Part shown: piece by piece, positions 1-64,000 of the stretch
Layout of the letters: each line of letters opens with the position of its first letter
Position numbering within the stretch: the first letter of the stretch is position 1
From: Waterburya sp.
GTDB lineage: Bacteria; Cyanobacteriota; Cyanobacteriia; Cyanobacteriales; Xenococcaceae
DNA: 64,000 nucleotides
Reading direction: 5' to 3'
Assembly: GCA_965217895.1 (NCBI GenBank)
Contig: CBDCJV010000002.1
Location: 3,488,001 to 3,552,000, forward strand
Translations under genes and position numbers: made by a program
The notes under the pieces: model-generated
Databases searched by the model: none
What the model saw: only the letters and a program-made list of their open reading frames with translations
Told to the model about the DNA's origin: nothing

Positions 1-453
1 TGGTGGTCTAATTTGGCAGACAAAGAAATTAATTGGCAACAGCGATTAATACCTAGTGATAATGATTTACAAAAAATTGATTGGCAGCCACAGAAGTTTG
101 ATGAAATATTTGTTTTGCAGACACCGCAACTAAGGGGAATTACGCTTTTTTGGCGTACCGAAAAAATTGCCGACGAACGCAATATCACTCCTAGTAAGCT
201 TCAGCTAGATTTAAACCAGCAACAGCTTTATATTTTTCCCCAATCTCAATCTCAGGTAGCGATCAAGATTAATGTACCAGAATTGATTTATCAAAAGCTT
301 AATTTAGTAAATCCGCAAATCGCAGCAACAACCAAAGATGATGGCGGAATTTTACTGCTACGGGATGCAGCACAAAAATTGGAAATTAAAGTTATCTTAG
401 GCAGTGAACAATTAAATCAATTACTCGATCGCTTCAAAACAACAGACAATTAA
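1..453 (+). CDS. Hypothetical protein, probably 5'-partial
   Basis: ORF 13..453; the frame is open back to base 1; no recognisable motif. Confidence 0.55.
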   Translation, partial: WWSNLADKEINWQQRLIPSDNDLQKIDWQPQKFDEIFVLQTPQLRGITLFWRTEKIADERNITPSKLQLDLNQQQLYIFPQSQSQVAIKINVPELIYQKLNLVNPQIAATTKDDGGILLLRDAAQKLEIKVILGSEQLNQLLDRFKTTDN

Positions 454-516
454 TCAACAGTTAGGAGGGAGCTTGTTCCACACCCGCGTAGGAAGAAGTC
501 AACGCAGCAGTACTAG

Positions 517-1527
517 CTACTTATAGCTTTTCCAGCATATTCCTGCGGCGATCGCTTCTGCTGAGATGCTAATCAGACGATATAGTGCCACTGCTGCTAT
601 TTCTGCGGGAAACTGAGAATTATCTAAAAGACTATAAGCGGTAACTTCAAATACTCCCAAGCCTCCTGGTGCGCCAGGTACAACCAAACCCAACAGCCAA
701 GCAAAGCTAAAGGCACTGGTCAATTGAGAAATCTGCTGCCAAGTCACAGACTGCAATGCCATAAAAGTCAGCATAAATCCCGTTGCTCTAAAGATTACAA
801 ATCCGATTTCCCCTAGAAAAGGAATAAAAGGATATCGGTCTAATTTAATAGCTTGGGCTGCGGAGGCATCAGCTTTGTTTTTGCTATAGCTCAATCGGTG
901 TAAGAGTTGATTGAGAATGAAGGGATGTATGGCGATTAGCACTGCTATTAAGCTTGCCAAACTTAAAATCTTAATTGCAGATAGCAAAAACTGAGAATCG
1001 ACATTAATTGCTAGCCAGCTTAATTTACTAGTAACTAAATCAACAATCTTTAAAACGAATAATGAAATTGGCGAATTTATATCCTTTGACAAAATCAATC
1101 CGCTACTGGTTAAACCAACAAATAAAGCTGCTGCTGCCATTAATAATGGCTCTAATAAAACACAAAGAGTTGCAGCACCCCTAGAGCCACCTTTGCGCCC
1201 GACGGCGGTTATTCTGCCGTAAAAATGCCAAATATTACCTGGGGAATATTTAGCAATATTGGTTAATAGATAAACTCTAATACCTTCTTTTCTGCTTAAA
1301 GGCTGTTGAAAAATTTTGATAATCCATGTCCATATCCAGCCAGACCAAACATGAGCGCAGATAGTTATGATTAATGCTCCTATCAACATTAGCCAGCCTT
1401 GGGCATCGATCCTAAGCGTGGCAACTTCTATAAAACGATCTTTGAGTGTTTTGGTTAAGAAAAATAATATTCCTCCTAAAATAAACCAGCGTAGATAAGG
1501 TTTAATTCGAGCAAGAATTTGTTTCAT
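517..1527 (-). CDS. Lysylphosphatidylglycerol synthase TM / UPF0104 (YbhN-like) flippase-family membrane protein
   Basis: Multiple TM helices; KYSPGNIW and PGAPGGLGVFE motifs. Confidence 0.75.
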   Translation of the reverse strand: MKQILARIKPYLRWFILGGILFFLTKTLKDRFIEVATLRIDAQGWLMLIGALIITICAHVWSGWIWTWIIKIFQQPLSRKEGIRVYLLTNIAKYSPGNIWHFYGRITAVGRKGGSRGAATLCVLLEPLLMAAAALFVGLTSSGLILSKDINSPISLFVLKIVDLVTSKLSWLAINVDSQFLLSAIKILSLASLIAVLIAIHPFILNQLLHRLSYSKNKADASAAQAIKLDRYPFIPFLGEIGFVIFRATGFMLTFMALQSVTWQQISQLTSAFSFAWLLGLVVPGAPGGLGVFEVTAYSLLDNSQFPAEIAAVALYRLISISAEAIAAGICWKSYK

Positions 1528-1558
1528 TGAGTAAATTGTTAATTACCTATTACCTCAA

Positions 1559-4129
1559 TCAATTGCCCAGTTTACGATCGATTCTCTCTAAAGCTTGATT
1601 TGCTGCTTGCCAATTTGGCTTTGAATTTACTGCTTTTTGATAGTATTCTTTAGCTGTTTGATACTGTTGTAAATATTCGGCGACTGAGCCTTTACCATAC
1701 CAAGCTTCATGATAATCAGGATTAATGGCTAATGCCCGATCATAAGAATCTATAGCTTGAGTATATAGTTGGTTAGATTTTTGCACATTGCCTAACCCAA
1801 TCAAGGCAGGCAAATAATCTGGTTTAACAGCTAATGCCTCTAGATAAGCCTCTGATGCCTGTTGATTGTCCCCTTTTTCAAAGTACAGTTTGCCTAAATT
1901 ATTCCAGGAAACAAAACTTTTATCTGGGTCTAAGGCGATCGCTTTTTGAAAATCAGCTATGGCTTTGTCTATTCGCCCTAAACGGGTATAGGTTTCACCA
2001 CGATTGTTCCACAACCAGACATTTTCAGGAGCAATCTCAATAGCTTGATTATACGCTGCGATCGCCAAATCATATTTTTCAAGACTATACAGAGTTAAAG
2101 CTTTACAATTCCATAGCTGAGGACTTTGGTAGTATTTTAAAGCTATGTCACAAGTACTCAAAGCTGCTTGATAGTCCCCCAGTTGTCTTTGTGCCTTGGC
2201 TTTTTTTAACCAAACTTGTTCAAAATTTCTTACCTGTCCTTTAGTATTTGGTAATCTTCCCAGTCCACTATCGTAATAGTCAATAGCTGCTTGATATTGA
2301 TTTTTGTCTAACTTAGTATCACCGCGATAAAACTCCAAAATTGCCGCCCTTTGACTGTATTGAGTCCAGCCATATAAAATTCCAAAAAACAAGATAGGAG
2401 CGATGAGCAGGTATTTATATAATCCTCTAAATTTAGATTTGTGCTTGATTTTTTTGAGGTCTTTAACTACTCGATTTACCGATTGATATCGTTGATTTTG
2501 ATCTAGATAGATCATTTTATCGAGGATTTTGGCAAAGCTAGGACTAATTCTGGCTTTTCGGTGCCACAATATCTCTCCCGTGCGAGGATTTTTTTCTAAA
2601 TTTTGCGGTGAAGTTCCCGTTAATACATGAATAGCAGTCATGCCAAGGGCATAAATATCGCTTGCAGAAGTAGGACTATTAGCAATTTGCTCTGGAGGAA
2701 TATAGCCAGTTTTGCTTTCAGGAATTGAATTGATAGCTTCATTAACTAAATTAAAATCAACCAAAGTAATTTTATTATCTTTGTGTCGTCTAATTAGGCT
2801 AGAAGGTCTAATATTGCCATGAATAAATTGCTGTTTGTGGAATGGACGTAAAGCAGTAGCAGCATTAATTAGAATCTCAACTACTTCAGTTTCTGAAAGG
2901 ATAAACTGATCCTCAATAATTTGAGCTAAGTTTTTCCCTTCTACATATTCTTGAACAATATAAACTCTTGATTCATCAATAAAATATTCAATGACCTCTG
3001 GAGTTTTTTTATCATTATCAATAGCCGATAAATTACTAAAGCCGATCATTATCTCTTGATTCATTTCTGCTATTGAAGATTCTCCCAATTGCAGAGGTTG
3101 TAAAATTTCTAAATAATATCTAAGTTCACTTTCTTCTAAACTATTAGCTACATAAGAGTGTGTTTCTTTTCTGCCACCTAGGTACTTAGCTATTTGATAT
3201 TTATCGGCAATAGTTTTGCCGATCATTTCTAATGGTTGAAGATCGCGCAATACTTCTTCGGCACTGATGTAACGTTGTGAAGGATTACCAGCAGTCATGC
3301 GATTGATAATCTTCAAAAAAGCTTCACTAATGGCTATTTTTTTATTCCAGACAGTCACACCACTAGCTTCAGCTTCCTCCCACTCTATAGGCGACTTATT
3401 GGTCATGCCAAAAATAGCTGTTTTACCTAAAGCAAAGATATCGCTACTGTAGATTGGCTTGCCGTTATTTTGCTCTGGGGGCATATACCCTGGAGTACCA
3501 ATAATTTGGGTTTTAATCTGCTGTTTGCTGGTATCAAAAGCTAAAGTGCCTATTTCTTTAACTGCACCAAAATCAATCAGGATCATCTTGCCATCTTGTT
3601 TACGTCTGATTAAATTGGATGGCTTAATATCGCGATGAATAACACCTTGCTGGTGAACAAACTTGAGTATTTCTAAAACATCAAATAAAAATTGAATTGC
3701 CTGAGCTTCATTTAATATTTGTCGATGGGCTTCCTGCTCAAATTCTTCGCCTTCAATAAATTCTAAAGCTAGATAAAATTGTTTTTTTTCTTCAAAATGA
3801 CCAATAAACCGAGGAATTTGATCGTGTTTACCTAGCCACTGCAAAACCATCGCTTCTGTTGCCAACCTCTCTTTGGCACTTTCCCATACGGCAGAAGTGT
3901 TAAATCTTGGCTGTAGTTGTTTAACAGCGCATTTGTGTTCACCTGCTAATTGTCTGTCTAAAGCCAAATAGGTGGTAGCAAATCCTCCACTACCTAATTC
4001 TCTGACAATAGAAAACCTTTCGTTTAATATATCTCCTGATTTAAGAGTTTTGTAGCCATACTCAGTATTTCGTTCAGAGTTTAAGTCTTCGGATTGAGAA
4101 ATAGGAATAGTGAAATCTGAATCTGACAT
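1559..4129 (-). CDS. Ser/Thr protein kinase with a second, degenerate kinase domain, a TM helix and C-terminal TPRs
   Basis: GSGGFA, HRDIKPSN, DFG, GTPGYMPPE; second domain has HGNIRPSS/DFN; TPR repeats; likely ATG at 4129. Confidence 0.9.
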   Translation of the reverse strand: MSDSDFTIPISQSEDLNSERNTEYGYKTLKSGDILNERFSIVRELGSGGFATTYLALDRQLAGEHKCAVKQLQPRFNTSAVWESAKERLATEAMVLQWLGKHDQIPRFIGHFEEKKQFYLALEFIEGEEFEQEAHRQILNEAQAIQFLFDVLEILKFVHQQGVIHRDIKPSNLIRRKQDGKMILIDFGAVKEIGTLAFDTSKQQIKTQIIGTPGYMPPEQNNGKPIYSSDIFALGKTAIFGMTNKSPIEWEEAEASGVTVWNKKIAISEAFLKIINRMTAGNPSQRYISAEEVLRDLQPLEMIGKTIADKYQIAKYLGGRKETHSYVANSLEESELRYYLEILQPLQLGESSIAEMNQEIMIGFSNLSAIDNDKKTPEVIEYFIDESRVYIVQEYVEGKNLAQIIEDQFILSETEVVEILINAATALRPFHKQQFIHGNIRPSSLIRRHKDNKITLVDFNLVNEAINSIPESKTGYIPPEQIANSPTSASDIYALGMTAIHVLTGTSPQNLEKNPRTGEILWHRKARISPSFAKILDKMIYLDQNQRYQSVNRVVKDLKKIKHKSKFRGLYKYLLIAPILFFGILYGWTQYSQRAAILEFYRGDTKLDKNQYQAAIDYYDSGLGRLPNTKGQVRNFEQVWLKKAKAQRQLGDYQAALSTCDIALKYYQSPQLWNCKALTLYSLEKYDLAIAAYNQAIEIAPENVWLWNNRGETYTRLGRIDKAIADFQKAIALDPDKSFVSWNNLGKLYFEKGDNQQASEAYLEALAVKPDYLPALIGLGNVQKSNQLYTQAIDSYDRALAINPDYHEAWYGKGSVAEYLQQYQTAKEYYQKAVNSKPNWQAANQALERIDRKLGN

Positions 4130-4418
4130 GGCATATCTGAAACACAAGATTTTTAAATTGTAGCGAACATCGTTAAAAGATTGAACCTACTTTAAATTGC
4201 AGTTAGCTGTAGTATACAGGGGAATCTTATACTTAATTTATTTAGCCTTAGTAATTTGCTGTATAAAACTGGAGCGTCATACTTTAATTTTCCTGACTAT
4301 TTGAAATATAAAAGTTCAGGTTAACGATAAAATTATTATCTAGCCCCGTATACAAATTAGCTTTTTAGCTTTCACTTTAATCGCTTTTATAGTTTACTAT
4401 CGCCAACTTTCTGAGATT

Positions 4419-4592
4419 ATGACATTTCTTCGCCAATATATAGCACCTTTAGCTGTACTGATAATTTTTTTGCTAGCTTTATTTGCAGTGAGCGCCCGTA
4501 TCTTCTTACCTTCTGATATGGCTGCTCCTGCTCCAGTTGCATTAGATGATTTGAGTGTCATCATGCACCAAATTAGCTCAAATATATTTTAG
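4419..4592 (+). CDS. 57-aa small membrane protein, not in the ORF track
   Basis: ATG 4419 to TAG 4592: MTFLRQYIAPLAVLIIFLLALFAVSARIFLPSDMAAPAPVALDDLSVIMHQISSNIF; one hydrophobic helix. Confidence 0.7.
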   Translation: MTFLRQYIAPLAVLIIFLLALFAVSARIFLPSDMAAPAPVALDDLSVIMHQISSNIF

Positions 4593-5026
4593 AGATATTG
4601 CCAAATAAAGTGTGAACCGAAAAGAGTACTGTTAGTAGCTTTAAGCTAAGAGCTACTAGCTCGTAATTCAATACTTCTCGGTTGACATTTGTTGGGAAGA
4701 TTTGAATTTAGCTCTGTTTGGTTGTTGTTAAGCTTAATTAAAGATTTATAGTTGACTAACTACCACCATTTTCGTAATTCAGCGTCTCCAACTTTTTTAT
4801 CTTTCATCTGCATCAAAAGCCTATCATTTACCAGCAAATTTGAGCTTCCTTTTTTACTACTATAAATTTATTCTTCTCTTCCAAAAATATTATCAATTTT
4901 AATACCTTTGTTATATCCTTATGTTGATTCTTGACTAAACCCCTTGTAGAACTTCGGCAGGCTTAGACCCGTTTGGCGCGACAAATTAGACTAGCCTAAA
5001 TAATATTCAGCTTGGTATTTTAATAA

Positions 5027-5128
5027 CTACAGCAATCTATTTCATTTGTGAACAGTTAAATCTCGATGTCGGGAACAGGGAACAGGGAACAGGGAACAAA
5101 AATTTCACGATTCATTTAGGATTGCTAT
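5027..5128. repeat. Small inverted-repeat element enclosing a (GGGAACA)x4 heptamer tandem repeat
   Basis: tacagcaatc...gtgaa and ttcac...gattgctata imperfect inverted ends; GGGAACA x4 at 5071-5098. Confidence 0.7.
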
Positions 5129-5151
5129 ATTATTTTTTACTTTCTAATTTC

Positions 5152-6424
5152 ATGAGCAAAAAAAAAGAAACTACGGTTTTACTATTGTCATTATTAATTA
5201 CGGTCAGCGCAATAGGTGGTGGTTTGTGGTGGCTGACTCAAGATAAACAGTCTTCAAACCCAACCAGAACTGTTTAATCTGCGGGAAAACCTCAGTCTCT
5301 CAAATCGACTTTTGATCGAGAACAAATTGGTACAGGAGATAAACTTTTAATTAGTCAAGATACTACTTTCCAAAAGCAAAAAGCAGTACAGGCGATCGCA
5401 AAAGCTGATTACCCTCAAGCAGTATCTCAATTGGAGCAATCATTAAAAGTAAAGCGTAACGATCCCGAAGCTCTTATTTATCTTACATAATGCGCGTATT
5501 GGTAGCAACAAAGCCTATAGTATTGCTGCACCTGTTCGAGTAGGCACAGATATGACTACAGCTAAAGAAATACTAAGAGGTGTGGCGCAAGCACAGGATG
5601 AAATTAATCAGCAAGGAGGAATCAATGGTGTTCCTTTAAAAGTAATCATTGCCAATGATGATAATAATCCTGAATCTGCTAAGGAAATTGCCCAAAACTT
5701 CGTTAAAAGTAAAGATATTCTGGGGGTAGTAGGGCATTTTTCCAGTGGAGTTAGTTTAGCTGCTGCACCGATTCACCAAAAAAACGGCTTGGTTGCTGTT
5801 TCTCCTACTAGTACTTCAGTTGCTTTATCTAATATGGGCAATTATCTCTTTCGTACTGTACCAAGCGATCGCTTTAGTGGCAATACCCTATCTAAATATA
5901 TGCTGGAAAAACTCAACCAGCCAAAGGCTGCGGTTGTTTATAATTCTCAAAGTGACTATAGCAAATCCCTAAAAGATGCTTTTACCACCAATTCGGTTGG
6001 CGACGGCGGGGAAATCGTTAGCGAAATTGATTTATCCCAAGGGAATTTTAATCCAGTCGAGACGTTGCAATCAGTAGCTAACAACGGTGCAGAAGTATTA
6101 GTCTTTCTTAATGATTTGACGACATTAGACAAAGCATTTTTGTTGATGCAGCTAAACAATCGTCAATTGCCAATGTTAGCAGGAGATAGCTTCTATCGAC
6201 CTCAAACCCTACAAAATTTAGGCGAAAAAGCACTTGGCTTAGTTGTCAGCGTACCTTGGCACATTTTGGGCAATACTAACTCCAATTTTCCTAATGCTGC
6301 CCGTCGTTTATGGGGAGGAGATGTTAGCTGGCGAACAGCTATGGCTTATGATGCTACCAAGGCTTTAGCTGCTGGTTTAACCAATAATCCTAGTCGTCAA
6401 GGAATAGCTGTTTCTATATGGTGA
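5152..6424 (+). pseudogene. Branched-chain amino acid (LivJ-like) ABC substrate-binding protein, disrupted
   Basis: ATG 5152 (MSKKKETTVLLLSLL); in-frame TAA 5275-5277; frameshift near 5485 (NDPEALIYL|NARIG); ORF 5552..6424 has GVVGHFSS, FRTVPSD and AYDA; ends abruptly before the IS. Confidence 0.8.
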
Positions 6425-6554
6425 GCAAATTGCTCACCACTTCTTTTACTCAGTTATTAGTTTTTAGTTGTTAGTTATTAGCCCTTTTGTGTCAGTTTCC
6501 GATAATTAAACTATAATAGAAAAAGTACTTGGTAGCTGTGAGGTAGATAGGGTA

Positions 6555-7819
6555 ATGGATGTAGAACTACAGATTCTCAGACATTTAAAAAGAGATCCTC
6601 GACCAACCGTTTCCCTCGTCGATCAATATTGCTCTGCTTATAATGACTTGTTTTCTGATGTGAGAAGCTATGAATGTTTTAAATATTTACATCAAGGAAT
6701 AATCTCACCAATTAAGCGTAAATCATTACCTGAAATAGCGAAAGTTGTTGGAGTATCTTCGCCCCAATCATTGCATCATTTCTTGGCTTCTTGATGCAGT
6801 CGCTCATGGGGGAAACCCCCACCGCAAGCGTGGAATAAGCTGCTTGCGAAGCAGCATTACCGCTTGCAAAGACCGCGCTGCATCGCTAATTCACCTTGGT
6901 CGGTAGAAGAATTAAGAACCAAAAGACTGAACTCAACTCGGAAGGTATTGAAAGACCAAGAAATTACATTAGTAATAGATGAAACAGGAGATCGAAACAA
7001 AGGCAAAAAAACTGACTATGTGGCGAGGCAATATCTTGGTAGTGTAGGCAAAGTAGATAACGGCATTGTTTCTGTCAACGCCTATGGAGTCTATGAAAAT
7101 ATCACTTTTCCTCTAATGTTTAAAGTTTTCAAAATTAGAGAAATACAAACTACCCTGGGTCTTGGCAATTAGAAGCAACCAAGGGGTCTGGCTGTCCTCC
7201 GAGCAAAAAGTTAGAGCAAATAAGTGGTGCAAATTCACAAGAACTTTTAGCGATCAATCATCTGAAACTAGATAGATCAGAGAAATAATTTATGGCAAAC
7301 GGAATAAAAGAACTTATTGGGAAGTAACCAGCGATCCTGAAACTATGCCCGAAAATTCGACTTATGAGTGTGATGACTAATCTACAATTAAGCCGAAGTA
7401 AAATGAAGAAGACTTTGGGCAACTTGTACGGATTAAGAACGTGGGTTGAATATGGATTTAGACAATGCAAACAAGAACTGGGATGGACTCATTATCGATT
7501 CACTAATTTTCAGGAGATTGAAAAATGGTGGTCAATAATTTTTTCAGCTTACTGGATGGTTAGTTCTTACTCTAAAGTCTTATATGACTTAAGTTTAATT
7601 CAAGAGCGTGTTAGTGATTTTTCTCTTCATCTACAATGGTCGAATAAAGGGGGATGGAAGACTACTTTAAATAATCTACGTTTAATCATTCAACCAACAA
7701 TTGTATTCTGGATGATTATTCCCTGGTTAGACATTTTTCCTAACCGTTCTTTACTACTTGGTTTTCATCGACTCATCGCTACGATGAATCAATTCTCTTT
7801 CTATTTGCCTGATGGTTAA
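6555..7819 (+). pseudogene. IS701-family transposase, fragmented
   Basis: Fragments 6555..6794, 6864..7172 (VIDETGD, VARQYLGSVGKVDNG) and 7364..7819 (RTWVEYGFRQCKQELGW); repeat insertion at 6792-6887 and frameshifts. Confidence 0.85.
6792..6887. repeat. Nested small dispersed repeat (GGGGGAAACCCCC hairpin family) inserted in the IS701 transposase
   Basis: tgatgcagtcgct...gggggaaacccc...cgcgctgcatcgct; same outer shell in reverse at 59118-59211. Confidence 0.75.
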
Positions 7820-7974
7820 ATCTTTTTTCTACTACTCTTTAAACTCGGAAACTGACAAAAGAGGGCTATAGAAGATATCTATAGTACTCATCGTCTTTAC
7901 TATATTTTTTGAATCAACACAGAAGCCTATAATAATCACAACAAGCAACATTTCAAGATTCTGGAGAAATTCTT

Positions 7975-8973
7975 ATGGCGCGGATGTATTACGATGAAGA
8001 TGCCAACTTAGACCTACTTAAAGATAAAACGGTAGCAATTATTGGCTATGGTTCTCAGGGACACGCCCACGCTCTAAACCTCAAAGATAGCGGTGTAAAC
8101 GTAATTGTTGGCCTATATCCTTCAAGTAAATCAAAAGCCAAAGCAGAAGCCAATGGTTTAAAAGTTCATTCTGTAGACGATGCAGCAAAAGCAGCGGATC
8201 TAATTATGATTCTGCTACCAGATGAGGTTCAAAGGCAAGTTTATACCGAGCAAATTGCACCACACTTAACAGACGGTAAAATGTTAGCCTTTGCTCACGG
8301 GTTCAATATTCACTTTGGTCAAATTGTTCCTCCTAGCACGGTAGACGTGATGATGGTTGCACCAAAAGGGCCTGGACATTTAGTTAGACGTACTTATACT
8401 CAAGGACAGGGTGTACCTTGTCTGTTTGCAGTTTATCAAGATGCAACTGGTCAAGCACGCGATCGCGCTATGGCTTATGCTAAAGGTGTAGGTGGCACAA
8501 GAGCAGGTATCTTAGAAACCTCCTTTAGAGAAGAAACCGAAACAGATTTATTTGGCGAACAGGCTGTTCTTTGTGGTGGCTTGAGTGCCTTAATCAAAAC
8601 TGGTTTTGAAACCTTAGTTGAAGCGGGCTATCAGCCAGAATTAGCTTATTTTGAATGTCTGCACGAAGTTAAGCTAATTGTCGATTTAATTGTCGAAGGT
8701 GGTTTAGCCAAGATGCGCGACAGCATTTCCAATACGGCCGAATATGGTGACTATACCCGTGGTCCGAGAATAGTTAACGAAAGTACTCGCGCGGAGATGC
8801 GTAAAATTCTCCGAGAAATTCAACAGGGAGACTTTGCCAGAGACTTTATTCTCGAAAACCAAGCTGGTAAGCCTGGATTTACTGCTACTCGCCGTTTAGA
8901 ATCAGAGCATCCTATCGAAGAAGTAGGTAAAGATGTTCGCGCTCACTTTAGCTGGCTTAAAAATGACCAGTAA
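7975..8973 (+). CDS. ilvC: Ketol-acid reductoisomerase
   Basis: [34 protein letters not shown]. Confidence 0.98.
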
Positions 8974-9080
8974 TGAAAATAATGCTTTAAATTTATATTT
9001 TTGAGGCAAAAAAATCGGTTGACGTTACAATTTCCTCCCGTAATTAATTAACATAACAATTGATAAAACCTATAAACCTA

Positions 9081-9258
9081 GTAGGGGCGAATCGCCTTTC
9101 GGGTTCGACATCGGAAAGCATTCCCTTGCGCCTTGCGTCGGCGCGGGGTCTTTCCTCAGTTTGCTTATGTCGGTGAAACCGCAAGTCGAGCATTCCCTTG
9201 CGTCTTGCGCCGACGCGGGATCTCGGCCCACCGCAACTGTCTCACGAATCGCCCCTAC
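9081..9258. repeat. REP palindrome split by nested GC-rich repeat insertions
   Basis: gtaggggcga...tcgcccctac ends; two internal copies of agcattcccttgcgYcttgcgYcgRcgcggg. Confidence 0.75.
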
Positions 9259-9268
9259 TAATTCTGAA

Positions 9269-9463
9269 TTAAAGCATAGGTTCTTTGTTCAAATGAACAT
9301 CAATAATTTCCTTGCGAGGTAACAAACCAATCAAAAAATCATTAATATTGGTTTTTAATTGTTGACTACCACTACTATATGGTTGAGGTAAAAACAAGTC
9401 TCCAGCCATAATAAAAGTAACTGAAACAGTCAAACAAAATTCAACAAATAATTTCCAACGCAT
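9269..9463 (-). CDS. Small hypothetical membrane protein
   Basis: 64-aa ORF with an N-terminal hydrophobic segment and GDLFLPQP. Confidence 0.55.
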   Translation of the reverse strand: MRWKLFVEFCLTVSVTFIMAGDLFLPQPYSSGSQQLKTNINDFLIGLLPRKEIIDVHLNKEPML

Positions 9464-9655
9464 TTTTGTTAAACCAAATTTTGAATTTAATCGTCCTTAA
9501 ATAGCAGATTAAGCGATTATTTAGAAATATATAAAAGCTCGATGAATTAAGGCTTGTAATACTCTAAGTTTAATTACTTTAATATTAAATAACTTCAGTA
9601 TTCATACTAAATAAATTAGCTTCTATATAAATAAAACTTAAGAGTTTTCCCCAAT

Positions 9656-9687
9656 AAAAAACCGCTCCTAGAAACAACTAGAAGCGG
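9656..9687 (-). terminator. Rho-independent terminator downstream of the BI-1 gene
   Basis: Minus strand ccgcttctag-loop-ctaggagcgg followed by a T run. Confidence 0.7.
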
Positions 9688-9738
9688 AGAAGTAATTTAT
9701 TCAACAAATATGCAATAGGCTTAATCTATTACTGTAAA

Positions 9739-10467
9739 TTAATCACGACTATTCATCGCCAGCAATAAACGCAGAATAAATACAAATAGATTGATGTAAG
9801 TAAGATACATCGAGAGTGCAGCAGGTAAATACTGTTCGTCTTTATAGGTGCGAGGTAAGATATAAAAATCTACCACAGCCACACCTGCAAACAAAGCCAC
9901 ACCTAAACCAGAGATAGCTACTTCTAGCCAGCTTGGAGTATAAACACCAAATAGAGAAAGAAGTAATTGTCCTACTAAGACAACTAATAAAGCAGTAACA
10001 CCGAGACGTACTGTTTGTGCGAGAGCCAAACCGTCTTCGTCGCTGAGGTTTGAGCCGATTTTGCGCCCAACTATAAAGGTGACACCACAGCCAAGGGCAG
10101 CAATTCCTACACCCTGTATACCTACCCCTGAATTACTAAGAGCGAGATGAACGATACCACTAAGGGTATATCCCGATAAAAGACTATAAAGAGCTAATAA
10201 AGGTAAAGCGGTACTGTTGTTTCCCTGGTTCGCCACTCCACGAGCCACAAAGAAAAGAACTAACTCGGCAATCATTGCCCCAATAAAGGTGGGCATGAAT
10301 AAATCTGGACGAGAAGCAATTACGCCTAAACCGCCATAAGTTCCTAAAGCAGTTAACACCAAACCACCACCTAAATAAGGTAAAGCGTTGGGAATTACAT
10401 TTGGTCCGAGGATCTCCTGTCCTTGAACCTCCTGCATTGCTTTTCTAAAATTACTACTACTACTCAT
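9739..10467 (-). CDS. Bax inhibitor-1/YccA family membrane protein
   Basis: About 7 TM helices; C-terminal AALSMYLTYINLF. Confidence 0.85.
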   Translation of the reverse strand: MSSSSNFRKAMQEVQGQEILGPNVIPNALPYLGGGLVLTALGTYGGLGVIASRPDLFMPTFIGAMIAELVLFFVARGVANQGNNSTALPLLALYSLLSGYTLSGIVHLALSNSGVGIQGVGIAALGCGVTFIVGRKIGSNLSDEDGLALAQTVRLGVTALLVVLVGQLLLSLFGVYTPSWLEVAISGLGVALFAGVAVVDFYILPRTYKDEQYLPAALSMYLTYINLFVFILRLLLAMNSRD

Positions 10468-10633
10468 GATCTAAAATTTATATTTACACTTTTATGTTGC
10501 TGATTAATATTGATTCTAATTCAACTAGCAATTTTAAGGTGTGGGAAGATTACCGAATCTTTGAGTTTCTTCTGTTAAAGATTAATAAAAACTCAGAAAC
10601 CAGATATATTGAGTTAATTCTAATCTTGTGAGC

Positions 10634-12115
10634 TTAAGCAGATTTACCGTTGTAATTTTCAAGGGACTTTGATGCTGTTGCCAGAGCGATCGCTTTACGG
10701 CGAGTTTCCATGACTGCACCAATTTCTTGTCTAAGGCGAGTACTGCGCTCTAAAGCGATCTGCATCGCTTCAATTGGTAGAATTAATAGTTCTAAGTCAG
10801 ATAATGCCGTGACCGCAACAGGACTAATACTTTTCCCTGACAGTGCTGACTCACCAAAAAAGTCGCCATCATTAAGTATCGCTACTTCCTGTTCTGCCAA
10901 GGAATCTTTTTCCCTAATCGTTACAGAAGCTCTGCCCTGAATTATTATATACAGTCCAGCAGTATGATTGCCTATGGCGATCGCTTTTTCTCCTTCGCCA
11001 AAAAACTTAATTGTGGCATCTTGTGCCAATTCTGTCAGTATTTCTTGATCGACACTGCCAAAGCTAGGAAAACTATGCAGATGTTCTATATAGCCATTGA
11101 TTATCTCGCTGGATTTAATCTTCGCTGGCGGATTATGATACAGAGTCCGAATAGGAAAAGGAATATTTAAGCCATGACGCTCGGCTGCATACCAAACGCG
11201 AGTCACAAATTCATCGCGAATTTGCGGAACTTTATCGTAATCTGCTAAAAACATTCGCACTCGATAACCAATTGAAGAATCATCATAAGAAATAGTCTGA
11301 ATTACTGGCTCTGGCTTGTCTAACACTCCTTTGGTTGCCAAAGCCGTTTCTTTCATTACCCGCTTTACTTTATTGGGTGGGTCATTATAAGAAAAACCTA
11401 CGTCTACTGCTTCAACATGAAGTTTTTGCGGACGACGATAGTTACGGATAGTTGCACCTGCCAAGACTGCATTAGGAATAATCATCATTTCTAACTGCCT
11501 AGTCAGCAAATGAACCGAACGCCAGTTAATCTCAATGACTTTGCCCGTAATACCATCAACCTCAATCCAATCTCCTTCAGTAAAGGGACGTTCAAACAGT
11601 AAGGCAATACCCGAAAACAAGTTACCTAGAGTATCTTGTAAAGCCAAACCAATCACAATTGAACCAACGCCCAAAGCAGCAAGCAAGCCACCCAAATCTG
11701 CTCCCCAAACTACAGACAGCACCAAAGCAAGACCACAAAGAATCAGAAAGACGCGACTCAAATCGCGAAACAGTCTGGGAACATTGGCTTGCCAACTATC
11801 TGCCTGTGCCTGATTAAACAACAGACCATTAACTACGGTTAAAGAGCCATGAATTACAAATAACCATAGCCCAGTCTGTACCAATCGCAACGGTGTACTT
11901 TCTGGGGATAGTCCGACTATCTTATTGAGCAGAATAAATAGAGCTAAACTGGGAAAAATCAAATTACGAATAATTCGCAGAGTTGCCACCAGTAGTTTAT
12001 CTTTTGGTTTTGCTCGATAACTAATTTCTCCTAGCAATAGCGTCAGCAAGGGAAAGCCGACAATTAATGTTGCGCCCCAAATAAACCAATCCTGTTGCCA
12101 AAAAGACTCTTGCAT
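10634..12115 (-). CDS. MscS-family mechanosensitive channel with C-terminal cNMP-binding domain
   Basis: GLALQDTLGNLFSG, RPFTEGDWIEV, IPN; GDFFGE cNMP motif. Confidence 0.9.
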   Translation of the reverse strand: MQESFWQQDWFIWGATLIVGFPLLTLLLGEISYRAKPKDKLLVATLRIIRNLIFPSLALFILLNKIVGLSPESTPLRLVQTGLWLFVIHGSLTVVNGLLFNQAQADSWQANVPRLFRDLSRVFLILCGLALVLSVVWGADLGGLLAALGVGSIVIGLALQDTLGNLFSGIALLFERPFTEGDWIEVDGITGKVIEINWRSVHLLTRQLEMMIIPNAVLAGATIRNYRRPQKLHVEAVDVGFSYNDPPNKVKRVMKETALATKGVLDKPEPVIQTISYDDSSIGYRVRMFLADYDKVPQIRDEFVTRVWYAAERHGLNIPFPIRTLYHNPPAKIKSSEIINGYIEHLHSFPSFGSVDQEILTELAQDATIKFFGEGEKAIAIGNHTAGLYIIIQGRASVTIREKDSLAEQEVAILNDGDFFGESALSGKSISPVAVTALSDLELLILPIEAMQIALERSTRLRQEIGAVMETRRKAIALATASKSLENYNGKSA

Positions 12116-12162
12116 ATTTTAGTTATCCGTTTTGATTTCCTCATCCCTCATCCTTCATCCCT

Positions 12163-14304
12163 TTAATATGGTTTAGTAGCCCAAACAGCCATCCTCCCTT
12201 TGCCAGACATTTCCAACTCTTTGGCTGGCTCAAAGTCTTCAATAAACTCAGCAATCCGACTATGAACATTTTGGGTAACCTGAATGGTATTCCATTCTCC
12301 CTGAGACTGGAGGCGATTAGCAATATTGACTGTATCGCCCCACAAATCATAAATAAATTTATCTTTACCCACAATACCTGCGACTACTGAACCTGAGTTT
12401 ATGCCAATCCGCAGTTGGAGATTCATATTTTTATCTTGATTAAAGCGACGAACAATCCGCAGCATATCTTTAGCAAAATCAATAATTCTTTTAGCATGAT
12501 CGATACGAGGCACAGATAAACCACTGACTGCCATGTAGCTACTACCGATGGTTTTGACTTTTTCTACTCCGTGTCTTTCTGCTGCATCGTCAAAAGCACT
12601 AACTAAATCATTCAGGAAGACTATGGTTTCACTAGCGGGTAAAGTTTCTGAAAGCTCTACAAAGCCACCTAAATCAGCAAATAATACCGTAACGTTGGAA
12701 AAGGTATCGCCGATGCTTTCTTCGCCTTTTTTCACTCTTTGAGCTACTGGTTCTGGCAGGATACTCAACAATAAAGCTTCATTTTCCTGATGTTTTTCTT
12801 GAACTAGTTTCTTTTGATGGTCTAAACTATCTACCATCTCATTAAAAGAATCACCAAGTTCACGAAATTCATCTCTTGACTTTATTTTGACTCGAACATC
12901 AGTATTACCTTTGCCTACCTGACGGAAGCCATCAATTAAAGTACGGATAGGACGGACAAAATAGTAGGAAAGTATGGAGGCAATTAAGGTAACTAACAAG
13001 ACAATAATTGCCGTTGCTAATAATACCTTATGCTGAAAATTATTAATTGGCTCAAAGGCTTCTGCTGTATCTATCTGAGCGTTGATTACCCAGTCTAAAT
13101 CATCTAATTCTAAGGGACGATAAGCATTGAGGGTACTTACTCCTCGATAATCCTCAACCACCGCAAAACCTGTTTGATTATCTAGTGCCGCTTCAGTAGC
13201 TGGAGTATGTATTTCTTGATGCAGTATAGAAGTATTAAGCAGTTTTATTTGCGCAATTTCATCTTTTGCTAAGCCTTTTGCTTCTATAGCCTGGAAATAT
13301 TTTTTTGGTTGTTCAATTAGAAAGCGTGAGGTGCTGCGCATCCCATAATCTGACCCTACTAAATATGTCTCCCCTGTTTTACCCAAGCCATTTTGCGACC
13401 AGTTCTGATCGCTAGTCATAATTCGGTCGATTTCATCAGTAGATAACTGGAAAGCTAGGACACCAATTAATTTTGAATCATCAAATATTGGGCTGGCAAC
13501 AAAGGCTGCGGGAGCACCATAAGAGCCACGATAAGGTTCAAAATCGGAGATTGCTATAAAACCTGGATTTCTCCCCTGGCTTGCTTTTTTTACTATATCT
13601 GCCAAGCTACTGCTAGCATAAGGGCCATTGTAAATATTGGTAGCAAAATCGGTTTGTTTTTCGACCGAATAGAGTATGTTACCTGCTTGGGCATCAATCA
13701 GTAATAAATCATAATAATTGAATTTTTCAATAAAATTGCGAAAAATTGGCTGTATTTGGTTATGAATATCGCTATAGCTACTACCGTCATTAGCATTATT
13801 TAAAAATTCTTTTTCGCCAACAGGATTTGTATTGGCAGCAATATATTGATATTGAAGATAGCGAGAGGCGGTTTCGTGAGGAAGATAAGAATAGAGTAGG
13901 GGTTTGCCTTCTGTATTTTGCTCTAGCTTGGGTAAAAATTCTTGACTGTAGTAGTTTTTAAGCTTATCGTTCCAACTAATTGGCAAGGATTCTGCGTTTA
14001 ACTTTTGGAAAGCTACTTTTAGGTTCTTCACCGCCTCGACAACGCTGCCCATTTCGCTAGTAGTTTCTACTTGAGCGCGAACTTTTTCAAAGTAATCTTC
14101 AATTTCGTATGCCTTATTTTCCCGTAAGCTAACTAATTGATTTTCGATACTGCGATCGAGAGCTTGGCGACCATTATTATAACCTACATAGGCGATCGCA
14201 ATAATTGAACTAATGCAGACAGCCAGCAGCATCAGCATTAGCTTAGACTGAATAGTTAATTTTCCTAGCAAGTTTTTATATTCCTTTTTATTACGACTGA
14301 CCAA
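12163..14304 (-). CDS. Class III adenylate/guanylate cyclase with periplasmic Cache-like sensor and HAMP domain
   Basis: Two TMs, HAMP (DEFRELGDSFNEM), VLFADL, KTIG, RIGINSG, YDLWGDTVN. Confidence 0.9.
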   Translation of the reverse strand: MVSRNKKEYKNLLGKLTIQSKLMLMLLAVCISSIIAIAYVGYNNGRQALDRSIENQLVSLRENKAYEIEDYFEKVRAQVETTSEMGSVVEAVKNLKVAFQKLNAESLPISWNDKLKNYYSQEFLPKLEQNTEGKPLLYSYLPHETASRYLQYQYIAANTNPVGEKEFLNNANDGSSYSDIHNQIQPIFRNFIEKFNYYDLLLIDAQAGNILYSVEKQTDFATNIYNGPYASSSLADIVKKASQGRNPGFIAISDFEPYRGSYGAPAAFVASPIFDDSKLIGVLAFQLSTDEIDRIMTSDQNWSQNGLGKTGETYLVGSDYGMRSTSRFLIEQPKKYFQAIEAKGLAKDEIAQIKLLNTSILHQEIHTPATEAALDNQTGFAVVEDYRGVSTLNAYRPLELDDLDWVINAQIDTAEAFEPINNFQHKVLLATAIIVLLVTLIASILSYYFVRPIRTLIDGFRQVGKGNTDVRVKIKSRDEFRELGDSFNEMVDSLDHQKKLVQEKHQENEALLLSILPEPVAQRVKKGEESIGDTFSNVTVLFADLGGFVELSETLPASETIVFLNDLVSAFDDAAERHGVEKVKTIGSSYMAVSGLSVPRIDHAKRIIDFAKDMLRIVRRFNQDKNMNLQLRIGINSGSVVAGIVGKDKFIYDLWGDTVNIANRLQSQGEWNTIQVTQNVHSRIAEFIEDFEPAKELEMSGKGRMAVWATKPY

Positions 14305-14400
14305 CGGTCACAGATCACCTGTGATTATTAATCAATCAATTTTAAATTAACAAGTAATTATATGTAAGATTGTTTTTTAGATGTTGCCAAATGTAGTTTA

Positions 14401-14561
14401 TTGACATACTACCCGACCTGAAGGTACGGGAATTCTGGTTATTAGTCCCTGCGGTGGGTACACCTTGGCTAGTTTTAGTACTTAATTGACTACTAAAAAC
14501 TAAAGACTAAAAACTACGAGCAAGTTGCCGTTCACGGCGAGGCTTGAAACCCAAAGCGATG
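14401..14561 (-). mobile_element. Non-autonomous IS200/IS605-type miniature element (ends only)
   Basis: On the minus strand TTAC precedes a left-end-like gggtttcaagcctcgccgtgaacggc hairpin; the element ends gaattcccgtaccttcaggtcgggtagtatgTCAA, resembling IS605/tnpB right ends. Confidence 0.6.
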
Positions 14562-14568
14562 GTAAGCC

Positions 14569-15480
14569 TTACCAATCATCTTCGTGATTTTGTCTTTCTA
14601 ATAAAGATATAGCCAAAGCGATCGCTTTTTTTACTCCTTCGTCTTTTTCTTTGTCTAAAGCAGTCTCTAAAGAAGCGAGGGAATTGCGATCGCCAATTTT
14701 CATTAAGGATAAAGCTGCTGATTTGCGAGTTTCTGCCTCTGCATGATTTAGCAATAATCTTAAATCAGGAATAGCTGGCTGATATTTTAGGTTACCTAAT
14801 ACTGCTGCTGCTTCACTGCGAACGTTGGTTGCAGGATCTTGTAAAGATGTAACTAATAAATTCAGTGCTTTGGCATCATGACGATCTTCTTCTACTACTT
14901 TAGCGATCGCACCTACCACCGCAGCCCGCACTTCAGGAGAGTCTGAGTCATAAACTTCATATAGCTTATCTTTTGCCTTAGCACCAATAAACGCTAAAGC
15001 CCAAGCTGCATGACCTTTATTGCTTTCAGTAGATTCCTTGGCAGCTAAGACTTCTAATAAAGGCGTTACTGATGCTTCCCCTGTCCGCGCCAGTGCGCCA
15101 ATAGCAGAGGCTTGCACCACCGTATCTTCGTCGTTTAATAGTGCCTGGATTAAATAAGGGACAGCCTGGGGATCTTCAATCAAAGTTAGAGTTTTTCCTG
15201 CTGCTCTTCTCACCACTGCGTTAGAGTGATGTAATAAGGCATCGATCAATAGATTTACGGCGGGTTTACCTACCTCTCCTAAAGCTTCTGCATAGCCCAG
15301 CCTGACCATTCCCCGCGTATCTCCTAAGCATTCCACCATTTGCCACAAAAGCTGTTGGTCACTATGGTCAAATGTTCCTTGAGCAAGCTGCTGATTTATT
15401 TTGGCTAACAGTTCGTCTGTTTCTTCGTGATTAAGTAGCAGCGTCTCGCCATTCTTAGAAGTGTTAGGCGTATTAGTCAT
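14569..15480 (-). CDS. HEAT-repeat phycobiliprotein lyase, CpeF/MpeV-like
   Basis: PBS-lyase HEAT repeats; LGDTRGMVRL, VVRRAAGKTLTLI, KGHAAWALAFIG. Confidence 0.7.
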   Translation of the reverse strand: MTNTPNTSKNGETLLLNHEETDELLAKINQQLAQGTFDHSDQQLLWQMVECLGDTRGMVRLGYAEALGEVGKPAVNLLIDALLHHSNAVVRRAAGKTLTLIEDPQAVPYLIQALLNDEDTVVQASAIGALARTGEASVTPLLEVLAAKESTESNKGHAAWALAFIGAKAKDKLYEVYDSDSPEVRAAVVGAIAKVVEEDRHDAKALNLLVTSLQDPATNVRSEAAAVLGNLKYQPAIPDLRLLLNHAEAETRKSAALSLMKIGDRNSLASLETALDKEKDEGVKKAIALAISLLERQNHEDDW

Positions 15481-15482
15481 TT

Positions 15483-15701
15483 CTAATTATTCTCAGTCAA
15501 ATTAGCTTGTTGTTCACGGATTCTTGCTAGTTTGCTATCAATTTCTGCTAGCTGTGGCTCTAGCTTGGCCATGGTTGCTTTTTTCGACAGCTTGGCTTTT
15601 TTTGCTGCTTCTAAAGTTTCGTTGACCAGGCGATCGCGGTATTGCTCAAATTCAACAATCAATTCTGCCAAATCTTCTGCCGTTACTGGAGTATCAGCCA
15701 T
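15483..15701 (-). CDS. Small coiled-coil hypothetical protein
   Basis: 72-aa ORF ending 2 nt upstream of the lyase gene start. Confidence 0.7.
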   Translation of the reverse strand: MADTPVTAEDLAELIVEFEQYRDRLVNETLEAAKKAKLSKKATMAKLEPQLAEIDSKLARIREQQANLTENN

Positions 15702-15868
15702 TTGCTATTTCCTAAAAGAATTATATTTATATTTTCAAACTTTACTAACTTTCACTGTTCACTATCTAAACAATGTTTTTTGAGTAATCGATAAAGTTAT
15801 CTAGCTACATAGCCAGTTGTTTTACCAATAATCAATTTACCAAACTTTCGTTTTACCTGACTTTTATT

Positions 15869-16552
15869 TCAAAGCCCCGTTTCCCGCATTGCTTCTAAAT
15901 AGTCGATCGCCGCCTTCAATTTATCCTCATAGGCATAGGAAAACTCTTCAAACCACTTCCCTTCTTCTGAACGTGGATTAAGCTTTACCAGCCACTCTTT
16001 AGCTGCTTCTCGTAATGCTTCTTTACGCCTGCGCTCTCGTAATTCTTCTCTCTTTTGTAGCTCTATAAGTTCTTGCTCATGGCGTTTTTGCTCGGCAAGC
16101 TTGGTTTCTTCCTGACGTTTAGTTTCGGCTATTTTCGCTTCTTCCTGACGTTTAATTTCGGCAAGTTTTTCTTCACGCTTGTGAGCCTGTCGGCGATAGT
16201 CTGTATCTATTAAGGCGTTCAGGCGATCGCGTGACATTAATTCCAACTGACCACGGGATTTAGCTGAGTGAGCCGTAGTATTAGGTTTATTTGGCTGGGC
16301 AGAGGATGTTGGTTTTTCTGGCATACTATTTGGTCTTCCTCTTCCTGATTCTAATTCTGCTCTCAACTCTGCTAGCATCTTATCCATTGAGGCTTTTGGC
16401 TTCGAGCTTTGGGGTGGCTGTTTTGCTGGGCGAGATTGAGATTGCCCATGATTAGATCTTCTAGATTGTTGTTTAGGCTCAAACTCCTCTTCCAACTGAG
16501 CCAGTAAATCATCCATATTTTTATCCGACATCAATACCATCCCCTTACTCAA
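15869..16552 (-). CDS. Salt-stress protein, Slr1339-like
   Basis: Charged coiled coil; C-terminal EWLVKLNPRSEEGKWFEEFSYAY...AAIDYL. Confidence 0.65.
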   Translation of the reverse strand: MSKGMVLMSDKNMDDLLAQLEEEFEPKQQSRRSNHGQSQSRPAKQPPQSSKPKASMDKMLAELRAELESGRGRPNSMPEKPTSSAQPNKPNTTAHSAKSRGQLELMSRDRLNALIDTDYRRQAHKREEKLAEIKRQEEAKIAETKRQEETKLAEQKRHEQELIELQKREELRERRRKEALREAAKEWLVKLNPRSEEGKWFEEFSYAYEDKLKAAIDYLEAMRETGL

Positions 16553-16571
16553 TGCTCATCTTAATTTTAAA

Positions 16572-17048
16572 TTATGCAGCAGCTAGAGTGTCAGCCAGAG
16601 GTTTCCAATTAACATAGCGATCGCCACCCATTTCTAAAACAACCTTTATTTTTGGCTCTTCTTTAGTCAAATTAACTAAGTACTGAATTTCTTGGCGGGA
16701 CAATATTTGTCCTTCCATAATCCACAGTGCTAATCCTTTGGCATTAGCAGGTAAAGAACTTAACTCATAAGTAGCAATTGGTGGTATGTAATAAATATCA
16801 CCAACCGCAGCATCTTGACCAATAGTTTTCTTACCCAGGTGAGGAGGACGAACTCCATGTACTCTAGTTAAATAAGCGTCTAAGTCCCCTAAACCTCTGG
16901 CGGTAATGTTAATAGTCTGATAGCCATACGCTCGCAAACGCCTTTGATAGCGTCCTTCAGATCCTCCTTCTAGAGGCATATACAAGCCCAATGCACCATT
17001 TTTTTCTAAAGCCCGAATAAATGATTTTCCAGTGGTAATTAGTGGCAT
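16572..17048 (-). CDS. ndhN: NAD(P)H-quinone oxidoreductase subunit N
   Basis: PLEGGSEGRYQRRLR, TARGLGD, HGVRPPHLGK. Confidence 0.95.
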   Translation of the reverse strand: MPLITTGKSFIRALEKNGALGLYMPLEGGSEGRYQRRLRAYGYQTINITARGLGDLDAYLTRVHGVRPPHLGKKTIGQDAAVGDIYYIPPIATYELSSLPANAKGLALWIMEGQILSRQEIQYLVNLTKEEPKIKVVLEMGGDRYVNWKPLADTLAAA

Positions 17049-17154
17049 AGCCTCTATATATTTGTCTTTATGTTGGTTTGTCTAAAATTATATTTCATCA
17101 GCTATCTTTAAAACTAGGTTAGTTTGGTTAAAAGGTTAAAAGTTAAGATTGGGT

Positions 17155-18468
17155 TCAAAAGATAAATTTCAACTGCAAACCCCATAATTGAGATTCGCTG
17201 CGTAAAATTTCAATCTGTTTAATAAATTCACGAAAATAAAAACGTCTTTCTGCTTCTGATAAATCTAACCAAAATTGAGGCAAAGAAACAGCCTGGGCGA
17301 TCGCCTGAAGATTTCCTGGAGGTAACTGGGCCATTTTGCTTTCTAGTTGAGCTATTTCGGCACGTAATTTATAGTTGCGAAGTTCGACGGTTTCTAGATC
17401 TAAAACTTCTTGTTCTAATAAATTGGGTAATTGAGCAATTGCTGATTGCTTCTGTTTAATTTGCTGTCTTAAAATATCCTCGATCACTTTATTATCTGGT
17501 AGATTTAACTGCTCTACAGCTAGAGGAAGTTCAACGCAAATTTTATTAATAGTTTGATTTAAAACTTGAGTATAAGCGATCGCTTTACACTTAGGTTTTT
17601 GAGGACATTTATGACAGCGTAGATAAAGATATTCAGCTTTTTTTTGATGCTGGGTAACACGAGCAATATTCATCGTTAGCTGACATTGTTGGCAAATAAC
17701 TAATCCTGCTAAGGAACGAGGCGCGCTAGCTGTGCGAGGAGATAAGCTACTATTGCGTCGCAACAAACGATCTATTTGTGCTGCTTCTTCACGGCTGATG
17801 ATTGAGGCATGAGTATTAGAAATCAGCTCTGCTTTTTTATACTTCAAATCCCCTCGATACACGGGGTTTGTCAGCCAGTTACGACCAGTAGAAGGAGAGA
17901 TTTTTTTGCCATAACGCTTTTCTAAATATTTAACCGCACCCCGCAATGAACCAAATAATAAAAATCGCTCGAAAAAATCTTTAACCACTGGCGCGGTGCT
18001 TTTATCAATAATATATTTGTCTTGTCCCCGACGATATCCGTAAGGAGCTTTCCCTGGAGGAGGCAAAATTTTTAAGCGATTACGAGCATGACCTTGCTTT
18101 AGCCGTGTACGCTGCTTATTTGCCTGTATTTGATCCAGGATTTTGGCTATATTAGCTTTTAAGTCGTGACTGCCGTTTTCTGACCACATCCGAGAACTGT
18201 AATCTTGTTCTGTAGCAATAACCTGGATGCCAATTGATTCTAATTGGTTTAGGCGATCGCTAATAATATTAATATTGTCTCCCAATTCTTCTAAGCGACG
18301 AAGCAATAAGATGTCTGGATGTTCGTCGTGACAGTCTGCAAGTAGTTGATTTAACTGCTGATAGTTACCTATATCTTGGTAGACTCGATCTATTTCTAAT
18401 CCCCATATTTCTTTATTTGGTGCAGGTTCTAAAAGAGGATCGCTATAAATATAGGCAATGATTTTCAT
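17155..18468 (-). CDS. Large serine-recombinase-like protein with degenerate catalytic N-terminus
   Basis: GKAPYGY, LTNPVYRG, Zn ribbon (LAGLVICQQC...YLRC); no YxRxS motif (AYIYSDP). Confidence 0.8.
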   Translation of the reverse strand: MKIIAYIYSDPLLEPAPNKEIWGLEIDRVYQDIGNYQQLNQLLADCHDEHPDILLLRRLEELGDNINIISDRLNQLESIGIQVIATEQDYSSRMWSENGSHDLKANIAKILDQIQANKQRTRLKQGHARNRLKILPPPGKAPYGYRRGQDKYIIDKSTAPVVKDFFERFLLFGSLRGAVKYLEKRYGKKISPSTGRNWLTNPVYRGDLKYKKAELISNTHASIISREEAAQIDRLLRRNSSLSPRTASAPRSLAGLVICQQCQLTMNIARVTQHQKKAEYLYLRCHKCPQKPKCKAIAYTQVLNQTINKICVELPLAVEQLNLPDNKVIEDILRQQIKQKQSAIAQLPNLLEQEVLDLETVELRNYKLRAEIAQLESKMAQLPPGNLQAIAQAVSLPQFWLDLSEAERRFYFREFIKQIEILRSESQLWGLQLKFIF

Positions 18469-18543
18469 TATTCTGTGAAATTTAACAGAAGCGCGATCGC
18501 AATATCTAATACCAAATTAAATTGTATCCGCTACAGATTAATT

Positions 18544-18571
18544 GTAAGGGCGAACGGCCGTTCGCCCCTAC
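18544..18571. repeat. REP palindrome GTAAGGGCGAACGGCCGTTCGCCCCTAC
   Basis: Lies inside an outer imperfect IR (ataccaaattaaatt / aatttaaaatggtat), between HIP1 sites at 18493 and 18625. Confidence 0.85.
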
Positions 18572-18661
18572 AGAAAACGATGTGTCATGTTGTAAATTTA
18601 AAATGGTATAACTTTATCTGTATCGCGATCGCGAGGTAGCCGATCTATAAATATGTAAGAT

Positions 18662-20086
18662 TTACGCAAAATATTTAATGATTGCTTGAGCAAATTCAGA
18701 GCATTTCAAAGGAGGGTCAACTGGAGGCTCGATCAATCTAGCTAAATCATAGGTAACTTCACTATTAGCGATCGCTTTAGCCAATCCCTTTTGAATTAAA
18801 TCCGCTGCTTCTTGCCAACCCATAAACTCTAGCATCATCACTCCAGAGAGAATCACCGAGCCTGGATTAATCCGATCTAGTCCAGCGTGCTTTGGTGCTG
18901 TGCCGTGGGTAGCCTCAAAGATAGCGCAATCGTCACCTATATTTGCCCCAGGACTCATACCCAAACCACCAACAATCGCTGCTGCCGCATCAGAAATGTA
19001 ATCGCCGTTCAGGTTCATCGTTGCTAAGATGGAATAATCATCAGGGCGGGTTTGAATTTGCTGAAAAATACTGTCAGCAATGCGATCGTTGACCATGATC
19101 TTGCTTTTCCATTTGCCTTCCCCGTGAGTATCCCAAATATTGTCTAAGACTTCTTGAACTTCTTGACCAATTTTTTGCTGTTTTTCTGGAGTTAAAGCAT
19201 CGTATCCAGGTTCTATTTTACGAGCATTATCTTCAATTGAAAGATTACTATTTGCTTCTTTATTGCTTAAAATCCAAGATTCTCGTTCAGTAACACATTC
19301 ACCCCGAAATTCTGTAGTTGCCAATTCATAACCCCAGTCACGAAAAGCACCTTCGGTATATTTCATAATATTACCCTTATGTACTAAAGTAACCTGTCGC
19401 TTGTTTGCAGTCAGTTTTAAAGCGTGCTGAATTGCTTTTCTAATTAAGCGTTGTGAACCAGTTTTGCTAATCGGCTTGATGCCAATCCCCGAATCTAAAG
19501 GAATTTGCTTGTTGCCATGTTCAGGAGTATTAGGAATCAAATCTGTGTTTAGTAAATTAATCAACCTAGTGCCAATTTCGTCCCCTTTTTTCCATTCAAT
19601 ACCCAGATAAATATCCTCGGTATTTTCACGATAAACAATTACGTCGAGCTTTTCAGGATATTTATGAGGAGATGGCGTACCTTGATAGTAACGGCAGGGA
19701 CGCACGCAGGCATAAAGCTGAAATATCTGGCGCAAAGCTACATTTAAGGAACGAATCCCTCCTCCTACAGGAGTTGTTAAAGGACCTTTTATTGCCACGC
19801 CATATTCTTTAATCGCATCTAAAGTATCCTGAGGCAGATATTGATAAGTACCATATTTTTCACAGGCTTCGTCTCCCGCATATATCTTAAACCAATTGAT
19901 TTTACGCTTGTCACCGTAGGCAGTTTTGACCGCTGCATCAATTACAGCTTCGGTAGCTGGCCAAATATCTACTCCTGTACCGTCACCACGAATAAAGGGA
20001 ATGACTGGATCATCAGGAACAATAGGCTTGCCATCTTGAAAAGTTATTTTAGAGCCAGCCTTTGGTGGTGTGAGTTTTTCGTACAT
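18662..20086 (-). CDS. icd: NADP-dependent isocitrate dehydrogenase
   Basis: [43 protein letters not shown]. Confidence 0.97.
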
Positions 20087-20304
20087 ACGGTTGTGATTAG
20101 GAAAAAATGAATATAGCTACAGTACAATTAAATCGCTCTGATTTGACAGTAGCAAAATTTTTTAGCTGAAGTCTGTAAATAAAAATAATTATCTTAAAAA
20201 CCTGCATTAAATAATTATTAAGTTTTAAAGGGTGAGAAAATATATATTTAAAGGTGCAAAGATAGAGAATTTAATTTAAATACTTTCTTTAGTAACATAA
20301 AGGC

Positions 20305-21030
20305 ATGAAAAAGATACTAATAGTAGATGACGATTTGATTTTGCGCCAGGTGCTGCAAAATTCTCTAGAACAAAAAGGATACCAAGTTATTTCTGTTGGT
20401 TCTGCTAAAGAGGCTTTGACTAAATTTAATCAGGACGTACCAGATATTATTGTTTCTGATGTATCTATGCCAGAAATGGATGGATTTGAGTTTTGTCGCC
20501 AATTGCGATCGCAAACATCTGGTAAATTAATCCCCTTTATTTTCCTCTCGGCAAAAGATGAATTAGAAGACCGTATTCAAGGACACACGATTGGCGCTGA
20601 CAGTTATCTTACTAAACCTTTTGAAATGAAAGAGTTACTGGCTAACATTGAGGCTTTGATCGAACGTTCTCGTCGAGTCCATGCAGAAATAGTACATCTT
20701 ATTGAACAATTAGTGAACTCTCATCATCCCACCGAAATTGTCACCGATATTGGTCACTATTCCACAAAGGTGAGGCAAAATGCTGAAGCAACCCCAAAAA
20801 ACCAGCCTTCTAGTACTCCCGATCCTCTACCACTAACCCCAGCAGAAGAAAGGGTATTTTGGGAAACTATTCAGGGCTACACTAATAAGCAAATTAGCGA
20901 GCGTCTATTTATTAGTCCTCGAACTGTCCAGACTCATTTAAGTAACATTTTAAATAAGCTTAATTTAAGCAATCGTACTCAGCTTGTTCGTTTTGCCTAC
21001 GAACAAGGATACGAGAAAGTATCGTTTTAG
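20305..21030 (+). CDS. Response regulator, REC plus LuxR HTH (NarL family)
   Basis: IVDDD, DVSMP, KPF; LTPAE...GYTNKQISERLFISPRTVQTH. Confidence 0.92.
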   Translation: MKKILIVDDDLILRQVLQNSLEQKGYQVISVGSAKEALTKFNQDVPDIIVSDVSMPEMDGFEFCRQLRSQTSGKLIPFIFLSAKDELEDRIQGHTIGADSYLTKPFEMKELLANIEALIERSRRVHAEIVHLIEQLVNSHHPTEIVTDIGHYSTKVRQNAEATPKNQPSSTPDPLPLTPAEERVFWETIQGYTNKQISERLFISPRTVQTHLSNILNKLNLSNRTQLVRFAYEQGYEKVSF

Positions 21031-21268
21031 ACAAATTTCCCCATAATCGACTGCTGAGCGACAGCTAAATCTAAAAAAGTTAATAAATCCTAATCTGACC
21101 ATTATTTTAAACACTGACTACAGCCAAACCATGATAGGATTTTCATCATAGACAACTAAGTACAAACACTCATCTTTCTTTAGAGCAAAAAAGCGATTTT
21201 GTCTAGAGCTTACTCTGCACCTTCAAAGTTTTAAATAGTGGCAGATTAACCGCCTGAGGAAAATTTAT

Positions 21269-21958
21269 ATGGACGATATTAGAGATTCAAATCACCCAAT
21301 ATACTCAGAATCAGAGAAGAATCAATTAAAGCTAGTTTCTCAATTACTAGAAGCAGGAGAAACTGGTTTAGATGTCTTATCAGATTGGATGATTTCTCTT
21401 AAGGGTGAACTTAGCAATTTAGCTCTGGGCAAGGCTTATCAAGCTCTGTATCAAGATAGTAATCCTGCCGTTCAAGATTTTTTAGCCAACAATTTTCCTC
21501 AAGGTGTTGTTCCTCTCCTCTCAGAGCAAAACACTGACTATCAACCCTTACAGCAATTATTGGCTCAACAAGATTTTCAAGGTGCTGATGTAGTAACTTT
21601 ACAAAAGCTGTGTGAGTTAGCAGGTGCAGCAGCGGTTGAGAGAAAGTGGGTTTACTTTACGGAAATAGAAAACATTTCAACTACAGATTTCCAGACTTTG
21701 GATCGATTATGGTTGATGCACTCTCAAGGAAAGTTTGGTTTTTCTGTACAAAGACGAATTTGGCTATCTGTTGGTAAGGATTTTTCTAAATTGTGGACTA
21801 AGATAGGCTGGAAATCTGAAAATACATGGACACGTTACCCCAAAGAATTTACCTGGAATTTAACTGCTCCTGATGGTCATTTACCTTTATCTAATCAATT
21901 ACGCGGTGTAAGAGTTTTAGATGCTATATTTGCTCATTCAGCTTGGACTAATATTTAG
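21269..21958 (+). CDS. gun4: GUN4 porphyrin-binding Mg-chelatase activator
   Basis: DYQPLQQLL, SQGKFGFSVQ, WTRYP, GHLPLSNQLRG. Confidence 0.85.
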   Translation: MDDIRDSNHPIYSESEKNQLKLVSQLLEAGETGLDVLSDWMISLKGELSNLALGKAYQALYQDSNPAVQDFLANNFPQGVVPLLSEQNTDYQPLQQLLAQQDFQGADVVTLQKLCELAGAAAVERKWVYFTEIENISTTDFQTLDRLWLMHSQGKFGFSVQRRIWLSVGKDFSKLWTKIGWKSENTWTRYPKEFTWNLTAPDGHLPLSNQLRGVRVLDAIFAHSAWTNI

Positions 21959-21994
21959 ACCTCTTGTCTGAATATATTTTCTCAACAACTCGAT

Positions 21995-22190
21995 TGCCAG
22001 ACAGCGCAATCGAGTTGGTTTCCAAAGGCGACTTTTGTGTGGGAAGCTTCCTATATAACCTCGTCAGTTTGCTCAACGGGGGAAACCCCCGCAACGCAAC
22101 TGACTCGCAAAACGCGCCGTACAAAGAGCGACTAGCGACCCCGTGCCGACACAAGGCGCAAGGATACACGCTGCGATACGCACCCCTCTC
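21995..22190. repeat. Nested GC-rich small dispersed repeats
   Basis: Inner gtcagtttgctcaacgggggaaacccccgcaacgcaactgac (22063-22104) within further hairpin shells; outer bounds approximate. Confidence 0.6.
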
Positions 22191-22225
22191 CTTCAACACC
22201 AGTTTCCAATTCCTGACTCCATACA

Positions 22226-22330
22226 TATAGCAATACGTACTTATATTAGGACACTTGTTACTTGTTACTTTTTACTTTTTACTTACAAGCAATTAAATTT
22301 TCTGTCCTAACCAGTCAACGTACTGCGATA
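22226..22330. repeat. TATAGCA-type inverted-repeat element enclosing heptamer tandem repeats
   Basis: tatagcaatacgt...taggaca / tgtccta...acgtactgcgata; (ACTTKTT)x4 from 22253. Confidence 0.65.
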
Positions 22331-22597
22331 CAAGTCCTTTATGACTTCTAACTTGAAGCAAAGAACGCGCAGCCAATCTTTGAGAGCTGACTTAATTTTT
22401 AACGATTTCTGCTAAAAATGTTCGTTCAAGCAGATTTTCGGGAACTTTAAAAGGAGCAAGCTAATAAAAGCATAAGTTCTCTTTCATTTACTAGAAAAGA
22501 ATTTAATGATCTAAAATTAGCAATCTAGTCTATATGTTCATTTTTATAACTTGAAAGTCCATATACAATAACTTTTATTAAAAATTAAGTAATACCA

Positions 22598-24199
22598 GTG
22601 GAAGCAGTAGATTTAGGGTTAGCAGTCACCAATATGACTAAGCCACAAAACCAACTTTTTTGCCGTTTAGATGGTCTTACTTCCTCAACGAGAGAGCAGC
22701 TAAGATTAACCACTTTAAGTCAACTAGGCTTATTGGTTTCTGAATCTGTTCCTGTTTTTGAAGAAGTGACCCAAAAAGCTGCAACTTTTGCCAATGCGCC
22801 AATATCTATTTTAGGTTTGGCTATTGAAGGTGAACTATGGTTTAAATCAGCAGTTGGTCTATCAACAACTGGTTTAATGAATCAGTTGGCATCTCAACGT
22901 AAAATATCTCTTGATGAGTCTTTTAGTAGTTATGTTATTGATAGTCAGCAGCCATTAGTTATCGATAATACTTTAAGTAATGCTGTTTTTGCCCATAGTG
23001 TTTTGACTCAGCATTATGGGATTCGAGCTTATTTGGGAGTTCCTCTGATTAGTTCTGATGATTTGTGTATTGGAACTCTAGAAGTGATGGACTGGAAAAC
23101 TAGAAGGTTTAATGAGCGCGACATCGATTATTTAGCTTTACTAGCTCGCTGGTGTTTAGGGGAATTTGAACGTCATCAAAATATCAAAACTCAAGAAGCA
23201 AATTTTTCGGGTTTTACTCAACCAGAATGGCAAAAAGCTAATGGCTCGATCTTGCCTGATACAGTAAATTTGGGTTCAAGTAACTGTGCAGTTGCGGGGA
23301 AAAATTTCATTCATACAAATCAATTTAGTGAAGATAGTCAAGCCCCGCTAAAAGTTGCCACTAATCCAATTAAAATTAAGCTCTTATCTCAACTAACCCA
23401 AGAGTTAAAAACTCCTCTGACTTCAGTAATTGGTATGGCGAGCGTGCTGCATCGCGAAGTGTATGGACCTTTGACCGTTAAGCAAAGAGAATATCTAGAA
23501 ATTATTCATGATAGTGGTCAAAATTTGATTAACTTGGTAGATGAAATTGTCAGTCTAGGAATTTTAAACGCGCAAAATTCAGAGATTAACACCACAGCAG
23601 TAGATATTGAAATGCTTTGTCAGCAGGTAATTAATAGTTTGGAAGATAGCGCTAAACAGCATCAGCAAGCATTATGTCTTTCTATAGAGCCTGGCAACAG
23701 AATTTGGTCTTTAGATAAGGAAAAAGTACGACAAGCTCTTTACTATTTAATTACCAGTATTTTGGAAATGTCGGAAGCTGGCGGAGAAATAAAAATTCAT
23801 GTTTCTCGTAGAAATAAAGCCTTAAATATTGCCGTAGGTATTTCTCATCCTTGGTTAGGAGAAAATTTTGGCGAATCAAATCTTCATTCTCAGGCGATCG
23901 CCAAGGCTTTGAGTCTAAATCAAGATAATTCTCAAAACCTCGATGGTTTTAATGCGGGAATGAGCGATATTGCTGTAAGTAATCATCAAATATTAACCTC
24001 TGCTGCGTTAATGATGGTTATTAATGAGGAAGATTCTTTGGATAAAGTGGTTAATAAAATTCCCCGTGATGTTTTGGGACTATTGTTTTGCTGTCATTTA
24101 ACCGAAATACATGAAGGATATGTAGTTGTTCAAGGTTCGCTTAATTCTAGTTATCGTTATGTGCTGCAATTTCCGAAAACTTATTCGGCAGATAAGTAA
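22598..24199 (+). CDS. GAF-domain sensor histidine kinase-like protein, degenerate
   Basis: GAF (IRAYLGVPL, IGTLEVMD); HisKA LTQELKTPL lacks the His. Confidence 0.85.
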   Translation: MEAVDLGLAVTNMTKPQNQLFCRLDGLTSSTREQLRLTTLSQLGLLVSESVPVFEEVTQKAATFANAPISILGLAIEGELWFKSAVGLSTTGLMNQLASQRKISLDESFSSYVIDSQQPLVIDNTLSNAVFAHSVLTQHYGIRAYLGVPLISSDDLCIGTLEVMDWKTRRFNERDIDYLALLARWCLGEFERHQNIKTQEANFSGFTQPEWQKANGSILPDTVNLGSSNCAVAGKNFIHTNQFSEDSQAPLKVATNPIKIKLLSQLTQELKTPLTSVIGMASVLHREVYGPLTVKQREYLEIIHDSGQNLINLVDEIVSLGILNAQNSEINTTAVDIEMLCQQVINSLEDSAKQHQQALCLSIEPGNRIWSLDKEKVRQALYYLITSILEMSEAGGEIKIHVSRRNKALNIAVGISHPWLGENFGESNLHSQAIAKALSLNQDNSQNLDGFNAGMSDIAVSNHQILTSAALMMVINEEDSLDKVVNKIPRDVLGLLFCCHLTEIHEGYVVVQGSLNSSYRYVLQFPKTYSADK

Positions 24200-24261
24200 A
24201 ATCTGAATATAAGCAATACGTGGTTTAGGATAAGGATGTTCAATTTTACTCAATCCTATCT

Positions 24262-25644
24262 ATGAAATCGGCTTGGTTAACCATCATGCTTTCAAAGCCA
24301 CAGTTGCATCAGTGGCGCAAAGGTAGCTATCTTCATCGATCAGTTGGCGTTTTAGCTAGCTGGCGACAGGGAAGTTGGCTGCTGCAATGGTCTGAGGCAA
24401 TTGGAGCTTGCTTAATTAGCCTGGTTTTTGTATTTGCACCTTTTGTTTCTACTGCTTTAATTGGTGTTTTGTTGCTTGCTGTTGCAGCCTACTGGGTTGT
24501 AATTACTATTTCTACAGCTAAAAAAGAAACGCTCAGCATTACGCCGATTCATATTTTAGTTTTTTTGTACTGGTGCATAGCGGCGATCGCCACAGCTTTT
24601 TCTCCCGTTAAGTCTGCTGCCTTAAATGGTCTAGTAACCTTGACTATTTATTTAATTTTGTTTGCTTTAGCAGCACAACTATTGCGATCGCCTAAACTAT
24701 ATAACTGGATTATCACTAGCTATTTATTAACTGCTTTGGTAGTTAGTTCTTATGGCGTGCGCCAGGAGTTTTTTGGCGTACAGCAGTTAGCCACCTGGAA
24801 CGATCCTACCTCACCCTTGGCAAACGAGACGAGAGTTTATAGCTACTTAGGCAATCCTAATTTGTTGGGAGGATATTTATTACCAGCGATCGCTTTAAGC
24901 ATAGCTGCGGTTTTTATGTGGCGTGGTTGGATTAAAAAAACTTTAGCGGTAACTATGGTAATAATTAATTCGAGCTGTCTATATTTTACTGGTAGTCGTG
25001 GAGCATGGTTGGCGATGACAGTATTAATTAGTGTAATGCTGCTGCTGTTTTACTATTGGTGGCGTGAATATTTACCTCGCTTCTGGCAAATTTGGTTATT
25101 ACCTTTGGTATTTGGCAGTTTGGCAGGAATGTTTATCTTGGCATTTATTTCTCTAGAGCCTTTACGCATCAGAGTTATGAGTATTTTTGCAGGTAGAGGA
25201 GACAGCAGCAATAATTTTCGGATTAACGTTTGGCAAGCCTGTTTCAAAATTATTGAAGACTACCCAATAATTGGCATTGGACCAGGACATGATGCTTTTA
25301 ATAAAATTTATCCCCGCTACATGGACTCACGCTATCCTGCCCTAAGTGCCTATTCAATCTATTTAGAACATCTGGTAGAAATGGGCTACATTGGCTTGGG
25401 GTGCTTTGTCTGGCTCTTGGTAGTCACATTTAATCATGGCATAGGTCAATTAATTCGTTTACGTCAGAGCAAAAACAAAAGAGGAATCTATCTAATTGCT
25501 GCGATCGCTGCGATCGCTAGTCTGTCTCTTCATGGCTTTGTGGACACAGTTTGGTATCGCCCGCAAATTAATACACTCTGGTGGTTGACCTTAGCCATTA
25601 TTGCTAGCTTCTACGACGATGTTAATACAATCAAAAATCAATAA
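24262..25644 (+). CDS. ictB: IctB-family membrane protein (O-antigen ligase-like)
   Basis: RVYSYLGNPNLL, TGSRG, DSSNNFRINVW, GIGPG, DTVWYRP. Confidence 0.88.
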   Translation: MKSAWLTIMLSKPQLHQWRKGSYLHRSVGVLASWRQGSWLLQWSEAIGACLISLVFVFAPFVSTALIGVLLLAVAAYWVVITISTAKKETLSITPIHILVFLYWCIAAIATAFSPVKSAALNGLVTLTIYLILFALAAQLLRSPKLYNWIITSYLLTALVVSSYGVRQEFFGVQQLATWNDPTSPLANETRVYSYLGNPNLLGGYLLPAIALSIAAVFMWRGWIKKTLAVTMVIINSSCLYFTGSRGAWLAMTVLISVMLLLFYYWWREYLPRFWQIWLLPLVFGSLAGMFILAFISLEPLRIRVMSIFAGRGDSSNNFRINVWQACFKIIEDYPIIGIGPGHDAFNKIYPRYMDSRYPALSAYSIYLEHLVEMGYIGLGCFVWLLVVTFNHGIGQLIRLRQSKNKRGIYLIAAIAAIASLSLHGFVDTVWYRPQINTLWWLTLAIIASFYDDVNTIKNQ

Positions 25645-25740
25645 GTAGGGTGGGCAATCTAAAAATAAAGTGTGTCAATTCATATTAAAACCAAATTTGC
25701 CCACCTTACCAGTTAGGGGCGAACGGCCGTTCGCCCGTAC
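25645..25740. repeat. Two REP-type elements: a gtagggtgggcaa/ttgcccaccttac pair and a REP at 25713-25740
   Basis: Inverted GTAG-type repeats between the convergent ictB and smpB genes. Confidence 0.75.
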
Positions 25741-25752
25741 ATCAGCAATTAT

Positions 25753-26220
25753 TTAATCTCGTTTCATAGCTCTTGCCATAGCTCTTTCATCGTCGCGTTT
25801 TTTCGATGTTTCTCGCTTGTCGTGTAGTTTTTTACCTTTACCTAAACCGATGACAATTTTAACCCTGCCTTTTTTGAAGTACATTTTCAAGGGAACAAGA
25901 GTTAAACCTTTTTGTTCGGTTTGCCCAATGAGTTTATTAATTTCTTTACGGTGGAGCAGTAATTTACGAACACGACGAGCCTCATGGTTAAAATGAGTCC
26001 CTCCTGCTTGATAGGGAGAAATATGAACATTACTCAACCAAGCTTCACCGTTTTTGATAAAAGCATAACCGTCTCTAAGATTAACTTTTCCTGCTCGGAT
26101 TGACTTTACTTCTGTACCAACTAATTCAATTCCTGCTTCGTAGGTTTCGAGAATTTCGTAAAGATAACGAGCCTGACGATTATCACTAACAATTTTGACT
26201 CCTGGGTTGTTTTCAGCCAT
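25753..26220 (-). CDS. smpB: SsrA-binding protein
   Basis: [31 protein letters not shown]. Confidence 0.97.
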
Positions 26221-26295
26221 GCTTATACTTCTAAAATCTGGACTTGTTGAGGACTTATTAGTATATCATTCAGCTTTTAGTCGGGCTTGTCATCA

Positions 26296-26967
26296 CTACT
26301 GAAGACAGTTTTTGGGATCGCAAGAAACTTCTATAGCTGCGATCGCTGCATCATCACGATATTTATCAGTTGTATAAGAAACACCTGGATATTTGGGATA
26401 AATACCAGAGAATCCTATGCCATTGGCAATCAATTTAAAGGATGAGGCTCTAAAACGGATATTCTCAGAATTCTGCTCTTTAAAGGTGATGTACTCTGAT
26501 TCAGCTTCACTATTGTAAGTTAAGACAGCATCTCCATAAATCTCTTCTGCTTCCTTAATTAGCGTACCTACTTTTATTCCTGCTTTAGTTTGATAGCGAT
26601 CGTTAGCAGTTAACAATGTAGTAATAGGATCGTCATCAGAAAGAGTTGCCCGCCTAGGGTTAGAAGCCGTTCCTGTTGGATAAAGAATATAATATTGAAC
26701 AATATCTTTTTGACTAACGGCGATCGCATTAGTATCAACCGTAAAAGATGATATCACTTCAAATTTAGTATCTGGTGATATTTGTTTTAATTGACCCAAA
26801 GTCATGCCAAGCTTAGCTTTGCCTATGCCACTAGAAGATATGAGAACTTTTTCTTTTACAGTTGTTGCTGCATTAACTTGGCTAATCTTCACACCAGATT
26901 GAGCATTAATAGTTTTGGCTTGACAAGCTGACAAAAGCAGCAAGGTCAACAAAATAATTCTTTTCAT
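26296..26967 (-). CDS. Putative lipoprotein
   Basis: Signal peptide with lipobox LSAC; GIGKAKLGMT and GIKVGT. Confidence 0.7.
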   Translation of the reverse strand: MKRIILLTLLLLSACQAKTINAQSGVKISQVNAATTVKEKVLISSSGIGKAKLGMTLGQLKQISPDTKFEVISSFTVDTNAIAVSQKDIVQYYILYPTGTASNPRRATLSDDDPITTLLTANDRYQTKAGIKVGTLIKEAEEIYGDAVLTYNSEAESEYITFKEQNSENIRFRASSFKLIANGIGFSGIYPKYPGVSYTTDKYRDDAAIAAIEVSCDPKNCLQ

Positions 26968-27073
26968 TGAAATATCGTAATTTCTTAAAGGGAATGCTCA
27001 CCAAGACGGCTTAAAGCTTAAGGCTTAGAGCTATCTTAACTAATCAATTGTCTTAACCCGAACTGAGGTTAAA

Positions 27074-28801
27074 TTAAATGCCATGACTTTTGCCAATTAC
27101 CCAGTGGCGACGAAAAAAGCGAGAGAGGCTAGATTCTTCGAGGGAAAGATAAATCGGTCTACCGTGGGGACAGGTGCGAGGATTACGAGTAGCTTGCCAT
27201 AAATCCAATAGATTTTGCATTTCTTTGATACTTAGAGCTGTACCGTTACGAATTGCGCTACGACAGGCACTAGCTACTTGAGCCGATCGCAAATCTCCTC
27301 CCCAGCTTAACTCAATTAAAGCATCAGCACAGTCATCTCGATTAGCAAGTATTTTCGGTGCATTGCGAATTGCCCAAATGTTCTCGCCAAAAAGTTCGAC
27401 GTTAATTTTTAGTTTCTGCAATTGCTCAAGCTGAGATTGTCTTAAATATTCTAAAGTAATGGGGGTTGTTAAAGATACTAATTCCCAGCAGCTACAAAGC
27501 TGCTCGTATAATACTCTTTCGTGGGCAATATGCTGTTCAACTAGCCATACTCCAGAAGAATGTTCCGCTACAATATAGGTTTTGTTGACTTGTGCTACTG
27601 CCTTTAGCTTTAGCGAATTAGGTTGAGAAGATGTGTTTGCTTCCAGTTTTTCGGTGAGATGGCGATCTACCTGATATTTGCCTGAAGCTTCGGCTACCTT
27701 TAACATTCTGCCGATTCGGCGATCGCCTACCGCAGCAGGGAGATTAACTGTATTTAACTTTAAGGCTTGAGAAATTGCTTTGCTAATTTCTGTCTGCCAA
27801 TAAGCAAGAGAGTGAAGATAAATTTCGGTTTTAGCGGGGTGACGATTCCAATCAATTTGGCTAGGGCAGGTATGAAGATGTAATAAACATACAGGAAAGC
27901 GATCGCGTGGTAGGGTTTTTGCCATACTGTTGAGGATAGTCTGTTCTAATTCAGGCGATCGCACATAGCGATTATTGACTGAAACTTTTACCCAATCTGA
28001 CTTATGGCGATGACAGCGATCTGGTAAACCCATGACTAATTCAATCTGGGAATTGGACTGCTGTTGGTTAACTATAAAAGAGGCTAAATTATCCTTTTTA
28101 AAAGGAGTGGGAATTTCTATTTTGAGATGGTGTAAGTCACTACTGCTAATCCTCCTGAGAAATTGCGGTAAAACATCCTTGGCGGTTGCACCTGGACTAA
28201 CGTAAAACCAAGGACTATTATTTTGTTTAATTTGCCAAGTGATTTGTGGATGACACAGGGCAATTTGCTGAATTAGTTTTTGAACTGCCTTTAACTGCTG
28301 ATTCAAGGCGGGCAAACCTCGACGACGTACAGGAAGCTTGGCAAACAAGTTAGAGACGGTGATAATCGTGCCTGTGGCGATCGCTACTGCCGATTCTAGC
28401 TGAGATTTACCCTCAAGGTAATTTACCTTCCAGCCAACAGGATCTGATTGATGCTTAGCGCGACTACAAATATTTAAATCTGCTACTTGAGCAATACTAT
28501 GAAGAGCTTCACCCCTAAATCCTAAACTAGTAATGTGCCACAGGTCTTTACGACTGCGAATCTTGCTGGTGCTGTGGGGTTGAGCGCAGATTCTTAAATC
28601 ATCTAAAGACATTCCCTTGCCATTGTCTATTACCTGAACTTGCCATAGTTCAGGATGCAGAGAAATAGTAATTCTATTTGCCCCTGCATCAAGGGAATTT
28701 TCTACCAACTCTCTTACCACCGCTGCCAAAGAATCAATGACCTCTCCCGCAGCAATGAGATCGATCACCTCATCTGGTAAAGTTTGAATCTCACAAGGCA
28801 T
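27074..28801 (-). CDS. mutL: DNA mismatch repair endonuclease MutL
   Basis: IAAGEVI, ELVENSLDA, LGFRGEAL, EQHIAHERVLYE, CPHGRP. Confidence 0.96.
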   Translation of the reverse strand: MPCEIQTLPDEVIDLIAAGEVIDSLAAVVRELVENSLDAGANRITISLHPELWQVQVIDNGKGMSLDDLRICAQPHSTSKIRSRKDLWHITSLGFRGEALHSIAQVADLNICSRAKHQSDPVGWKVNYLEGKSQLESAVAIATGTIITVSNLFAKLPVRRRGLPALNQQLKAVQKLIQQIALCHPQITWQIKQNNSPWFYVSPGATAKDVLPQFLRRISSSDLHHLKIEIPTPFKKDNLASFIVNQQQSNSQIELVMGLPDRCHRHKSDWVKVSVNNRYVRSPELEQTILNSMAKTLPRDRFPVCLLHLHTCPSQIDWNRHPAKTEIYLHSLAYWQTEISKAISQALKLNTVNLPAAVGDRRIGRMLKVAEASGKYQVDRHLTEKLEANTSSQPNSLKLKAVAQVNKTYIVAEHSSGVWLVEQHIAHERVLYEQLCSCWELVSLTTPITLEYLRQSQLEQLQKLKINVELFGENIWAIRNAPKILANRDDCADALIELSWGGDLRSAQVASACRSAIRNGTALSIKEMQNLLDLWQATRNPRTCPHGRPIYLSLEESSLSRFFRRHWVIGKSHGI

Positions 28802-28951
28802 ATACTTCTCAATCTAGTTGGGGAAACTACGTAAGCAAAAGCTTTTGCTACTTAAATATTAAGGTAGTCATCAAATTTGAGCGTACCTTACGATCATTTA
28901 TCCTACCCTGTTATTGCTTAATTAAATATAGCTAAATATGTTTTTAAAATA

Positions 28952-29032
28952 GCGATCGCAATATTACTGCATCGGGTTTGATCACTATTGTTTGGGAATA
29001 AAAATCAAATGAGTTTTGGGGAAAGCGATCGC
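28952..29032 (+). repeat. HIP1-to-HIP1 81-bp paralogous copy of the PIN toxin 3' end (31092-31172)
   Basis: Ungapped match; both copies begin and end with GCGATCGC; encodes DRNITASGLITIVWE*. Confidence 0.85.
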
Positions 29033-29097
29033 CTTTTCGGGGATGGAAATGTTGCACATTAATCATTGTGCCGTTACTGTAAATACACAAAAAACAA

Positions 29098-29685
29098 TTA
29101 AGCTGACAAAATATTATTCACAGTGACTTTTAATTCGGGAAAAGTCATCGAATCAACAGTTTCATCGACTGCAAATACTGTTTTGGCGTAGCTTCCTGAC
29201 TCTAAAACTAAAATTGTTATTTTCTGTTGAATAGGATCGACAATCCAATACTCAGGAATACCTATATTTTGGTATTCTGCTGTCTTTTCGCTATAGTCTC
29301 TAGACACTTGTTCAGTACCAGGACTTACTACTTCAACAGCTAACATTAAACCATCTTCAATCACGGCTGAAGAGTTACGGCGATAACTTTGCCAAACTTG
29401 ATTATTGATAACTGCAATATCGGGAATTCTGGCAGAGTTAATCCCAGTTCTAACTCCTACATCACCAGTCTTAACTTTAATATTTAATTTGTACTCTTTG
29501 GCTATAGCTTTGAAACAATCAGCAATGAAGTCAATAATATCTGAATGCAAAAAACTGGCTGGAGGCATTTCTACTAATTTACCTTTAACCAATTCATAAA
29601 CCTCATTAGTGTCATATTCACCATAGTTGAGATATTCTTGATAGGTTATTTCATTTGCGGGTGTAGTGACCATCAGGGGTTGCAT
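29098..29685 (-). CDS. Uma2 family (DUF820) endonuclease
   Basis: ELVKGKLVEMPP...H, RIPDIAV, LAVEVVSPG, K...Y, GIPEYWIVDP. Confidence 0.92.
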   Translation of the reverse strand: MQPLMVTTPANEITYQEYLNYGEYDTNEVYELVKGKLVEMPPASFLHSDIIDFIADCFKAIAKEYKLNIKVKTGDVGVRTGINSARIPDIAVINNQVWQSYRRNSSAVIEDGLMLAVEVVSPGTEQVSRDYSEKTAEYQNIGIPEYWIVDPIQQKITILVLESGSYAKTVFAVDETVDSMTFPELKVTVNNILSA

Positions 29686-29760
29686 TCAAAGGATGGTTAT
29701 GGCTTGAATATTTATAATAATACGTTATTTTATTGTCAAGATAGTTGGTCATCTAGATTG

Positions 29761-29867
29761 ATCATAGGGGCGTTTCGCGAAACGCCCCTACGGGGTTTGG
29801 CGGTGTTGGTACGGGGTCGATCGCCAATAATCATGATGATGGAAAAATAATTGGTAATGGCGATCGA
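29761..29867 (+). repeat. REP plus about 75-bp tail ending in a HIP1-like site; paralog of 33361-33467
   Basis: ataggggcgtttcgcgaaacgcccctac; tail aligns without gaps to 33361-33467. Confidence 0.8.
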
Positions 29868-29917
29868 TTCATGAGGATGCAAATGCTCTAATTTAATTGG
29901 ACTGTCGTTCTTCGAGT

Positions 29918-30194
29918 TTATTTTGCCAGCCATGATTTAATAATTGCTTGCCTAGCAACACCTAAACGAGATGCTTCTCGATCTAAGCCCTCGATCATCT
30001 ACAGGGGCAGATTAACATCGATCTTTTTTTGTTAAAGATTGACTCGCTCGGCATCTGCTAGCTCAAAATATTCCAAGATGCTTTCTTGGTTGCCGTCAAA
30101 CTTTCGCTCTAATTTATTTTTATTGCTTTTCATAAATTCTCACTTCTTCCTGTCTAGTCCTTACTGAAATAAGGCGAATAATTTCATTTCGATA
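29918..30194 (-). pseudogene. Decayed BrnT toxin 3' end plus BrnA/CopG-type antitoxin with two nonsense codons
   Basis: YRNEIIRLISVRTRQEEVRIY, then MKSNKNKLERKFDGNQESILEYF...VNL*QKKIDVNLPL*MIEGLDREASRLGVARQAIIKSWLAK* (30133..29918). Confidence 0.75.
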
Positions 30195-30269
30195 AAAATT
30201 GCCAGCATTGCAATTAGTTTTTTTAAAATTACATAACGGATATATGACGGATTAATTCTAGACCCTTTA

Positions 30270-30356
30270 TTTTTCTGCTTGTTTTAGTTCTTCTCTTAAA
30301 ACTCGACGTAGTGTTTCTTCAAGAGGTTCTTGCTGAATATGTTGTCGTAACTCTTG
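30270..30356 (-). pseudogene. C-terminal remnant of a BrnA-like antitoxin
   Basis: Translates ELRQHIQQEPLEETLRRVLREELKQA; bounds approximate. Confidence 0.5.
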
Positions 30357-30412
30357 GAAAGCGAGGATCTTTAATAAGTTTTTCTATTGTATTACCTGTG
30401 CGATACTGTGAC

Positions 30413-30450
30413 GGCGATCTCCTGTAGTGTTTATCGGGGTCATATTTCAT
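30413..30450 (-). pseudogene. 5' stub of a third RAYT gene
   Basis: MKYDPDKHYRRS, nearly identical to the start of 32723..33277; breaks at a HIP1-like site (GGCGATCTC on +). Confidence 0.75.
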
Positions 30451-30502
30451 TGGGATTGTCTAAGTTATAATTATTTCAACAATTTAAGAGAAATAATCAA
30501 AA

Positions 30503-30733
30503 ATGTTTCAGTCTGTAAAAGGAGTCTACAAACATGGCTCAATTGAATTAACAGAGATGCCAGAAAATATTGAAGAAAGCCAGGTAATCGTTACATTTCT
30601 AGAAACCAAATTAAAACAGACAAGTAAACGTATGTCTTTTGGAATGTTTACTGGCTCAAAACAATCTAATAAAGATGATTTTGAGATAGCAGAATTTACT
30701 GGAGATCCTGATGACAACTTAAACTGGCAATAA
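30503..30733 (+). CDS. Putative antitoxin of the downstream PIN toxin
   Basis: 76 aa, VKGVYKHGSIEL...VIVTFL, acidic tail; 6 nt upstream of the PIN gene. Confidence 0.7.
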   Translation: MFQSVKGVYKHGSIELTEMPENIEESQVIVTFLETKLKQTSKRMSFGMFTGSKQSNKDDFEIAEFTGDPDDNLNWQ

Positions 30734-30739
30734 ACAGTT

Positions 30740-31141
30740 ATGAGGTATGTTGTCGATACTCATGCTTTAGTCTGGTTTTTAGAAGGTAATTCGCGTTTGG
30801 GGACAAATGCCAAAACTATTCTGGCTAATTCTGATAGTCAATTAATTTTGCCTGCGATCGCTCTAGCCGAAGCAGTTTGGATTGTCGATCGTGCTAGAAC
30901 ATCAATTCCTTCAGTAGTAGATTTACTCGATGCAGTAAGTGCCGATCCTAGAATAGCAATTTATCCGCTAGACAAAGCTGTTATTGAGCAAAGTATTAGC
31001 TTGTCTGCTATTACCGAGATGCACGATCGATTAATCGTAGCTACTGCACTTATCTTAGAAAATAGAGGAGAAAATATTGCATTGTTGACTTGCGATCGCA
31101 ATATTACTGCATCGAGTTTAATCTCTATTATTTGGGAATAA
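30740..31141 (+). CDS. PIN-domain (VapC-like) toxin
   Basis: VVDTHALVW, ALAE, HDRLIVATA, LLTCD. Confidence 0.9.
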   Translation: MRYVVDTHALVWFLEGNSRLGTNAKTILANSDSQLILPAIALAEAVWIVDRARTSIPSVVDLLDAVSADPRIAIYPLDKAVIEQSISLSAITEMHDRLIVATALILENRGENIALLTCDRNITASSLISIIWE

Positions 31142-31188
31142 AAATAATATGGGTTTTGGGTAAGGCGATCGCCCCAACAGGGTTTCAT

Positions 31189-31730
31189 TTACCATTTTGA
31201 GAGGTTATCTGGATGCAACTGATCTATTGACCAGGATCGGGGATTGTTGATGATGTATTGGCGAATTTTATCCATTGCGTCCTGGTTACGGATAATGTGT
31301 TCGTAATAATTACGTTGCCATAACGTCGTTCCTGGTGCATCACGTAAGATATCGATTTTTTTGGTGGAAACGGTTTTGAATGCACCGATTAAACCTCCCA
31401 ATGGTTTACGTTGTTTATTGATTACATTGGCGTTATGCCGTTTATTTGTCGTAGGGGTTCGTCGGTAATAACCATGATTGCATGGAAATGATTCGGCATC
31501 ACAATCCATTCATCGGTGTACAAATACGGATAACGTTGACACAACCATTGCCATTCATCGGCAACGATCGCACCATATTGATTCAAAACCATTTGCCCAT
31601 CAACCACATCACCAAATAAACATTGTCGTTGATACGCACATATTGTCACAAAATACGCCCCCGATTGGCTATAATCATATCCTGGTAATCGGATTGACCG
31701 CCTGTGGTGTTTGTCGAGGTCATATTTCAT
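31189..31730 (-). pseudogene. REP-associated tyrosine transposase (RAYT), frameshifted
   Basis: HHRRSIRLPGYDYS, MPNHFH, then a frameshift near 31455 before KPLGGLIGAFK...WQRNYYEHIIR...YIINNP. Confidence 0.88.
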
Positions 31731-31917
31731 TAATTTAATCTCCATGCTTAACCCAATCCGTCATATTGACGAACTCTTCTTTTCAGATGTTCTCTTAGAG
31801 ACAAAAGCGATCGCAGAAAATAGATTCACATCAATATGACAATTTATCGCTGCAAATCAATTTAGAAAAATCAACTTTCCTCTGGCAATTTGACACTAAT
31901 ACTTTATCGCTTCGCTC

Positions 31918-32289
31918 TTATAATTTTATTAATCCAAAACTAATTTGAATTGCTCGTTCGACTTGTTTCATTGATGTCAAAGTAAGTTTACCTAACCGTT
32001 TAATAAGTCGTTTTTTATCTATAGAGCGAATTTGATTGAGCAATACTACAGAATTATTACTAAGTCCGCCTTCGGGAGGTTCAATGAAAACTTCAGTAGG
32101 ATAGAGATTGTCATCATACTGAGAAGTAATAGCTGCAACAATTGTAATAGGGCTAAATTCATTGCCGATGTCGTTTTGGAGAATTAAAGCAGGACAAGTT
32201 TTTTTTATTTCTGAACCAATAGTAGGATCGAAATTAACTAAATACACTTCACCACGTTTCGGTAACATTATTTTTGGTTTTCGAGCCAT
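31918..32289 (-). CDS. PemK/MazF family toxin
   Basis: RGEVYLVNFDPTIGSEIKKTCPALILQND, QIRSIDKKRL; the usual KTRP Arg is Cys here. Confidence 0.9.
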   Translation of the reverse strand: MARKPKIMLPKRGEVYLVNFDPTIGSEIKKTCPALILQNDIGNEFSPITIVAAITSQYDDNLYPTEVFIEPPEGGLSNNSVVLLNQIRSIDKKRLIKRLGKLTLTSMKQVERAIQISFGLIKL

Positions 32290-32513
32290 ACCTCTTCTTC
32301 GAGATCGAACCAAGTTTCAGCCAGATTTAAGTCTCTTTGCGATCTTTCAATAGCTCCCTGTCTTAACTGTTCTCTTAGTTTTTTCTTTTCAACTTCAGTA
32401 ATATAATATTTGACTGCATCGTTGATAAAACGACTGCGATCGCCTTTGGGAACTATGTGATTAAGTAATTCAATAGTTTCGTTTGGCAAAGTGATATTAA
32501 TGCGACGATTCAT
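32268..32513 (-). CDS. Ribbon-helix-helix antitoxin paired with the MazF toxin
   Basis: RRINITLP...RSRFINDAV; overlaps the toxin start. Confidence 0.85.
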   Translation of the reverse strand: MNRRINITLPNETIELLNHIVPKGDRSRFINDAVKYYITEVEKKKLREQLRQGAIERSQRDLNLAETWFDLEEEVWLENQK

Positions 32514-32611
32514 TTTCCATCTTGTTTCAATAAGTATTTTTAATACACATTATTAGTGTGTAGATTTAATATAGCAAAAATATTACAGCTTAGAATGACT
32601 TCAATGTGATG

Positions 32612-32718
32612 GTGCGATGTGTTGATAATTAACAACATTGGCGTTGTGCCGATCATTAATCGTAGGGGCGATCGCGCGTTGCGAAGCTATGCCGTAGGCT
32701 TATCGCCCTGACAGGGTT
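32612..32718 (+). repeat. Left direct repeat flanking the RAYT; its REP carries a small insert at a HIP1 site
   Basis: gtgcgatgtgttgataattaacaacattggc...gtaggggcga matches 33314-33398; insert gcgaagctatgccgtaggcttatcgc. Confidence 0.8.
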
Positions 32719-32722
32719 TTAC

Positions 32723-33277
32723 TTACCATTTTGATGGGTTATTTGGATGCAATTGATCTATTGACCAGGATTGGGGATTATTGATGATGTATTGGCGTAT
32801 TTTATTCATTGCGTCCTGGTTACGGATAATGTGTTCGTAATAATTGCGTTGCCATAACGTTGTTCCTGGCGCGTCACGTAATATATTGATTTTTTTGGTG
32901 GTGATTGATTTGAAACCTGCCATTAATGATGATAATGATTTTGGTTTCATTTGTGATGGCGAAATATCCCGTAGGGGCGAACGGCCGTTCGCCCCTACAT
33001 GGTTGTCGTTGGTAATCATTACAATTCCGTGAAAATGGTTGGGCATCATCACCCATCGATCCAATTCAATTTCCCGTCGAATTACGGATGATTTTTGCCA
33101 TTCATCGGCGACAATTGCACCATATTGATTCAAAACCATTTGCCCATCAACCACATCACCAAACAAACATTGTCGTCGATACGCGCAAATGGTCACAAAA
33201 TACGCCCCTGATTGGCTGTAATCATATCCTGGTAATCGGATCGATCGCCTGTGGTGTTTGTCGGGATCATATTTCAT
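32723..33277 (-). CDS. REP-associated tyrosine transposase (RAYT/TnpA-REP, HUH family), intact
   Basis: RRSIRL, YFVTIC, MPNHFH (HUH), WQRNYYEHIIR, YIINNP; in-frame REP at 32971-32998. Confidence 0.92.
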   Translation of the reverse strand: MKYDPDKHHRRSIRLPGYDYSQSGAYFVTICAYRRQCLFGDVVDGQMVLNQYGAIVADEWQKSSVIRREIELDRWVMMPNHFHGIVMITNDNHVGANGRSPLRDISPSQMKPKSLSSLMAGFKSITTKKINILRDAPGTTLWQRNYYEHIIRNQDAMNKIRQYIINNPQSWSIDQLHPNNPSKW

Positions 33278-33313
33278 GGATTTTAATTATGGTTGGGTTG
33301 ATTAATTGCGATC

Positions 33314-33467
33314 GTGCGATGTGTTGATAATTAACAACATTGGCATTGTGTCGATCATTTATCGTAGGGGCGAACGGCCGTTCGCCCCTACAGGGTTTGA
33401 CGGTATTCGTACAAGATTGATCGCCATTCATCGTAATGATGGGAACACGATTGGTAATGGCGATCGC
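33314..33467 (+). repeat. Right direct repeat flanking the RAYT, with REP (33364-33391) and tail to HIP1 (33460)
   Basis: Matches 32612-32718 and 29761-29867. Confidence 0.82.
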
Positions 33468-33489
33468 TTAATTATTTAATTATTTCAAT

Positions 33490-34278
33490 TTAAGATTTGC
33501 TTGTCTTGGGCGGGATAGCTTCAACTCTGCCATCAGGATAAACCTTTAATTCACCACCAAGTTTTTCAATATTTTCCTGTGCTGCTTCACGGGTCATTTT
33601 TTCTTTGCTGTTTACCCAAACTTGAAACCAAATGCCTACTTGAGCTTGGGTTGTATCAGGATTTGTAGCTAAAAATTTGACTGTCTTACTGGCTGATTGA
33701 GCTATTTTCTTATCTTTTGCAATGGTTGCCCATTCTGCGGCTTTTTCGTAGGATTTTCTAGCATTTTTTAAGTCTCCAAAAAACAAAATTTCGTCTGTTC
33801 CTTTATATAGCCAAACAAAATAGGCATAGGGCATATCAGGGGTAAGATGTTTAAGTCCTCGATCCATTAGTTCTAAGGTGCGTTTTGGAGTGCCACCAAA
33901 TACAGAAGATGCAGGAGAAATAATCATATAAGCAGTGCTAAATCGTGGGTCTTTATTGGTAATAACTTCTAGATAATCTGCACTCAAGGAATAACCCGTT
34001 TCTTTTCTAGCTTCTCCATCACCAAAATATTGCATAAACTCTAGCATTGACCAATCTGCAATCAGATTATCAAAGCCAAAGGCTGGCATTTTTTTGAGAA
34101 AAGATAATTGTATATTTTTACTTTTATCTTGTTTTAAATAAATATCTTTTGTTAAAGTTTTTTCTGATATTCTTTCAATTTGAGCAGACTGCAATTTAAT
34201 AGTTAAAAATAAACAGGATGATCCTAAACATAATGCTAAAAATTGCTTGATAAACCGAGATGATAACTTTCTGGTCAT
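33490..34278 (-). CDS. Pilin-locus membrane-anchored protein (Sll1696-like)
   Basis: N-terminal TM; FGFDNLIADW...QYFGD; helical repeats; directly downstream of two pilins. Confidence 0.65.
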   Translation of the reverse strand: MTRKLSSRFIKQFLALCLGSSCLFLTIKLQSAQIERISEKTLTKDIYLKQDKSKNIQLSFLKKMPAFGFDNLIADWSMLEFMQYFGDGEARKETGYSLSADYLEVITNKDPRFSTAYMIISPASSVFGGTPKRTLELMDRGLKHLTPDMPYAYFVWLYKGTDEILFFGDLKNARKSYEKAAEWATIAKDKKIAQSASKTVKFLATNPDTTQAQVGIWFQVWVNSKEKMTREAAQENIEKLGGELKVYPDGRVEAIPPKTSKS

Positions 34279-34318
34279 AGTCTTTAATAATAAGCAAAAT
34301 TATGAATAAATAATTTAA

Positions 34319-34834
34319 TCAAAAAACAGGAGTGGTTCCAGCAGTGCAAGCAGGAACACCCGCAGTAACGGTTGCAGGAATCGGCGCGATTGCACCATCA
34401 GCCGTGTTTTGCTCGCAGATAAATGCTTTGAAAACACCTGAAGAAGTTTGACCAACAGCAGAAGAATAATCCTTGAGGTCATTTTGAAAGGTATCTACTA
34501 CGGTTGCTATCTGAACCGCTCTTTCGGAATTAGGAGTTCCGCTATCAGCATAAGTATAATAATTACCTGCAATGCTCAACTGTAGATTAGGAATAGTAGT
34601 AAATGAGCCTGTTTGAAAACGATGAGCTTGCTGCGCTCTATTAATATTACCAAGAAAAACTTTTGCTTCTGTTTGTCTACCTTTTTCTATTTGCTTAAAA
34701 AGACTTGGCATAGCAACTGCTGATAAAATACCCAGAATTATTACTACTACTAATAATTCAATTAAGGTAAAGCCTTGGTTATTTATCTTCTTGGTTTTTC
34801 TAGACAAAATTAAGTCTAATTTATATTTAATCAT
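34319..34834 (-). CDS. Type IV pilin (PilA2-like)
   Basis: QGFTLIELLVVVIILGIL prepilin motif; C-terminal Cys pair. Confidence 0.9.
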   Translation of the reverse strand: MIKYKLDLILSRKTKKINNQGFTLIELLVVVIILGILSAVAMPSLFKQIEKGRQTEAKVFLGNINRAQQAHRFQTGSFTTIPNLQLSIAGNYYTYADSGTPNSERAVQIATVVDTFQNDLKDYSSAVGQTSSGVFKAFICEQNTADGAIAPIPATVTAGVPACTAGTTPVF

Positions 34835-34847
34835 AATAAAAAATATC

Positions 34848-34885
34848 AAAAAAAAAGAGCATTTTAGCTAAACTTAAAATGCTCT
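34848..34885 (-). terminator. Terminator/attenuator between the two pilin genes
   Basis: agagcatttta / taaaatgctct stem, followed by a T run on the minus strand. Confidence 0.75.
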
Positions 34886-34916
34886 AGATATATACTTTGA
34901 ACAGTAACAGTTAAAC

Positions 34917-35468
34917 TTACTGTTTTATAGCAGTAGATCCTGTACCACAAGTGATAGTACCAAGAGTAGCGCCTTCAACGGCATCAACGGCAGTAGTAGC
35001 TCCGTCAACTACACTGTTTTCGCAGATTAGGGCAGTGAAAGCACCAGCAACAGTTTGACCCACTGCTCCAGTGTAATCCTTAACATCAGCTTGGTAAGCG
35101 GTTCTTGCGGTAGCGTCTACAGCAGCAAATGTACCAGATGGAGTACCTTGGTTAGTAAATGCATAATTATTACCAGTACCAGGAGTAGTACCAGCATCAA
35201 GAACTATACCAATTGGTAAAGCTTCAATAGCAGAGAACGTACCATTTTGTAGTCTTTCAGCCTGTTGTGAACGATTGATAGAACCGACAGTTGTTTTTGC
35301 TTCTGACTGTCTTGCTTTACCAACTTGACCAAGTAAGTTAGGTAGAGCAATGGCAGCCAATACACCGATAATGATTACAACAACTAATAGTTCGATTAAT
35401 GTAAAACCTTTGTTGCCTTTTTTGTTATTTAGGTTTTGTAGTAATTTAGCAGTAAATACGTTATTCAT
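34917..35468 (-). CDS. pilA: Major type IV pilin (PilA1-like)
   Basis: KGFTLIELLVVVIIIGVLAAIALPNLLGQVGKARQSEAK; Cys pair; likely ATG 35468. Confidence 0.9.
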   Translation of the reverse strand: MNNVFTAKLLQNLNNKKGNKGFTLIELLVVVIIIGVLAAIALPNLLGQVGKARQSEAKTTVGSINRSQQAERLQNGTFSAIEALPIGIVLDAGTTPGTGNNYAFTNQGTPSGTFAAVDATARTAYQADVKDYTGAVGQTVAGAFTALICENSVVDGATTAVDAVEGATLGTITCGTGSTAIKQ

Positions 35469-35540
35469 GGTTATATCCTTCAATTAATAAGAGTTTGTGT
35501 TTTGGGTGTTTGTTTTAGGTTTTTCTTTCCTATTTAGAAA

Positions 35541-35546
35541 TTACCC
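35541..35546 (-). promoter_or_regulatory. Putative SigF-type promoter element GGGTAA upstream of pilA
   Basis: ttaccc on + about 75 nt upstream of the ATG; cyanobacterial pilA1 promoters are SigF-dependent with a GGGTAA element. Confidence 0.55.
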
Positions 35547-35696
35547 AAGCGATCATCAAAACATATCATCATGAAAAAGTTTTTTTTGGGAATATTTGCT
35601 AGTAATAACTAATAGTATTAACAGCGATCCAAATCACATTTTTGGTGTTGATTTGAAGAAGATTAAATTAATGGTTTTGTTTGCCCCGTTGTTTTT

Positions 35697-35998
35697 TATT
35701 TTCGGGTAATACCGATATTCCCCGTAGGGGCGAACGGCCGTTCGCCCCTACATCAATGTGCGGTGGTGCGATGTTGACATATGTAGAGAATTGGGGAAAG
35801 GCGATCGCCTGAACGTATGCAGGGTTGGTTAAAGGCGATCGCATTTGTAATGTAGAATATTTTGGGATATGCGATCGCATTTGTGGATCATTTCAATTTT
35901 CGGGTAATACCGATAAACCTCGTAGGGGCGAATGGCCATTCGCCCCTACATATGGTGCGATCGCCTGAACGTATGAAGGGTTGGGGAAAGGCGATCGC
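35697..35998 (+). repeat. Array A: HIP1-bounded ~34-bp modules plus two REP palindromes (35724, 35922)
   Basis: GCGATCGC at 35801, 35835, 35871, 35957, 35991. Confidence 0.88.
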
Positions 35999-36059
35999 TC
36001 TTTTATTTTAACTGTGTTAAATTTAAAATAGAATAATGTAGTCTACAAGCTACAAATAA

Positions 36060-36404
36060 ATGGAAGCTCAAGAAAAAACTATACTTACCTATGTAAAAGA
36101 CAACGGTTTTGTACCCTTCAACGATTGGCTTGAATCTTTGCGAGATAGAAAATCAAGAGCAATAATCAGAACTAGAATCAACCGCCTTCGGCTGGGTAAT
36201 TTGGGAGACTGTAAGAGTGTCGATGGAGGAGTAAGCGAACTAAGAATTAATTTTGGTTCTGGCTATCGAATTTATTTTGTTCAGCAAGGAAACACAGTAA
36301 TAATTTTGCTATCAGGTGGAGATAAAAGCAGTCAGGACAAAGATATTAAACAGGCAAAACTATATTGGCAAGATTATAAGAGGCGTGGTGATGAACAGAA
36401 GTAG
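36060..36404 (+). CDS. RelE/ParE-superfamily addiction module killer protein
   Basis: FNDWLESLRD, GNLGDCKSV, GVSELRI.FGSGYRIYF, LLSGGDKSSQ.KDI. Confidence 0.9.
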   Translation: MEAQEKTILTYVKDNGFVPFNDWLESLRDRKSRAIIRTRINRLRLGNLGDCKSVDGGVSELRINFGSGYRIYFVQQGNTVIILLSGGDKSSQDKDIKQAKLYWQDYKRRGDEQK

Positions 36405-36690
36405 AAGCTATCGAGAAGATTTGCTAAAATCTTTGAGCGATCCTGAAGAAGCCAGGGAATATCTTAATGCTGCTTTGGAAGATGAAAATCCCGAAGTATT
36501 TTTATTGGCACTAAAAGATATAGTTGATGCTAACAGCAGCATGAGTAAATTAGCACAGGCAACTAATCGCAATCGAGAAAGTTTGTATAAAACTCTCTCG
36601 GAAAAAGGCAATCCGCAGTTAAATAGTATTCGCAGTATTTTAAACAATTTGGGGTTTAAATTAGCGGTAGAAGTTAATTCTTCTCCCTAA
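36391..36690 (+). CDS. Addiction module antidote protein (HTH)
   Basis: EYLNAALE, RESLYKTLSEKGNP; ATG 36391 overlaps the toxin end. Confidence 0.88.
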   Translation: MNRSRSYREDLLKSLSDPEEAREYLNAALEDENPEVFLLALKDIVDANSSMSKLAQATNRNRESLYKTLSEKGNPQLNSIRSILNNLGFKLAVEVNSSP

Positions 36691-36737
36691 AATTGTTTAC
36701 ATCAAGGATTTATTTATATAGGGCGATCTCTGTCAAA

Positions 36738-37067
36738 TCATAATCCCAACCAGCTTCGTAAGGAACTTTCTAGTTTTTGAGCATCGGCTTTTGAAAGTTT
36801 ACCAATGACTTTTATCACTAGCTTTTTTTCGACTGTATATAAACCTCTTTTTGCTGCGGTAGGAACATTTAATCCTTCTTTTAACCAATCGAGAAGAACA
36901 AACTCGCCTGACAATAACCGAGTAGTTTTACTAGTTAAGGGTACGATAATAACATCTTGAGAAGTAGATGCTGTACTAACAATAACAGCAGGTCTTACCT
37001 TAGAATTAGATAAATCAGAAAAAGGATAACGGACTAGAATAATATCATTCTTCAAGTAATTTGGCAT
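36738..37067 (-). CDS. PemK/MazF family toxin
   Basis: IILVRYPFSDLSNSKVRPAVIVS, IIVPLTS. Confidence 0.88.
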   Translation of the reverse strand: MPNYLKNDIILVRYPFSDLSNSKVRPAVIVSTASTSQDVIIVPLTSKTTRLLSGEFVLLDWLKEGLNVPTAAKRGLYTVEKKLVIKVIGKLSKADAQKLESSLRSWLGL

Positions 37068-37248
37068 AAACATCATCCTCTGTGTTGTCCCAAACTTTGT
37101 CTAATGATGCTTTGCTAGATTGATTCCAAAACTCAATTTCTTCATCTGGTAGTACTGTAATTAGAACTCTCGTACCTTCTGAAAGTTCAAGCTGTTCTGG
37201 TATTTCAATTTTTCCTTGATGGACAGTAGCTAACACTGTTTTTAACAT
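37045..37248 (-). CDS. Putative antitoxin
   Basis: 67 aa, GKIEIPE...GTRVLITVL, WDNTEDDVY; overlaps the toxin start. Confidence 0.75.
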   Translation of the reverse strand: MLKTVLATVHQGKIEIPEQLELSEGTRVLITVLPDEEIEFWNQSSKASLDKVWDNTEDDVYAKLLEE

Positions 37249-37310
37249 AGGAATTTTATGGTGTGTAGATATATTTTAATTTAGCTTGTTGCAGTATAAA
37301 TTTGAGAAAT

Positions 37311-37540
37311 GCGATCGCATTTGTATGTAGAAGATTTTGGGATATGCGATCGTGATTGCGTATAAAGGGTTTAAAAAAGGCGATCGCCCTTTCTGGTAGA
37401 AAATTAATTAAAGGCGATCGCCTTGGGGATTATTTCAATTTCCTGGTAATACCGATAAACCTCGTAGGGGCGAACGGCCGTTCGCCCTTACATATGGTGC
37501 GATCGCCTGAACGTATAAAGGGTTGGGATAAGGCGATCGC
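37311..37540 (+). repeat. Array B: HIP1-bounded ~34-bp modules plus a REP (37464-37491)
   Basis: HIP1 or a variant at 37311, 37346, 37380, 37414, 37499, 37533; modules shared with array A. Confidence 0.88.
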
Positions 37541-37549
37541 ACAAATTAC

Positions 37550-37927
37550 CTACCAATTAATGACTGTTAGATCGTTAACCTTGTCTAATTGAACATCGCG
37601 AGTAACTAGCTTCGCTGATTTTTCTCTTGCCGTTGCAGCGATAACTGCATCTGGTAATTTTAAGCGGTATTGTTGACGAATAAAAATAATTTGCCCAATT
37701 AGCCATTCATCTTGACTAGATAAACTAATAACTTCTACTCGTTGTAAAAACTGTTGAAAAAGCAATATATCCGCTTCAGTTAAGCCTGAGAAAGCAAGAA
37801 ACTCGATTTGACTAATTACAGAAATTCCGACCCATTCTGCATCTTTGAGTAATTGAACCAGGCTGGAGTCTTTTTGCAGCAGCGCAATGATAGCATTGGT
37901 ATCTAACAAATAGCGATTACCATTCAT
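37550..37927 (-). CDS. PIN-domain (VapC-like) toxin
   Basis: LLDTNAII, SVISQIE, LKLPDAVIAATA, LVTRD. Confidence 0.92.
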   Translation of the reverse strand: MNGNRYLLDTNAIIALLQKDSSLVQLLKDAEWVGISVISQIEFLAFSGLTEADILLFQQFLQRVEVISLSSQDEWLIGQIIFIRQQYRLKLPDAVIAATAREKSAKLVTRDVQLDKVNDLTVINW

Positions 37928-38141
37928 CTCTTAATTTTCTTTGTGTTGCCACAGCATCACCTTGCCAGTTGAGTTCTCCTCCCAAATCTGAAAAATCATA
38001 GGTAGCTTGTTTTTGATCCTTCTCTACAACACGATTAACGACTACTACTAAATCCACTTTGCCAGCTTTTAGATTAGTTGGCAGATTAATATTCAACTGT
38101 CCTGTGTCATCAATCTCAGTTGTGAGTTTTAGAACTTCCAT
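37917..38141 (-). CDS. Putative antitoxin
   Basis: 74 aa ending QRKLRDEW; overlaps the PIN start. Confidence 0.78.
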   Translation of the reverse strand: MEVLKLTTEIDDTGQLNINLPTNLKAGKVDLVVVVNRVVEKDQKQATYDFSDLGGELNWQGDAVATQRKLRDEW

Positions 38142-38349
38142 TGTTTTCTATATTTTAGTAAAAGCTTTACTCTATGGTAGCAATTTGACAATTCAAGAAG
38201 GCGATCGCACTTTGAAAGTCAAAAGTTTTAAAGGCTTAAGCTGCATGGAGTAAAAAAGAATTATGGTTTAAGGCTTTGGGATAACAACTTTATTAAAAAT
38301 CTCGCTAGGATGAAAGCAGATCATCAGGCTCTAAGGCAGAGGAAAAGCA

Positions 38350-40239
38350 ATGAAATCCATTAAACCTTGGCAGGTAGGAATTTTAATCTTGCCGATTGCA
38401 ACTATCGTCATTTTTCTATTAGTTGCAGCAGGTTCACAAATTCATAATTGGGGTATTAATTGGATTTGGGGTGTCGTCGTCTTAGTATTTGCTTTATGGC
38501 GATGGTTACTGGTGAAGTGGACAAAGCCTCCTTTAGCTGAGATTCAAGAGGCGATAGACGAAATTAATCAGGAATTGTCACAAGAGCCAGAGATAGAAGC
38601 AGTAGGAAGTAAGGAAAAGCAATTACAAGCCTCTTTAGAACAAATTATTGCTAAAACCAGAGCCGATGAACCAGTTTGGGAAGATTGGCAGACTTTTTGG
38701 CAACGGTGTCAAGAGTTGTTAGTTGCGATCGCTCATATATATAATCCCAGTGTTAAACGTCCTTTGCTTAATATTTACATTCCCCAGGCTTACGGCTTGA
38801 TTCGTGGGACGGTAGATGACACGGATCGCATGATGCAAAAGCTTTCCCCTGTTTTAAACCGAGTATCTATCGGACAGGCTTATGAAGCTTATGAAGTTTA
38901 TCGTCGGCTAGAGCCATCGGTACGTAAACTAGGTCAGGTATTTGATTGGTCACAATGGTTAATTAATCCCGCAGTAGCAGTTGCCAAAGGAGCTACCAAG
39001 AAATTTAGCAACCAGGCAAATCAAGAACTATTGCTTAATCTGGGTCAATTAATGCGGGAAACGGCATTAAAAAATTTGGCACAACAGGCGATCGCTCTTT
39101 ATGGTGATGAAACCATTACTATTCCTGAAGTCGCCTCGAATTATGCCCTGCCGAAAACCGAAACTCAAACTCTTAAGCAAATTCTAGAGTCTGCCGAATC
39201 ACCTCAAAAAGTAGCCCAAAAGCCCGTCAATATTATTTTAGTAGGGCGTACAGGTGCAGGCAAAAGCAGCCTGATTAATACTCTGTTTCAAGCCGACAAA
39301 GCTGAAGTAGATGTTTTGCCCAGTACCGATAAAATTAAAAACTATCGTTGGCAAACTCCTAGGGGAGAAGTTCTGAATTTACTAGATACTCCTGGTTATG
39401 AACAGGTAAATCGTTCTGAATTGCGAGAAAAAGTTTTAGACTATGCAGCTACAGCAGACTTGCTATTATTGGTTACTCCCGCTCTCGATCCTGCTCTACA
39501 AATGGATCTTGATTTCTTAGAAACCTTAAAAAAGGATCTGCCTGATTTAAGTGCTGTAGGAATTGTTACCCAAGTCGATCGCCTGCGCCCAATTCGTGAG
39601 TGGAATCCTCCTTATAACTGGCAAGAAGGGACAAAACCCAAAGAAATATCTATCCGAGAGGCAACTATTTATCGCGCCGAATTATTAGGAAATATCTGCG
39701 ATTTGATTTTACCAATAGTCACAGAAGATCGCACCAGCGATCGCGCTGCTTGGGGTGCAGAAGCCTTGTCTAAGGAGTTAATCCAGGCGATCGCACCAGC
39801 TAAACAGCTTCGTCTAGCAAGATTTTTACGGGATTTGGAAGCTCGCAGCACAGCAGCAGCTAAAATTATCGATCGTTATACTCGTCAAATGGCAACTAGC
39901 CAGGGTTTAACTGCTTTTCTTAAAAGCCCCGTACTGCAATTTATTTCCACTATGACTACAGGAAATCCCACCCTCGCCTATGTTTTAGCCGAGCAAATTC
40001 CTGTAGAACAGTTGCCCGTGGTTATTGGTAAACTACAAATGGCTTATGACTTATATATGTTGCTCAAGGATGAACCCAATCTCAGCAACTTTGATTTACG
40101 TTCTTTATGGTCATTGCTTTTAGACGACAATGAAGTAGAAAATCTCAACACCTGGGCTTTTGGTCACGCTTTAGTCGAATATTGGACTAAAAATCTCAAT
40201 TCCCAGCAACTGCGCGAGCGCTATCAATTCTATATTTAG
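38350..40239 (+). CDS. Membrane-anchored GTPase family protein (Era/MMR_HSR1-like domain)
   Basis: Two N-terminal TMs; GRTGAGKSS, DTPG, TQVD. Confidence 0.85.
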   Translation: MKSIKPWQVGILILPIATIVIFLLVAAGSQIHNWGINWIWGVVVLVFALWRWLLVKWTKPPLAEIQEAIDEINQELSQEPEIEAVGSKEKQLQASLEQIIAKTRADEPVWEDWQTFWQRCQELLVAIAHIYNPSVKRPLLNIYIPQAYGLIRGTVDDTDRMMQKLSPVLNRVSIGQAYEAYEVYRRLEPSVRKLGQVFDWSQWLINPAVAVAKGATKKFSNQANQELLLNLGQLMRETALKNLAQQAIALYGDETITIPEVASNYALPKTETQTLKQILESAESPQKVAQKPVNIILVGRTGAGKSSLINTLFQADKAEVDVLPSTDKIKNYRWQTPRGEVLNLLDTPGYEQVNRSELREKVLDYAATADLLLLVTPALDPALQMDLDFLETLKKDLPDLSAVGIVTQVDRLRPIREWNPPYNWQEGTKPKEISIREATIYRAELLGNICDLILPIVTEDRTSDRAAWGAEALSKELIQAIAPAKQLRLARFLRDLEARSTAAAKIIDRYTRQMATSQGLTAFLKSPVLQFISTMTTGNPTLAYVLAEQIPVEQLPVVIGKLQMAYDLYMLLKDEPNLSNFDLRSLWSLLLDDNEVENLNTWAFGHALVEYWTKNLNSQQLRERYQFYI

Positions 40240-40500
40240 CTTCCAAGCGGTTTTACTCTCGTTAGCACTACCTAAAAAACTGGTTTCACTGCCGTCTGTA
40301 TATGTAATAATTCCTGCCTTACCGTGAATTAGCCCAAATACTTCATCGGGAAGTACCCGCACCTGCATTTTGTCCTGAGCTAGAAACTCGAACAGTCGGG
40401 CAAAGCGAGGATGAGATAGTTCTGGTAATTTTTTGGGTTTACCTGCACACCAAGAACGACGGATGGCGGTACGGGAAGCTTTAGCGGTTTCTACATCTTG
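40233..40500 (-). pseudogene. Internal fragment of a PLD-like nuclease(-helicase) defence gene
   Basis: QDVETAKA...RRSWCAGKP...FGLIHGKAGIIT...FLGSANES; HxK and GSAN PLD-type motifs; no start or helicase part. Confidence 0.65.
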
Positions 40501-40758
40501 GACGAAAAGATCGGAGTTACAAACTACTCTAATTGTTCCATCATCAAAAAAGAACTACTAGCCGCCATTGAAGTTGCTTCTGATGAAGTACTTGCCCAGA
40601 CTCTTTTCCTTAAAAAATCTTTAAACACAGTAGGAAATACATCTTTATCTAGAGAGTACCCAAGTTCACTTGATCGTTTTACAAAATTTTTGCAATCTGA
40701 AGGTTTTTATGAAGATGAGTATATTGATCGCTGCATGGCAGAAATCGAAAATAAATGA
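40498..40758 (+). CDS. Hypothetical protein or possible antitoxin remnant
   Basis: Stop overlaps the PIN start (ATGA); start uncertain. Confidence 0.4.
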   Translation: MDEKIGVTNYSNCSIIKKELLAAIEVASDEVLAQTLFLKKSLNTVGNTSLSREYPSSLDRFTKFLQSEGFYEDEYIDRCMAEIENK

Positions 40759-41294
40759 TTGTCGCAGTTATTGATTCCTGCATCATTTTCGGAATGCCTT
40801 TGTGCGATACACTTTTGAGAGCCGCAGAACAAAATTTATATCGAATTATTCTATTTCAAAAAATACTTGAAGATGCCACTCGCAACATGGTTATCAAAAG
40901 TAAACTCAAAAGCGATCAAGAGCAATATTACCAGCAACAAATTCTAAATGCCTTTGCCGATTGTTTTGTAGAAGCTCCACCAAACCTGATTGAATCGATA
41001 ACTAATGCCACATCTGATCGCCACGTTGCGGCAACTGCGATCGCTAGCAATGCTAGTTATATTGTAACTTTCAATCTCAAAGATTTTTCTCAGACTTCCC
41101 TCGCTAACTACGATCTCGATGCCATACACCCCGATCTGTTTTTAAAATTATTATGCGATCGATGGGGAGATGAAAGATTATACCGACTGATTTGTCAACA
41201 ATCGAACGCTCTCCAAAATCCCCCTATTTCTCCTGAGTTACTTTTGAATAAACTAGCGCGTCAACAATGCGATCATTCAAATTTGAAGTTTTGA
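40755..41294 (+). CDS. PIN-domain protein
   Basis: AVIDSCII, DRHVAATAI, IVTFNLKDF, HPDLFL. Confidence 0.85.
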   Translation: MIVAVIDSCIIFGMPLCDTLLRAAEQNLYRIILFQKILEDATRNMVIKSKLKSDQEQYYQQQILNAFADCFVEAPPNLIESITNATSDRHVAATAIASNASYIVTFNLKDFSQTSLANYDLDAIHPDLFLKLLCDRWGDERLYRLICQQSNALQNPPISPELLLNKLARQQCDHSNLKF

Positions 41295-41649
41295 TTTATT
41301 TTGTCTTGCGGAGCAAATTCTCCTCTATAGAGGCGATGTCCAGTTTTCCTATGAGATCGCCATAAATAACAATTATCTAATAGTCACCGAATGTTCTAGA
41401 TTTTCCGAGAAGGAAGCCCAATCAATTGCACCTTCGGTATCGGCTTTTGGAGATGCCCTAATTTTGCTCAAATCTGGTTTATAAGTTACTCTGACGTACT
41501 CGGTAAGGCTTCTTGATGTCGAATGTATCTTGCCACCTGTTCGGCTTTTACCTTGAATGATTCACCAGTAGAAAGCCAAGTCGCAAAGGTTTCTTGTAGC
41601 CCTTCTTCTCGTTCTTCTCCAGTCAAAGATTCATCGTCGGCGATCGCAC

Positions 41650-42264
41650 TAATCGCATCATCTACAACTAACCCTGTGGCTAGAATCAAGCCAAACAAAG
41701 TCAAACTATTGAGTGAAAATCCAAAGATAAAAGCAAACCCCAATGCACCTATTAGTGATACGGGAATTGCCACGGCGGGAATAACGGTGGTGCGCCAATC
41801 TTGGAGGAAGATAAAGATAATGATGATTACTAGAGCGATCGCCTGAAGTAAGGTTATAAAAATCTCAAAATTTTAACTACCAAATTTTCAAACTCAGCTT
41901 TACCTTGAAGACGACCTTGAATCTTAACTGGTAGCTCATAATCTTGATCTCCAGGGTTAGGCTCTTGACCGATAGAACCTGCACCCACTACTACGTTTTG
42001 CGAACTAACCGCTTGAGATACATCCAATACGGTTAATCCTCTAGCTGCTAAAGCTTGAGAGTCTAGCCAGAGACGCATCGCATTTTGTTTTGCGCCGAAT
42101 ACGGTAACGTCTCCAACCCCCTCAATCCGCTTTAAAACATTAGTGACATTGGCATCAACATAGTTACTAACGAAAATGTCATTGTAGACTCCTTTTTCAC
42201 TATAAATACCAAAGATCAAGAGGATGCTACTAGATGCTGCTTCAGTAGTAACCCCCCAAGTTTG
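41650..42264 (-). pseudogene. RND (AcrB-like) efflux permease fragments
   Basis: GVGDVTVFG...AMRLWLD, internal deletion, then FLQDWRTTVIPAVAIPVSLIG...GLVVDDAI; truncated at both ends. Confidence 0.85.
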
Positions 42265-42872
42265 GTAGGGCTGTTTCATTCTAAAGCTAAAGTGGGTTAA
42301 ATTGATTTAAAGAACTAATTTAACCGCTTAATGACTTTAAAAAACTTTGATAAAAGCTTAATTGACTATCTAAAACAAATACCTGATGAACGAAAAGCTG
42401 GTGGTCGAAGGCATTCTTTGTGGCTGATATTATTGATAACGATTTTAGGCATAATGAGCGGTTATTGGGGATATCGAGGTTTGGGCAGATTTGTCGAACG
42501 GCATCGCCGTCAATTAATTGAAACGCTCAAAATCCCACAAGCTAGAGTTCCATCTTATTCGACAATGAGAAGGGTAATGATGAGCTTAGACTATGAGGCA
42601 GTAACTCAAGTATTTAATGAATGGGCATCTCAGTATACTCACAATAGTCAAGGTCAATGGATTGCAATTGATGGCAAAAGTTTGAAAAATACTGTCAACG
42701 ACTGTTATGGACAACAGCAAAACTTCGTCATGATGGTTTCGATTCTATGACCGAGGCAATCAGTTATTTAAGCCATAATTTGCCATTATTACTTCCTTTG
42801 TGCCACTGATAGGAATAGTAAATATACTTATTCGCGATCGCATTTCTTTTTTAGAGAATGAAACAGCCCTAC
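42265..42872 (+). mobile_element. ISAs1-family element, internally deleted
   Basis: Perfect 18-bp TIR gtagggctgtttcattct / agaatgaaacagccctac; truncated transposase 42331..42750 (IPDER...GRRH, PSYST, IAIDGKSL). Confidence 0.88.
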
Positions 42873-43065
42873 TCCTCAACGGGGGGAGAGACTTGGGTTT
42901 GTATGATGACTAGTCATAATCCTTGTTATAGGAGTTCCTGCACTCTCACGGATATTCAGTTATCATGGTTCAGATTTGACTTGCTGTATAGCAATTAGCC
43001 ATTACCATGTTAGTAGTCCTCGTACTAAATAATTAATACTTTTATACTAAACGAGTCGCACGTAT

Positions 43066-43563
43066 ATGATTCCGTTGAAACCAGAAATCGAGCAGGAGTC
43101 ATATCAACATTTAATTACAAAAACAGATTTATTTGAATTGATAAACAATTTATGCAGGAGATATCATCGAGATCTGGTGAACAAAAACTTTGCTCATATC
43201 AGGCAATATTTTCCAAGGTTTGCTACTGAGCAAAAATATAGAGATTATCAAAAATACTTTACTAATAATTTTGATATTATTTATCTGCCTAAAATTCTAG
43301 AGATAGCTGTAGTTAGCTTTAAAGCTGAAGCTAATATTTTTAGAGTTCAAATTAATGCAGAGATAATAAATTTTGCCATTTCTGCTTCAGGATATGTGTT
43401 GGCTGGTGAACCGCAAACTCAAAAATACAGCGAATATTGGGATATTGAAATTATTGCCAATGATGAATATTACATTAAAGAAATTAGTGACACAGTGGCT
43501 ACTCAAATTTTGCAAGGAGATTTGCAAGCAAAGCGAGAAACTTATCAAATAGGTGGTGTTTAA
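43066..43563 (+). CDS. Hypothetical protein, possibly Tim44/NTF2-like and possibly 5'-truncated
   Basis: 165-aa ORF; YSEYWDI motif near the C-terminus. Confidence 0.5.
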   Translation: MIPLKPEIEQESYQHLITKTDLFELINNLCRRYHRDLVNKNFAHIRQYFPRFATEQKYRDYQKYFTNNFDIIYLPKILEIAVVSFKAEANIFRVQINAEIINFAISASGYVLAGEPQTQKYSEYWDIEIIANDEYYIKEISDTVATQILQGDLQAKRETYQIGGV

Positions 43564-44094
43564 AACGGGTGCATTATATCAATTGAGAATTAACAATTAA
43601 CAATTAAAACTATTTTCTAAGCGACAGGATGACAGACTTCTATTGATGTAAAATCGACAAAATTAATCTCTATTACTTTACCTGTACAGATAGATTTGTA
43701 GAAAAGCGATGCTACCTCGCTGGAATTTCCCCAGTATGATAAAGGACTTGTCCGTATATAGCAACTGACCTGCGCCCCCCTCTCGTTCAATACTTAAATT
43801 CTCTTGTTTTAACCAGAGGTAAAACTTTTGACTTTTCAGCCTTTCTTTCAATTTTTGTCGAACTCTCACCTGTGTTGCTAAGTCATATTGCGGATTTTTT
43901 GCTCATATTTAGAGCATTTAGTTAAGTCAAATGACTGATGTTTTGCTCAACCACAACACTTAATATGATTAAAGATACTTCTCGAACATTTCCAGAGCTT
44001 ACATAGTGAGAATAAATTGTAGGCTCTGGTTTTACTTTTTACCCATTGCTATCTAAACTGAGCATAATAGCTATTATTGTTTATTATTCGACTA

Positions 44095-44892
44095 TTGGCG
44101 AAACAGCGATTAGATAAATTATTAGTCAGTCTTGAACTTTGTGATTCTCGCGCTTTGGCACAAAGTTTAATTAGAGCAGGAAAAGTAAAAGTCAATCAAG
44201 AAATTATTGATAAGCCAGGCACTGAAGTAAAGCTTGATGCCCAAATTGAGGTCAAGGAAAAGCCTCCTTATGTATCTCGTGGCGGTAAGAAATTAATCAA
44301 AGCTCTGCAAGCCTTTAATATTGATGTGCAAGACCGAATTTGTTTAGACGGTGGGATCTCTACAGGAGGATTTACCGACTGCTTATTACAGTCTGGAGCA
44401 AAGCTAGTTTACGGAATTGATGTCGGTTATGGACAGGTTGCCTGGAGCATTCGTACGTGCGATCGCGTTATCCTCAAAGAAAGAACTAACATACGCCATT
44501 TAGCTCCTAATCAGCTATACAACGATGGGACAATGGCAGATCTAGGAGTAATGGACTTATCGTTTATCTCTTTAACTAAAGTACTTGAGCCTTTGTGGAA
44601 TCTATTAACGACTCCAAAAGAAGCAGTACTTTTAGTCAAACCTCAGTTTGAAGTAGGACGAGCCAGAGTGGGCAAAAAAGGTGTGGTGCGTAACCTCGAT
44701 GATCGAGCCTCCGCTATCTTACAGGTTTGGCAATCAGCCCAAAAGCTAGGTTGGCAATACCAAGGACTGACCAGATCTCCCATTACTGGGCCTGCGGGTA
44801 ATGTCGAGTATTTATTATGGTTAAAAGCTGACCCTGCTTTAGAACCTAAATCCTTAGATTTGGCAAAAATCAAACAGATAGTTGATGAGTAA
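44095..44892 (+). CDS. tlyA: TlyA family rRNA methyltransferase
   Basis: KQRLD S4 domain, YVSRGG, DGGISTGGFTD, DVGYGQ, KPQFE, GPAGNVE. Confidence 0.93.
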   Translation: MAKQRLDKLLVSLELCDSRALAQSLIRAGKVKVNQEIIDKPGTEVKLDAQIEVKEKPPYVSRGGKKLIKALQAFNIDVQDRICLDGGISTGGFTDCLLQSGAKLVYGIDVGYGQVAWSIRTCDRVILKERTNIRHLAPNQLYNDGTMADLGVMDLSFISLTKVLEPLWNLLTTPKEAVLLVKPQFEVGRARVGKKGVVRNLDDRASAILQVWQSAQKLGWQYQGLTRSPITGPAGNVEYLLWLKADPALEPKSLDLAKIKQIVDE

Positions 44893-44922
44893 AAACTAAT
44901 GAGTTTACTTGACGACTAACGA

Positions 44923-45312
44923 CTAACTAATCAAAGTATCTTTAGCACCTTTTGGTTGTCGTCTTTTTGACTGTTCGCTCTTAGAGCTTGATTGATCTTG
45001 ACCAGATGATGTTTCTATTTTGATTAAAATTTTTGGTCCAGAAGCTGCCAGACGAAAAATCATGCCATCAAGAGCTTTAGTTTGTTCAACCCGTTGCCCA
45101 TCTATATAAGTGCCGTTAGAACCGAGATTTACTACTTCCCACTCATCTTCTCCTGATTTTCTAATCTCAACATGATTGCGAGATACGACAGCACTATAGA
45201 GAACCACCTCATTATTGGTGGCACGACCAATTTTGATACTTGGTTCGTCATGAAAACTCCAGCTTTGAACTGCTACTGATTGAAGAGGATGTAATAAAGT
45301 TAATGTAATCAC
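44923..45312 (-). CDS. FHA-domain protein
   Basis: IGR, VSRNH, SNGTY. Confidence 0.9.
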   Translation of the reverse strand: MITLTLLHPLQSVAVQSWSFHDEPSIKIGRATNNEVVLYSAVVSRNHVEIRKSGEDEWEVVNLGSNGTYIDGQRVEQTKALDGMIFRLAASGPKILIKIETSSGQDQSSSKSEQSKRRQPKGAKDTLIS

Positions 45313-45538
45313 AGATACGTCCTTTAAAGGAGAGCTTATGGTCTAAAAGCCAGAAGAAAAAGTTCTGGTGATAAATGTATTTAGGACACTATATATTTGG
45401 GCATATTTTTAATTCAGAACATAAAAATAAGCAAATTTACAATTTCAATACTAGCCGATCGCGACAATTGTGTCTTATATTTGGCTGCATAGTGGGTAAA
45501 ATATAGCAAAAATTACAGCAGCCTGACGCTAATTATCG

Positions 45539-45862
45539 TTAACGCCAATTTTTATTCTCTAAATCTCTTATTTGACGCTCAAGGCGATCGATACGTCCTC
45601 GTAACTCATCCATTTCTGCCTGACGTGGTACTCCCAAATCTTGGAGCATATTTTTCATCTGTCTTTCAACCTGCTTTTGCACTCCCCCAGACTCCGTATT
45701 TAGCTGAGACATAAAATCGTCTACCAAGGATTTTGCCTGATCGGAATTAAGTTTGCCGTCTCTAACCCATTCATCACTAACTTCTTTGATTTTTTCTGCC
45801 ACTAAAGAAGTTGTGCCAATCCCAACCATTAGTAACTGCTTTAGCCAATCATTATTATCCAT
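45539..45862 (-). CDS. Phasin-family protein
   Basis: GIG, LGVPRQAEMDELRGRIDRLE. Confidence 0.75.
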   Translation of the reverse strand: MDNNDWLKQLLMVGIGTTSLVAEKIKEVSDEWVRDGKLNSDQAKSLVDDFMSQLNTESGGVQKQVERQMKNMLQDLGVPRQAEMDELRGRIDRLERQIRDLENKNWR

Positions 45863-45948
45863 TCGTATATATCCTCATCTTTATTTACTATGTTATTAGA
45901 TCGTAGAATAGCTCAACGTAAATATAACTAATTTCTTTGTAAAATTAT

Positions 45949-46269
45949 ATGGTTATTGAATGGCTCAAGTTTAGAGTAGACCCTAAATCGCGGGAACAGT
46001 TTATCCAACAAGATGAAGCGATCTGGACTGCTGCACTTTCAACTTATCCTGGCTATATCGGCAAAGAAGTTTGGATTGAACCGACTGCACCTGCCAAAGT
46101 AATTTTTATTATTCGTTGGCAAACTCGCCAACAGTGGAAATCAATTCCGATGAAGGATTTGGCAGCTATTGAACAAAAGTTTTCCCAAGCAATGCGAAAA
46201 ATGAACATCAGCTACAAAATGACGGAAAGTAAAGAATTTCAAATCCGCAAATTCCCCTCAAATCAATGA
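45949..46269 (+). CDS. Cyanobacterial ABM-like protein (TIGR03792-type)
   Basis: MVIEWLKF...GKEVW...W..RQQWKSIP. Confidence 0.75.
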   Translation: MVIEWLKFRVDPKSREQFIQQDEAIWTAALSTYPGYIGKEVWIEPTAPAKVIFIIRWQTRQQWKSIPMKDLAAIEQKFSQAMRKMNISYKMTESKEFQIRKFPSNQ

Positions 46270-46354
46270 ACAATGATCAATAAACAATTATCAATTCTTT
46301 GCTCATCCATACATACGACTCAAGCCTTTGTCCCTTATCCATCATCCCTTTACA

Positions 46355-46717
46355 ATGCTTACTTGTCCCAGATGTAAACAGCCTGTAGATTCTCAAGCAG
46401 CCACTTGTCCTCACTGTAACAATCAGTTAAAAGCTTTTGGTCATCCAGGTATGCCTTTGTACCAATCAACAAACAAAGAAGCGTTGTGCGATCGCTGTAC
46501 CTATCACCTTGATGATACCTGCAATTTCCCTCAACGCCCTAATGCTCAAAGCTGTACCCTCTTTCATGACTATTCAATACCTTTAGTCCCAGAAGCGGAT
46601 ATTCCTGCCAGCAAAGAGGGTTGGGCAGGAATTAAAAACCGGCTCTATCGCCATCGGGGTTTAGTTGCGATCGCACTTTTGATTCTTGTATGTGTGATAT
46701 TTGTTTGGGCTAGATAA
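46355..46717 (+). CDS. Zinc-ribbon protein with C-terminal TM
   Basis: CPRC...CPHC, additional Cys cluster, hydrophobic C-terminus. Confidence 0.75.
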   Translation: MLTCPRCKQPVDSQAATCPHCNNQLKAFGHPGMPLYQSTNKEALCDRCTYHLDDTCNFPQRPNAQSCTLFHDYSIPLVPEADIPASKEGWAGIKNRLYRHRGLVAIALLILVCVIFVWAR

Positions 46718-46723
46718 AATAAT

Positions 46724-47959
46724 TCAAGATTTTATTTTTTTCTGATCTAAGCGTGCTGCTGCTTCTAGTGCGGATTTGTTCCTAGCCCTTTGAGCATAAT
46801 GCTCTAGCTGCTTTATTTCCATCCCGCCTAAAATACTCAAGTCTTCTAAGTCTATTCCTCTCATTAGCATTTCTACACACCAGGTTTGTCTGGCTTGTTC
46901 AATTGTAGGCGGTTCTCCTTGAGGCGTTAACAAGTCTGCGGTTAGCTTTTGCCAAGTGCTGGCTAATTCTGCCCTGGCGATCGCCTCACCTGCATCACTA
47001 ATAAATATTGCTGCTCGATCGTCTTTACGGCTTTTGAGCCATTGAGTCAAAGGATTGATAGAACTTGAGCCATAGCGGTAGCCCATAATCCAGCGATTTA
47101 TAGGCACTTGACGCACTTTTCCATAATTAATTTGTAAGATATTTTGCTGGGGTTCAACCACCGAATGCGATCGCTCTAGGTGCAAGACTTCTTCTACAGA
47201 CAAGCCTGCGCCGAACAAAACATACATCAGAGCAAATTCCTGTCTGCCAGCTTTTTTTGCCTGACGAAACAGCGATCGCACTAAGCTGGCTGGTAAATCA
47301 GCTACTTCTGGCGGTTCGACTTTGACAATACTAGTTTCGCTAACCTCTAATTCGGAAGCAGATGTAGTAAAACCTTGTAAAAATAAAGTCACCAGACTGG
47401 CTAAAAAATCATCCTGTTCATCCCAAAGAGTATAGCCTTCGCAGCTAGACTGGACGACAAAATAACCCATCAAGATAAAGTTTAGGAGGTTGACAATTTG
47501 CTCAGGAGTTAAACTGCTATCTAACTCTTCTTTGGCGATCGCTTCTTCTAAATACTCGGCTACATAACGATTAGCTTCACTCAACCCTTTTCCCAAAGCT
47601 AAACGATTTTCGATAGGATAGTTTCCCGATTCCCCGACAATAGAACGAACTAAATCTGGTGCTTTTTCTAGGGTACGCAAGCTTTCTTGAGCATATTCCT
47701 GTAGAAACTCTGCCACACTATCTTTAGCATTTGCCTGTTCTACTAAGGCATGAACTAGTCTAGCAAATACCGCTGAATCTTCGATCACGGCTAAAAGCAA
47801 GCGATACTTGTTGCCAAAATTGCGAAATAGAGTTACTTCATTTACCTGAGCGCGTTCAGCAACAGCTTTAGTAGTAGTTTCGGTAACACCTCGCTCGGCA
47901 AATAAGTCTAAGGCAGCTTCAATTAATCGGGCTTTGGTGGATTTTCGGGGGGTTGACAT
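46724..47959 (-). CDS. TetR-family regulator fused to a degenerate tyrosine-recombinase domain
   Basis: TetR HTH (VNEVTLFRNFGNK); C-terminal GAGLSVEEV...RQVP...QARQTW...EHY; likely start MSTPRK. Confidence 0.82.
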   Translation of the reverse strand: MSTPRKSTKARLIEAALDLFAERGVTETTTKAVAERAQVNEVTLFRNFGNKYRLLLAVIEDSAVFARLVHALVEQANAKDSVAEFLQEYAQESLRTLEKAPDLVRSIVGESGNYPIENRLALGKGLSEANRYVAEYLEEAIAKEELDSSLTPEQIVNLLNFILMGYFVVQSSCEGYTLWDEQDDFLASLVTLFLQGFTTSASELEVSETSIVKVEPPEVADLPASLVRSLFRQAKKAGRQEFALMYVLFGAGLSVEEVLHLERSHSVVEPQQNILQINYGKVRQVPINRWIMGYRYGSSSINPLTQWLKSRKDDRAAIFISDAGEAIARAELASTWQKLTADLLTPQGEPPTIEQARQTWCVEMLMRGIDLEDLSILGGMEIKQLEHYAQRARNKSALEAAARLDQKKIKS

Positions 47960-48077
47960 AAAGATGAAATCGATATCTAAGACAAACTCGCTCAAGCTGA
48001 ACATCATTTATTTCAGCTATTTGCCTCTATTTTAGGCAAACATATAATTTTCATGACTGTTAGTTTAAACTAAAGAA

Positions 48078-48142
48078 TGCAAGTACTACTTGCAAAAAAA
48101 AAATGCACCTGCTAAACTGCAATTATGTAAGTGACACTTGCA
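48078..48142. promoter_or_regulatory. Two 17-bp palindromic operator candidates
   Basis: TGCAAGTAcTACTTGCA (48078-48094) and TGTAAGTGaCACTTGCA (48126-48142) between the divergent tetR-int and desaturase genes. Confidence 0.65.
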
Positions 48143-48251
48143 GAACTTATTTAAAGTAAAAACTATAAGCACAGCGAGAGTCTCATAGTATACGCGACCA
48201 GCGTAATCCCTAAAGCTCACAACTTAGAATATTTTTAGGATTAGTTTAATA

Positions 48252-49106
48252 ATGACACAGCAATTAATTGCTCCCAAGAGTCAGCCATCAAGCCAGCCAG
48301 TGGCTCAACCAGAAGAAAAACTAAAATTATCTTGGGTTAACATCTTCTTTTTCGCTGCATTTCATCTTATTGCCTTAACCGCACCTTGGTTTTTCTCTTG
48401 GTCTGCTTTAGGTGTAGCAATCTTTTTTCATTGGTTGTGCGGTAGCATTGGTATCTGTTTGGCATATCACCGCATCTTAACTCATCACAGTTTGGAAGTA
48501 CCTAAATGGTTAGAGCGTATTTTAGTGACCTGCGGCGCGCTGGCACTCCAAGGTGGTCCTATTTTTTGGGTAGCAGGACATAGTTTGCACCACGCTCACA
48601 CAGAAGATAACGATAAAGATCCTTACTCGGCAAAAAAAGGTTTTTGGTGGAGTCACATGGGCTGGTTGATGTATAAGCAAGACAAATATTTTGACTACGA
48701 CCAATACAAGAAATATGCACCTCGCGCAGACAGAGATCCCTACTATCGTTGGTTAAACAAGTACTATATCCTAGTACAAATCGCTCTTGGTTTAGCCTTA
48801 TTAGCTATAGGCGGTTGGTCTTTTGTTATTTACGGTATCTTTGTCAGAGCAGTGACATTGTGGCACTGTACTTGGCTTGTCAATAGTGCAACTCACTTCT
48901 GGGGCTACAAAAACTTTGAATGTGAAGATGGTTCTCTAAACAATTGGTGGGTAGGTATATTGGCTTATGGCGAAGGCTGGCACAACAACCACCACTTCAA
49001 TCCTCGTGTTGCCAAAGCTGGTCAACGCTGGTGGGAAGTTGATGTTACCTGGTGGGCAATTAAAGTCCTAAAAAGTTTAGGATTAGCCAAGAAAGTCGTG
49101 ATGTAA
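48252..49106 (+). CDS. desC: Acyl-lipid delta-9 desaturase (DesC-like)
   Basis: His boxes YHRILTH, HSLHH, GEGWHNNHH. Confidence 0.85.
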   Translation: MTQQLIAPKSQPSSQPVAQPEEKLKLSWVNIFFFAAFHLIALTAPWFFSWSALGVAIFFHWLCGSIGICLAYHRILTHHSLEVPKWLERILVTCGALALQGGPIFWVAGHSLHHAHTEDNDKDPYSAKKGFWWSHMGWLMYKQDKYFDYDQYKKYAPRADRDPYYRWLNKYYILVQIALGLALLAIGGWSFVIYGIFVRAVTLWHCTWLVNSATHFWGYKNFECEDGSLNNWWVGILAYGEGWHNNHHFNPRVAKAGQRWWEVDVTWWAIKVLKSLGLAKKVVM

Positions 49107-49188
49107 AATTAACTGAAAAATTTATAGCGATCGCGAAGATAGCCGAAGGCATCGCTTTTGTTTAAGGTCTATTTACCGTATGTAACTA

Positions 49189-49229
49189 GCTGAGATACTC
49201 GAATTATGTTTCCAGAAGAGTATCTCAGC
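49189..49229. terminator. Hairpin between the convergent desaturase and cellulose synthase genes
   Basis: gctgagatactc / gagtatctcagc 12-bp stem, T-rich tail on +. Confidence 0.5.
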
Positions 49230-49301
49230 CTTTGTTTTCTTTCTCATTTTCGTCGAACTCACGTCAAAAAGAGAAGAAAGGCATCAAGTTATGACTTTTG
49301 A

Positions 49302-51560
49302 CTACAATGATATTTGTGCCACATTAATGGCATTGATTTTCGGGTTGCGATCGAATAATACTTTTGGTCGTAATAAAATTTTGCACAGCAGCCACAAAGA
49401 ATGTAATTCTCCTGGGGTGTTTCTTCTTTTCCATTGTCCAGGGCGACAAAATAAAAGGGCAATCAGCTTTCTTTCTTGCTCTAAGGTTGGGGTATTAAAA
49501 TTTAGGTGAACTGTAAAAAAATCTTCACAGATATCGGCTGCGGTGATGTTTCCTGACAAGTCAATATTTTCTTCGAGAATTAATATATTTACAGGTATGG
49601 TTTCCCCCTCAATTAACCTGCCAATTCCTGCTTGAGTTAGGGAAATATCCGCTCCTACTTCCGAGATACGGGTAGTTATACCATAGTAAGTTTTCTGGTT
49701 GGCTTCTTTTAGCTCCAGTTTAATCAATCGCCGTAGGTTAAACCACTCATTGACATCAGGTTTTGGTACATCTAATAAAATCAATAGTGCTGCGCCAATA
49801 GAAACTAAATTATAGGTACTCCAAATCCAGCCCAAATTTAAGCCCTGCATCTTTTCTGCCATTGCAGGAGAATCGTGCATTGTAGCAAAAGCACAGGCAT
49901 AAAGGTTTGACCAAAAACTGACGGCGGTAAATATAAAGAGGATCAGTAAAGGAGAAGCTAGCTTCCAGTTAAAAGAAAAGCGATCGCTTTTTGTCCCTTT
50001 AGGGGTAACTTTAAAGCCTTTAGAGAAGGGATTAAGCATGACCTGAATTACCGTCACGGCTAAGGGAAACGCCAAGACTAAACCATAGATACCAGATAAA
50101 ATAGCCGATCGCGATCGATAGTTTAGCCAAGAAAAAACCGTTATTTGAGTTATGTAATAAGGTAAGAAGAAAAAGAGAAACTCATCGGTAGTTGCCCTGA
50201 CGGGAATTATGTGCAAAAAGGCATATGCTAAAGGCATAAGCAGGAAAAACACGCTGGAGATACTGGTAAACCAATGAAGTAAACCTTCTAAGTGTGCCAA
50301 TCTTTGCAAAGGATTTAAACCAGGAATGGTTAAAGGATTGGATTTAATAAAAAACGCCTGTAAAGTTCCCCTTGCCCAACGCAGTCTTTGGGTAGCATGG
50401 GCGGCAATGTTTTCCGCAGCCAAACCTGCACTTAGCTTCTCATCAATATATGCCAAACGATAACCCTGCGCCGATAGACGAATACCCGTAAAATAATCCT
50501 CACTCAGAGAATCCGTCACAAAACCACCAATAGATTTTAAAGCTTTGCGTCGCACCACAAAAGAAGTCCCAGAGCAAACTACGCTTCCCGCACCATCTTT
50601 GACGGGCTGTAGCTGACGATAGAATACTTCTTCTTCTGGAGTCAATACATCTTCTAAACCTAAATTACGGGCAATAGGATCGGTGTTATAAAAACTCTGA
50701 GGAGTTTGCACCAAAGCCAAATTATCATCCTGAAAAAAGCCCAAAGTCCGCTCTAGAAAATTCTTAGTAGGAATAAAGTCGGCATCAAAAATAGCAATAA
50801 ATTCTCCATCAGTTAGGGGAATAGCATGATTGATATTTCCTGCTTTTGCATGATAATTATTAGAACGGGTTAGATATTTACAGCCCAATTCTGCTGCTAG
50901 CTGGGCAACGTTTTGGCGTTTGGTATCGTCTAATAGGTAAATAGTTTTGGGTTCATATTCGATCGCCTGACAGCCAATAATTGTCCGTCGTAAAATAAAT
51001 TCTGGCTCATCAAAAGTCGGTACAAAAATATCAACTGTGGGGCGGAAATTACCAGCAATTACTGGTGCAGACAGATGATCTACTTCTCGTCGTCTGTCTT
51101 TAACCTTTAACATTAAAAATAGCTGAAGACTGCTGCTAAATAGAGCAAACATCTCTAAGACAAATAAGCCAATGCTAAATGTCCCCTCCAATGGACCGCT
51201 CAAATTTAAAGTAGAAAGCGATCGCCACTGCACATAACGAAAAGTTAAATACAATAAAACTCCAATTACAATAAATCTTGACCACCTTCTAGGTTCAGGA
51301 GAAACTTTGGTAATTATAAATACCAATAGAAATACGGCGATCGCTGGTAAAAGCAAAAACCGACTCATAACCATCGGTGCTTCTACCCACATAGGAGGGT
51401 TTTCCTGCAATAAATTTAAGTAGGTAAAAATATTTGTAACGACTCCTATGCCAATTGCCCAAAGAATAGCAACCATCGCTGCAACCAGGACAATTCCTAC
51501 CAAAAGTAAAGTAGCCAATTGTGGTCGAATAGTTTTGGCGGTAGTTTTGAGCATAGTCAT
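49302..51560 (-). CDS. bcsA: Cellulose synthase catalytic subunit-like GT2 glycosyltransferase
   Basis: LLDD, HAKAGN, FDADF, QTPQ, SED, QRLRW, FKVTPK; PilZ-like C-terminus. Confidence 0.85.
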   Translation of the reverse strand: MTMLKTTAKTIRPQLATLLLVGIVLVAAMVAILWAIGIGVVTNIFTYLNLLQENPPMWVEAPMVMSRFLLLPAIAVFLLVFIITKVSPEPRRWSRFIVIGVLLYLTFRYVQWRSLSTLNLSGPLEGTFSIGLFVLEMFALFSSSLQLFLMLKVKDRRREVDHLSAPVIAGNFRPTVDIFVPTFDEPEFILRRTIIGCQAIEYEPKTIYLLDDTKRQNVAQLAAELGCKYLTRSNNYHAKAGNINHAIPLTDGEFIAIFDADFIPTKNFLERTLGFFQDDNLALVQTPQSFYNTDPIARNLGLEDVLTPEEEVFYRQLQPVKDGAGSVVCSGTSFVVRRKALKSIGGFVTDSLSEDYFTGIRLSAQGYRLAYIDEKLSAGLAAENIAAHATQRLRWARGTLQAFFIKSNPLTIPGLNPLQRLAHLEGLLHWFTSISSVFFLLMPLAYAFLHIIPVRATTDEFLFFFLPYYITQITVFSWLNYRSRSAILSGIYGLVLAFPLAVTVIQVMLNPFSKGFKVTPKGTKSDRFSFNWKLASPLLILFIFTAVSFWSNLYACAFATMHDSPAMAEKMQGLNLGWIWSTYNLVSIGAALLILLDVPKPDVNEWFNLRRLIKLELKEANQKTYYGITTRISEVGADISLTQAGIGRLIEGETIPVNILILEENIDLSGNITAADICEDFFTVHLNFNTPTLEQERKLIALLFCRPGQWKRRNTPGELHSLWLLCKILLRPKVLFDRNPKINAINVAQISL

Positions 51561-51783
51561 GGCATTGTTGATTAAAAATATGAAATAAACAGTGTTACCG
51601 TTTGTAGCTCATGGCTGACAAGCACCTGAACCTACTCTATAAAAAAGGTTTAATGTTATTGCGTTTAATTAATTTTAGTCGGACACAATTTAATTCTGGA
51701 TAATGAGTCGAAGCTTAAATTGAACTAAGTGCTAAAGCAAAAGTTATTGAGGTAGAAAACAAACTAATTTTGGAGATCGCTGT

Positions 51784-52173
51784 TTAACTTCCAGAAGACT
51801 TAACCACAATACCAATAAAGGCAAATATCCCTGTGACAAAGATTGATATGGCGACAACAAAAGCCAAAGAAGAACGAGATTTGTATCTATAGTTTTCGCG
51901 CTGAATATGTCGTAATTCTTGGCGATGTTCAAAGGCTGCTAGGAAAATTGCGCAAGTGCCGATGCCGATAAAAGAAAGACCCAAAATTCGGGTTACATGA
52001 AGCGAATCGTCCATATAATCTTTTTGCAATGTCGTTACAATACGATCTACCCCAAATCCAAAGCTAATCAGCGACAAACAGGTACGAATCCACGCCATGA
52101 GAGTACGTTCTGCTGCTGCACGGTTACGCTCTTTAGCCAATTCAGTATTTGTATTCGGCGTATTATTAGACAT
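51784..52173 (-). CDS. DUF202/YidH membrane protein
   Basis: AAERTLMAWIRT, three TMs. Confidence 0.88.
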   Translation of the reverse strand: MSNNTPNTNTELAKERNRAAAERTLMAWIRTCLSLISFGFGVDRIVTTLQKDYMDDSLHVTRILGLSFIGIGTCAIFLAAFEHRQELRHIQRENYRYKSRSSLAFVVAISIFVTGIFAFIGIVVKSSGS

Positions 52174-52273
52174 GACTTTAAAGTAATAAGTAATTATTAA
52201 ATACCCCTAGCGTGAATATAGTCATAAAATATATTTATAGGCTGTATTGCTATCAAGATATAGAGATTGTATT

Positions 52274-52867
52274 ATGTCCCTCAAAATTACGGCAAAGATT
52301 CTGTTAACTTTAACTAGTATGGAAATCTTGTTGCTGTTTAGTGCCTTAACTCCCGTAGCCAAAACGCAAAATATTTATTCGCCAGCCTCCATATCTGCTG
52401 AATCGGTTAAGTCGGCGACAGAATTATCTCAGCGTGGAAAAGCGAAGCTAGAACAGGAAAACTATCGAGGTGCGATCGCTGATTTTAGTCAGGCAATACA
52501 GCTAAATCCTAACAATGCAGAATTTTATTATGAGCGGGGTTCAATTTTAGGCAAGCTAGGGGACAAAGAAGGAGCTATTAGAGATTTTGACAATGCAATT
52601 CTGCGAAATCCTCATTATGCGCGGGCGTACCTAAAAAGAGGAGGAATGTCCATAGACTTAGGATTGGATCAGCGAGTCACAGATTCTAGAGGCGTATATT
52701 TTAGAACCGTGGATTTTAGAGTTAGAAATTCTAGAGCTATACTAGATTTAAGAACTGCAAGAGACTTGTTTGCTCAACAAGGCGATCGCGAAGGATATCA
52801 AACGGCAAATGATTTAATTCAACACTTTGCAGGCAGTTTAGAACCAGAAAAGAACCAAAAATTCTAG
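52274..52867 (+). CDS. Secreted TPR protein
   Basis: Signal-like N-terminus; GAIADFSQAIQLNP TPR repeats. Confidence 0.8.
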   Translation: MSLKITAKILLTLTSMEILLLFSALTPVAKTQNIYSPASISAESVKSATELSQRGKAKLEQENYRGAIADFSQAIQLNPNNAEFYYERGSILGKLGDKEGAIRDFDNAILRNPHYARAYLKRGGMSIDLGLDQRVTDSRGVYFRTVDFRVRNSRAILDLRTARDLFAQQGDREGYQTANDLIQHFAGSLEPEKNQKF

Positions 52868-52876
52868 CTATTTCAA

Positions 52877-54811
52877 TCAACAACGTTCAACACGGTTTCG
52901 TCCCTGTGCCTTAGCCTGATATAAAGCCTTGTCCGCAGCGCGAATTAGACCATCGGCATTGATACTATCGTCGGGAAAACAACTAACGCCAATAGAAATA
53001 CTAATTGATTCTAGCTTTTTGCCTTCGTGTTCTAAATTCAAATTCTTAATTCCTGTTCTAATTGCCTCAGCACGAATAATGGCATCTTCAATTGCAGCAT
53101 CGGGCATAATAACTATTAATTCTTCTCCACCATAGCGACAGGCAACATCGTATTTGCGAACTTGAGACAGAAGAAAAGCGGCTACTTTTTTTAACACCAG
53201 ATCTCCGGCACTATGACCATGAATATCATTAAAACGTTTGAAATGGTCAATATCCATCATTAAAACGCTGATAAACTGCTGTTTTCGATGAGCGCGGTTA
53301 ATTTCTTTGGCTAGAGATTCTTCGAGATAGCGACGATTAAATAAACCAGTTAGAGGATCTTGAAGACTTTGATATCTCAATTTCTCTTGAAGTCTCAAAT
53401 TAGCAAAGGACATAGCAATATTTTGGGCTACGGTTTCGGCTAATTCTTGGGTTGTTCGCTCAATTGTTTTATACTCGTTAAAACACAAATAGAGCATTCC
53501 CAAAGTCTCCCCTTTGGCAATCATCGGTAAACATAAAGTCTGACTATAGTTTGTGTTATGGGCAATATGACCGCAGTATAAACCTGGGGTATCAGAATGA
53601 ACTAGATGGGAATCCCCCCGTCTTAATGCCCAGCATTCTTTTAGCTCAAAGCTGCTATAACTATTAGCCATTCCCCAAGCTGCGATCGCCTTTAATAACT
53701 TTTTGTTGTTGACTAGATATACCGCACCATGACTATCAGGAAATAAAGGACGCAGCAAATCTGCCAGCACTTCTTCTGCTTCAACCAAACTGGCGCAAGC
53801 CTGAATAAATTCATTCATCTGCGCTAATTTGATTCTGGCTTGATTATTTTTTTCCAAAGCCAAGACTTTTTCTTCCAGTTTTTGAGTTAATGTCTCCGCT
53901 TGATCGCGAATTTTCTTACTTTTAGTAATATCTCTGGCTATACCCAAAATCTGCTTTGGTTTGCCATCAGCATTTCTGCTAAAAATAGTATTTTTATCAT
54001 GCAACCAATACCATTGTCCTTGATAATCTCTAATGCGATATTTTATTTCTAAATAATTCTCGTCTTTGAGCAACAGGCAATTCTGAAAATGTTGTTTGAT
54101 TCCCTCCAAATCTTCTGGATGAATTAGTTCATCTAATATTCCAGATTGAAATTTCTCTAAATCTAAGGGACTATACCCTAATAGTTCGCTGATAAAAGAA
54201 TTACAGTAGACGTTACGATTTGACTCTAGATCGTAAATATAGAGAATATTAGGAGTTGAATTTACTATCTTTTCTCTAAATAGTATGCTTTGTTGCAGGT
54301 CTTGATTGACTTTGACCAAAGCAGCAGTTTTTTCATCTACTCTCCGTTCTAATTCTTGATTAAGCTGATGTATTTTTTGTTGAGCAGCTTCTTTTGAATC
54401 TATCTGCTTTTGAAGCTGTTGATTTAAATTTTCTAATTCTTGGGTCGAGGGCAAGCTAAGTGCTTGTGGTATTAGAGGGATTAAGGATAAAGCCGTATAT
54501 AGAGAAATTAGAGCCGTAAATGCCTTAACTATTCCCGATAGCCAATAATCAGAATGCCATAAAGTCCAAATAGATAACAGATGAGTCGTCCCACAGAACA
54601 ATATAAACGCACTAAAAAGAATAAAAATACTTTTGTAGGGTAAGTCTTGGCGATTGCGAACAAAATAAATTAGAGCCAGCGGGATCGAATAATAGGCGAT
54701 CGCAATTAGAGCATCAGCAGCAACATGAAGCCAAATCAAAGAGGGTTGCCATAAATAACAATGACCATGAGGAATATACTGCAAAGCTGACAATACCTGG
54801 GGTACGATCAT
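52877..54811 (-). CDS. Diguanylate cyclase with ethylene-receptor-like TM domain, PAS and GAF
   Basis: DALIAIAYYSIP, FILFCGTTH; PAS (IHPED); DPLTGLFNRR, RKYD I-site, GGEEL. Confidence 0.9.
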   Translation of the reverse strand: MIVPQVLSALQYIPHGHCYLWQPSLIWLHVAADALIAIAYYSIPLALIYFVRNRQDLPYKSIFILFSAFILFCGTTHLLSIWTLWHSDYWLSGIVKAFTALISLYTALSLIPLIPQALSLPSTQELENLNQQLQKQIDSKEAAQQKIHQLNQELERRVDEKTAALVKVNQDLQQSILFREKIVNSTPNILYIYDLESNRNVYCNSFISELLGYSPLDLEKFQSGILDELIHPEDLEGIKQHFQNCLLLKDENYLEIKYRIRDYQGQWYWLHDKNTIFSRNADGKPKQILGIARDITKSKKIRDQAETLTQKLEEKVLALEKNNQARIKLAQMNEFIQACASLVEAEEVLADLLRPLFPDSHGAVYLVNNKKLLKAIAAWGMANSYSSFELKECWALRRGDSHLVHSDTPGLYCGHIAHNTNYSQTLCLPMIAKGETLGMLYLCFNEYKTIERTTQELAETVAQNIAMSFANLRLQEKLRYQSLQDPLTGLFNRRYLEESLAKEINRAHRKQQFISVLMMDIDHFKRFNDIHGHSAGDLVLKKVAAFLLSQVRKYDVACRYGGEELIVIMPDAAIEDAIIRAEAIRTGIKNLNLEHEGKKLESISISIGVSCFPDDSINADGLIRAADKALYQAKAQGRNRVERC

Positions 54812-54962
54812 ATTTATTGATACTTAATGTTACTCAATTTACATTTTGTCTCATTAAGTTAACTTATCTAATTTATCAGCGTCTACAGTCATTCGATAGA
54901 AAATGATCTTCAGGTTTATGTAGGAGCGAAACGCCCTTCGCAATTACAATTCATATTGCCCT

Positions 54963-56073
54963 TTAAACCATTTGATTTTCCTGGCGCAAATAAGCCTCAA
55001 TAAAAGGATCTAAGTTACCATCCATCACATCGTTGATATCCGTGGTTTCAGTTTCCGTCCGTAAATCTTTAACCATCTGATAGGGATGAAAGACATAGTT
55101 ACGAATTTGATTACCCCAGGCAGCATCAACGATATCACCACGAATTTCGGCAATTTCTTGCGCTCGTTGTTCTTCGGCAATAATCAGTAACTTGGCTTTT
55201 AAAAGGGCTAAAGCTCGCTCTTTGTTTTGTAGCTGAGAACGTTCTTCGGTACAGCGTACGGCAATTTTGGTTGGTAGGTGAACAATTTGTACGGCGGTTT
55301 CAACTTTATTTACGTTTTGTCCTCCCGCACCACCAGAACGAGAAGTTTTAATTTCTAAATCTTTGTCAGGGATTTCGAGATTAAGCTCTTCATCTCCCAG
55401 GTTGGGCATAATTTCCACCCCTGCAAAACTAGTTTGCCTTTTCCCGTTAGCGTTAAAGGGTGAGATTCTGACCAGACGATGAGTTCCTTTTTCGGCTTTT
55501 AAATAGCCATAGGCATAACGCCCCTCTACCTCTAGGGTAGCTGATTTAATTCCTGCTTCATCTCCTGGAGAAGATTCTGCTAAACTGACTTTGTAGCCTT
55601 GTTTTTCGCTCCAGCGAGTATACATTCTCAAAAGCATTTCTGCCCAATCCTGAGCGTCTGTACCACCAGCACCAGCGTTAATAGTTAATACAGCCCCTTT
55701 AGTGTCGTATGTGCCAGACAAAAGCTGCTGCAATTCCCAAAGTTCCAAGTCTTTAGCAAGCTGTTCTAAATTGGTTTGGGCTTCTGTGGCTAGGGCTTCA
55801 TCGGCTTCTAATTCTAGTAGTTCAGCGATCGCTTTACTGTCTTCAAGGGTACTCTGCCAATGCTGATATTGTTCCAAACTAGACTTAAGCTCGTTTAGCT
55901 CTTGTAAAACTTTTTGGGCAGTATCTTGATCGTCCCAAAACTCTGGCTGTGCTGCCCTTTGCTCTAAATCCTGTATTTTAGCAGTGATGGCAGGAGGGTC
56001 AAAGATACTCCTGAGTTTTACCCAGGCGTTGAGAAATAGCTTCGATATTACGCTTTAATTCTGATACTTCCAT
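54963..56073 (-). CDS. prfB: Peptide chain release factor 2 with programmed +1 frameshift
   Basis: ATG 56073, 24 codons to AGGAG-TAT-CTT-TGA-C (TGA 56001-55999), continuing at 56000; SPF and GGQ motifs. Confidence 0.96.
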
Positions 56074-56094
56074 TATCAATTATCAAATTGTTAT

Positions 56095-57036
56095 TTAGGT
56101 AAAAGCCACATTGGATAATAGTTTGAGGGGAGTTAGTTCTTTTAGTAATTCTAACGAGGCGCGGTCGCGCACAAATAGAGAGCCTGCAAAACCTAGTGAA
56201 TTAATTGGTATATTTTGATATGATTCTTGGGAGCGTGGCACAACTAACATCCAATCTCTAGTAGCCAAAAAATTATATGCTCCTGGCTGTTTGTTAGCCT
56301 GACCAATGTCTAAACCAACCTCATTTAATAAATTATAATACTGCTTCAGCATGATTTTAGCAGCTTTAGTCGGTGAATCATGAGGTGATAAATCCAAAGA
56401 GGCGATCGCATGGCGAAAAGGAAAGCTGGCAAGTGTACCTAAAGAATTCTTAAAATCAATTTTGGCAATCGCCTGTTCTAACGGCAAGTGAACCACATCG
56501 GCTAAAAACGGCAGGGGAATTAGTTGAAGATGCTTGTGTCGCTGAGAAGCACCAGCAGCCTTTCCCCCGTTGAAAAAGGCTAACCCGTCTATTTCCTGCA
56601 TACAAAACCACAAAGCATTAAAGTCTTGCAGATTGAGTAAATCTGTTTGCTCTCTAAAAGCACGAGTTACAATCAGCAGATGATTATCAACCACATTAAA
56701 TTTGTTGAGCAAACATATATGAGTTTGGGAAATGTCACCAACAAATAAGTCAGGCTCGTAAGGCAAAAAAGGATCGATTCGCTTACCTATTTTTTCTTGC
56801 TGTTTTTGTTGCTTTTGTGCCTGTTCTTTGCGGGCTATATTACCTAGGGTGCGAACCACAAAAGAAATATCATTCTGTTGAATTATATGATACTCAGTTT
56901 CAATCGATTTAAGCGCGCCACACTCGCGGGCAAACTTGGTTTTTTGCGCAGTTTTTGACCATAAAGTATTAGGTTGTAACATAAGGTCGGCGATCGCTTT
57001 GGTTGCTGATTCTTCCATAATCGATAATGGGAGCAA
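56095..57036 (-). CDS. Ap4A phosphorylase II / ATP adenylyltransferase
   Basis: DPFLPYE, LNKFNV, GASQRHKHLQ, NSLGFAG. Confidence 0.88.
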   Translation of the reverse strand: MLPLSIMEESATKAIADLMLQPNTLWSKTAQKTKFARECGALKSIETEYHIIQQNDISFVVRTLGNIARKEQAQKQQKQQEKIGKRIDPFLPYEPDLFVGDISQTHICLLNKFNVVDNHLLIVTRAFREQTDLLNLQDFNALWFCMQEIDGLAFFNGGKAAGASQRHKHLQLIPLPFLADVVHLPLEQAIAKIDFKNSLGTLASFPFRHAIASLDLSPHDSPTKAAKIMLKQYYNLLNEVGLDIGQANKQPGAYNFLATRDWMLVVPRSQESYQNIPINSLGFAGSLFVRDRASLELLKELTPLKLLSNVAFT

Positions 57037-57063
57037 TAACTATCTATTGTGCATCGTCAATTA

Positions 57064-57992
57064 TCAATTGTTTAAGGCTGCTTGACAATCTTTAGTAATT
57101 TGCTGCTTTAATTCTTCTACAGAGTCAAACTTTTGTTCTGGGCGTAAAAAATCAAGTAAATTCACTTTTAAAGTTTGACCATAAAGATTTCCTGACCAGT
57201 CAAGTAAATGAACTTCAATAGTCGGAGTTTTTCCCGCCACCGTCGGACGACAGCCAATATTCAGCACTCCTTTAACTGTAGCTCGATCCACAAATACATC
57301 CACTGCATACACGCCAAATCGGGGTAAAAACTTTTCAGCAGGAGGCTTGATGTTAGCCGTAGGAAAGCCAATAGTTCTGCCCAACTGTTGTCCTGAAACA
57401 ACTTCCCCAATTAGGCTATAAGGTCTACCCAACAAAGTATTAGCAGAAGTAATTTCTCCATTTGATAAAGCTTGTCTAATTAAAGAACTACTTACTCTTA
57501 CTGCATCACCAGCAGCATCTTGATATTTGCGCAGAGAGTTAAGCTGTACTGTAATGCCAAAATCAGCAGCGATATTACGTAAGTCTTCCCCCGTCCCTTT
57601 TCTTTGCCAACCAAAACGAAAATCTGAGCCAACGCTAATTTGTCTAGCCTGTAGCTGCTGAACTATGATTTGCTCAACAAACTGCTGGGGGCTAAGAGAA
57701 GCCAAATTGCGATCAAATGGTAAAAGAATTAGCTGCTCGATTCCCATACTAGCTAGCAAGTCTGCTTTTTCGGCAACAGGAGTCAGCAGTTGCACCTGTC
57801 CACCTGTAAAAAATTCGCGAGGATGGGGAGTGAAGCTAACGACAGAAGGACATACATGGCTATTCTTTTGAGATTGTCCAGAGTCGATAATTGGTTGCAG
57901 CACCGTCTGATGCCCTTGATGAATGCCGTCAAAATTACCAAGAGCGATCGCTGTAGGGGTTGAAACTGTTCTGTTGAAGATGCAATTAACAC
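57064..57992 (-). CDS. ribF: Bifunctional riboflavin kinase/FAD synthetase; 5' start ambiguous
   Basis: LGNFDGIHQGH, VSSSLIR, GRTIGFPTAN, IEVHLLD; the family-like start GTG 57992 is out of frame. Confidence 0.93.
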
Positions 57993-58027
57993 GCTTTACA
58001 TTTTGACACAATTTATGACCCGCAATC

Positions 58028-58145
58028 AAAAAAAACCCCTAGGTACCAAACTAGGGGCAATTTATGTAACAGATATTATCTGTTCCATAGCTCTATCTCT
58101 TCTCTAATATCATCTGTATTTCAGTAAAAGATGATGATCCAGGTC
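58028..58145 (-). ncRNA. Candidate sRNA (PsrR1-like?) ending in a strong terminator upstream of ribF
   Basis: Minus strand ...GAGCTATGGAAC...cccctagtttggtacctagggg-TTTTTTTT; no upstream gene on this strand; 5' end is a guess. Confidence 0.4.
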
Positions 58146-58182
58146 ACACTTAAAAGATGAGTTTGATCGATGATTACTGATC

Positions 58183-58279
58183 TAAGGGCGAACGGTGAGA
58201 CAGCGCGTCGCCGTCAGGCGCGAAGGAACGCTGACAAGCGCAAGGGAATGCTCGACTTGCGGGTCAGCTATTGCCCACA
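58183..58279. repeat. REP-derived composite repeat
   Basis: aagggcgaacgg...gcaagggaatgctcgacttgcgg...gccc; shares a block (reversed) with 9178-9202. Confidence 0.6.
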
Positions 58280-58338
58280 ACAAATGTTAATTGTTAGAGT
58301 AATACAGCCTAAACCTATTGAGATAAATTATTAAGCTA

Positions 58339-59061
58339 ATGATGAATTTAACTCAGGAACTAGCAAGCAGTGTAGCTCAAATGTTTCCTGATGCTATTTT
58401 CTATAAAAAAACTACCGAAAAAGTAGTTGCTTTAACTATTGATGATGCGCCCTGTTATCAGGATCGAGAAGATGTTGGTACTAAACTGATTTTAAAAGCG
58501 ATCGCGACCCATAATAAGCAATATAGTCATTTAGAACCGGCCAGAGCCACCTTTTTTATCATTAGCAGTCATTTGTGTCCAGATTCGCAAATTGTACCCG
58601 AAATTATCGCCAATGGTCATGAAATAGGCAATCATGGTGTTATTGATGAGACTCATGCGTGGTTGACTCCCCAACAGTTTGAACAACAGTTAAAAGAAGC
58701 TCATGAAAAATTATTAGAGCTTACAGGGAATAATGAGATTCGCTGGTATCGCCCTGGAAGAGGCTTGTATAATCAAAAAATGCTCCAGGCGATCGCCAAT
58801 TTGACGGCAGCAGAAAATTATGATCTCAGGCTTGTGCTGGCTTCGATGATTCCTTTTGATACTTTCGATTTTGCTAATAATCCTTGGTTAACGGCAATGT
58901 ATACCAGACAGATGATTTTTCCTGGGGCAATTTTAGTCTTTCATGCCAATTCTTTCAAAGTAGCCCAAAATACGGCGATCGCTTTAGAAACTATTTTAAG
59001 AGATTTAAGACAAAGAGATTATCGTATTGTCACCGTCAGCGAACTGTTAGACAAAGCATAA
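58339..59061 (+). CDS. Polysaccharide deacetylase (NodB-like)
   Basis: ALTIDD, ATFF, GHEIGNH, YRPG, ILVFH. Confidence 0.88.
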   Translation: MMNLTQELASSVAQMFPDAIFYKKTTEKVVALTIDDAPCYQDREDVGTKLILKAIATHNKQYSHLEPARATFFIISSHLCPDSQIVPEIIANGHEIGNHGVIDETHAWLTPQQFEQQLKEAHEKLLELTGNNEIRWYRPGRGLYNQKMLQAIANLTAAENYDLRLVLASMIPFDTFDFANNPWLTAMYTRQMIFPGAILVFHANSFKVAQNTAIALETILRDLRQRDYRIVTVSELLDKA

Positions 59062-59117
59062 ATTATAAATAAATTATAGCGATCGCTCAAACAATTAATC
59101 ATTTAAAATGTTTGACG

Positions 59118-59211
59118 AGCGATGCAGCGCGTTGTAAAGCCAGTCCTTTGCGGGTGTTCCGCCCGTTATAGGAACTGGCGCGGGGTTTCCCCCATTGTAG
59201 CGACTGCATCA
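59118..59211. repeat. Nested small dispersed repeat (same shell as 6792-6887)
   Basis: agcgatgcagcgcg...ggggtttccccc...agcgactgcatca with a related element (59139-59179) inside. Confidence 0.75.
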
Positions 59212-59248
59212 ACAAAGGCTTAAGCTGCATGTAGCGATCTCTATAATC

Positions 59249-60745
59249 TTAACTTCGATACATTTGCGCTTTCTCTTCTGAACGTACGCGTCTTGCAGCT
59301 TTATTTCCTCCTGTCAGATTAGAGACGATAATAAATGCAGCCAATCCTACCAAAGGACTAATCAGAGTGGGAAAACCGTCAAAATCTGCTGTGAAAATAC
59401 CGTTAGGAATATATAACAGCGTGTTGTCGATACCGAAGGTAACAGGCATTAATACAAAGAAAATTAATCGCGTTAGCGAACCAAGAATAATACAGGATAG
59501 CGCACCTTGCCAAGTCCCTTTATTCCAATAAATACCACCAGCTAGAGGTACTAAAAGACCTGCAAAACCTAAGTCGAAAGCGAGTAATAGCAAAACTCCA
59601 GTTTGGGGTATTTTTAAAGCAAAAAAGACTCCTAACGCCGTAATTAAAAAAGCCATAATGCGGGTAATTAATAACAATCTGTCTCCTGCTGCATTATGGT
59701 CATCAGAACGAATACCGATTATGTTGTGGGCGATGACGGAAGAAGTACCTAGAATTGCCCCGTCGGCAGTAGAAAGAGAAGCAGAAAGGATTGCCATAAT
59801 AACTATCAATCCCAGTAAGGGAGGTACCACACCATCAATTAGGGCATAAAGGATGGGACCATCAGGAGTAATCCCCGCATCGGCGAGAATTTGGGGTGCA
59901 GAAAGAGCAATTAAAGAAAAAGGGATACCAATAATCAAAGTACCAGCACAGCCAATTAAACAGGCTCTTTGGGCGGTTTCAGGGCTTTTGGCTGCAAATA
60001 TACGCGCCATAAAGTCAATCGCGACAATATCTCCTAATCCTAATGCAAGTAAAGTTGCCCAGTTAACTACTGCACCAGCACCAGGATCGCTTAGTTGTGC
60101 AAAAGCCAATGGACCAGTATCGGCAGGCACATCTAAGCCAAAGTTTACAGCGATAAAAGCCAGTAAGCTTAATGAACCGATAAGAGCGATCGCCACTTGA
60201 ATCGCATCAGTATATGCCACGGCAAATAATCCACCGCTAGCAGTATAGATAAAGACCACAATTGCCAACAGCATCACTCCAGCTATATAGCTTGTGCCTA
60301 AAAAAGCTTGAAATAAATATCCTCCTGCCACCAAATTACCAGCTAGCAAAAAGGAAAAACTCAACACCATTAAACATGATGCCACTACTTCGGTTGAGCG
60401 ATTATATTTAACCCGATAAAAGTCTGGCAGAGTGATTAAACCCATACGGTTCATCGGTTTAGCAAAAAACATAGCGGTCAAAAATAAGCACAGTGCTAAC
60501 CCAATTGGTAAAGATGCCCCAGCCCAAAAACCAAACTCGGCTGCTAAATCTGTATTGCCCAAGGTAGCGTTAGAGTCTACTGACTGTGCCATCAAAGTCG
60601 CTGCTGCTAAAGGTAAAACTAGCCCTCGTCCTGCAACCAGATAGTTTTCGCTGTCTCCCTTTACTTGTTTGGCTGCCCATATTCCAATCGCTAGAGTAGC
60701 AACTAAAAATAAAATAATTCCCCAGAAGAGCAATTTTGTTGTCAT
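59249..60745 (-). CDS. Sodium:solute symporter family transporter
   Basis: YLVAGRGL, TLPDF, GGLFAVAYTDAIQ, SASLSTAD; many TMs. Confidence 0.9.
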   Translation of the reverse strand: MTTKLLFWGIILFLVATLAIGIWAAKQVKGDSENYLVAGRGLVLPLAAATLMAQSVDSNATLGNTDLAAEFGFWAGASLPIGLALCLFLTAMFFAKPMNRMGLITLPDFYRVKYNRSTEVVASCLMVLSFSFLLAGNLVAGGYLFQAFLGTSYIAGVMLLAIVVFIYTASGGLFAVAYTDAIQVAIALIGSLSLLAFIAVNFGLDVPADTGPLAFAQLSDPGAGAVVNWATLLALGLGDIVAIDFMARIFAAKSPETAQRACLIGCAGTLIIGIPFSLIALSAPQILADAGITPDGPILYALIDGVVPPLLGLIVIMAILSASLSTADGAILGTSSVIAHNIIGIRSDDHNAAGDRLLLITRIMAFLITALGVFFALKIPQTGVLLLLAFDLGFAGLLVPLAGGIYWNKGTWQGALSCIILGSLTRLIFFVLMPVTFGIDNTLLYIPNGIFTADFDGFPTLISPLVGLAAFIIVSNLTGGNKAARRVRSEEKAQMYRS

Positions 60746-60788
60746 AATTTAATCCTGGTCAATTTTGACCGTAATGTATTTGATATTT

Positions 60789-60816
60789 GTTGGGGCGAAT
60801 GGCAGTTCACCCCAAC
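60789..60816. repeat. Degenerate REP palindrome
   Basis: gttggggcgaatggcagttcaccccaac. Confidence 0.7.
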
Positions 60817-60820
60817 TTTT

Positions 60821-61522
60821 TTAAACGTGCGTTGTTAACTGTTTGGCTTGGTTTTGAGATAGGCGATCGCTAATCCAGTCAAACCACTGTTGTAAACCTT
60901 CGCCTGTTTTCCCTGAAAGATAAATAATAGTTACGTGGGGGTTCATCTGCCGTACATTGTCAGCAATGCGATCGCAATCTATATCTAAATAGGGTGCTAA
61001 ATCGGTTTTGGTAATTAGCAGGCAATCTGCTTGCTGGAACATCACGGGATACTTTAAGGGCTTGTCTTCTCCTTCGGTGATGCTAAGTAAAGCAACCTTG
61101 GCGTGTTCGCCTACTTCAAATTCTGCCGGACAAACCAAGTTACCCACGTTTTCTACCAAAACTAAATCGAAATCGCTGGGATTGTATTGATGTTGAAGAG
61201 TGTGAATGCCTCCCGCGACCATCTTGGAATCTAAATGGCAAGAACGCCCCGTATTAATCGGAATTACAGGAACATCATATTTACGAAGGCGATCGGCATC
61301 TAGTTCGGTGGTCATATCTCCTTCAATGACTACGAGCTTAAATTTAGCTTTTAATGCAGCTAAAGTTTGTTCGAGAAGAACAGTTTTTCCTGCCCCAGGA
61401 CTGCTCATAATATTGAGACAGGTAATACCCCAGCGATCGAAGTGTTCTCGGTTATGGTCTGCCCCTTCTTGGTTAGCGTGAAGTAGATTTAGTTCTAGTG
61501 CAGCGTCAAATGTTTGGTGCAT
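60821..61522 (-). CDS. hypB: HypB-like nickel-delivery GTPase (GhaB-type)
   Basis: [35 protein letters not shown]. Confidence 0.9.
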
Positions 61523-61557
61523 TTTTTCAATTATCAATAAACAATTATCAATGAACA

Positions 61558-61721
61558 GTAGGCGCGAACGGTGAGGTAGTTGAGGTGGGTCATTTGCCCT
61601 GTATTGTTTAGCAGTTTAGGTTGTAGAGGCGTGTCTTGGTCAGCATACATGCGGGAAGTACCCCTTTGTCTTGCGTCTTACGCCGACGCGGAGTCTGACC
61701 GCTTTTGCGAAACGCCCTTAC
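61558..61721. repeat. Composite REP/SDR repeat overlapping the 3' end of the hypA-like gene
   Basis: gtaggcgcgaacgg...; ttgcgtcttacgccgacgcgg shared with 9198-9219; cgaaacgcccttac end. Confidence 0.6.
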
Positions 61722-62094
61722 AATAATCGCCCTGACAATCATTTGTAGAAGAATATTCAATGCGGTCAATTTTCAATTCTCGACCAGAGCGAATATCTTC
61801 CATAGGTGCATTACAGTCAGGACAGCTATATTGCAGTCCAATTTCGGGTGTATACTCTTGTTGACAGGTGTGACAAAAAGCAATTAAAGGAATATCACGG
61901 ATGGCTAGTTCGACTCCTTCTAAAAAGGTATTGCGAGTTTGAACTTCAAAGGCAAACTGCAAACTAACTGGTTCGACACAGGTAAACTTGCCAACTACTA
62001 AATGAATTTTGTCTATTTTTGGCTGTTCTGGTTGGGAGTGATACCAATCTTTAACCGACAAGATTAAAGCCTTGGTCATATCAGTTTCGTGCAT
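61678..62094 (-). CDS. hypA: HypA-like nickel metallochaperone (GhaA-type)
   Basis: MHE start at 62094, CHTC...CPDC, SGREL. Confidence 0.9.
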   Translation of the reverse strand: MHETDMTKALILSVKDWYHSQPEQPKIDKIHLVVGKFTCVEPVSLQFAFEVQTRNTFLEGVELAIRDIPLIAFCHTCQQEYTPEIGLQYSCPDCNAPMEDIRSGRELKIDRIEYSSTNDCQGDYCKGVSQKRSDSASA

Positions 62095-62105
62095 AGTTTT
62101 ACTTA

Positions 62106-62870
62106 TTAGTAAGAGGACAAATAAACGCTGGTTTGATATTGCAGGTAAACTAAACCCCATTTATCGCTATATTTTTGGTGTAAATTAGTTAAATTATTAA
62201 CCAGTTGTTGATGTATTTCTCCTCTTTTAGGTATATATGAAGCACTAAGGGCTAACCCAATTAATTGTTCTTTAGTCATAGCTTGCTGATAGGGAAAACT
62301 ATAGCGAACCAGATTGGTAAACCAAGAATTAATTAGCTCAGAACTATATTCATCGAGACGAGAGTGAATGGCACTATTACCAGATGCTTGAGTAATAATC
62401 TTTCCATGTTGACGAGTAAATTCGTCTTTTCCATTGATGTCGCGGTCATTCCAAGCTAGAGCAATTTTGCCCTGAGATTTAAGAATACGAGCAAATTCGG
62501 CTAATGTTGGTTTGGGATTAAACCAGTGAAAAGCTTGAAAACAAGTAACCAAATCGACTGAATTGTCATTTAATTTAGTACTTTCAGCACTGCCATCTTT
62601 AAACTCCACTAATAGATGAGATGTTGCTGCTTCTCTCATAGCTGCATTAGGCTCGATCGCAATTACTTTAACTCCCCTATCGGCTAACAAACAGGAAGAG
62701 ATAGCAGTCCCCGCACCAATATCGGCAGCTATTAACCCATTTGGTGCGCCCAATCCCTCCAAAATACAGTCAATAGCTTCTGGTGGATAACTAGGACGGT
62801 ATTTAGCATAATCCACAGCGCGATCGCTAAATCGCTCTTGAGGATTCATTTGATACAGATTGTCAGACAT
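62106..62870 (-). CDS. Class I SAM-dependent methyltransferase
   Basis: YAKYRPSYP, DIGAGT, IEPN, QAFHWF. Confidence 0.9.
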   Translation of the reverse strand: MSDNLYQMNPQERFSDRAVDYAKYRPSYPPEAIDCILEGLGAPNGLIAADIGAGTAISSCLLADRGVKVIAIEPNAAMREAATSHLLVEFKDGSAESTKLNDNSVDLVTCFQAFHWFNPKPTLAEFARILKSQGKIALAWNDRDINGKDEFTRQHGKIITQASGNSAIHSRLDEYSSELINSWFTNLVRYSFPYQQAMTKEQLIGLALSASYIPKRGEIHQQLVNNLTNLHQKYSDKWGLVYLQYQTSVYLSSY

Positions 62871-62889
62871 TTATCTCATCCTTATTACT

Positions 62890-64000
62890 TTACTGCCAAG
62901 GTTCATCAACTACTTGAGCTTCATCGTGAATATAAGCGGGCTTTTCTGTACGAGGTAACTGTCCCGATATAATTAAATGTGCCATCGTGTCGCAAATGAC
63001 GCGGGTTGCCATTAATGCCGTCATATCGCTTACGTCATAGGGTGGAGAAACTTCAACCACTTCTATCCCACAAACAGTAGTGTTTTGAACAATTCTTTTG
63101 AGTAAATGCAAAACTTCGCGGGGTAATAAACCACCAGGTTCGGGCCAACCAGTACCAGGGACAAAACCAGCATCAATACAGTCAATATCAAAGCTAATCC
63201 AAACGCAATCGGTGCCGTCTGTAGCTTTGGCTATGGCAAAATCGGCTGCTGCATCTAAGCCCATCTCCACAATGTCGGTGACGGTTAAGATGTTAGTCGC
63301 TCTTTCCCGACATACTTTCACTCCTGGGCGAGGTACTTGCCAGCCACCGATGCCCATTTGAACTAAGTTTTTGGCAGGAGCATTTGCTATATTGGTAGCG
63401 TGAAACCAAGGGCAGGTGTGCATTCTTTCATCTAAATCGGTTTCTTGGGTATCGGCATGGCGATCAAAGTGAATAATACCAACTTTCTTATCTCCTAGAT
63501 GACGACAAACAGCCCTAACCGTCGGAAAACCAATGGAATGATCTCCACCTAAGATAATTGGAAATGCCCCCGAACTAAATACATGAGCGACACCTTTGGA
63601 AATCTGATCGAAAGACTTTTCATTATTAGCAGGAATAGTAAATATATCTCCTACATCGCAGAGGGTAATTTGTTCGCGTAAATCTACTCCCAACTCAAAG
63701 TTATATGGCGTATATAAAGCAGAAATTTTGCGAATACCTTGAGGGCCAAACCTCGTGCCAGGGCGGTAGGTAGTCCCAGAATCATGAGGCACACCAATAA
63801 TTGCTACATCGTAATTGCCTACTTGATTTACGTTTTCCAAATAGGGAGCTTTCATGAAAGTATTAATTCCTGCATAGTGGGGCAATTCTCCCCGCGAAAA
63901 AGTAGAAATAGTTCGGTCATTTATACTTTCTGCTGCTTCTAAACCATATTCTAAGCCTTGATCTACTTCTTGTTGCCAACCTGTAAGAGGTAGCTGACGT
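62890..64000 (-). CDS. gdmH: Ureohydrolase-family guanidine hydrolase (GdmH/Sll1077-like), 5'-partial
   Basis: GGDHS, DRHAD, HTCPWFH, SFDIDCID, PGTGWPEPGG; followed by hypA/hypB-like genes; frame open to the window end. Confidence 0.8.
   Translation of the reverse strand, partial: RQLPLTGWQQEVDQGLEYGLEAAESINDRTISTFSRGELPHYAGINTFMKAPYLENVNQVGNYDVAIIGVPHDSGTTYRPGTRFGPQGIRKISALYTPYNFELGVDLREQITLCDVGDIFTIPANNEKSFDQISKGVAHVFSSGAFPIILGGDHSIGFPTVRAVCRHLGDKKVGIIHFDRHADTQETDLDERMHTCPWFHATNIANAPAKNLVQMGIGGWQVPRPGVKVCRERATNILTVTDIVEMGLDAAADFAIAKATDGTDCVWISFDIDCIDAGFVPGTGWPEPGGLLPREVLHLLKRIVQNTTVCGIEVVEVSPPYDVSDMTALMATRVICDTMAHLIISGQLPRTEKPAYIHDEAQVVDEPWQ

Follow-up and report, generated by a model that had tools for sequence, protein, structure and literature searches.

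Toxin-antitoxin cassettes between directional repeats on both flanks of the pilin genes in Waterburya sp.: an arrangement that looks like an integron without an integrase

The pilin genes pilA1-pilA2-ORF262 of Waterburya sp. lie between two arrays of promoter-bearing toxin-antitoxin (TA), Uma2 and related units that are separated on each side by co-oriented repeats, and similar arrays occupy both flanks of these genes in related species. Sequence comparison indicates that units move from species to species, singly or within longer tracts, and keep their side and orientation when they do, and that the pilin block itself is a horizontally swapped allele. The arrangement looks like an integron without an integrase.

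Composition of the island

Within the window (the whole 64,000-nucleotide stretch that was analysed), a first-pass annotation had proposed a cassette island, and this is confirmed, all of its Uma2, BrnT/BrnA, PIN, MazF, RelE-type and RAYT contents having been located. Five of the 35 toxin loci detected on the chromosome lie inside the island, the sole cluster of three or more in the genome, together with six full REPs; its 9.26 kb contain 20 exact HIP1 sites, where the genome averages 10.3 over the same length and 0.5% of stretches that long reach 20. The HIP1 sites at 28952 and 38201 are not its borders, as had been supposed, since homology to close relatives stops at 28925 and resumes at 38288, i.e. 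27 and 80 nt away. An empty site between mutL and the GTPase gene is rejected, the two having no linkage in kin. Rfam gave zero matches within the window, and each of seven plasmid records matched at most 8% of the queried part (28900-36700). Adjacent small antitoxin and toxin-family genes give the layout of type II systems, with several antitoxins assigned by position or weak matches only.

The array downstream of the pilin genes holds, in order of position, a PIN-gene tail (28952..29032, plus strand) that has HIP1 at both ends and duplicates 31092-31172 (89% over 82 nt), followed on the minus strand by the Uma2 nuclease cassette (gene 29098..29685), a copy of the RAYT leader (29757..29872; a RAYT HuH-region fragment with REP 29765-29792, 76% identical to 33357-33472 and matching the RAYT DNA profile), a BrnT tail with a BrnA/CopG antitoxin pseudogene (29897..30221; 92% amino-acid identity to an intact BrnA in genome G020), a second BrnA tail (30265-30350) fused to a ParE-cassette fragment (30350-30408; together 30265..30408), and a 12-codon RAYT N-terminal stub (30415..30450) whose end is a one-mismatch HIP1. 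An antitoxin and PIN toxin pair (30503..31141, plus strand, PF01850) is followed by a HIP1 (31165..31172) that lies directly past a RAYT stop, a junction that recurs. Beyond it, again on the minus strand, are a frameshifted RAYT copy with a degenerate internal REP (31189..31730), the tail of a RelB-like antitoxin gene that is intact in G019 (31738..31779; an early suspicion of a BrnT remnant was dropped), an RHH antitoxin and MazF pair (31918..32513, PF02452), the intact RAYT (TnpA_REP, 32723..33277) and its leader (33357..33472), which comprises HIP1 33460, a RAYT-derived fragment and REP 33364-33391. Between the MazF pair and the RAYT, a REP has collapsed to HIP1 (32662..32706; HIP1 at 32668) and adjoins a 24-nt insert in a degenerate HIP1, which is SDR5-like by the insertion point that PMC4390886 describes. 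The earlier view that duplicated or truncated pieces end at HIP1 octamers holds for the PIN tail (28952/29032) and for 31165, but at 30413 and 29860 there are only one-mismatch octamers.

The pilin block (33490..35483, minus strand, PF16734/PF07963) consists of ORF262 (33490-34278), pilA2 (34319-34849) and pilA1 (34917-35483); whilst the island had been placed beside the pilin, these genes sit mid-stretch between two different arrays. The pilA1 5′ end and upstream region (35290..35690, minus strand) is conserved, with 86-92% nucleotide identity to five genus loci, and is a candidate homology anchor. The upstream array then comprises a proximal spacer (35693..35998, minus strand) with REPs at 35724-35751 and 35922-35949 and 34-36 bp HIP1-bounded repeats at 35801, 35835 and 35957; a RelE/ParE-type (HI1419) toxin with its HI1420 antidote (36060..36690, plus strand; TIGR02683/TIGR02684 above cut-off); an AbrB-like antitoxin and MazF pair (36738..37248, minus strand); a spacer (37311..37540, minus strand) with four 34-35 bp HIP1-bounded repeats and REP 37464-37491; an antitoxin and PIN toxin pair (37550..38141, minus strand, PF01850); and the last HIP1 (38201..38208).

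Exchange of units between related species

Of the 27 genus loci, many of them cut by contig ends, 13 have at least three array markers around the pilin genes. The cassettes found upstream and those found downstream form largely separate pools. Upstream, no flip of orientation occurs among 50 copies of 11 cassette types; the downstream exceptions are Uma2b (2 vs 4), BrnT (1 vs 2) and Uma2a (1 vs 16), some of them different paralogues. Cassette order is mostly, though not fully, concordant (31:7 upstream, 11:3 downstream), and partly so by vertical descent, since the antitoxin-MazF pair at 31918-32513 is the first TA cassette below ORF262 both here and in three close kin.

In 32 of 124 cassette pairs identity exceeds that of mutL by at least 10 points. 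The antitoxin-MazF unit 36738-37248 is 98.6% identical at the nucleotide level to that of G052, for which mutL identity is 75%, and the common tract is bounded by HIP1-cored repeats; the Uma2 cassette is 95.5% identical to that of a genome with 77% mutL identity, the common stretch stopping exactly at HIP1 29025. Single units of 600-700 bp common to different species are bounded by repeats on both sides, and one unit is 99.6% identical across species, between G022, where a match to this RAYT was not found, and G043, the data allowing transfer in either direction. The MazF cassette is mosaic within the gene, which shows homologous recombination, and cassettes carry 50-90 nt of their own upstream DNA. 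These comparisons bear out the proposal that cassettes are gained, lost and sometimes reordered, and add exchange between species. For the pilin block, ORF262 is only 57-72% identical among kin whose mutL is 92-96% identical, yet reaches 94% between G019 and G022, where mutL is at 76%; in that pair the block was swapped together with the adjacent GT41 glycosyltransferases as a multi-kilobase tract.

The absence of an integron integrase was upheld genome-wide, with no IntI above the curated cut-off (TIGR02249 best score 54.7 bits vs 265); ten generic tyrosine recombinases are encoded, none near the locus, and a weak IntI-like match near C2:1.07 Mb was dismissed as lying among ordinary genes. 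Sedentary chromosomal integrons and CALIN (PMC4889954, PMC12614218) share with these arrays one- or two-gene units between directional, degenerate, locus-specific repeats, TA cassettes, horizontal exchange of single cassettes, and fixed polarity, which is found here relative to the repeat. In contrast to them, the present locus has no IntI above cut-off and no attC-type paired single-stranded hairpin, retains upstream DNA with each cassette, keeps a mostly collinear order and has its units divided between two arrays, one on each side of a housekeeping pilin block. The repeat folds solely through HIP1:HIP1 pairing, and stem-extension covariation of the attC kind was absent among 28 repeat units (P > 0.25 at seven of eight positions, 0.026 at one). 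The search for excised circles covered assembled contigs from a mixed sample; joints from 33303 to 31165 and, in another study, from 32582 to 33382 are read as other strains' arrays because a second related organism is present in the sample at comparable depth.

Repeats, HIP1 and the resident RAYT

Upstream spacers are built of a locus-specific 34-36 bp HIP1-bounded direct repeat, and downstream spacers of fragments, all facing the same way, that derive from the resident RAYT gene and its REP. In ten genus genomes the upstream arrays carry this direct repeat between their cassettes, always in one orientation; within this genome it is confined to the island, where six units rank first among 124 HIP1 doublets by a profile trained on other genomes, and HIP1 sites show no genome-wide excess of 34-bp spacing. 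Repeats starting like the REP right arm number 20 of 37, against 7.9% of genomic HIP1 sites. A narrow repeat pattern, which misses this genome's own copies and thus cannot show absence, gave four matches in three of 301 genomes, all of this genus and all in TA arrays, zero viral matches and one metagenome-collection match, on a contig already in the dataset. The expected enrichment of TA genes beside spacer modules elsewhere failed to appear: of the REPs outside the island, 0/51 lie within 2 kb of toxin or Uma2 genes. One of the refuting conditions set for the first proposal thus went against it.

Cassette homology ends at a shared HIP1 at 11 of 41 junctions against 3.7 expected (nominal P 4e-4, an overstatement since pairs share ancestry), whilst 27 of the 41 are at HIP1 in neither copy and only 3/18 downstream junctions are at HIP1. 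Where the first HIP1 is in register (27/64 pair-sides), identity falls from 0.85 inside to 0.50 just outside and 0.37 farther away. Similarly, RAYT C-termini have a HIP1 within 25 nt in 15/27 cases, with identity of 0.81 before it and 0.30 after it, and lead into 10 different downstream sequences. As a control, in this much rearranged genome (84 rearrangement ends in 400 kb), comparison with a close relative places 1/234 ordinary breakpoints at HIP1 in both genomes and 4/150 ordinary indel ends at HIP1 in either. HIP1 as a general breakpoint is thereby ruled out, and a general recombination-core role is argued against, junction enrichment being found only inside the locus-specific repeat; HIP1 matters when embedded in that repeat, and not alone. 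The HIP1 studies cited here (10.1101/2024.09.10.611283, PMC4390886, PMC13756078) concern laboratory and phylogenetic results: homologous HIP1 promotes integration of transforming DNA, in its methylated form lifting transformation more than 100-fold in PCC 7002 (10.1101/2024.09.10.611283), and the abundance of HIP1 correlates with type IV pilus and competence genes. Here, unlike there, the enrichment is at natural junctions, at repeat-embedded HIP1 and not genome-wide.

The intact RAYT is the only intact close copy in the genome. Its HuH motif and catalytic Tyr align to 4ER8 and are invariant in nine sequences, it scores 65.5 against NF047646 (cut-off 80), and dN/dS of 0.07-0.13 (about 0.09) points to purifying selection. 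Apart from the REP core, RAYT-derived DNA is matched only within the island, one weak match excepted, and dispersed multicopy transposition of the IS200/IS605 kind is not seen. It shares with REPtrons of TnpA_REP subclass 2.4 (10.1101/279083) and RAYT group 4 (PMC5581495), which are common in cyanobacteria, a HuH-Y1 enzyme, double-foot GTAG...CTAC REPs, an in-frame REP between HuH and Tyr (here 32971-32998) and a single intact copy; it differs from the subclass as described there in that cargo genes are spaced by RAYT gene ends and REP fragments, a HIP1 junction often stands in place of the 3′ REP, and the gene keeps a fixed position next to the pilin. Counting fragments, a RAYT lies directly behind ORF262 in 15/27 genus loci and 4/16 loci of other genera, with position and orientation fixed in this and three other genera. 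Arrays nevertheless occur where a match to this RAYT was not found (G022, G023) or reached only E 6e-4 (G017), and among 78 relatives of the RAYT from different phyla only 7 have TA-type genes no farther than 2.2 kb away.

Explanations for the arrays

We consider it somewhat probable that homology-driven exchange through the directional repeats, which probably takes place during transformation, gives rise to the arrays, and that addiction keeps the cassettes in them. Incoming DNA, most likely taken up by natural transformation, would recombine by host homologous or microhomologous recombination, for which shared repeats, shared cassettes and the conserved pilA1 5′ region could provide portable homology between genomes otherwise sharing little gene order. 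Crossovers would often resolve at HIP1 inside a repeat, and recombination between repeats would delete or re-insert units, leaving remnants and occasional order changes and no inversions. The RAYT/REP system may supply the repeats, a REP arm being half a HIP1 and broken or collapsed REPs becoming HIP1 junctions, and need not catalyse the exchange; post-segregational toxicity would explain why intact TA pairs persist at an often-replaced locus. Homology-facilitated illegitimate recombination during transformation pairs one homologous anchor with short microhomology at the other end; the process envisaged is alike, except that the microhomology is a recurring, oriented, cross-species repeat. Degenerate 35-bp repeats are, however, short for RecA, and a purely passive RAYT does not explain its purifying selection or its place directly behind ORF262. 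The strain has an intact comEC, which favours transformation, but may transform poorly, as dprA appears frameshifted in this assembly.

That the RAYT is itself a domesticated cassette recombinase, nicking single-stranded DNA at REPs or REP-derived hairpins in analogy to an integrase with attI and attaching units, whether newly arrived or excised, both after its own stop codon and to the upstream repeats, is unlikely, although its fixed position and low dN/dS, the co-oriented RAYT/REP-derived spacers, head-to-tail RAYT junctions at HIP1 and successions of N-terminal piece, cargo and C-terminal piece would all fit, as would L109, another cyanobacterial genome with the same design away from the pilin. 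TnpA_REP enzymes do cleave and strand-transfer single-stranded DNA, but those characterised cut C|T or C|A near a GTAG hairpin (PMC8266576), whereas the enriched junction here is HIP1 and the 34-36 bp repeat has neither a GTAG foot nor stem covariation. Integrases are described in PMC12614218 as recruiting cassettes from transforming single-stranded DNA; against a comparable role for the RAYT stand the arrays in genomes lacking it, the G022/G043 unit among them, the scarcity of TA-type genes near its relatives and the roughly 50 REPs elsewhere without TA neighbours. We offer only tentatively the wider picture in which a domesticated HUH (RAYT) enzyme and REP-derived HIP1-cored repeats would form a dedicated, integrase-free platform that stacks TA and defence units from transforming single-stranded DNA beside the pilin, the shared arrays acting as portable homology arms for swapping pilin alleles between species.

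Distinctly unlikely, in our view, is a passive hotspot where selection for new pilin and glycosylation alleles would import foreign tracts, TA genes would be carried along and be hard to lose, and later deletion and slippage would have left the repeats and HIP1 junctions as scars with no part in acquisition. The G019/G022 tract, the many remnants, the scrambled genome and the majority of junctions off HIP1 agree with this, but the repeat-bounded 600-700 bp units, the ordinary indel ends off HIP1 and the single orientation of the repeat in ten genomes do not. Very improbable is site-specific recombination at HIP1 cores, by which a general host system would move any HIP1-bounded fragment and TA units would be the survivors. 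A link between HIP1 and site-specific recombination in PCC 7002 is cited in PMC4390886, and elsewhere in the genome 12/35 Uma2 and 3/5 MazF genes have a HIP1 within 100 nt of the 3′ end, against 12.8% of 2214 background genes; PIN genes are not enriched (1/11), and the ordinary breakpoints largely refute the idea, as do the lack of upstream inversions despite a palindromic core and the side-specific pools. Of the HIP1-core recombination first proposed, the excess of homology ends at HIP1 survives, whilst the sufficiency of the cores alone does not.

A literature search found no description of such repeat-bounded toxin arrays around a pilin, although supplementary tables of RAYT classification papers could list such loci. 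If the favoured exchange or an HUH enzyme were confirmed as their source, cyanobacteria would own an integron-like gene bank, built by general recombination or by that enzyme and tied to surface-fibre variation; for HIP1 the locus points to context-dependent use, and for RAYTs, whose benefit to the host is an unanswered question, it provides a conserved setting in which a mobile series of cargo genes is interspersed with the gene and its fragments. The association of TnpA_REP with prochlorosins in picocyanobacteria (10.1101/2020.03.09.984088) likewise places RAYT genes and fragments amid a hypervariable array of small genes, with causality as unsettled there as for the array here, but it involves subclass 2.1, lanthipeptide-precursor cargo and another geometry, and HIP1 is not invoked.

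Cassette arrays around the pilin block

The arrays of small toxin-antitoxin (TA) type units and Uma2 nuclease genes on both sides of pilA1-pilA2-ORF262, with RAYT (TnpA_REP HuH enzyme) genes and fragments on the ORF262 side, form a real, lineage-wide cassette system around the pilin genes that is integron-like and integrase-free; it is neither an integron nor driven by HIP1 alone. The genes, remnants, REP palindromes and octamers listed by the first-pass annotation for this island (28952..38208) are present, and its report that no integron integrase occurs extends to the whole genome, where no IntI attains its cut-off. The borders it had placed at HIP1 sites must be moved, as homology ends at 28925 and 38288. 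The window corresponds to C2:3488001-3552000 of a genome (5.29 Mb, 39% G+C, 1.1 HIP1 per kb) whose HIP1 sites and gene content point to a cyanobacterium. The island contains 20 HIP1, against a mean of 10.3 in stretches of equal size. Family searches, together with homology to array genes, gave 35 toxin loci on the chromosome, and nowhere else do three or more of them cluster. Neighbours beyond its borders vary between relatives. Just past the GTPase gene (40498-41294, 42331-42750) lie a small gene with a PIN-like gene, and an ISAs1-type fragment; the synteny breaks near smpB and mutL (25640-25750, 27008-27076) hold short dispersed repeats, one of them REP-like.

Pilin and RAYT loci were compared from the genus (27, the present one included), from further genera of the family (16) and from other families (7); ORF clusters in them took their names from Pfam. 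Three or more array markers (threshold 55% identity to genus references) lie beside the pilin genes in 13 of the 27 genus loci, many loci being cut by contig ends; the seven other-family loci, screened against window proteins and genus clusters only, gave no such arrays. On the pilA1 side (upstream) the pool comprises PIN, two MazF types, HicAB, MNT-HepT, DUF433/5615, RelB-ParE, DUF4160/2442, RelE-HI1420 and DUF559, and behind ORF262 (downstream) another MazF, another PIN, Uma2, BrnT/A, DUF29, XisI and another ParE. Upstream orientation relative to the pilin is constant, with no flips among 50 copies of 11 types; downstream, the Uma2 and BrnT families include apparent exceptions. Pairwise comparisons of cassette order were concordant in 31 cases and discordant in 7 upstream, and 11 to 3 downstream. 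In one relative (G020) 160 kb separate the upstream array from the pilin, with an ISAs1 copy at each place. Loci L061 (genome G054), L065 (G013), L067 and L081 (G019) and L069 (G016) carry TA arrays with RAYT fragments and no major pilin block in the stretch, and may be pieces detached through rearrangement.

Eleven loci (12 hits), namely L031, L034, L037, L041, L052, L068, L076, L077, L089, L091 and L103, have a DUF559 (Vsr-like) nuclease gene upstream of pilA1 and in divergent orientation to it. G/C-run hairpins flank this gene in the loci mapped, and in L041 (6121-8024) and L037 the hairpin unit forms a 150-160 bp tandem array in which each unit carries a single HIP1; gene and hairpins may represent a second nuclease-plus-repeat pair, an arrangement for which a literature search found no description. 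Full-text literature, in which subscription papers are thinly covered, likewise yielded no account of cyanobacterial pilin loci where TA arrays are interspersed with HIP1 or with repeats derived from RAYTs; the sources compared concern RAYTs (10.1101/2020.03.09.984088, PMC5581495, 10.1101/279083, PMC8266576), HIP1 (10.1101/2024.09.10.611283, PMC13756078, and PMC4390886, which cites Akiyama 1998, Robinson 1997 and Elhai 2008) and integrons (PMC12614218, PMC4889954).

Exchange between species

Among the close kin G017, G019, G020 and G023 (mutL 92-96%), ORF262 identity is only 57-72% in those compared, whereas G019 and G022 share 94% in ORF262 and 76% in mutL, a mismatch indicating that the pilin block has been swapped. 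Cassette identity lies at least 10 points above that of mutL in 32 of 124 cassette pairs, for example 98.6% against 75% for antitoxin-MazF of the present genome and G052, and 99.6% against 76.5% for RelB-ParE of G022 and G043. The former tract spans 609 bp, with a HIP1-cored repeat at either end, and a within-gene mosaic is seen in G019 in the antitoxin-MazF alignment. Part of the sharing is vertical: below ORF262, the downstream antitoxin-MazF pair comes first among the TA cassettes of the present genome, G017, G019 and G023.

TPR-GT41 glycosyltransferases accompany the pilin allele exchanged between G019 and G022 (91-94% nucleotide identity; L037:3854-8337, L039:10580-19733), and in G019 a TA pair lies between ORF262 and the TPR-GT41 block. 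In G023 (L041:8420-10355) pilA1, pilA2 and ORF262 are seemingly split into short frames, reflecting assembly errors or loss of pili.

Spacer repeats and cassette junctions

The upstream spacer is a degenerate 34-36 bp direct repeat with HIP1 on each side, invariably on the pilin strand, and tandem copies precede the pilA1 upstream region. With a repeat profile trained without the present genome, six island units took the top ranks among 124 HIP1 doublets and a seventh ranked 13. A start resembling the REP right arm occurs in 20 of 37 units, against 7.9% of genomic HIP1, and the REP corresponds to a HIP1 interrupted by a loop, of which collapsed forms were found; we infer that the repeat descends from REPs. 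Its units fold solely via HIP1 pairing and gave no covariation. Downstream spacers are co-oriented RAYT fragments, frequently ordered as C-terminal RAYT piece, HIP1, N-terminal piece and cargo. Inserts of 21-24 nt inside HIP1, past its third base (32676-32706, and spacers of L037 and L032) resemble the described SDR5 insertion point.

Junctions were derived from cassette pairs that were 90% or more identical. For every copy and side only the longest extension counted, reciprocal pairs were merged, and an end was discarded if it came within 40 nt of where the available flank stops or lay inside the gene by more than 5 nt. HIP1 lay within 4 nt in either copy at 14 of 41 junctions (8.2 expected) and in both copies at 11 (3.7 expected; nominal P 4e-4, the junctions not being independent). 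Upstream, 11 of 23 junctions were at HIP1 and 4 more, by count from the junction table, stop 10-14 nt into the repeat; downstream the figure was 3 of 18. In a gap-free step test, with in-register HIP1 in 27 of 64 pair-sides, identity was 0.85 inside and 0.50 and 0.37 outside. HIP1 lies within 25 nt of the RAYT C-terminus in 15 of 27 cases, followed by 10 unrelated sequences.

The first-pass annotation had attributed cassette turnover to recombination at HIP1 cores. Whilst the junction bias agrees with this, bare HIP1 as the driver is excluded by a genome-wide breakpoint control, in which 234 block ends between 400 kb of G023 and the present genome had HIP1 at 6 ends in one or other genome and at 1 end in both (ends from blastn, the cassette junctions from different extension code). 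Across that stretch (G023:C1:1000001-1400000) there is about one rearrangement per 10 kb at 92% identity, with ends not at HIP1. The proposed association of REPs with TA genes elsewhere in the genome was not borne out, none of 51 PIN, MazF or Uma2 genes having a REP within 2 kb (3.4% background); HIP1 is modestly enriched there behind Uma2 (12/35) and MazF (3/5) genes and not behind PIN genes (1/11).

RAYT and the proposed route of exchange

The island RAYT retains an HuH motif and catalytic Tyr alignable to 4ER8, shows dN/dS of 0.07-0.13 (15 pairs) and contains an intragenic double-foot REP, a subclass-2.4 trait according to 10.1101/279083. Of the 27 genus loci, 15 have it immediately behind ORF262, in two cases as a fragment, and 4 of the 16 loci from other genera share this placement. 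That its catalysis drives cassette exchange is rather unlikely, given that known TnpA_REP enzymes (PMC8266576) cleave at C|T or C|A, and that arrays are retained in G022, G023 and G017, where the RAYT search gave no match (G022, single-contig G023) or only one at E 6e-4 (G017). That the system is a dedicated RAYT-based platform we regard as possible though not likely.

The fixed orientation and side-specific pools imply that directional homology is needed. Cassettes would enter by natural transformation, host recombination would act through the repeats, and addiction may filter what stays. TA addiction, homology-facilitated illegitimate recombination and the role of pilin as a phage receptor belong to the general background. 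The comEC gene is intact, and dprA is apparently frameshifted, split over two frames (G000:C2:1742166-1742796, present genome), genuinely or by assembly error.

For 78 further RAYT relatives from various phyla, the small ORFs lying within 2.2 kb (142 in all) include TA-type genes in 7 cases. One cyanobacterial locus, L109, shares the design in which REP plus HIP1 modules separate cargo genes, and its 12.6 kb stretch contains no pilin; at 4877-9963 it holds a RAYT and tandem REP+HIP1 modules, with co-oriented copies between PIN, UPF0175 and GNAT genes, and the array adjoins a gene for a 1597-aa protein. RAYT relatives in L137, L148, L165, L173 and L126 adjoin Mrr, TIR, Cas6, N6-methylase and MksE genes, and a wider linkage of RAYT relatives to defence loci is suggested.

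Follow-up and report, generated by a model that had tools for sequence, protein, structure and literature searches.

A shuffled array of HIP1-jointed toxin-antitoxin cassettes beside a type IV pilin gene in Waterburya

In a Waterburya genome, copies of HIP1, a common cyanobacterial palindrome, lie closely spaced beside a pilin gene, and the short repeated units between them form the linkers in a variable array of toxin-antitoxin cassettes that are each bounded by HIP1. The reality of this shuffled, HIP1-jointed cassette array is well supported, and from its structure we infer how it may have been built. The array is located in the window, the whole stretch of 64,000 nucleotides that was analysed and to which positions refer; the genome (5.29 Mb, 39% GC) contains 5906 HIP1 sites. 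A preliminary description of the window had placed a block of two toxin-antitoxin pairs between two arrays of units. The block consists of cassettes H and C, but a third HIP1-bounded cassette at 37533-38208 had been overlooked. To the right of the pilin gene the order is REP leader, array A, cassette H, the joint at 36723, cassette C, array B and cassette A, with the following features:

34917-35483, minus strand: type IV pilin gene (Pfam Pilin_GH, N_methyl)
35724-35751, no strand: leader REP hairpin, GTAG-type, inside the leader REP module
35768-35800, plus strand: first linker unit, with a degenerate HIP1 at its start; the top-scoring unit end in the genome
35801-35834, plus strand: linker U1, 34 bp including one HIP1
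35835-35870, plus strand: linker U2, 36 bp
35871-35956, plus strand: REP-carrying linker module, 86 bp, with the REP at 35922-35949
35957-35990, plus strand: linker U1, copy 2
35991-36722, plus strand: cassette H, with a RelE/ParE-family (HigB-like) toxin at 36060-36404 and an HI1420 antidote at 36391-36690
36723-36730, no strand: hidden joint between cassettes H and C, a HIP1 with one change (GCGATCTC)
36723-37310, minus strand: cassette C, with a PemK/MazF toxin at 36738-37076 (PF02452) and a putative antitoxin at 37045-37248
37311-37345, plus strand: linker U2, copy 2, 35 bp
37346-37379, plus strand: diverged U1-like linker, beginning at a variant HIP1
37380-37413, plus strand: third linker type, 34 bp
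37414-37498, plus strand: REP-carrying linker module, 85 bp, with the REP at 37464-37491
37499-37532, plus strand: linker U1, copy 3
37533-38208, minus strand: cassette A, with a PIN toxin at 37550-37927 (PF01850), a putative antitoxin at 37917-38141 and the closing HIP1 at 38201

Exact HIP1 copies start at 35801, 35835, 35871, 35957, 35991, 37311, 37380, 37414, 37499 and 37533, and a variant, GCGATCGT, at 37346. The resulting spacings are 34, 36, 86 and 34 bp in array A and 35, 34, 34, 85 and 34 bp in array B; all of these positions and distances had been given correctly in the preliminary description. Position matches also confirm U1 at 35809, 35965 and 37507, where the copies agree with one another at 21-23 of 26 positions, and the diverged copy at 37354 (15-17 of 26), while U2 and the REP modules lie where they had been placed. 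A search of the whole genome revealed no HIP1-flanked near copies of U1 or U2 outside the arrays. The genome-wide peak of HIP1 spacings at 34-36 bp that had been envisaged is absent (15 observed, ~19 expected), and five of the 15 fall within the 1.8 kb of the arrays. Only five clusters of at least four HIP1 with gaps of up to 90 bp occur on the chromosome, two of them being arrays A and B. GTAG-type REP hairpins like the one in the leader number 32 in the genome.

The module at 37414-37498 and its adjoining U1 are a 92% copy of 35881-35998, so that a 118-bp direct repeat of REP module and U1 flanks the two-cassette block. Such a repeat is what a single segmental duplication of an intergenic block, followed by decay, would leave behind. 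However, U2 directly precedes the REP module in array A and is two units away from it in array B, there are three copies of U1, and the cassettes of relatives are shuffled. One simple duplication, which the preliminary description had set against its own reading, cannot yield both arrays; it is already refuted by these order conflicts and retains next to no probability.

Both genes of cassette H match their families above cut-off (TIGR02683 and TIGR02684), and the putative antitoxin of cassette C, which has no family match, is named by position. The genes in the cassettes end 7-62 bp from a HIP1. Cassette H has the same left joint in the relative G017 (92%), and in six relatives the homologues of this cassette at other loci have no linkers. 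At the hidden joint at 36723, which the preliminary description had also missed, G035 has an intact HIP1, and cassette A is present in the arrays of five relatives. No Rfam match was obtained in 28000-42000, promoter and terminator scans remained at chance level (8 vs 8.7 and 4 vs 2.3, respectively), and we found no replichore-scale GC skew that could account for linker polarity.

We retrieved the orthologous region from the genus and compared the order of 42 cassette instances, belonging to 12 families, in 10 genomes; orders were read by eye and some instances are partial. The pilin gene is the constant left neighbour, located upstream of the array in eight relatives' loci (an IS intervenes in G020), and is likely the homology anchor for the array. 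The relatives' two-gene cassettes comprise PIN (two kinds), HicAB, PemK (two kinds), HepT/MntA, RelE, DUF4926/DUF6883, HigBA-like, DUF4160/DUF2442 and DUF433/DUF5615, together with a DUF559 gene. As a separate layer, 21-nt inserts that split a HIP1 occur within the relatives' arrays. Seven of the 23 cassette pairs seen in at least two genomes have opposite orders, and all 68 alignments of at least 250 bp between ten arrays are on the same strand, with none inverted. A consistent growth end was not seen in the cassette orders of the 10 genomes.

In most families the left HIP1 joint is constant behind differing neighbours, with alleles that vary by up to ~30 bp. In both aligned sequences, a HIP1 lies no more than 5 bp from the alignment end in 15 of 66 cases on the left and 15 of 62 on the right (background 7% per position); the numbers are low partly because shared linkers lengthen the alignments. 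Cassette C is 98.3% identical to its counterpart in G035 over 596 of 596 bp, from HIP1 to HIP1, whereas uppP is 81% and the leader 78% identical. In G019 and G020 the cassette is 91% identical, and uppP 91% and 88%, respectively. Cassette A is 96% identical to that of G017 over 495 bp and 78-79% to those of other relatives. From the contrast between cassette and host-gene identity it follows that single cassettes cross between lineages. The cassettes end at HIP1, are reordered with their orientation kept, and cross lineages as units.

Local duplications in the genome also end at HIP1. Among 85 unique duplications (two-copy repeats of 40-600 bp, at most 10 kb apart, left from 235 raw repeats after 150 clustered or multi-copy ones were dropped), 13 start or end at HIP1 in both copies, with HIP1 within 4 bp of the end, against 1.7 expected; three AT-rich palindromes used as controls have no duplications ending there. 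Two of the 13 fall within the window. The enclosed cargo includes a toxin-antitoxin-family gene in seven cases and other genes in six (porin and permease, MerR, an LRR fragment). Similarity around pairs of HIP1 is one-sided or two-sided in a ratio of 45:25, compared with 242:1253 for control octamers. In uppP, a MazEF pair is flanked on either side by a copy of the gene tail, each starting at the in-gene HIP1; in relatives there is one tail in 29 of 29 examined (36 matching), and 27 retain the in-gene HIP1. Solo insertions of this kind lack linker units and are accompanied instead by a duplicated segment of the host gene. A second array in the same genome (C2:2.380-2.385 Mb) has linkers unlike those at the pilin locus. 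In nine of 13 relatives its loci were inspected by eye, and all have short HIP1-bounded linkers of that type; the cassette order differs in G017, and three of the cassettes are spread 40-85 kb apart in G020.

We hypothesize that host recombination joins HIP1 to HIP1, and that short neighbouring homology, here provided by the linkers, sets place and direction; we rate the chances of this mechanism as about even. A palindrome alone cannot fix direction, which presumably comes from the neighbouring sequence for that reason. The neighbour varies, being a host gene tail beside solo insertions and a linker peculiar to each array, and the simplest factor common to all these cases is therefore shared homology. 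Incoming DNA, probably from natural transformation or else an excised HIP1-HIP1 circle, would find its partner at the resident locus by pairing along a linker or part of a host gene, and its far end would then be joined at a HIP1, probably aided by HIP1 methylation. The cargo would then sit between two copies of a duplicated sequence, one boundary of which coincides exactly with HIP1. Where the HIP1 stands alone, the copied sequence would be a gene tail of 40-290 bp, and where two HIP1 are ~30 bp apart it would be a linker. Every round would add linkers and therefore more landing places. We propose that toxin-antitoxin pairs build up owing to their small size, their independent expression and the difficulty of losing them. 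In this genome comEC is intact and dprA is split between two reading frames; several C5 methyltransferases are encoded, and pilins adjoin the array. A terminal HIP1 of 8 bp on a homology arm increases integration 7-fold, and 83-fold if methylated (10.1101/2024.09.10.611283), and these gains agree with homology-steered joining.

HIP1 might instead be a passive hot spot, the commonest GC-rich 8-bp microhomology for ordinary illegitimate recombination or slippage, acting without any HIP1-specific or methylation-dependent step. With 5906 copies, more than six times the next palindrome, pairs of HIP1 are far more available than others; the imprecise cassette alleles are as expected, and HIP1 excision is similarly frequent in E. 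coli (Robinson 1997, as cited in the available text of PMC4390886). Nonetheless, we regard this as improbable, because methylation boosts the effect of a terminal HIP1 ~12-fold (10.1101/2024.09.10.611283), an exact HIP1-to-HIP1 unit has recently been transferred across lineages, and HIP1 joints are near-universal across 12 families.

Three further features of the window concern the surroundings of the array and the enzymes encoded there:

17155-18468, minus strand: large serine recombinase-like gene, conserved in cyanobacteria, 17 kb away and outside the array
28952-29032, plus strand: orphan copy of the PIN gene tail at 31092-31172, cut by HIP1 on both sides
32723-33277, minus strand: RAYT-like Y1 transposase, flanked by REPs (PF01797; NF047646 at 65.5 bits, below the cut-off of 80)

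The orphan tail (81 bp, 72 of 81 identical) is part of another accessory stretch with HIP1 joints, which covers 28952-33467 and lies beyond the pilins as seen from the array. The ttggg motif that the preliminary description had linked to the units at 29016 and 31156 does occur there, but as part of this duplicated PIN gene tail, and it is weak on the matrix of unit sequences described below (ranks 260 and 103). The RAYT-like gene and a frameshifted second copy at 31189-31745 are the only RAYT copies in the genome and lie 2-4 kb from the arrays. It is conceivable, though very unlikely, that this HUH Y1 transposase moves the cassettes by cleaving and resealing single-stranded DNA at both REP modules and linkers. 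The proximity of the sole copies, the interspersed REP modules, the GTAG within the linker core and the recognition of single-stranded REP DNA by RAYT (in the available part of PMC3733652) all fit such a role. Yet no RAYT was seen in the fetched pilin loci of G017, G019, G023 and G022, all of which have long arrays, none is present at the second array or the solo insertions, and most joints lack a REP. The RAYT-like gene is a candidate for a mover of REPs only.

In relatives, we compared 27 units of 30-36 bp; their common core resembles ATGTAGAGAATTT, and G predominates over C on the array strand (161 G and 35 C; 26 of 27 units). With a matrix built from these 27 units only, five sites in the window rank 1, 3, 5, 11 and 19 among 11,810 HIP1 half-sites, all on the plus strand, and the other array sites score lower (146, 374 and 1462); the linker motif is therefore confined to this locus within the genome. 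A T-rich start and purine-rich end was rejected as a hallmark of the units, being general to HIP1 flanks. The units fold into hairpins only because two HIP1 palindromes pair: in 35 distinct units, pairing beside the HIP1 stems showed no attC-like covariation, with values at or below those of shuffled sequences (10 vs 13.2, 22 vs 22.6, 24 vs 25.0 and 11 vs 15.0).

Among 185,579 species, a strict unit pattern matched 12 loci in eight genomes, five with arrays of this kind; the named records with such units are Waterburya, Pleurocapsa and unassigned MAGs. Three matches lie outside the genus. A Calothrix record has five to six similar 35-bp units beside a YafQ pair, and a Pseudanabaena record has a single unit beside BrnT; the match in Leptolyngbyaceae falls in coding sequence and was rejected as an array. 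The strict pattern is insensitive, since it matched none of 401 genomes in a phylum sample that included the window's own. A half-site pattern matched in 23 of 61 family genomes; of the 16 loci fetched, only L053 and L054 are arrays and L056 is a lone unit, the remainder being chance matches. Of 301 class genomes, 125 contain runs of three HIP1 separated by 20-30 nt, and many of these runs are chance occurrences in GC-rich, HIP1-dense genomes. When the first such locus per genome was taken (108 of 124 ORFs scanned), 17 of 30 had toxin-antitoxin, XisHI, Uma2 or DUF559 genes within 1.5 kb. Compared with matched controls taken 15 kb away (42 of 67 ORFs scanned, those up to 262 aa), toxin-antitoxin-type genes were found beside 13 of 20 triple runs and three of 20 controls (p 0.003), or nine and two if only strict toxin-antitoxin families are counted (p 0.03, 20 genomes). 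The unit sequences of triple runs vary by lineage, several having no C on one strand, and the difference in unit polarity between toxin-antitoxin loci and others across lineages is not significant (p 0.096).

A trans-acting site-specific system would read these units differently. The polar G-rich linker with its HIP1 would be an attachment site for a host-encoded recombinase that, like an integron integrase, cuts out and inserts cassettes as circles, and the short units would be empty cassettes. Fixed polarity, shuffling, the conserved linker core, the Calothrix units beside the YafQ pair and the enrichment of toxin-antitoxin-type genes at triple runs (13/20 vs 3/20) favour such a system. In addition, a contig from another study (X7, depth 2.3) has REP-U1-HIP1 running directly into the beginning of cassette C, which lies 810 bp earlier in the window (37539 to 36730). 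This is the junction expected of a circle, and it represents either that or another cassette order. Two other joints (X1 and X2, depth 119-127) were rejected as excision in the window's strain, their letters matching junctions of L024, a relative's array. A correlation with HIP1 has been described for genes including the recombinase-family Synpcc7942_1166 and RadC (available part of PMC13756078), which also speaks for a dedicated enzyme.

A search of the whole genome yielded no integron integrase (TIGR02249, best 54.7 bits vs a cut-off of 265), and none of its 10 tyrosine recombinase matches lies in the window. The serine recombinase-like gene is a weak candidate for a trans-acting enzyme: its N-terminus has S, S, T, S and C at the expected place and lacks the usual catalytic motif. 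The gene is present in 82 of 121 class genomes, in none of the eight of family f37 and in none of the seven of genus g99, where triple HIP1 runs occur in 25 of 25. Further points against a site-specific system are that linker families differ between two loci of one genome, that solo insertions have no linker, that the strict pattern occurs in eight genomes only, and that the cross-lineage difference in polarity is not significant. We consider it rather unlikely. The preliminary description had interpreted the units as oriented recombination sites or empty cassettes; HIP1 as the joint, the orientation of the units and modular exchange hold, and a role of the units as recognition sites of a specific recombinase is the less probable part of that interpretation.

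Several observations also stand against homology-steered joining at HIP1. Neutral copying offers no explanation for the conserved linker core and G-rich strand, nor for the polar units of similar type that adjoin toxin-antitoxin genes in distant lineages; the core and the strand bias keep some weight on a dedicated site. Homology of 26-34 bp is short for RecA. Of the local duplications, 72 of 85 end elsewhere than at HIP1; alignments have their left end at HIP1 in only 15 of 66 cases and their right end in 15 of 62, and alleles are imprecise by up to ~30 bp. Cassette C has moved without retaining a long anchor, the second-array cassettes are 40-85 kb apart in G020, and dprA is split.

We speculate that HIP1 joining may be a programmed, phylum-wide process, amounting to a distributed integron, integrase-free or trans-catalysed, in which methylated HIP1 captures genes and polar G-rich linkers are selected landing pads for a host protein; this broader reading is possible but somewhat doubtful. 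If true, any locus could turn into a cassette array, and this would be the long-sought function of HIP1, which has had no demonstrated role for three decades according to the available text of PMC13756078 and PMC5861425. The locus supplies natural HIP1 substrates in the form of HIP1-cut cassettes, linkers, and empty and filled sites, and turns the question of the role of HIP1 into a simple reporter test. Arrays and solo insertions stand side by side in one genome, and the link between them is new here. Such joining would explain the accumulation of toxin-antitoxin pairs in cyanobacteria without an integrase, and it suggests one-arm integration for strain engineering.

In the literature searched, which lay outside subscription journals, we found no accounts of HIP1-jointed cassette arrays. 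Integrons and CALIN elements, as presented in the available parts of PMC4889954 and PMC12614218, are similar in having tandem one- or two-gene cassettes of variable order and fixed orientation, rich in toxin-antitoxin pairs, with horizontal exchange of single cassettes and a possible link to natural transformation. In contrast, the array in the window has no intI and, judged by pairing covariation, no attC-type hairpin; its joint is a host palindrome, its linkers are locus-specific, its cassettes face both ways, and an identical joint type is found at solo insertions in core genes.

Homology-facilitated illegitimate recombination likewise involves RecA-anchored homology on one side and a microhomology of 3-10 bp on the other, during transformation; the account in the available part of PMC6382021 contains no such cyanobacterial case. 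The HIP1-ended duplications have this footprint of anchor and microhomology, and integration of a circle would give an identical one. Here, however, joining on the second side always uses one and the same octamer, which is abundant and methylated; what is left behind is a duplication starting from that octamer, and repeated rounds build arrays.

HIP1 has been described as a recombination point before (Akiyama 1998 and Robinson 1997, as cited in the available text of PMC4390886 and PMC9239245), and Kamoku and Nielsen found it to be more efficient when methylated (10.1101/2024.09.10.611283). As far as the available texts extend, this earlier work consists of plasmid and reporter results and does not include natural cassette arrays, linkers or HIP1-ended tail duplications; in the accessible part of PMC9239245, HIP1 recombination is named only for one inversion and one plasmid fusion.

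SDR5 (Elhai et al. 2008, as cited in the available parts of PMC4390886, PMC5861425 and PMC13756078) is also a tiny element tied to HIP1, but it is a 21-nt insert between bases 3 and 4 of a single HIP1, whereas the linkers have 22-28 nt between two whole HIP1. REPtrons, in the available text of PMC3733652, share with the array GTAG-type REPs, here in modules of 85-86 bp, and a nearby RAYT-like gene. A RAYT flanked by GTAG REPs, which characterizes a REPtron, is found at 32723-33277 as a neighbour of the linkers (NF047646 below cut-off). In the array, by contrast, some linkers carry REPs as passengers, HIP1 delimits the cassettes, and most joints have no REP. Being neither integron nor SDR5 nor REPtron, the architecture is a new category, which would become a variant of homology-facilitated illegitimate recombination if its chemistry is anchor-plus-microhomology joining.

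Left of the pilins, the window contains a variable stretch whose repeats differ from the linkers on the right side.

Window 28952-33467: the left-hand stretch, jointed at HIP1.

It holds Uma2, PIN and PemK genes, two copies of the RAYT (REP-associated Y1 transposase-like) gene and an orphan PIN tail. In the related genome G023 (contig C1; L026:~11520-13430), 13 tandem HIP1-bounded modules of 149-163 bp each, with C-run/G-run hairpins, directly adjoin pilA and are followed by a DUF559 gene; at least three copies of this module type occur in L023. In G020:C1 (L024 and L025), IS copies lie between the array and pilA, and the same IS is present many times in G000, the window's own genome. Inserts of 21-25 nt resembling SDR5, the 21-nt repeat that splits one HIP1, interrupt a HIP1-like site within linkers at L022:9330, L023:11279 and window 32674.

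Two further HIP1-associated loci are found elsewhere in G000.

G000:C2:2380200-2385600 (L131): second HIP1-jointed toxin-antitoxin array, near glnB.
G000:C2:4470721-4471611 (L134): MazEF pair inserted at the uppP 3' end.

The second array, with BrnTA, HicA, DUF433/DUF5615 and DUF29 cassettes, has its own linkers (32-33 bp plus 17-19 bp), of a type common to relatives; cassette order differs in G017. Its BrnTA cassette lies at a different site in G020:C1 (L143), where three identical copies of 33 bp, each bounded by HIP1, come before it. At the MazEF insertion the uppP tail is duplicated, beginning at a HIP1 inside the gene, and the site is without the insertion in 29/29 relatives examined.

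Two individual genes were also noted.

Window 17155-18468: large serine recombinase-like gene, single-copy.
G000:C2:1742166-1742796: dprA, in two reading frames.

The former, which 82 of the 121 class genomes carry, has an unusual N-terminal catalytic region; the dprA split reflects either a real frameshift or an assembly error.

In other families of the order, tandem HIP1 units of 24-33 bp adjoin toxin-antitoxin genes (L105, L107, L109, L110), one strand of the units being C-free, with G:C counts of 96:0, 33:0, 60:0 and 22:0, respectively.
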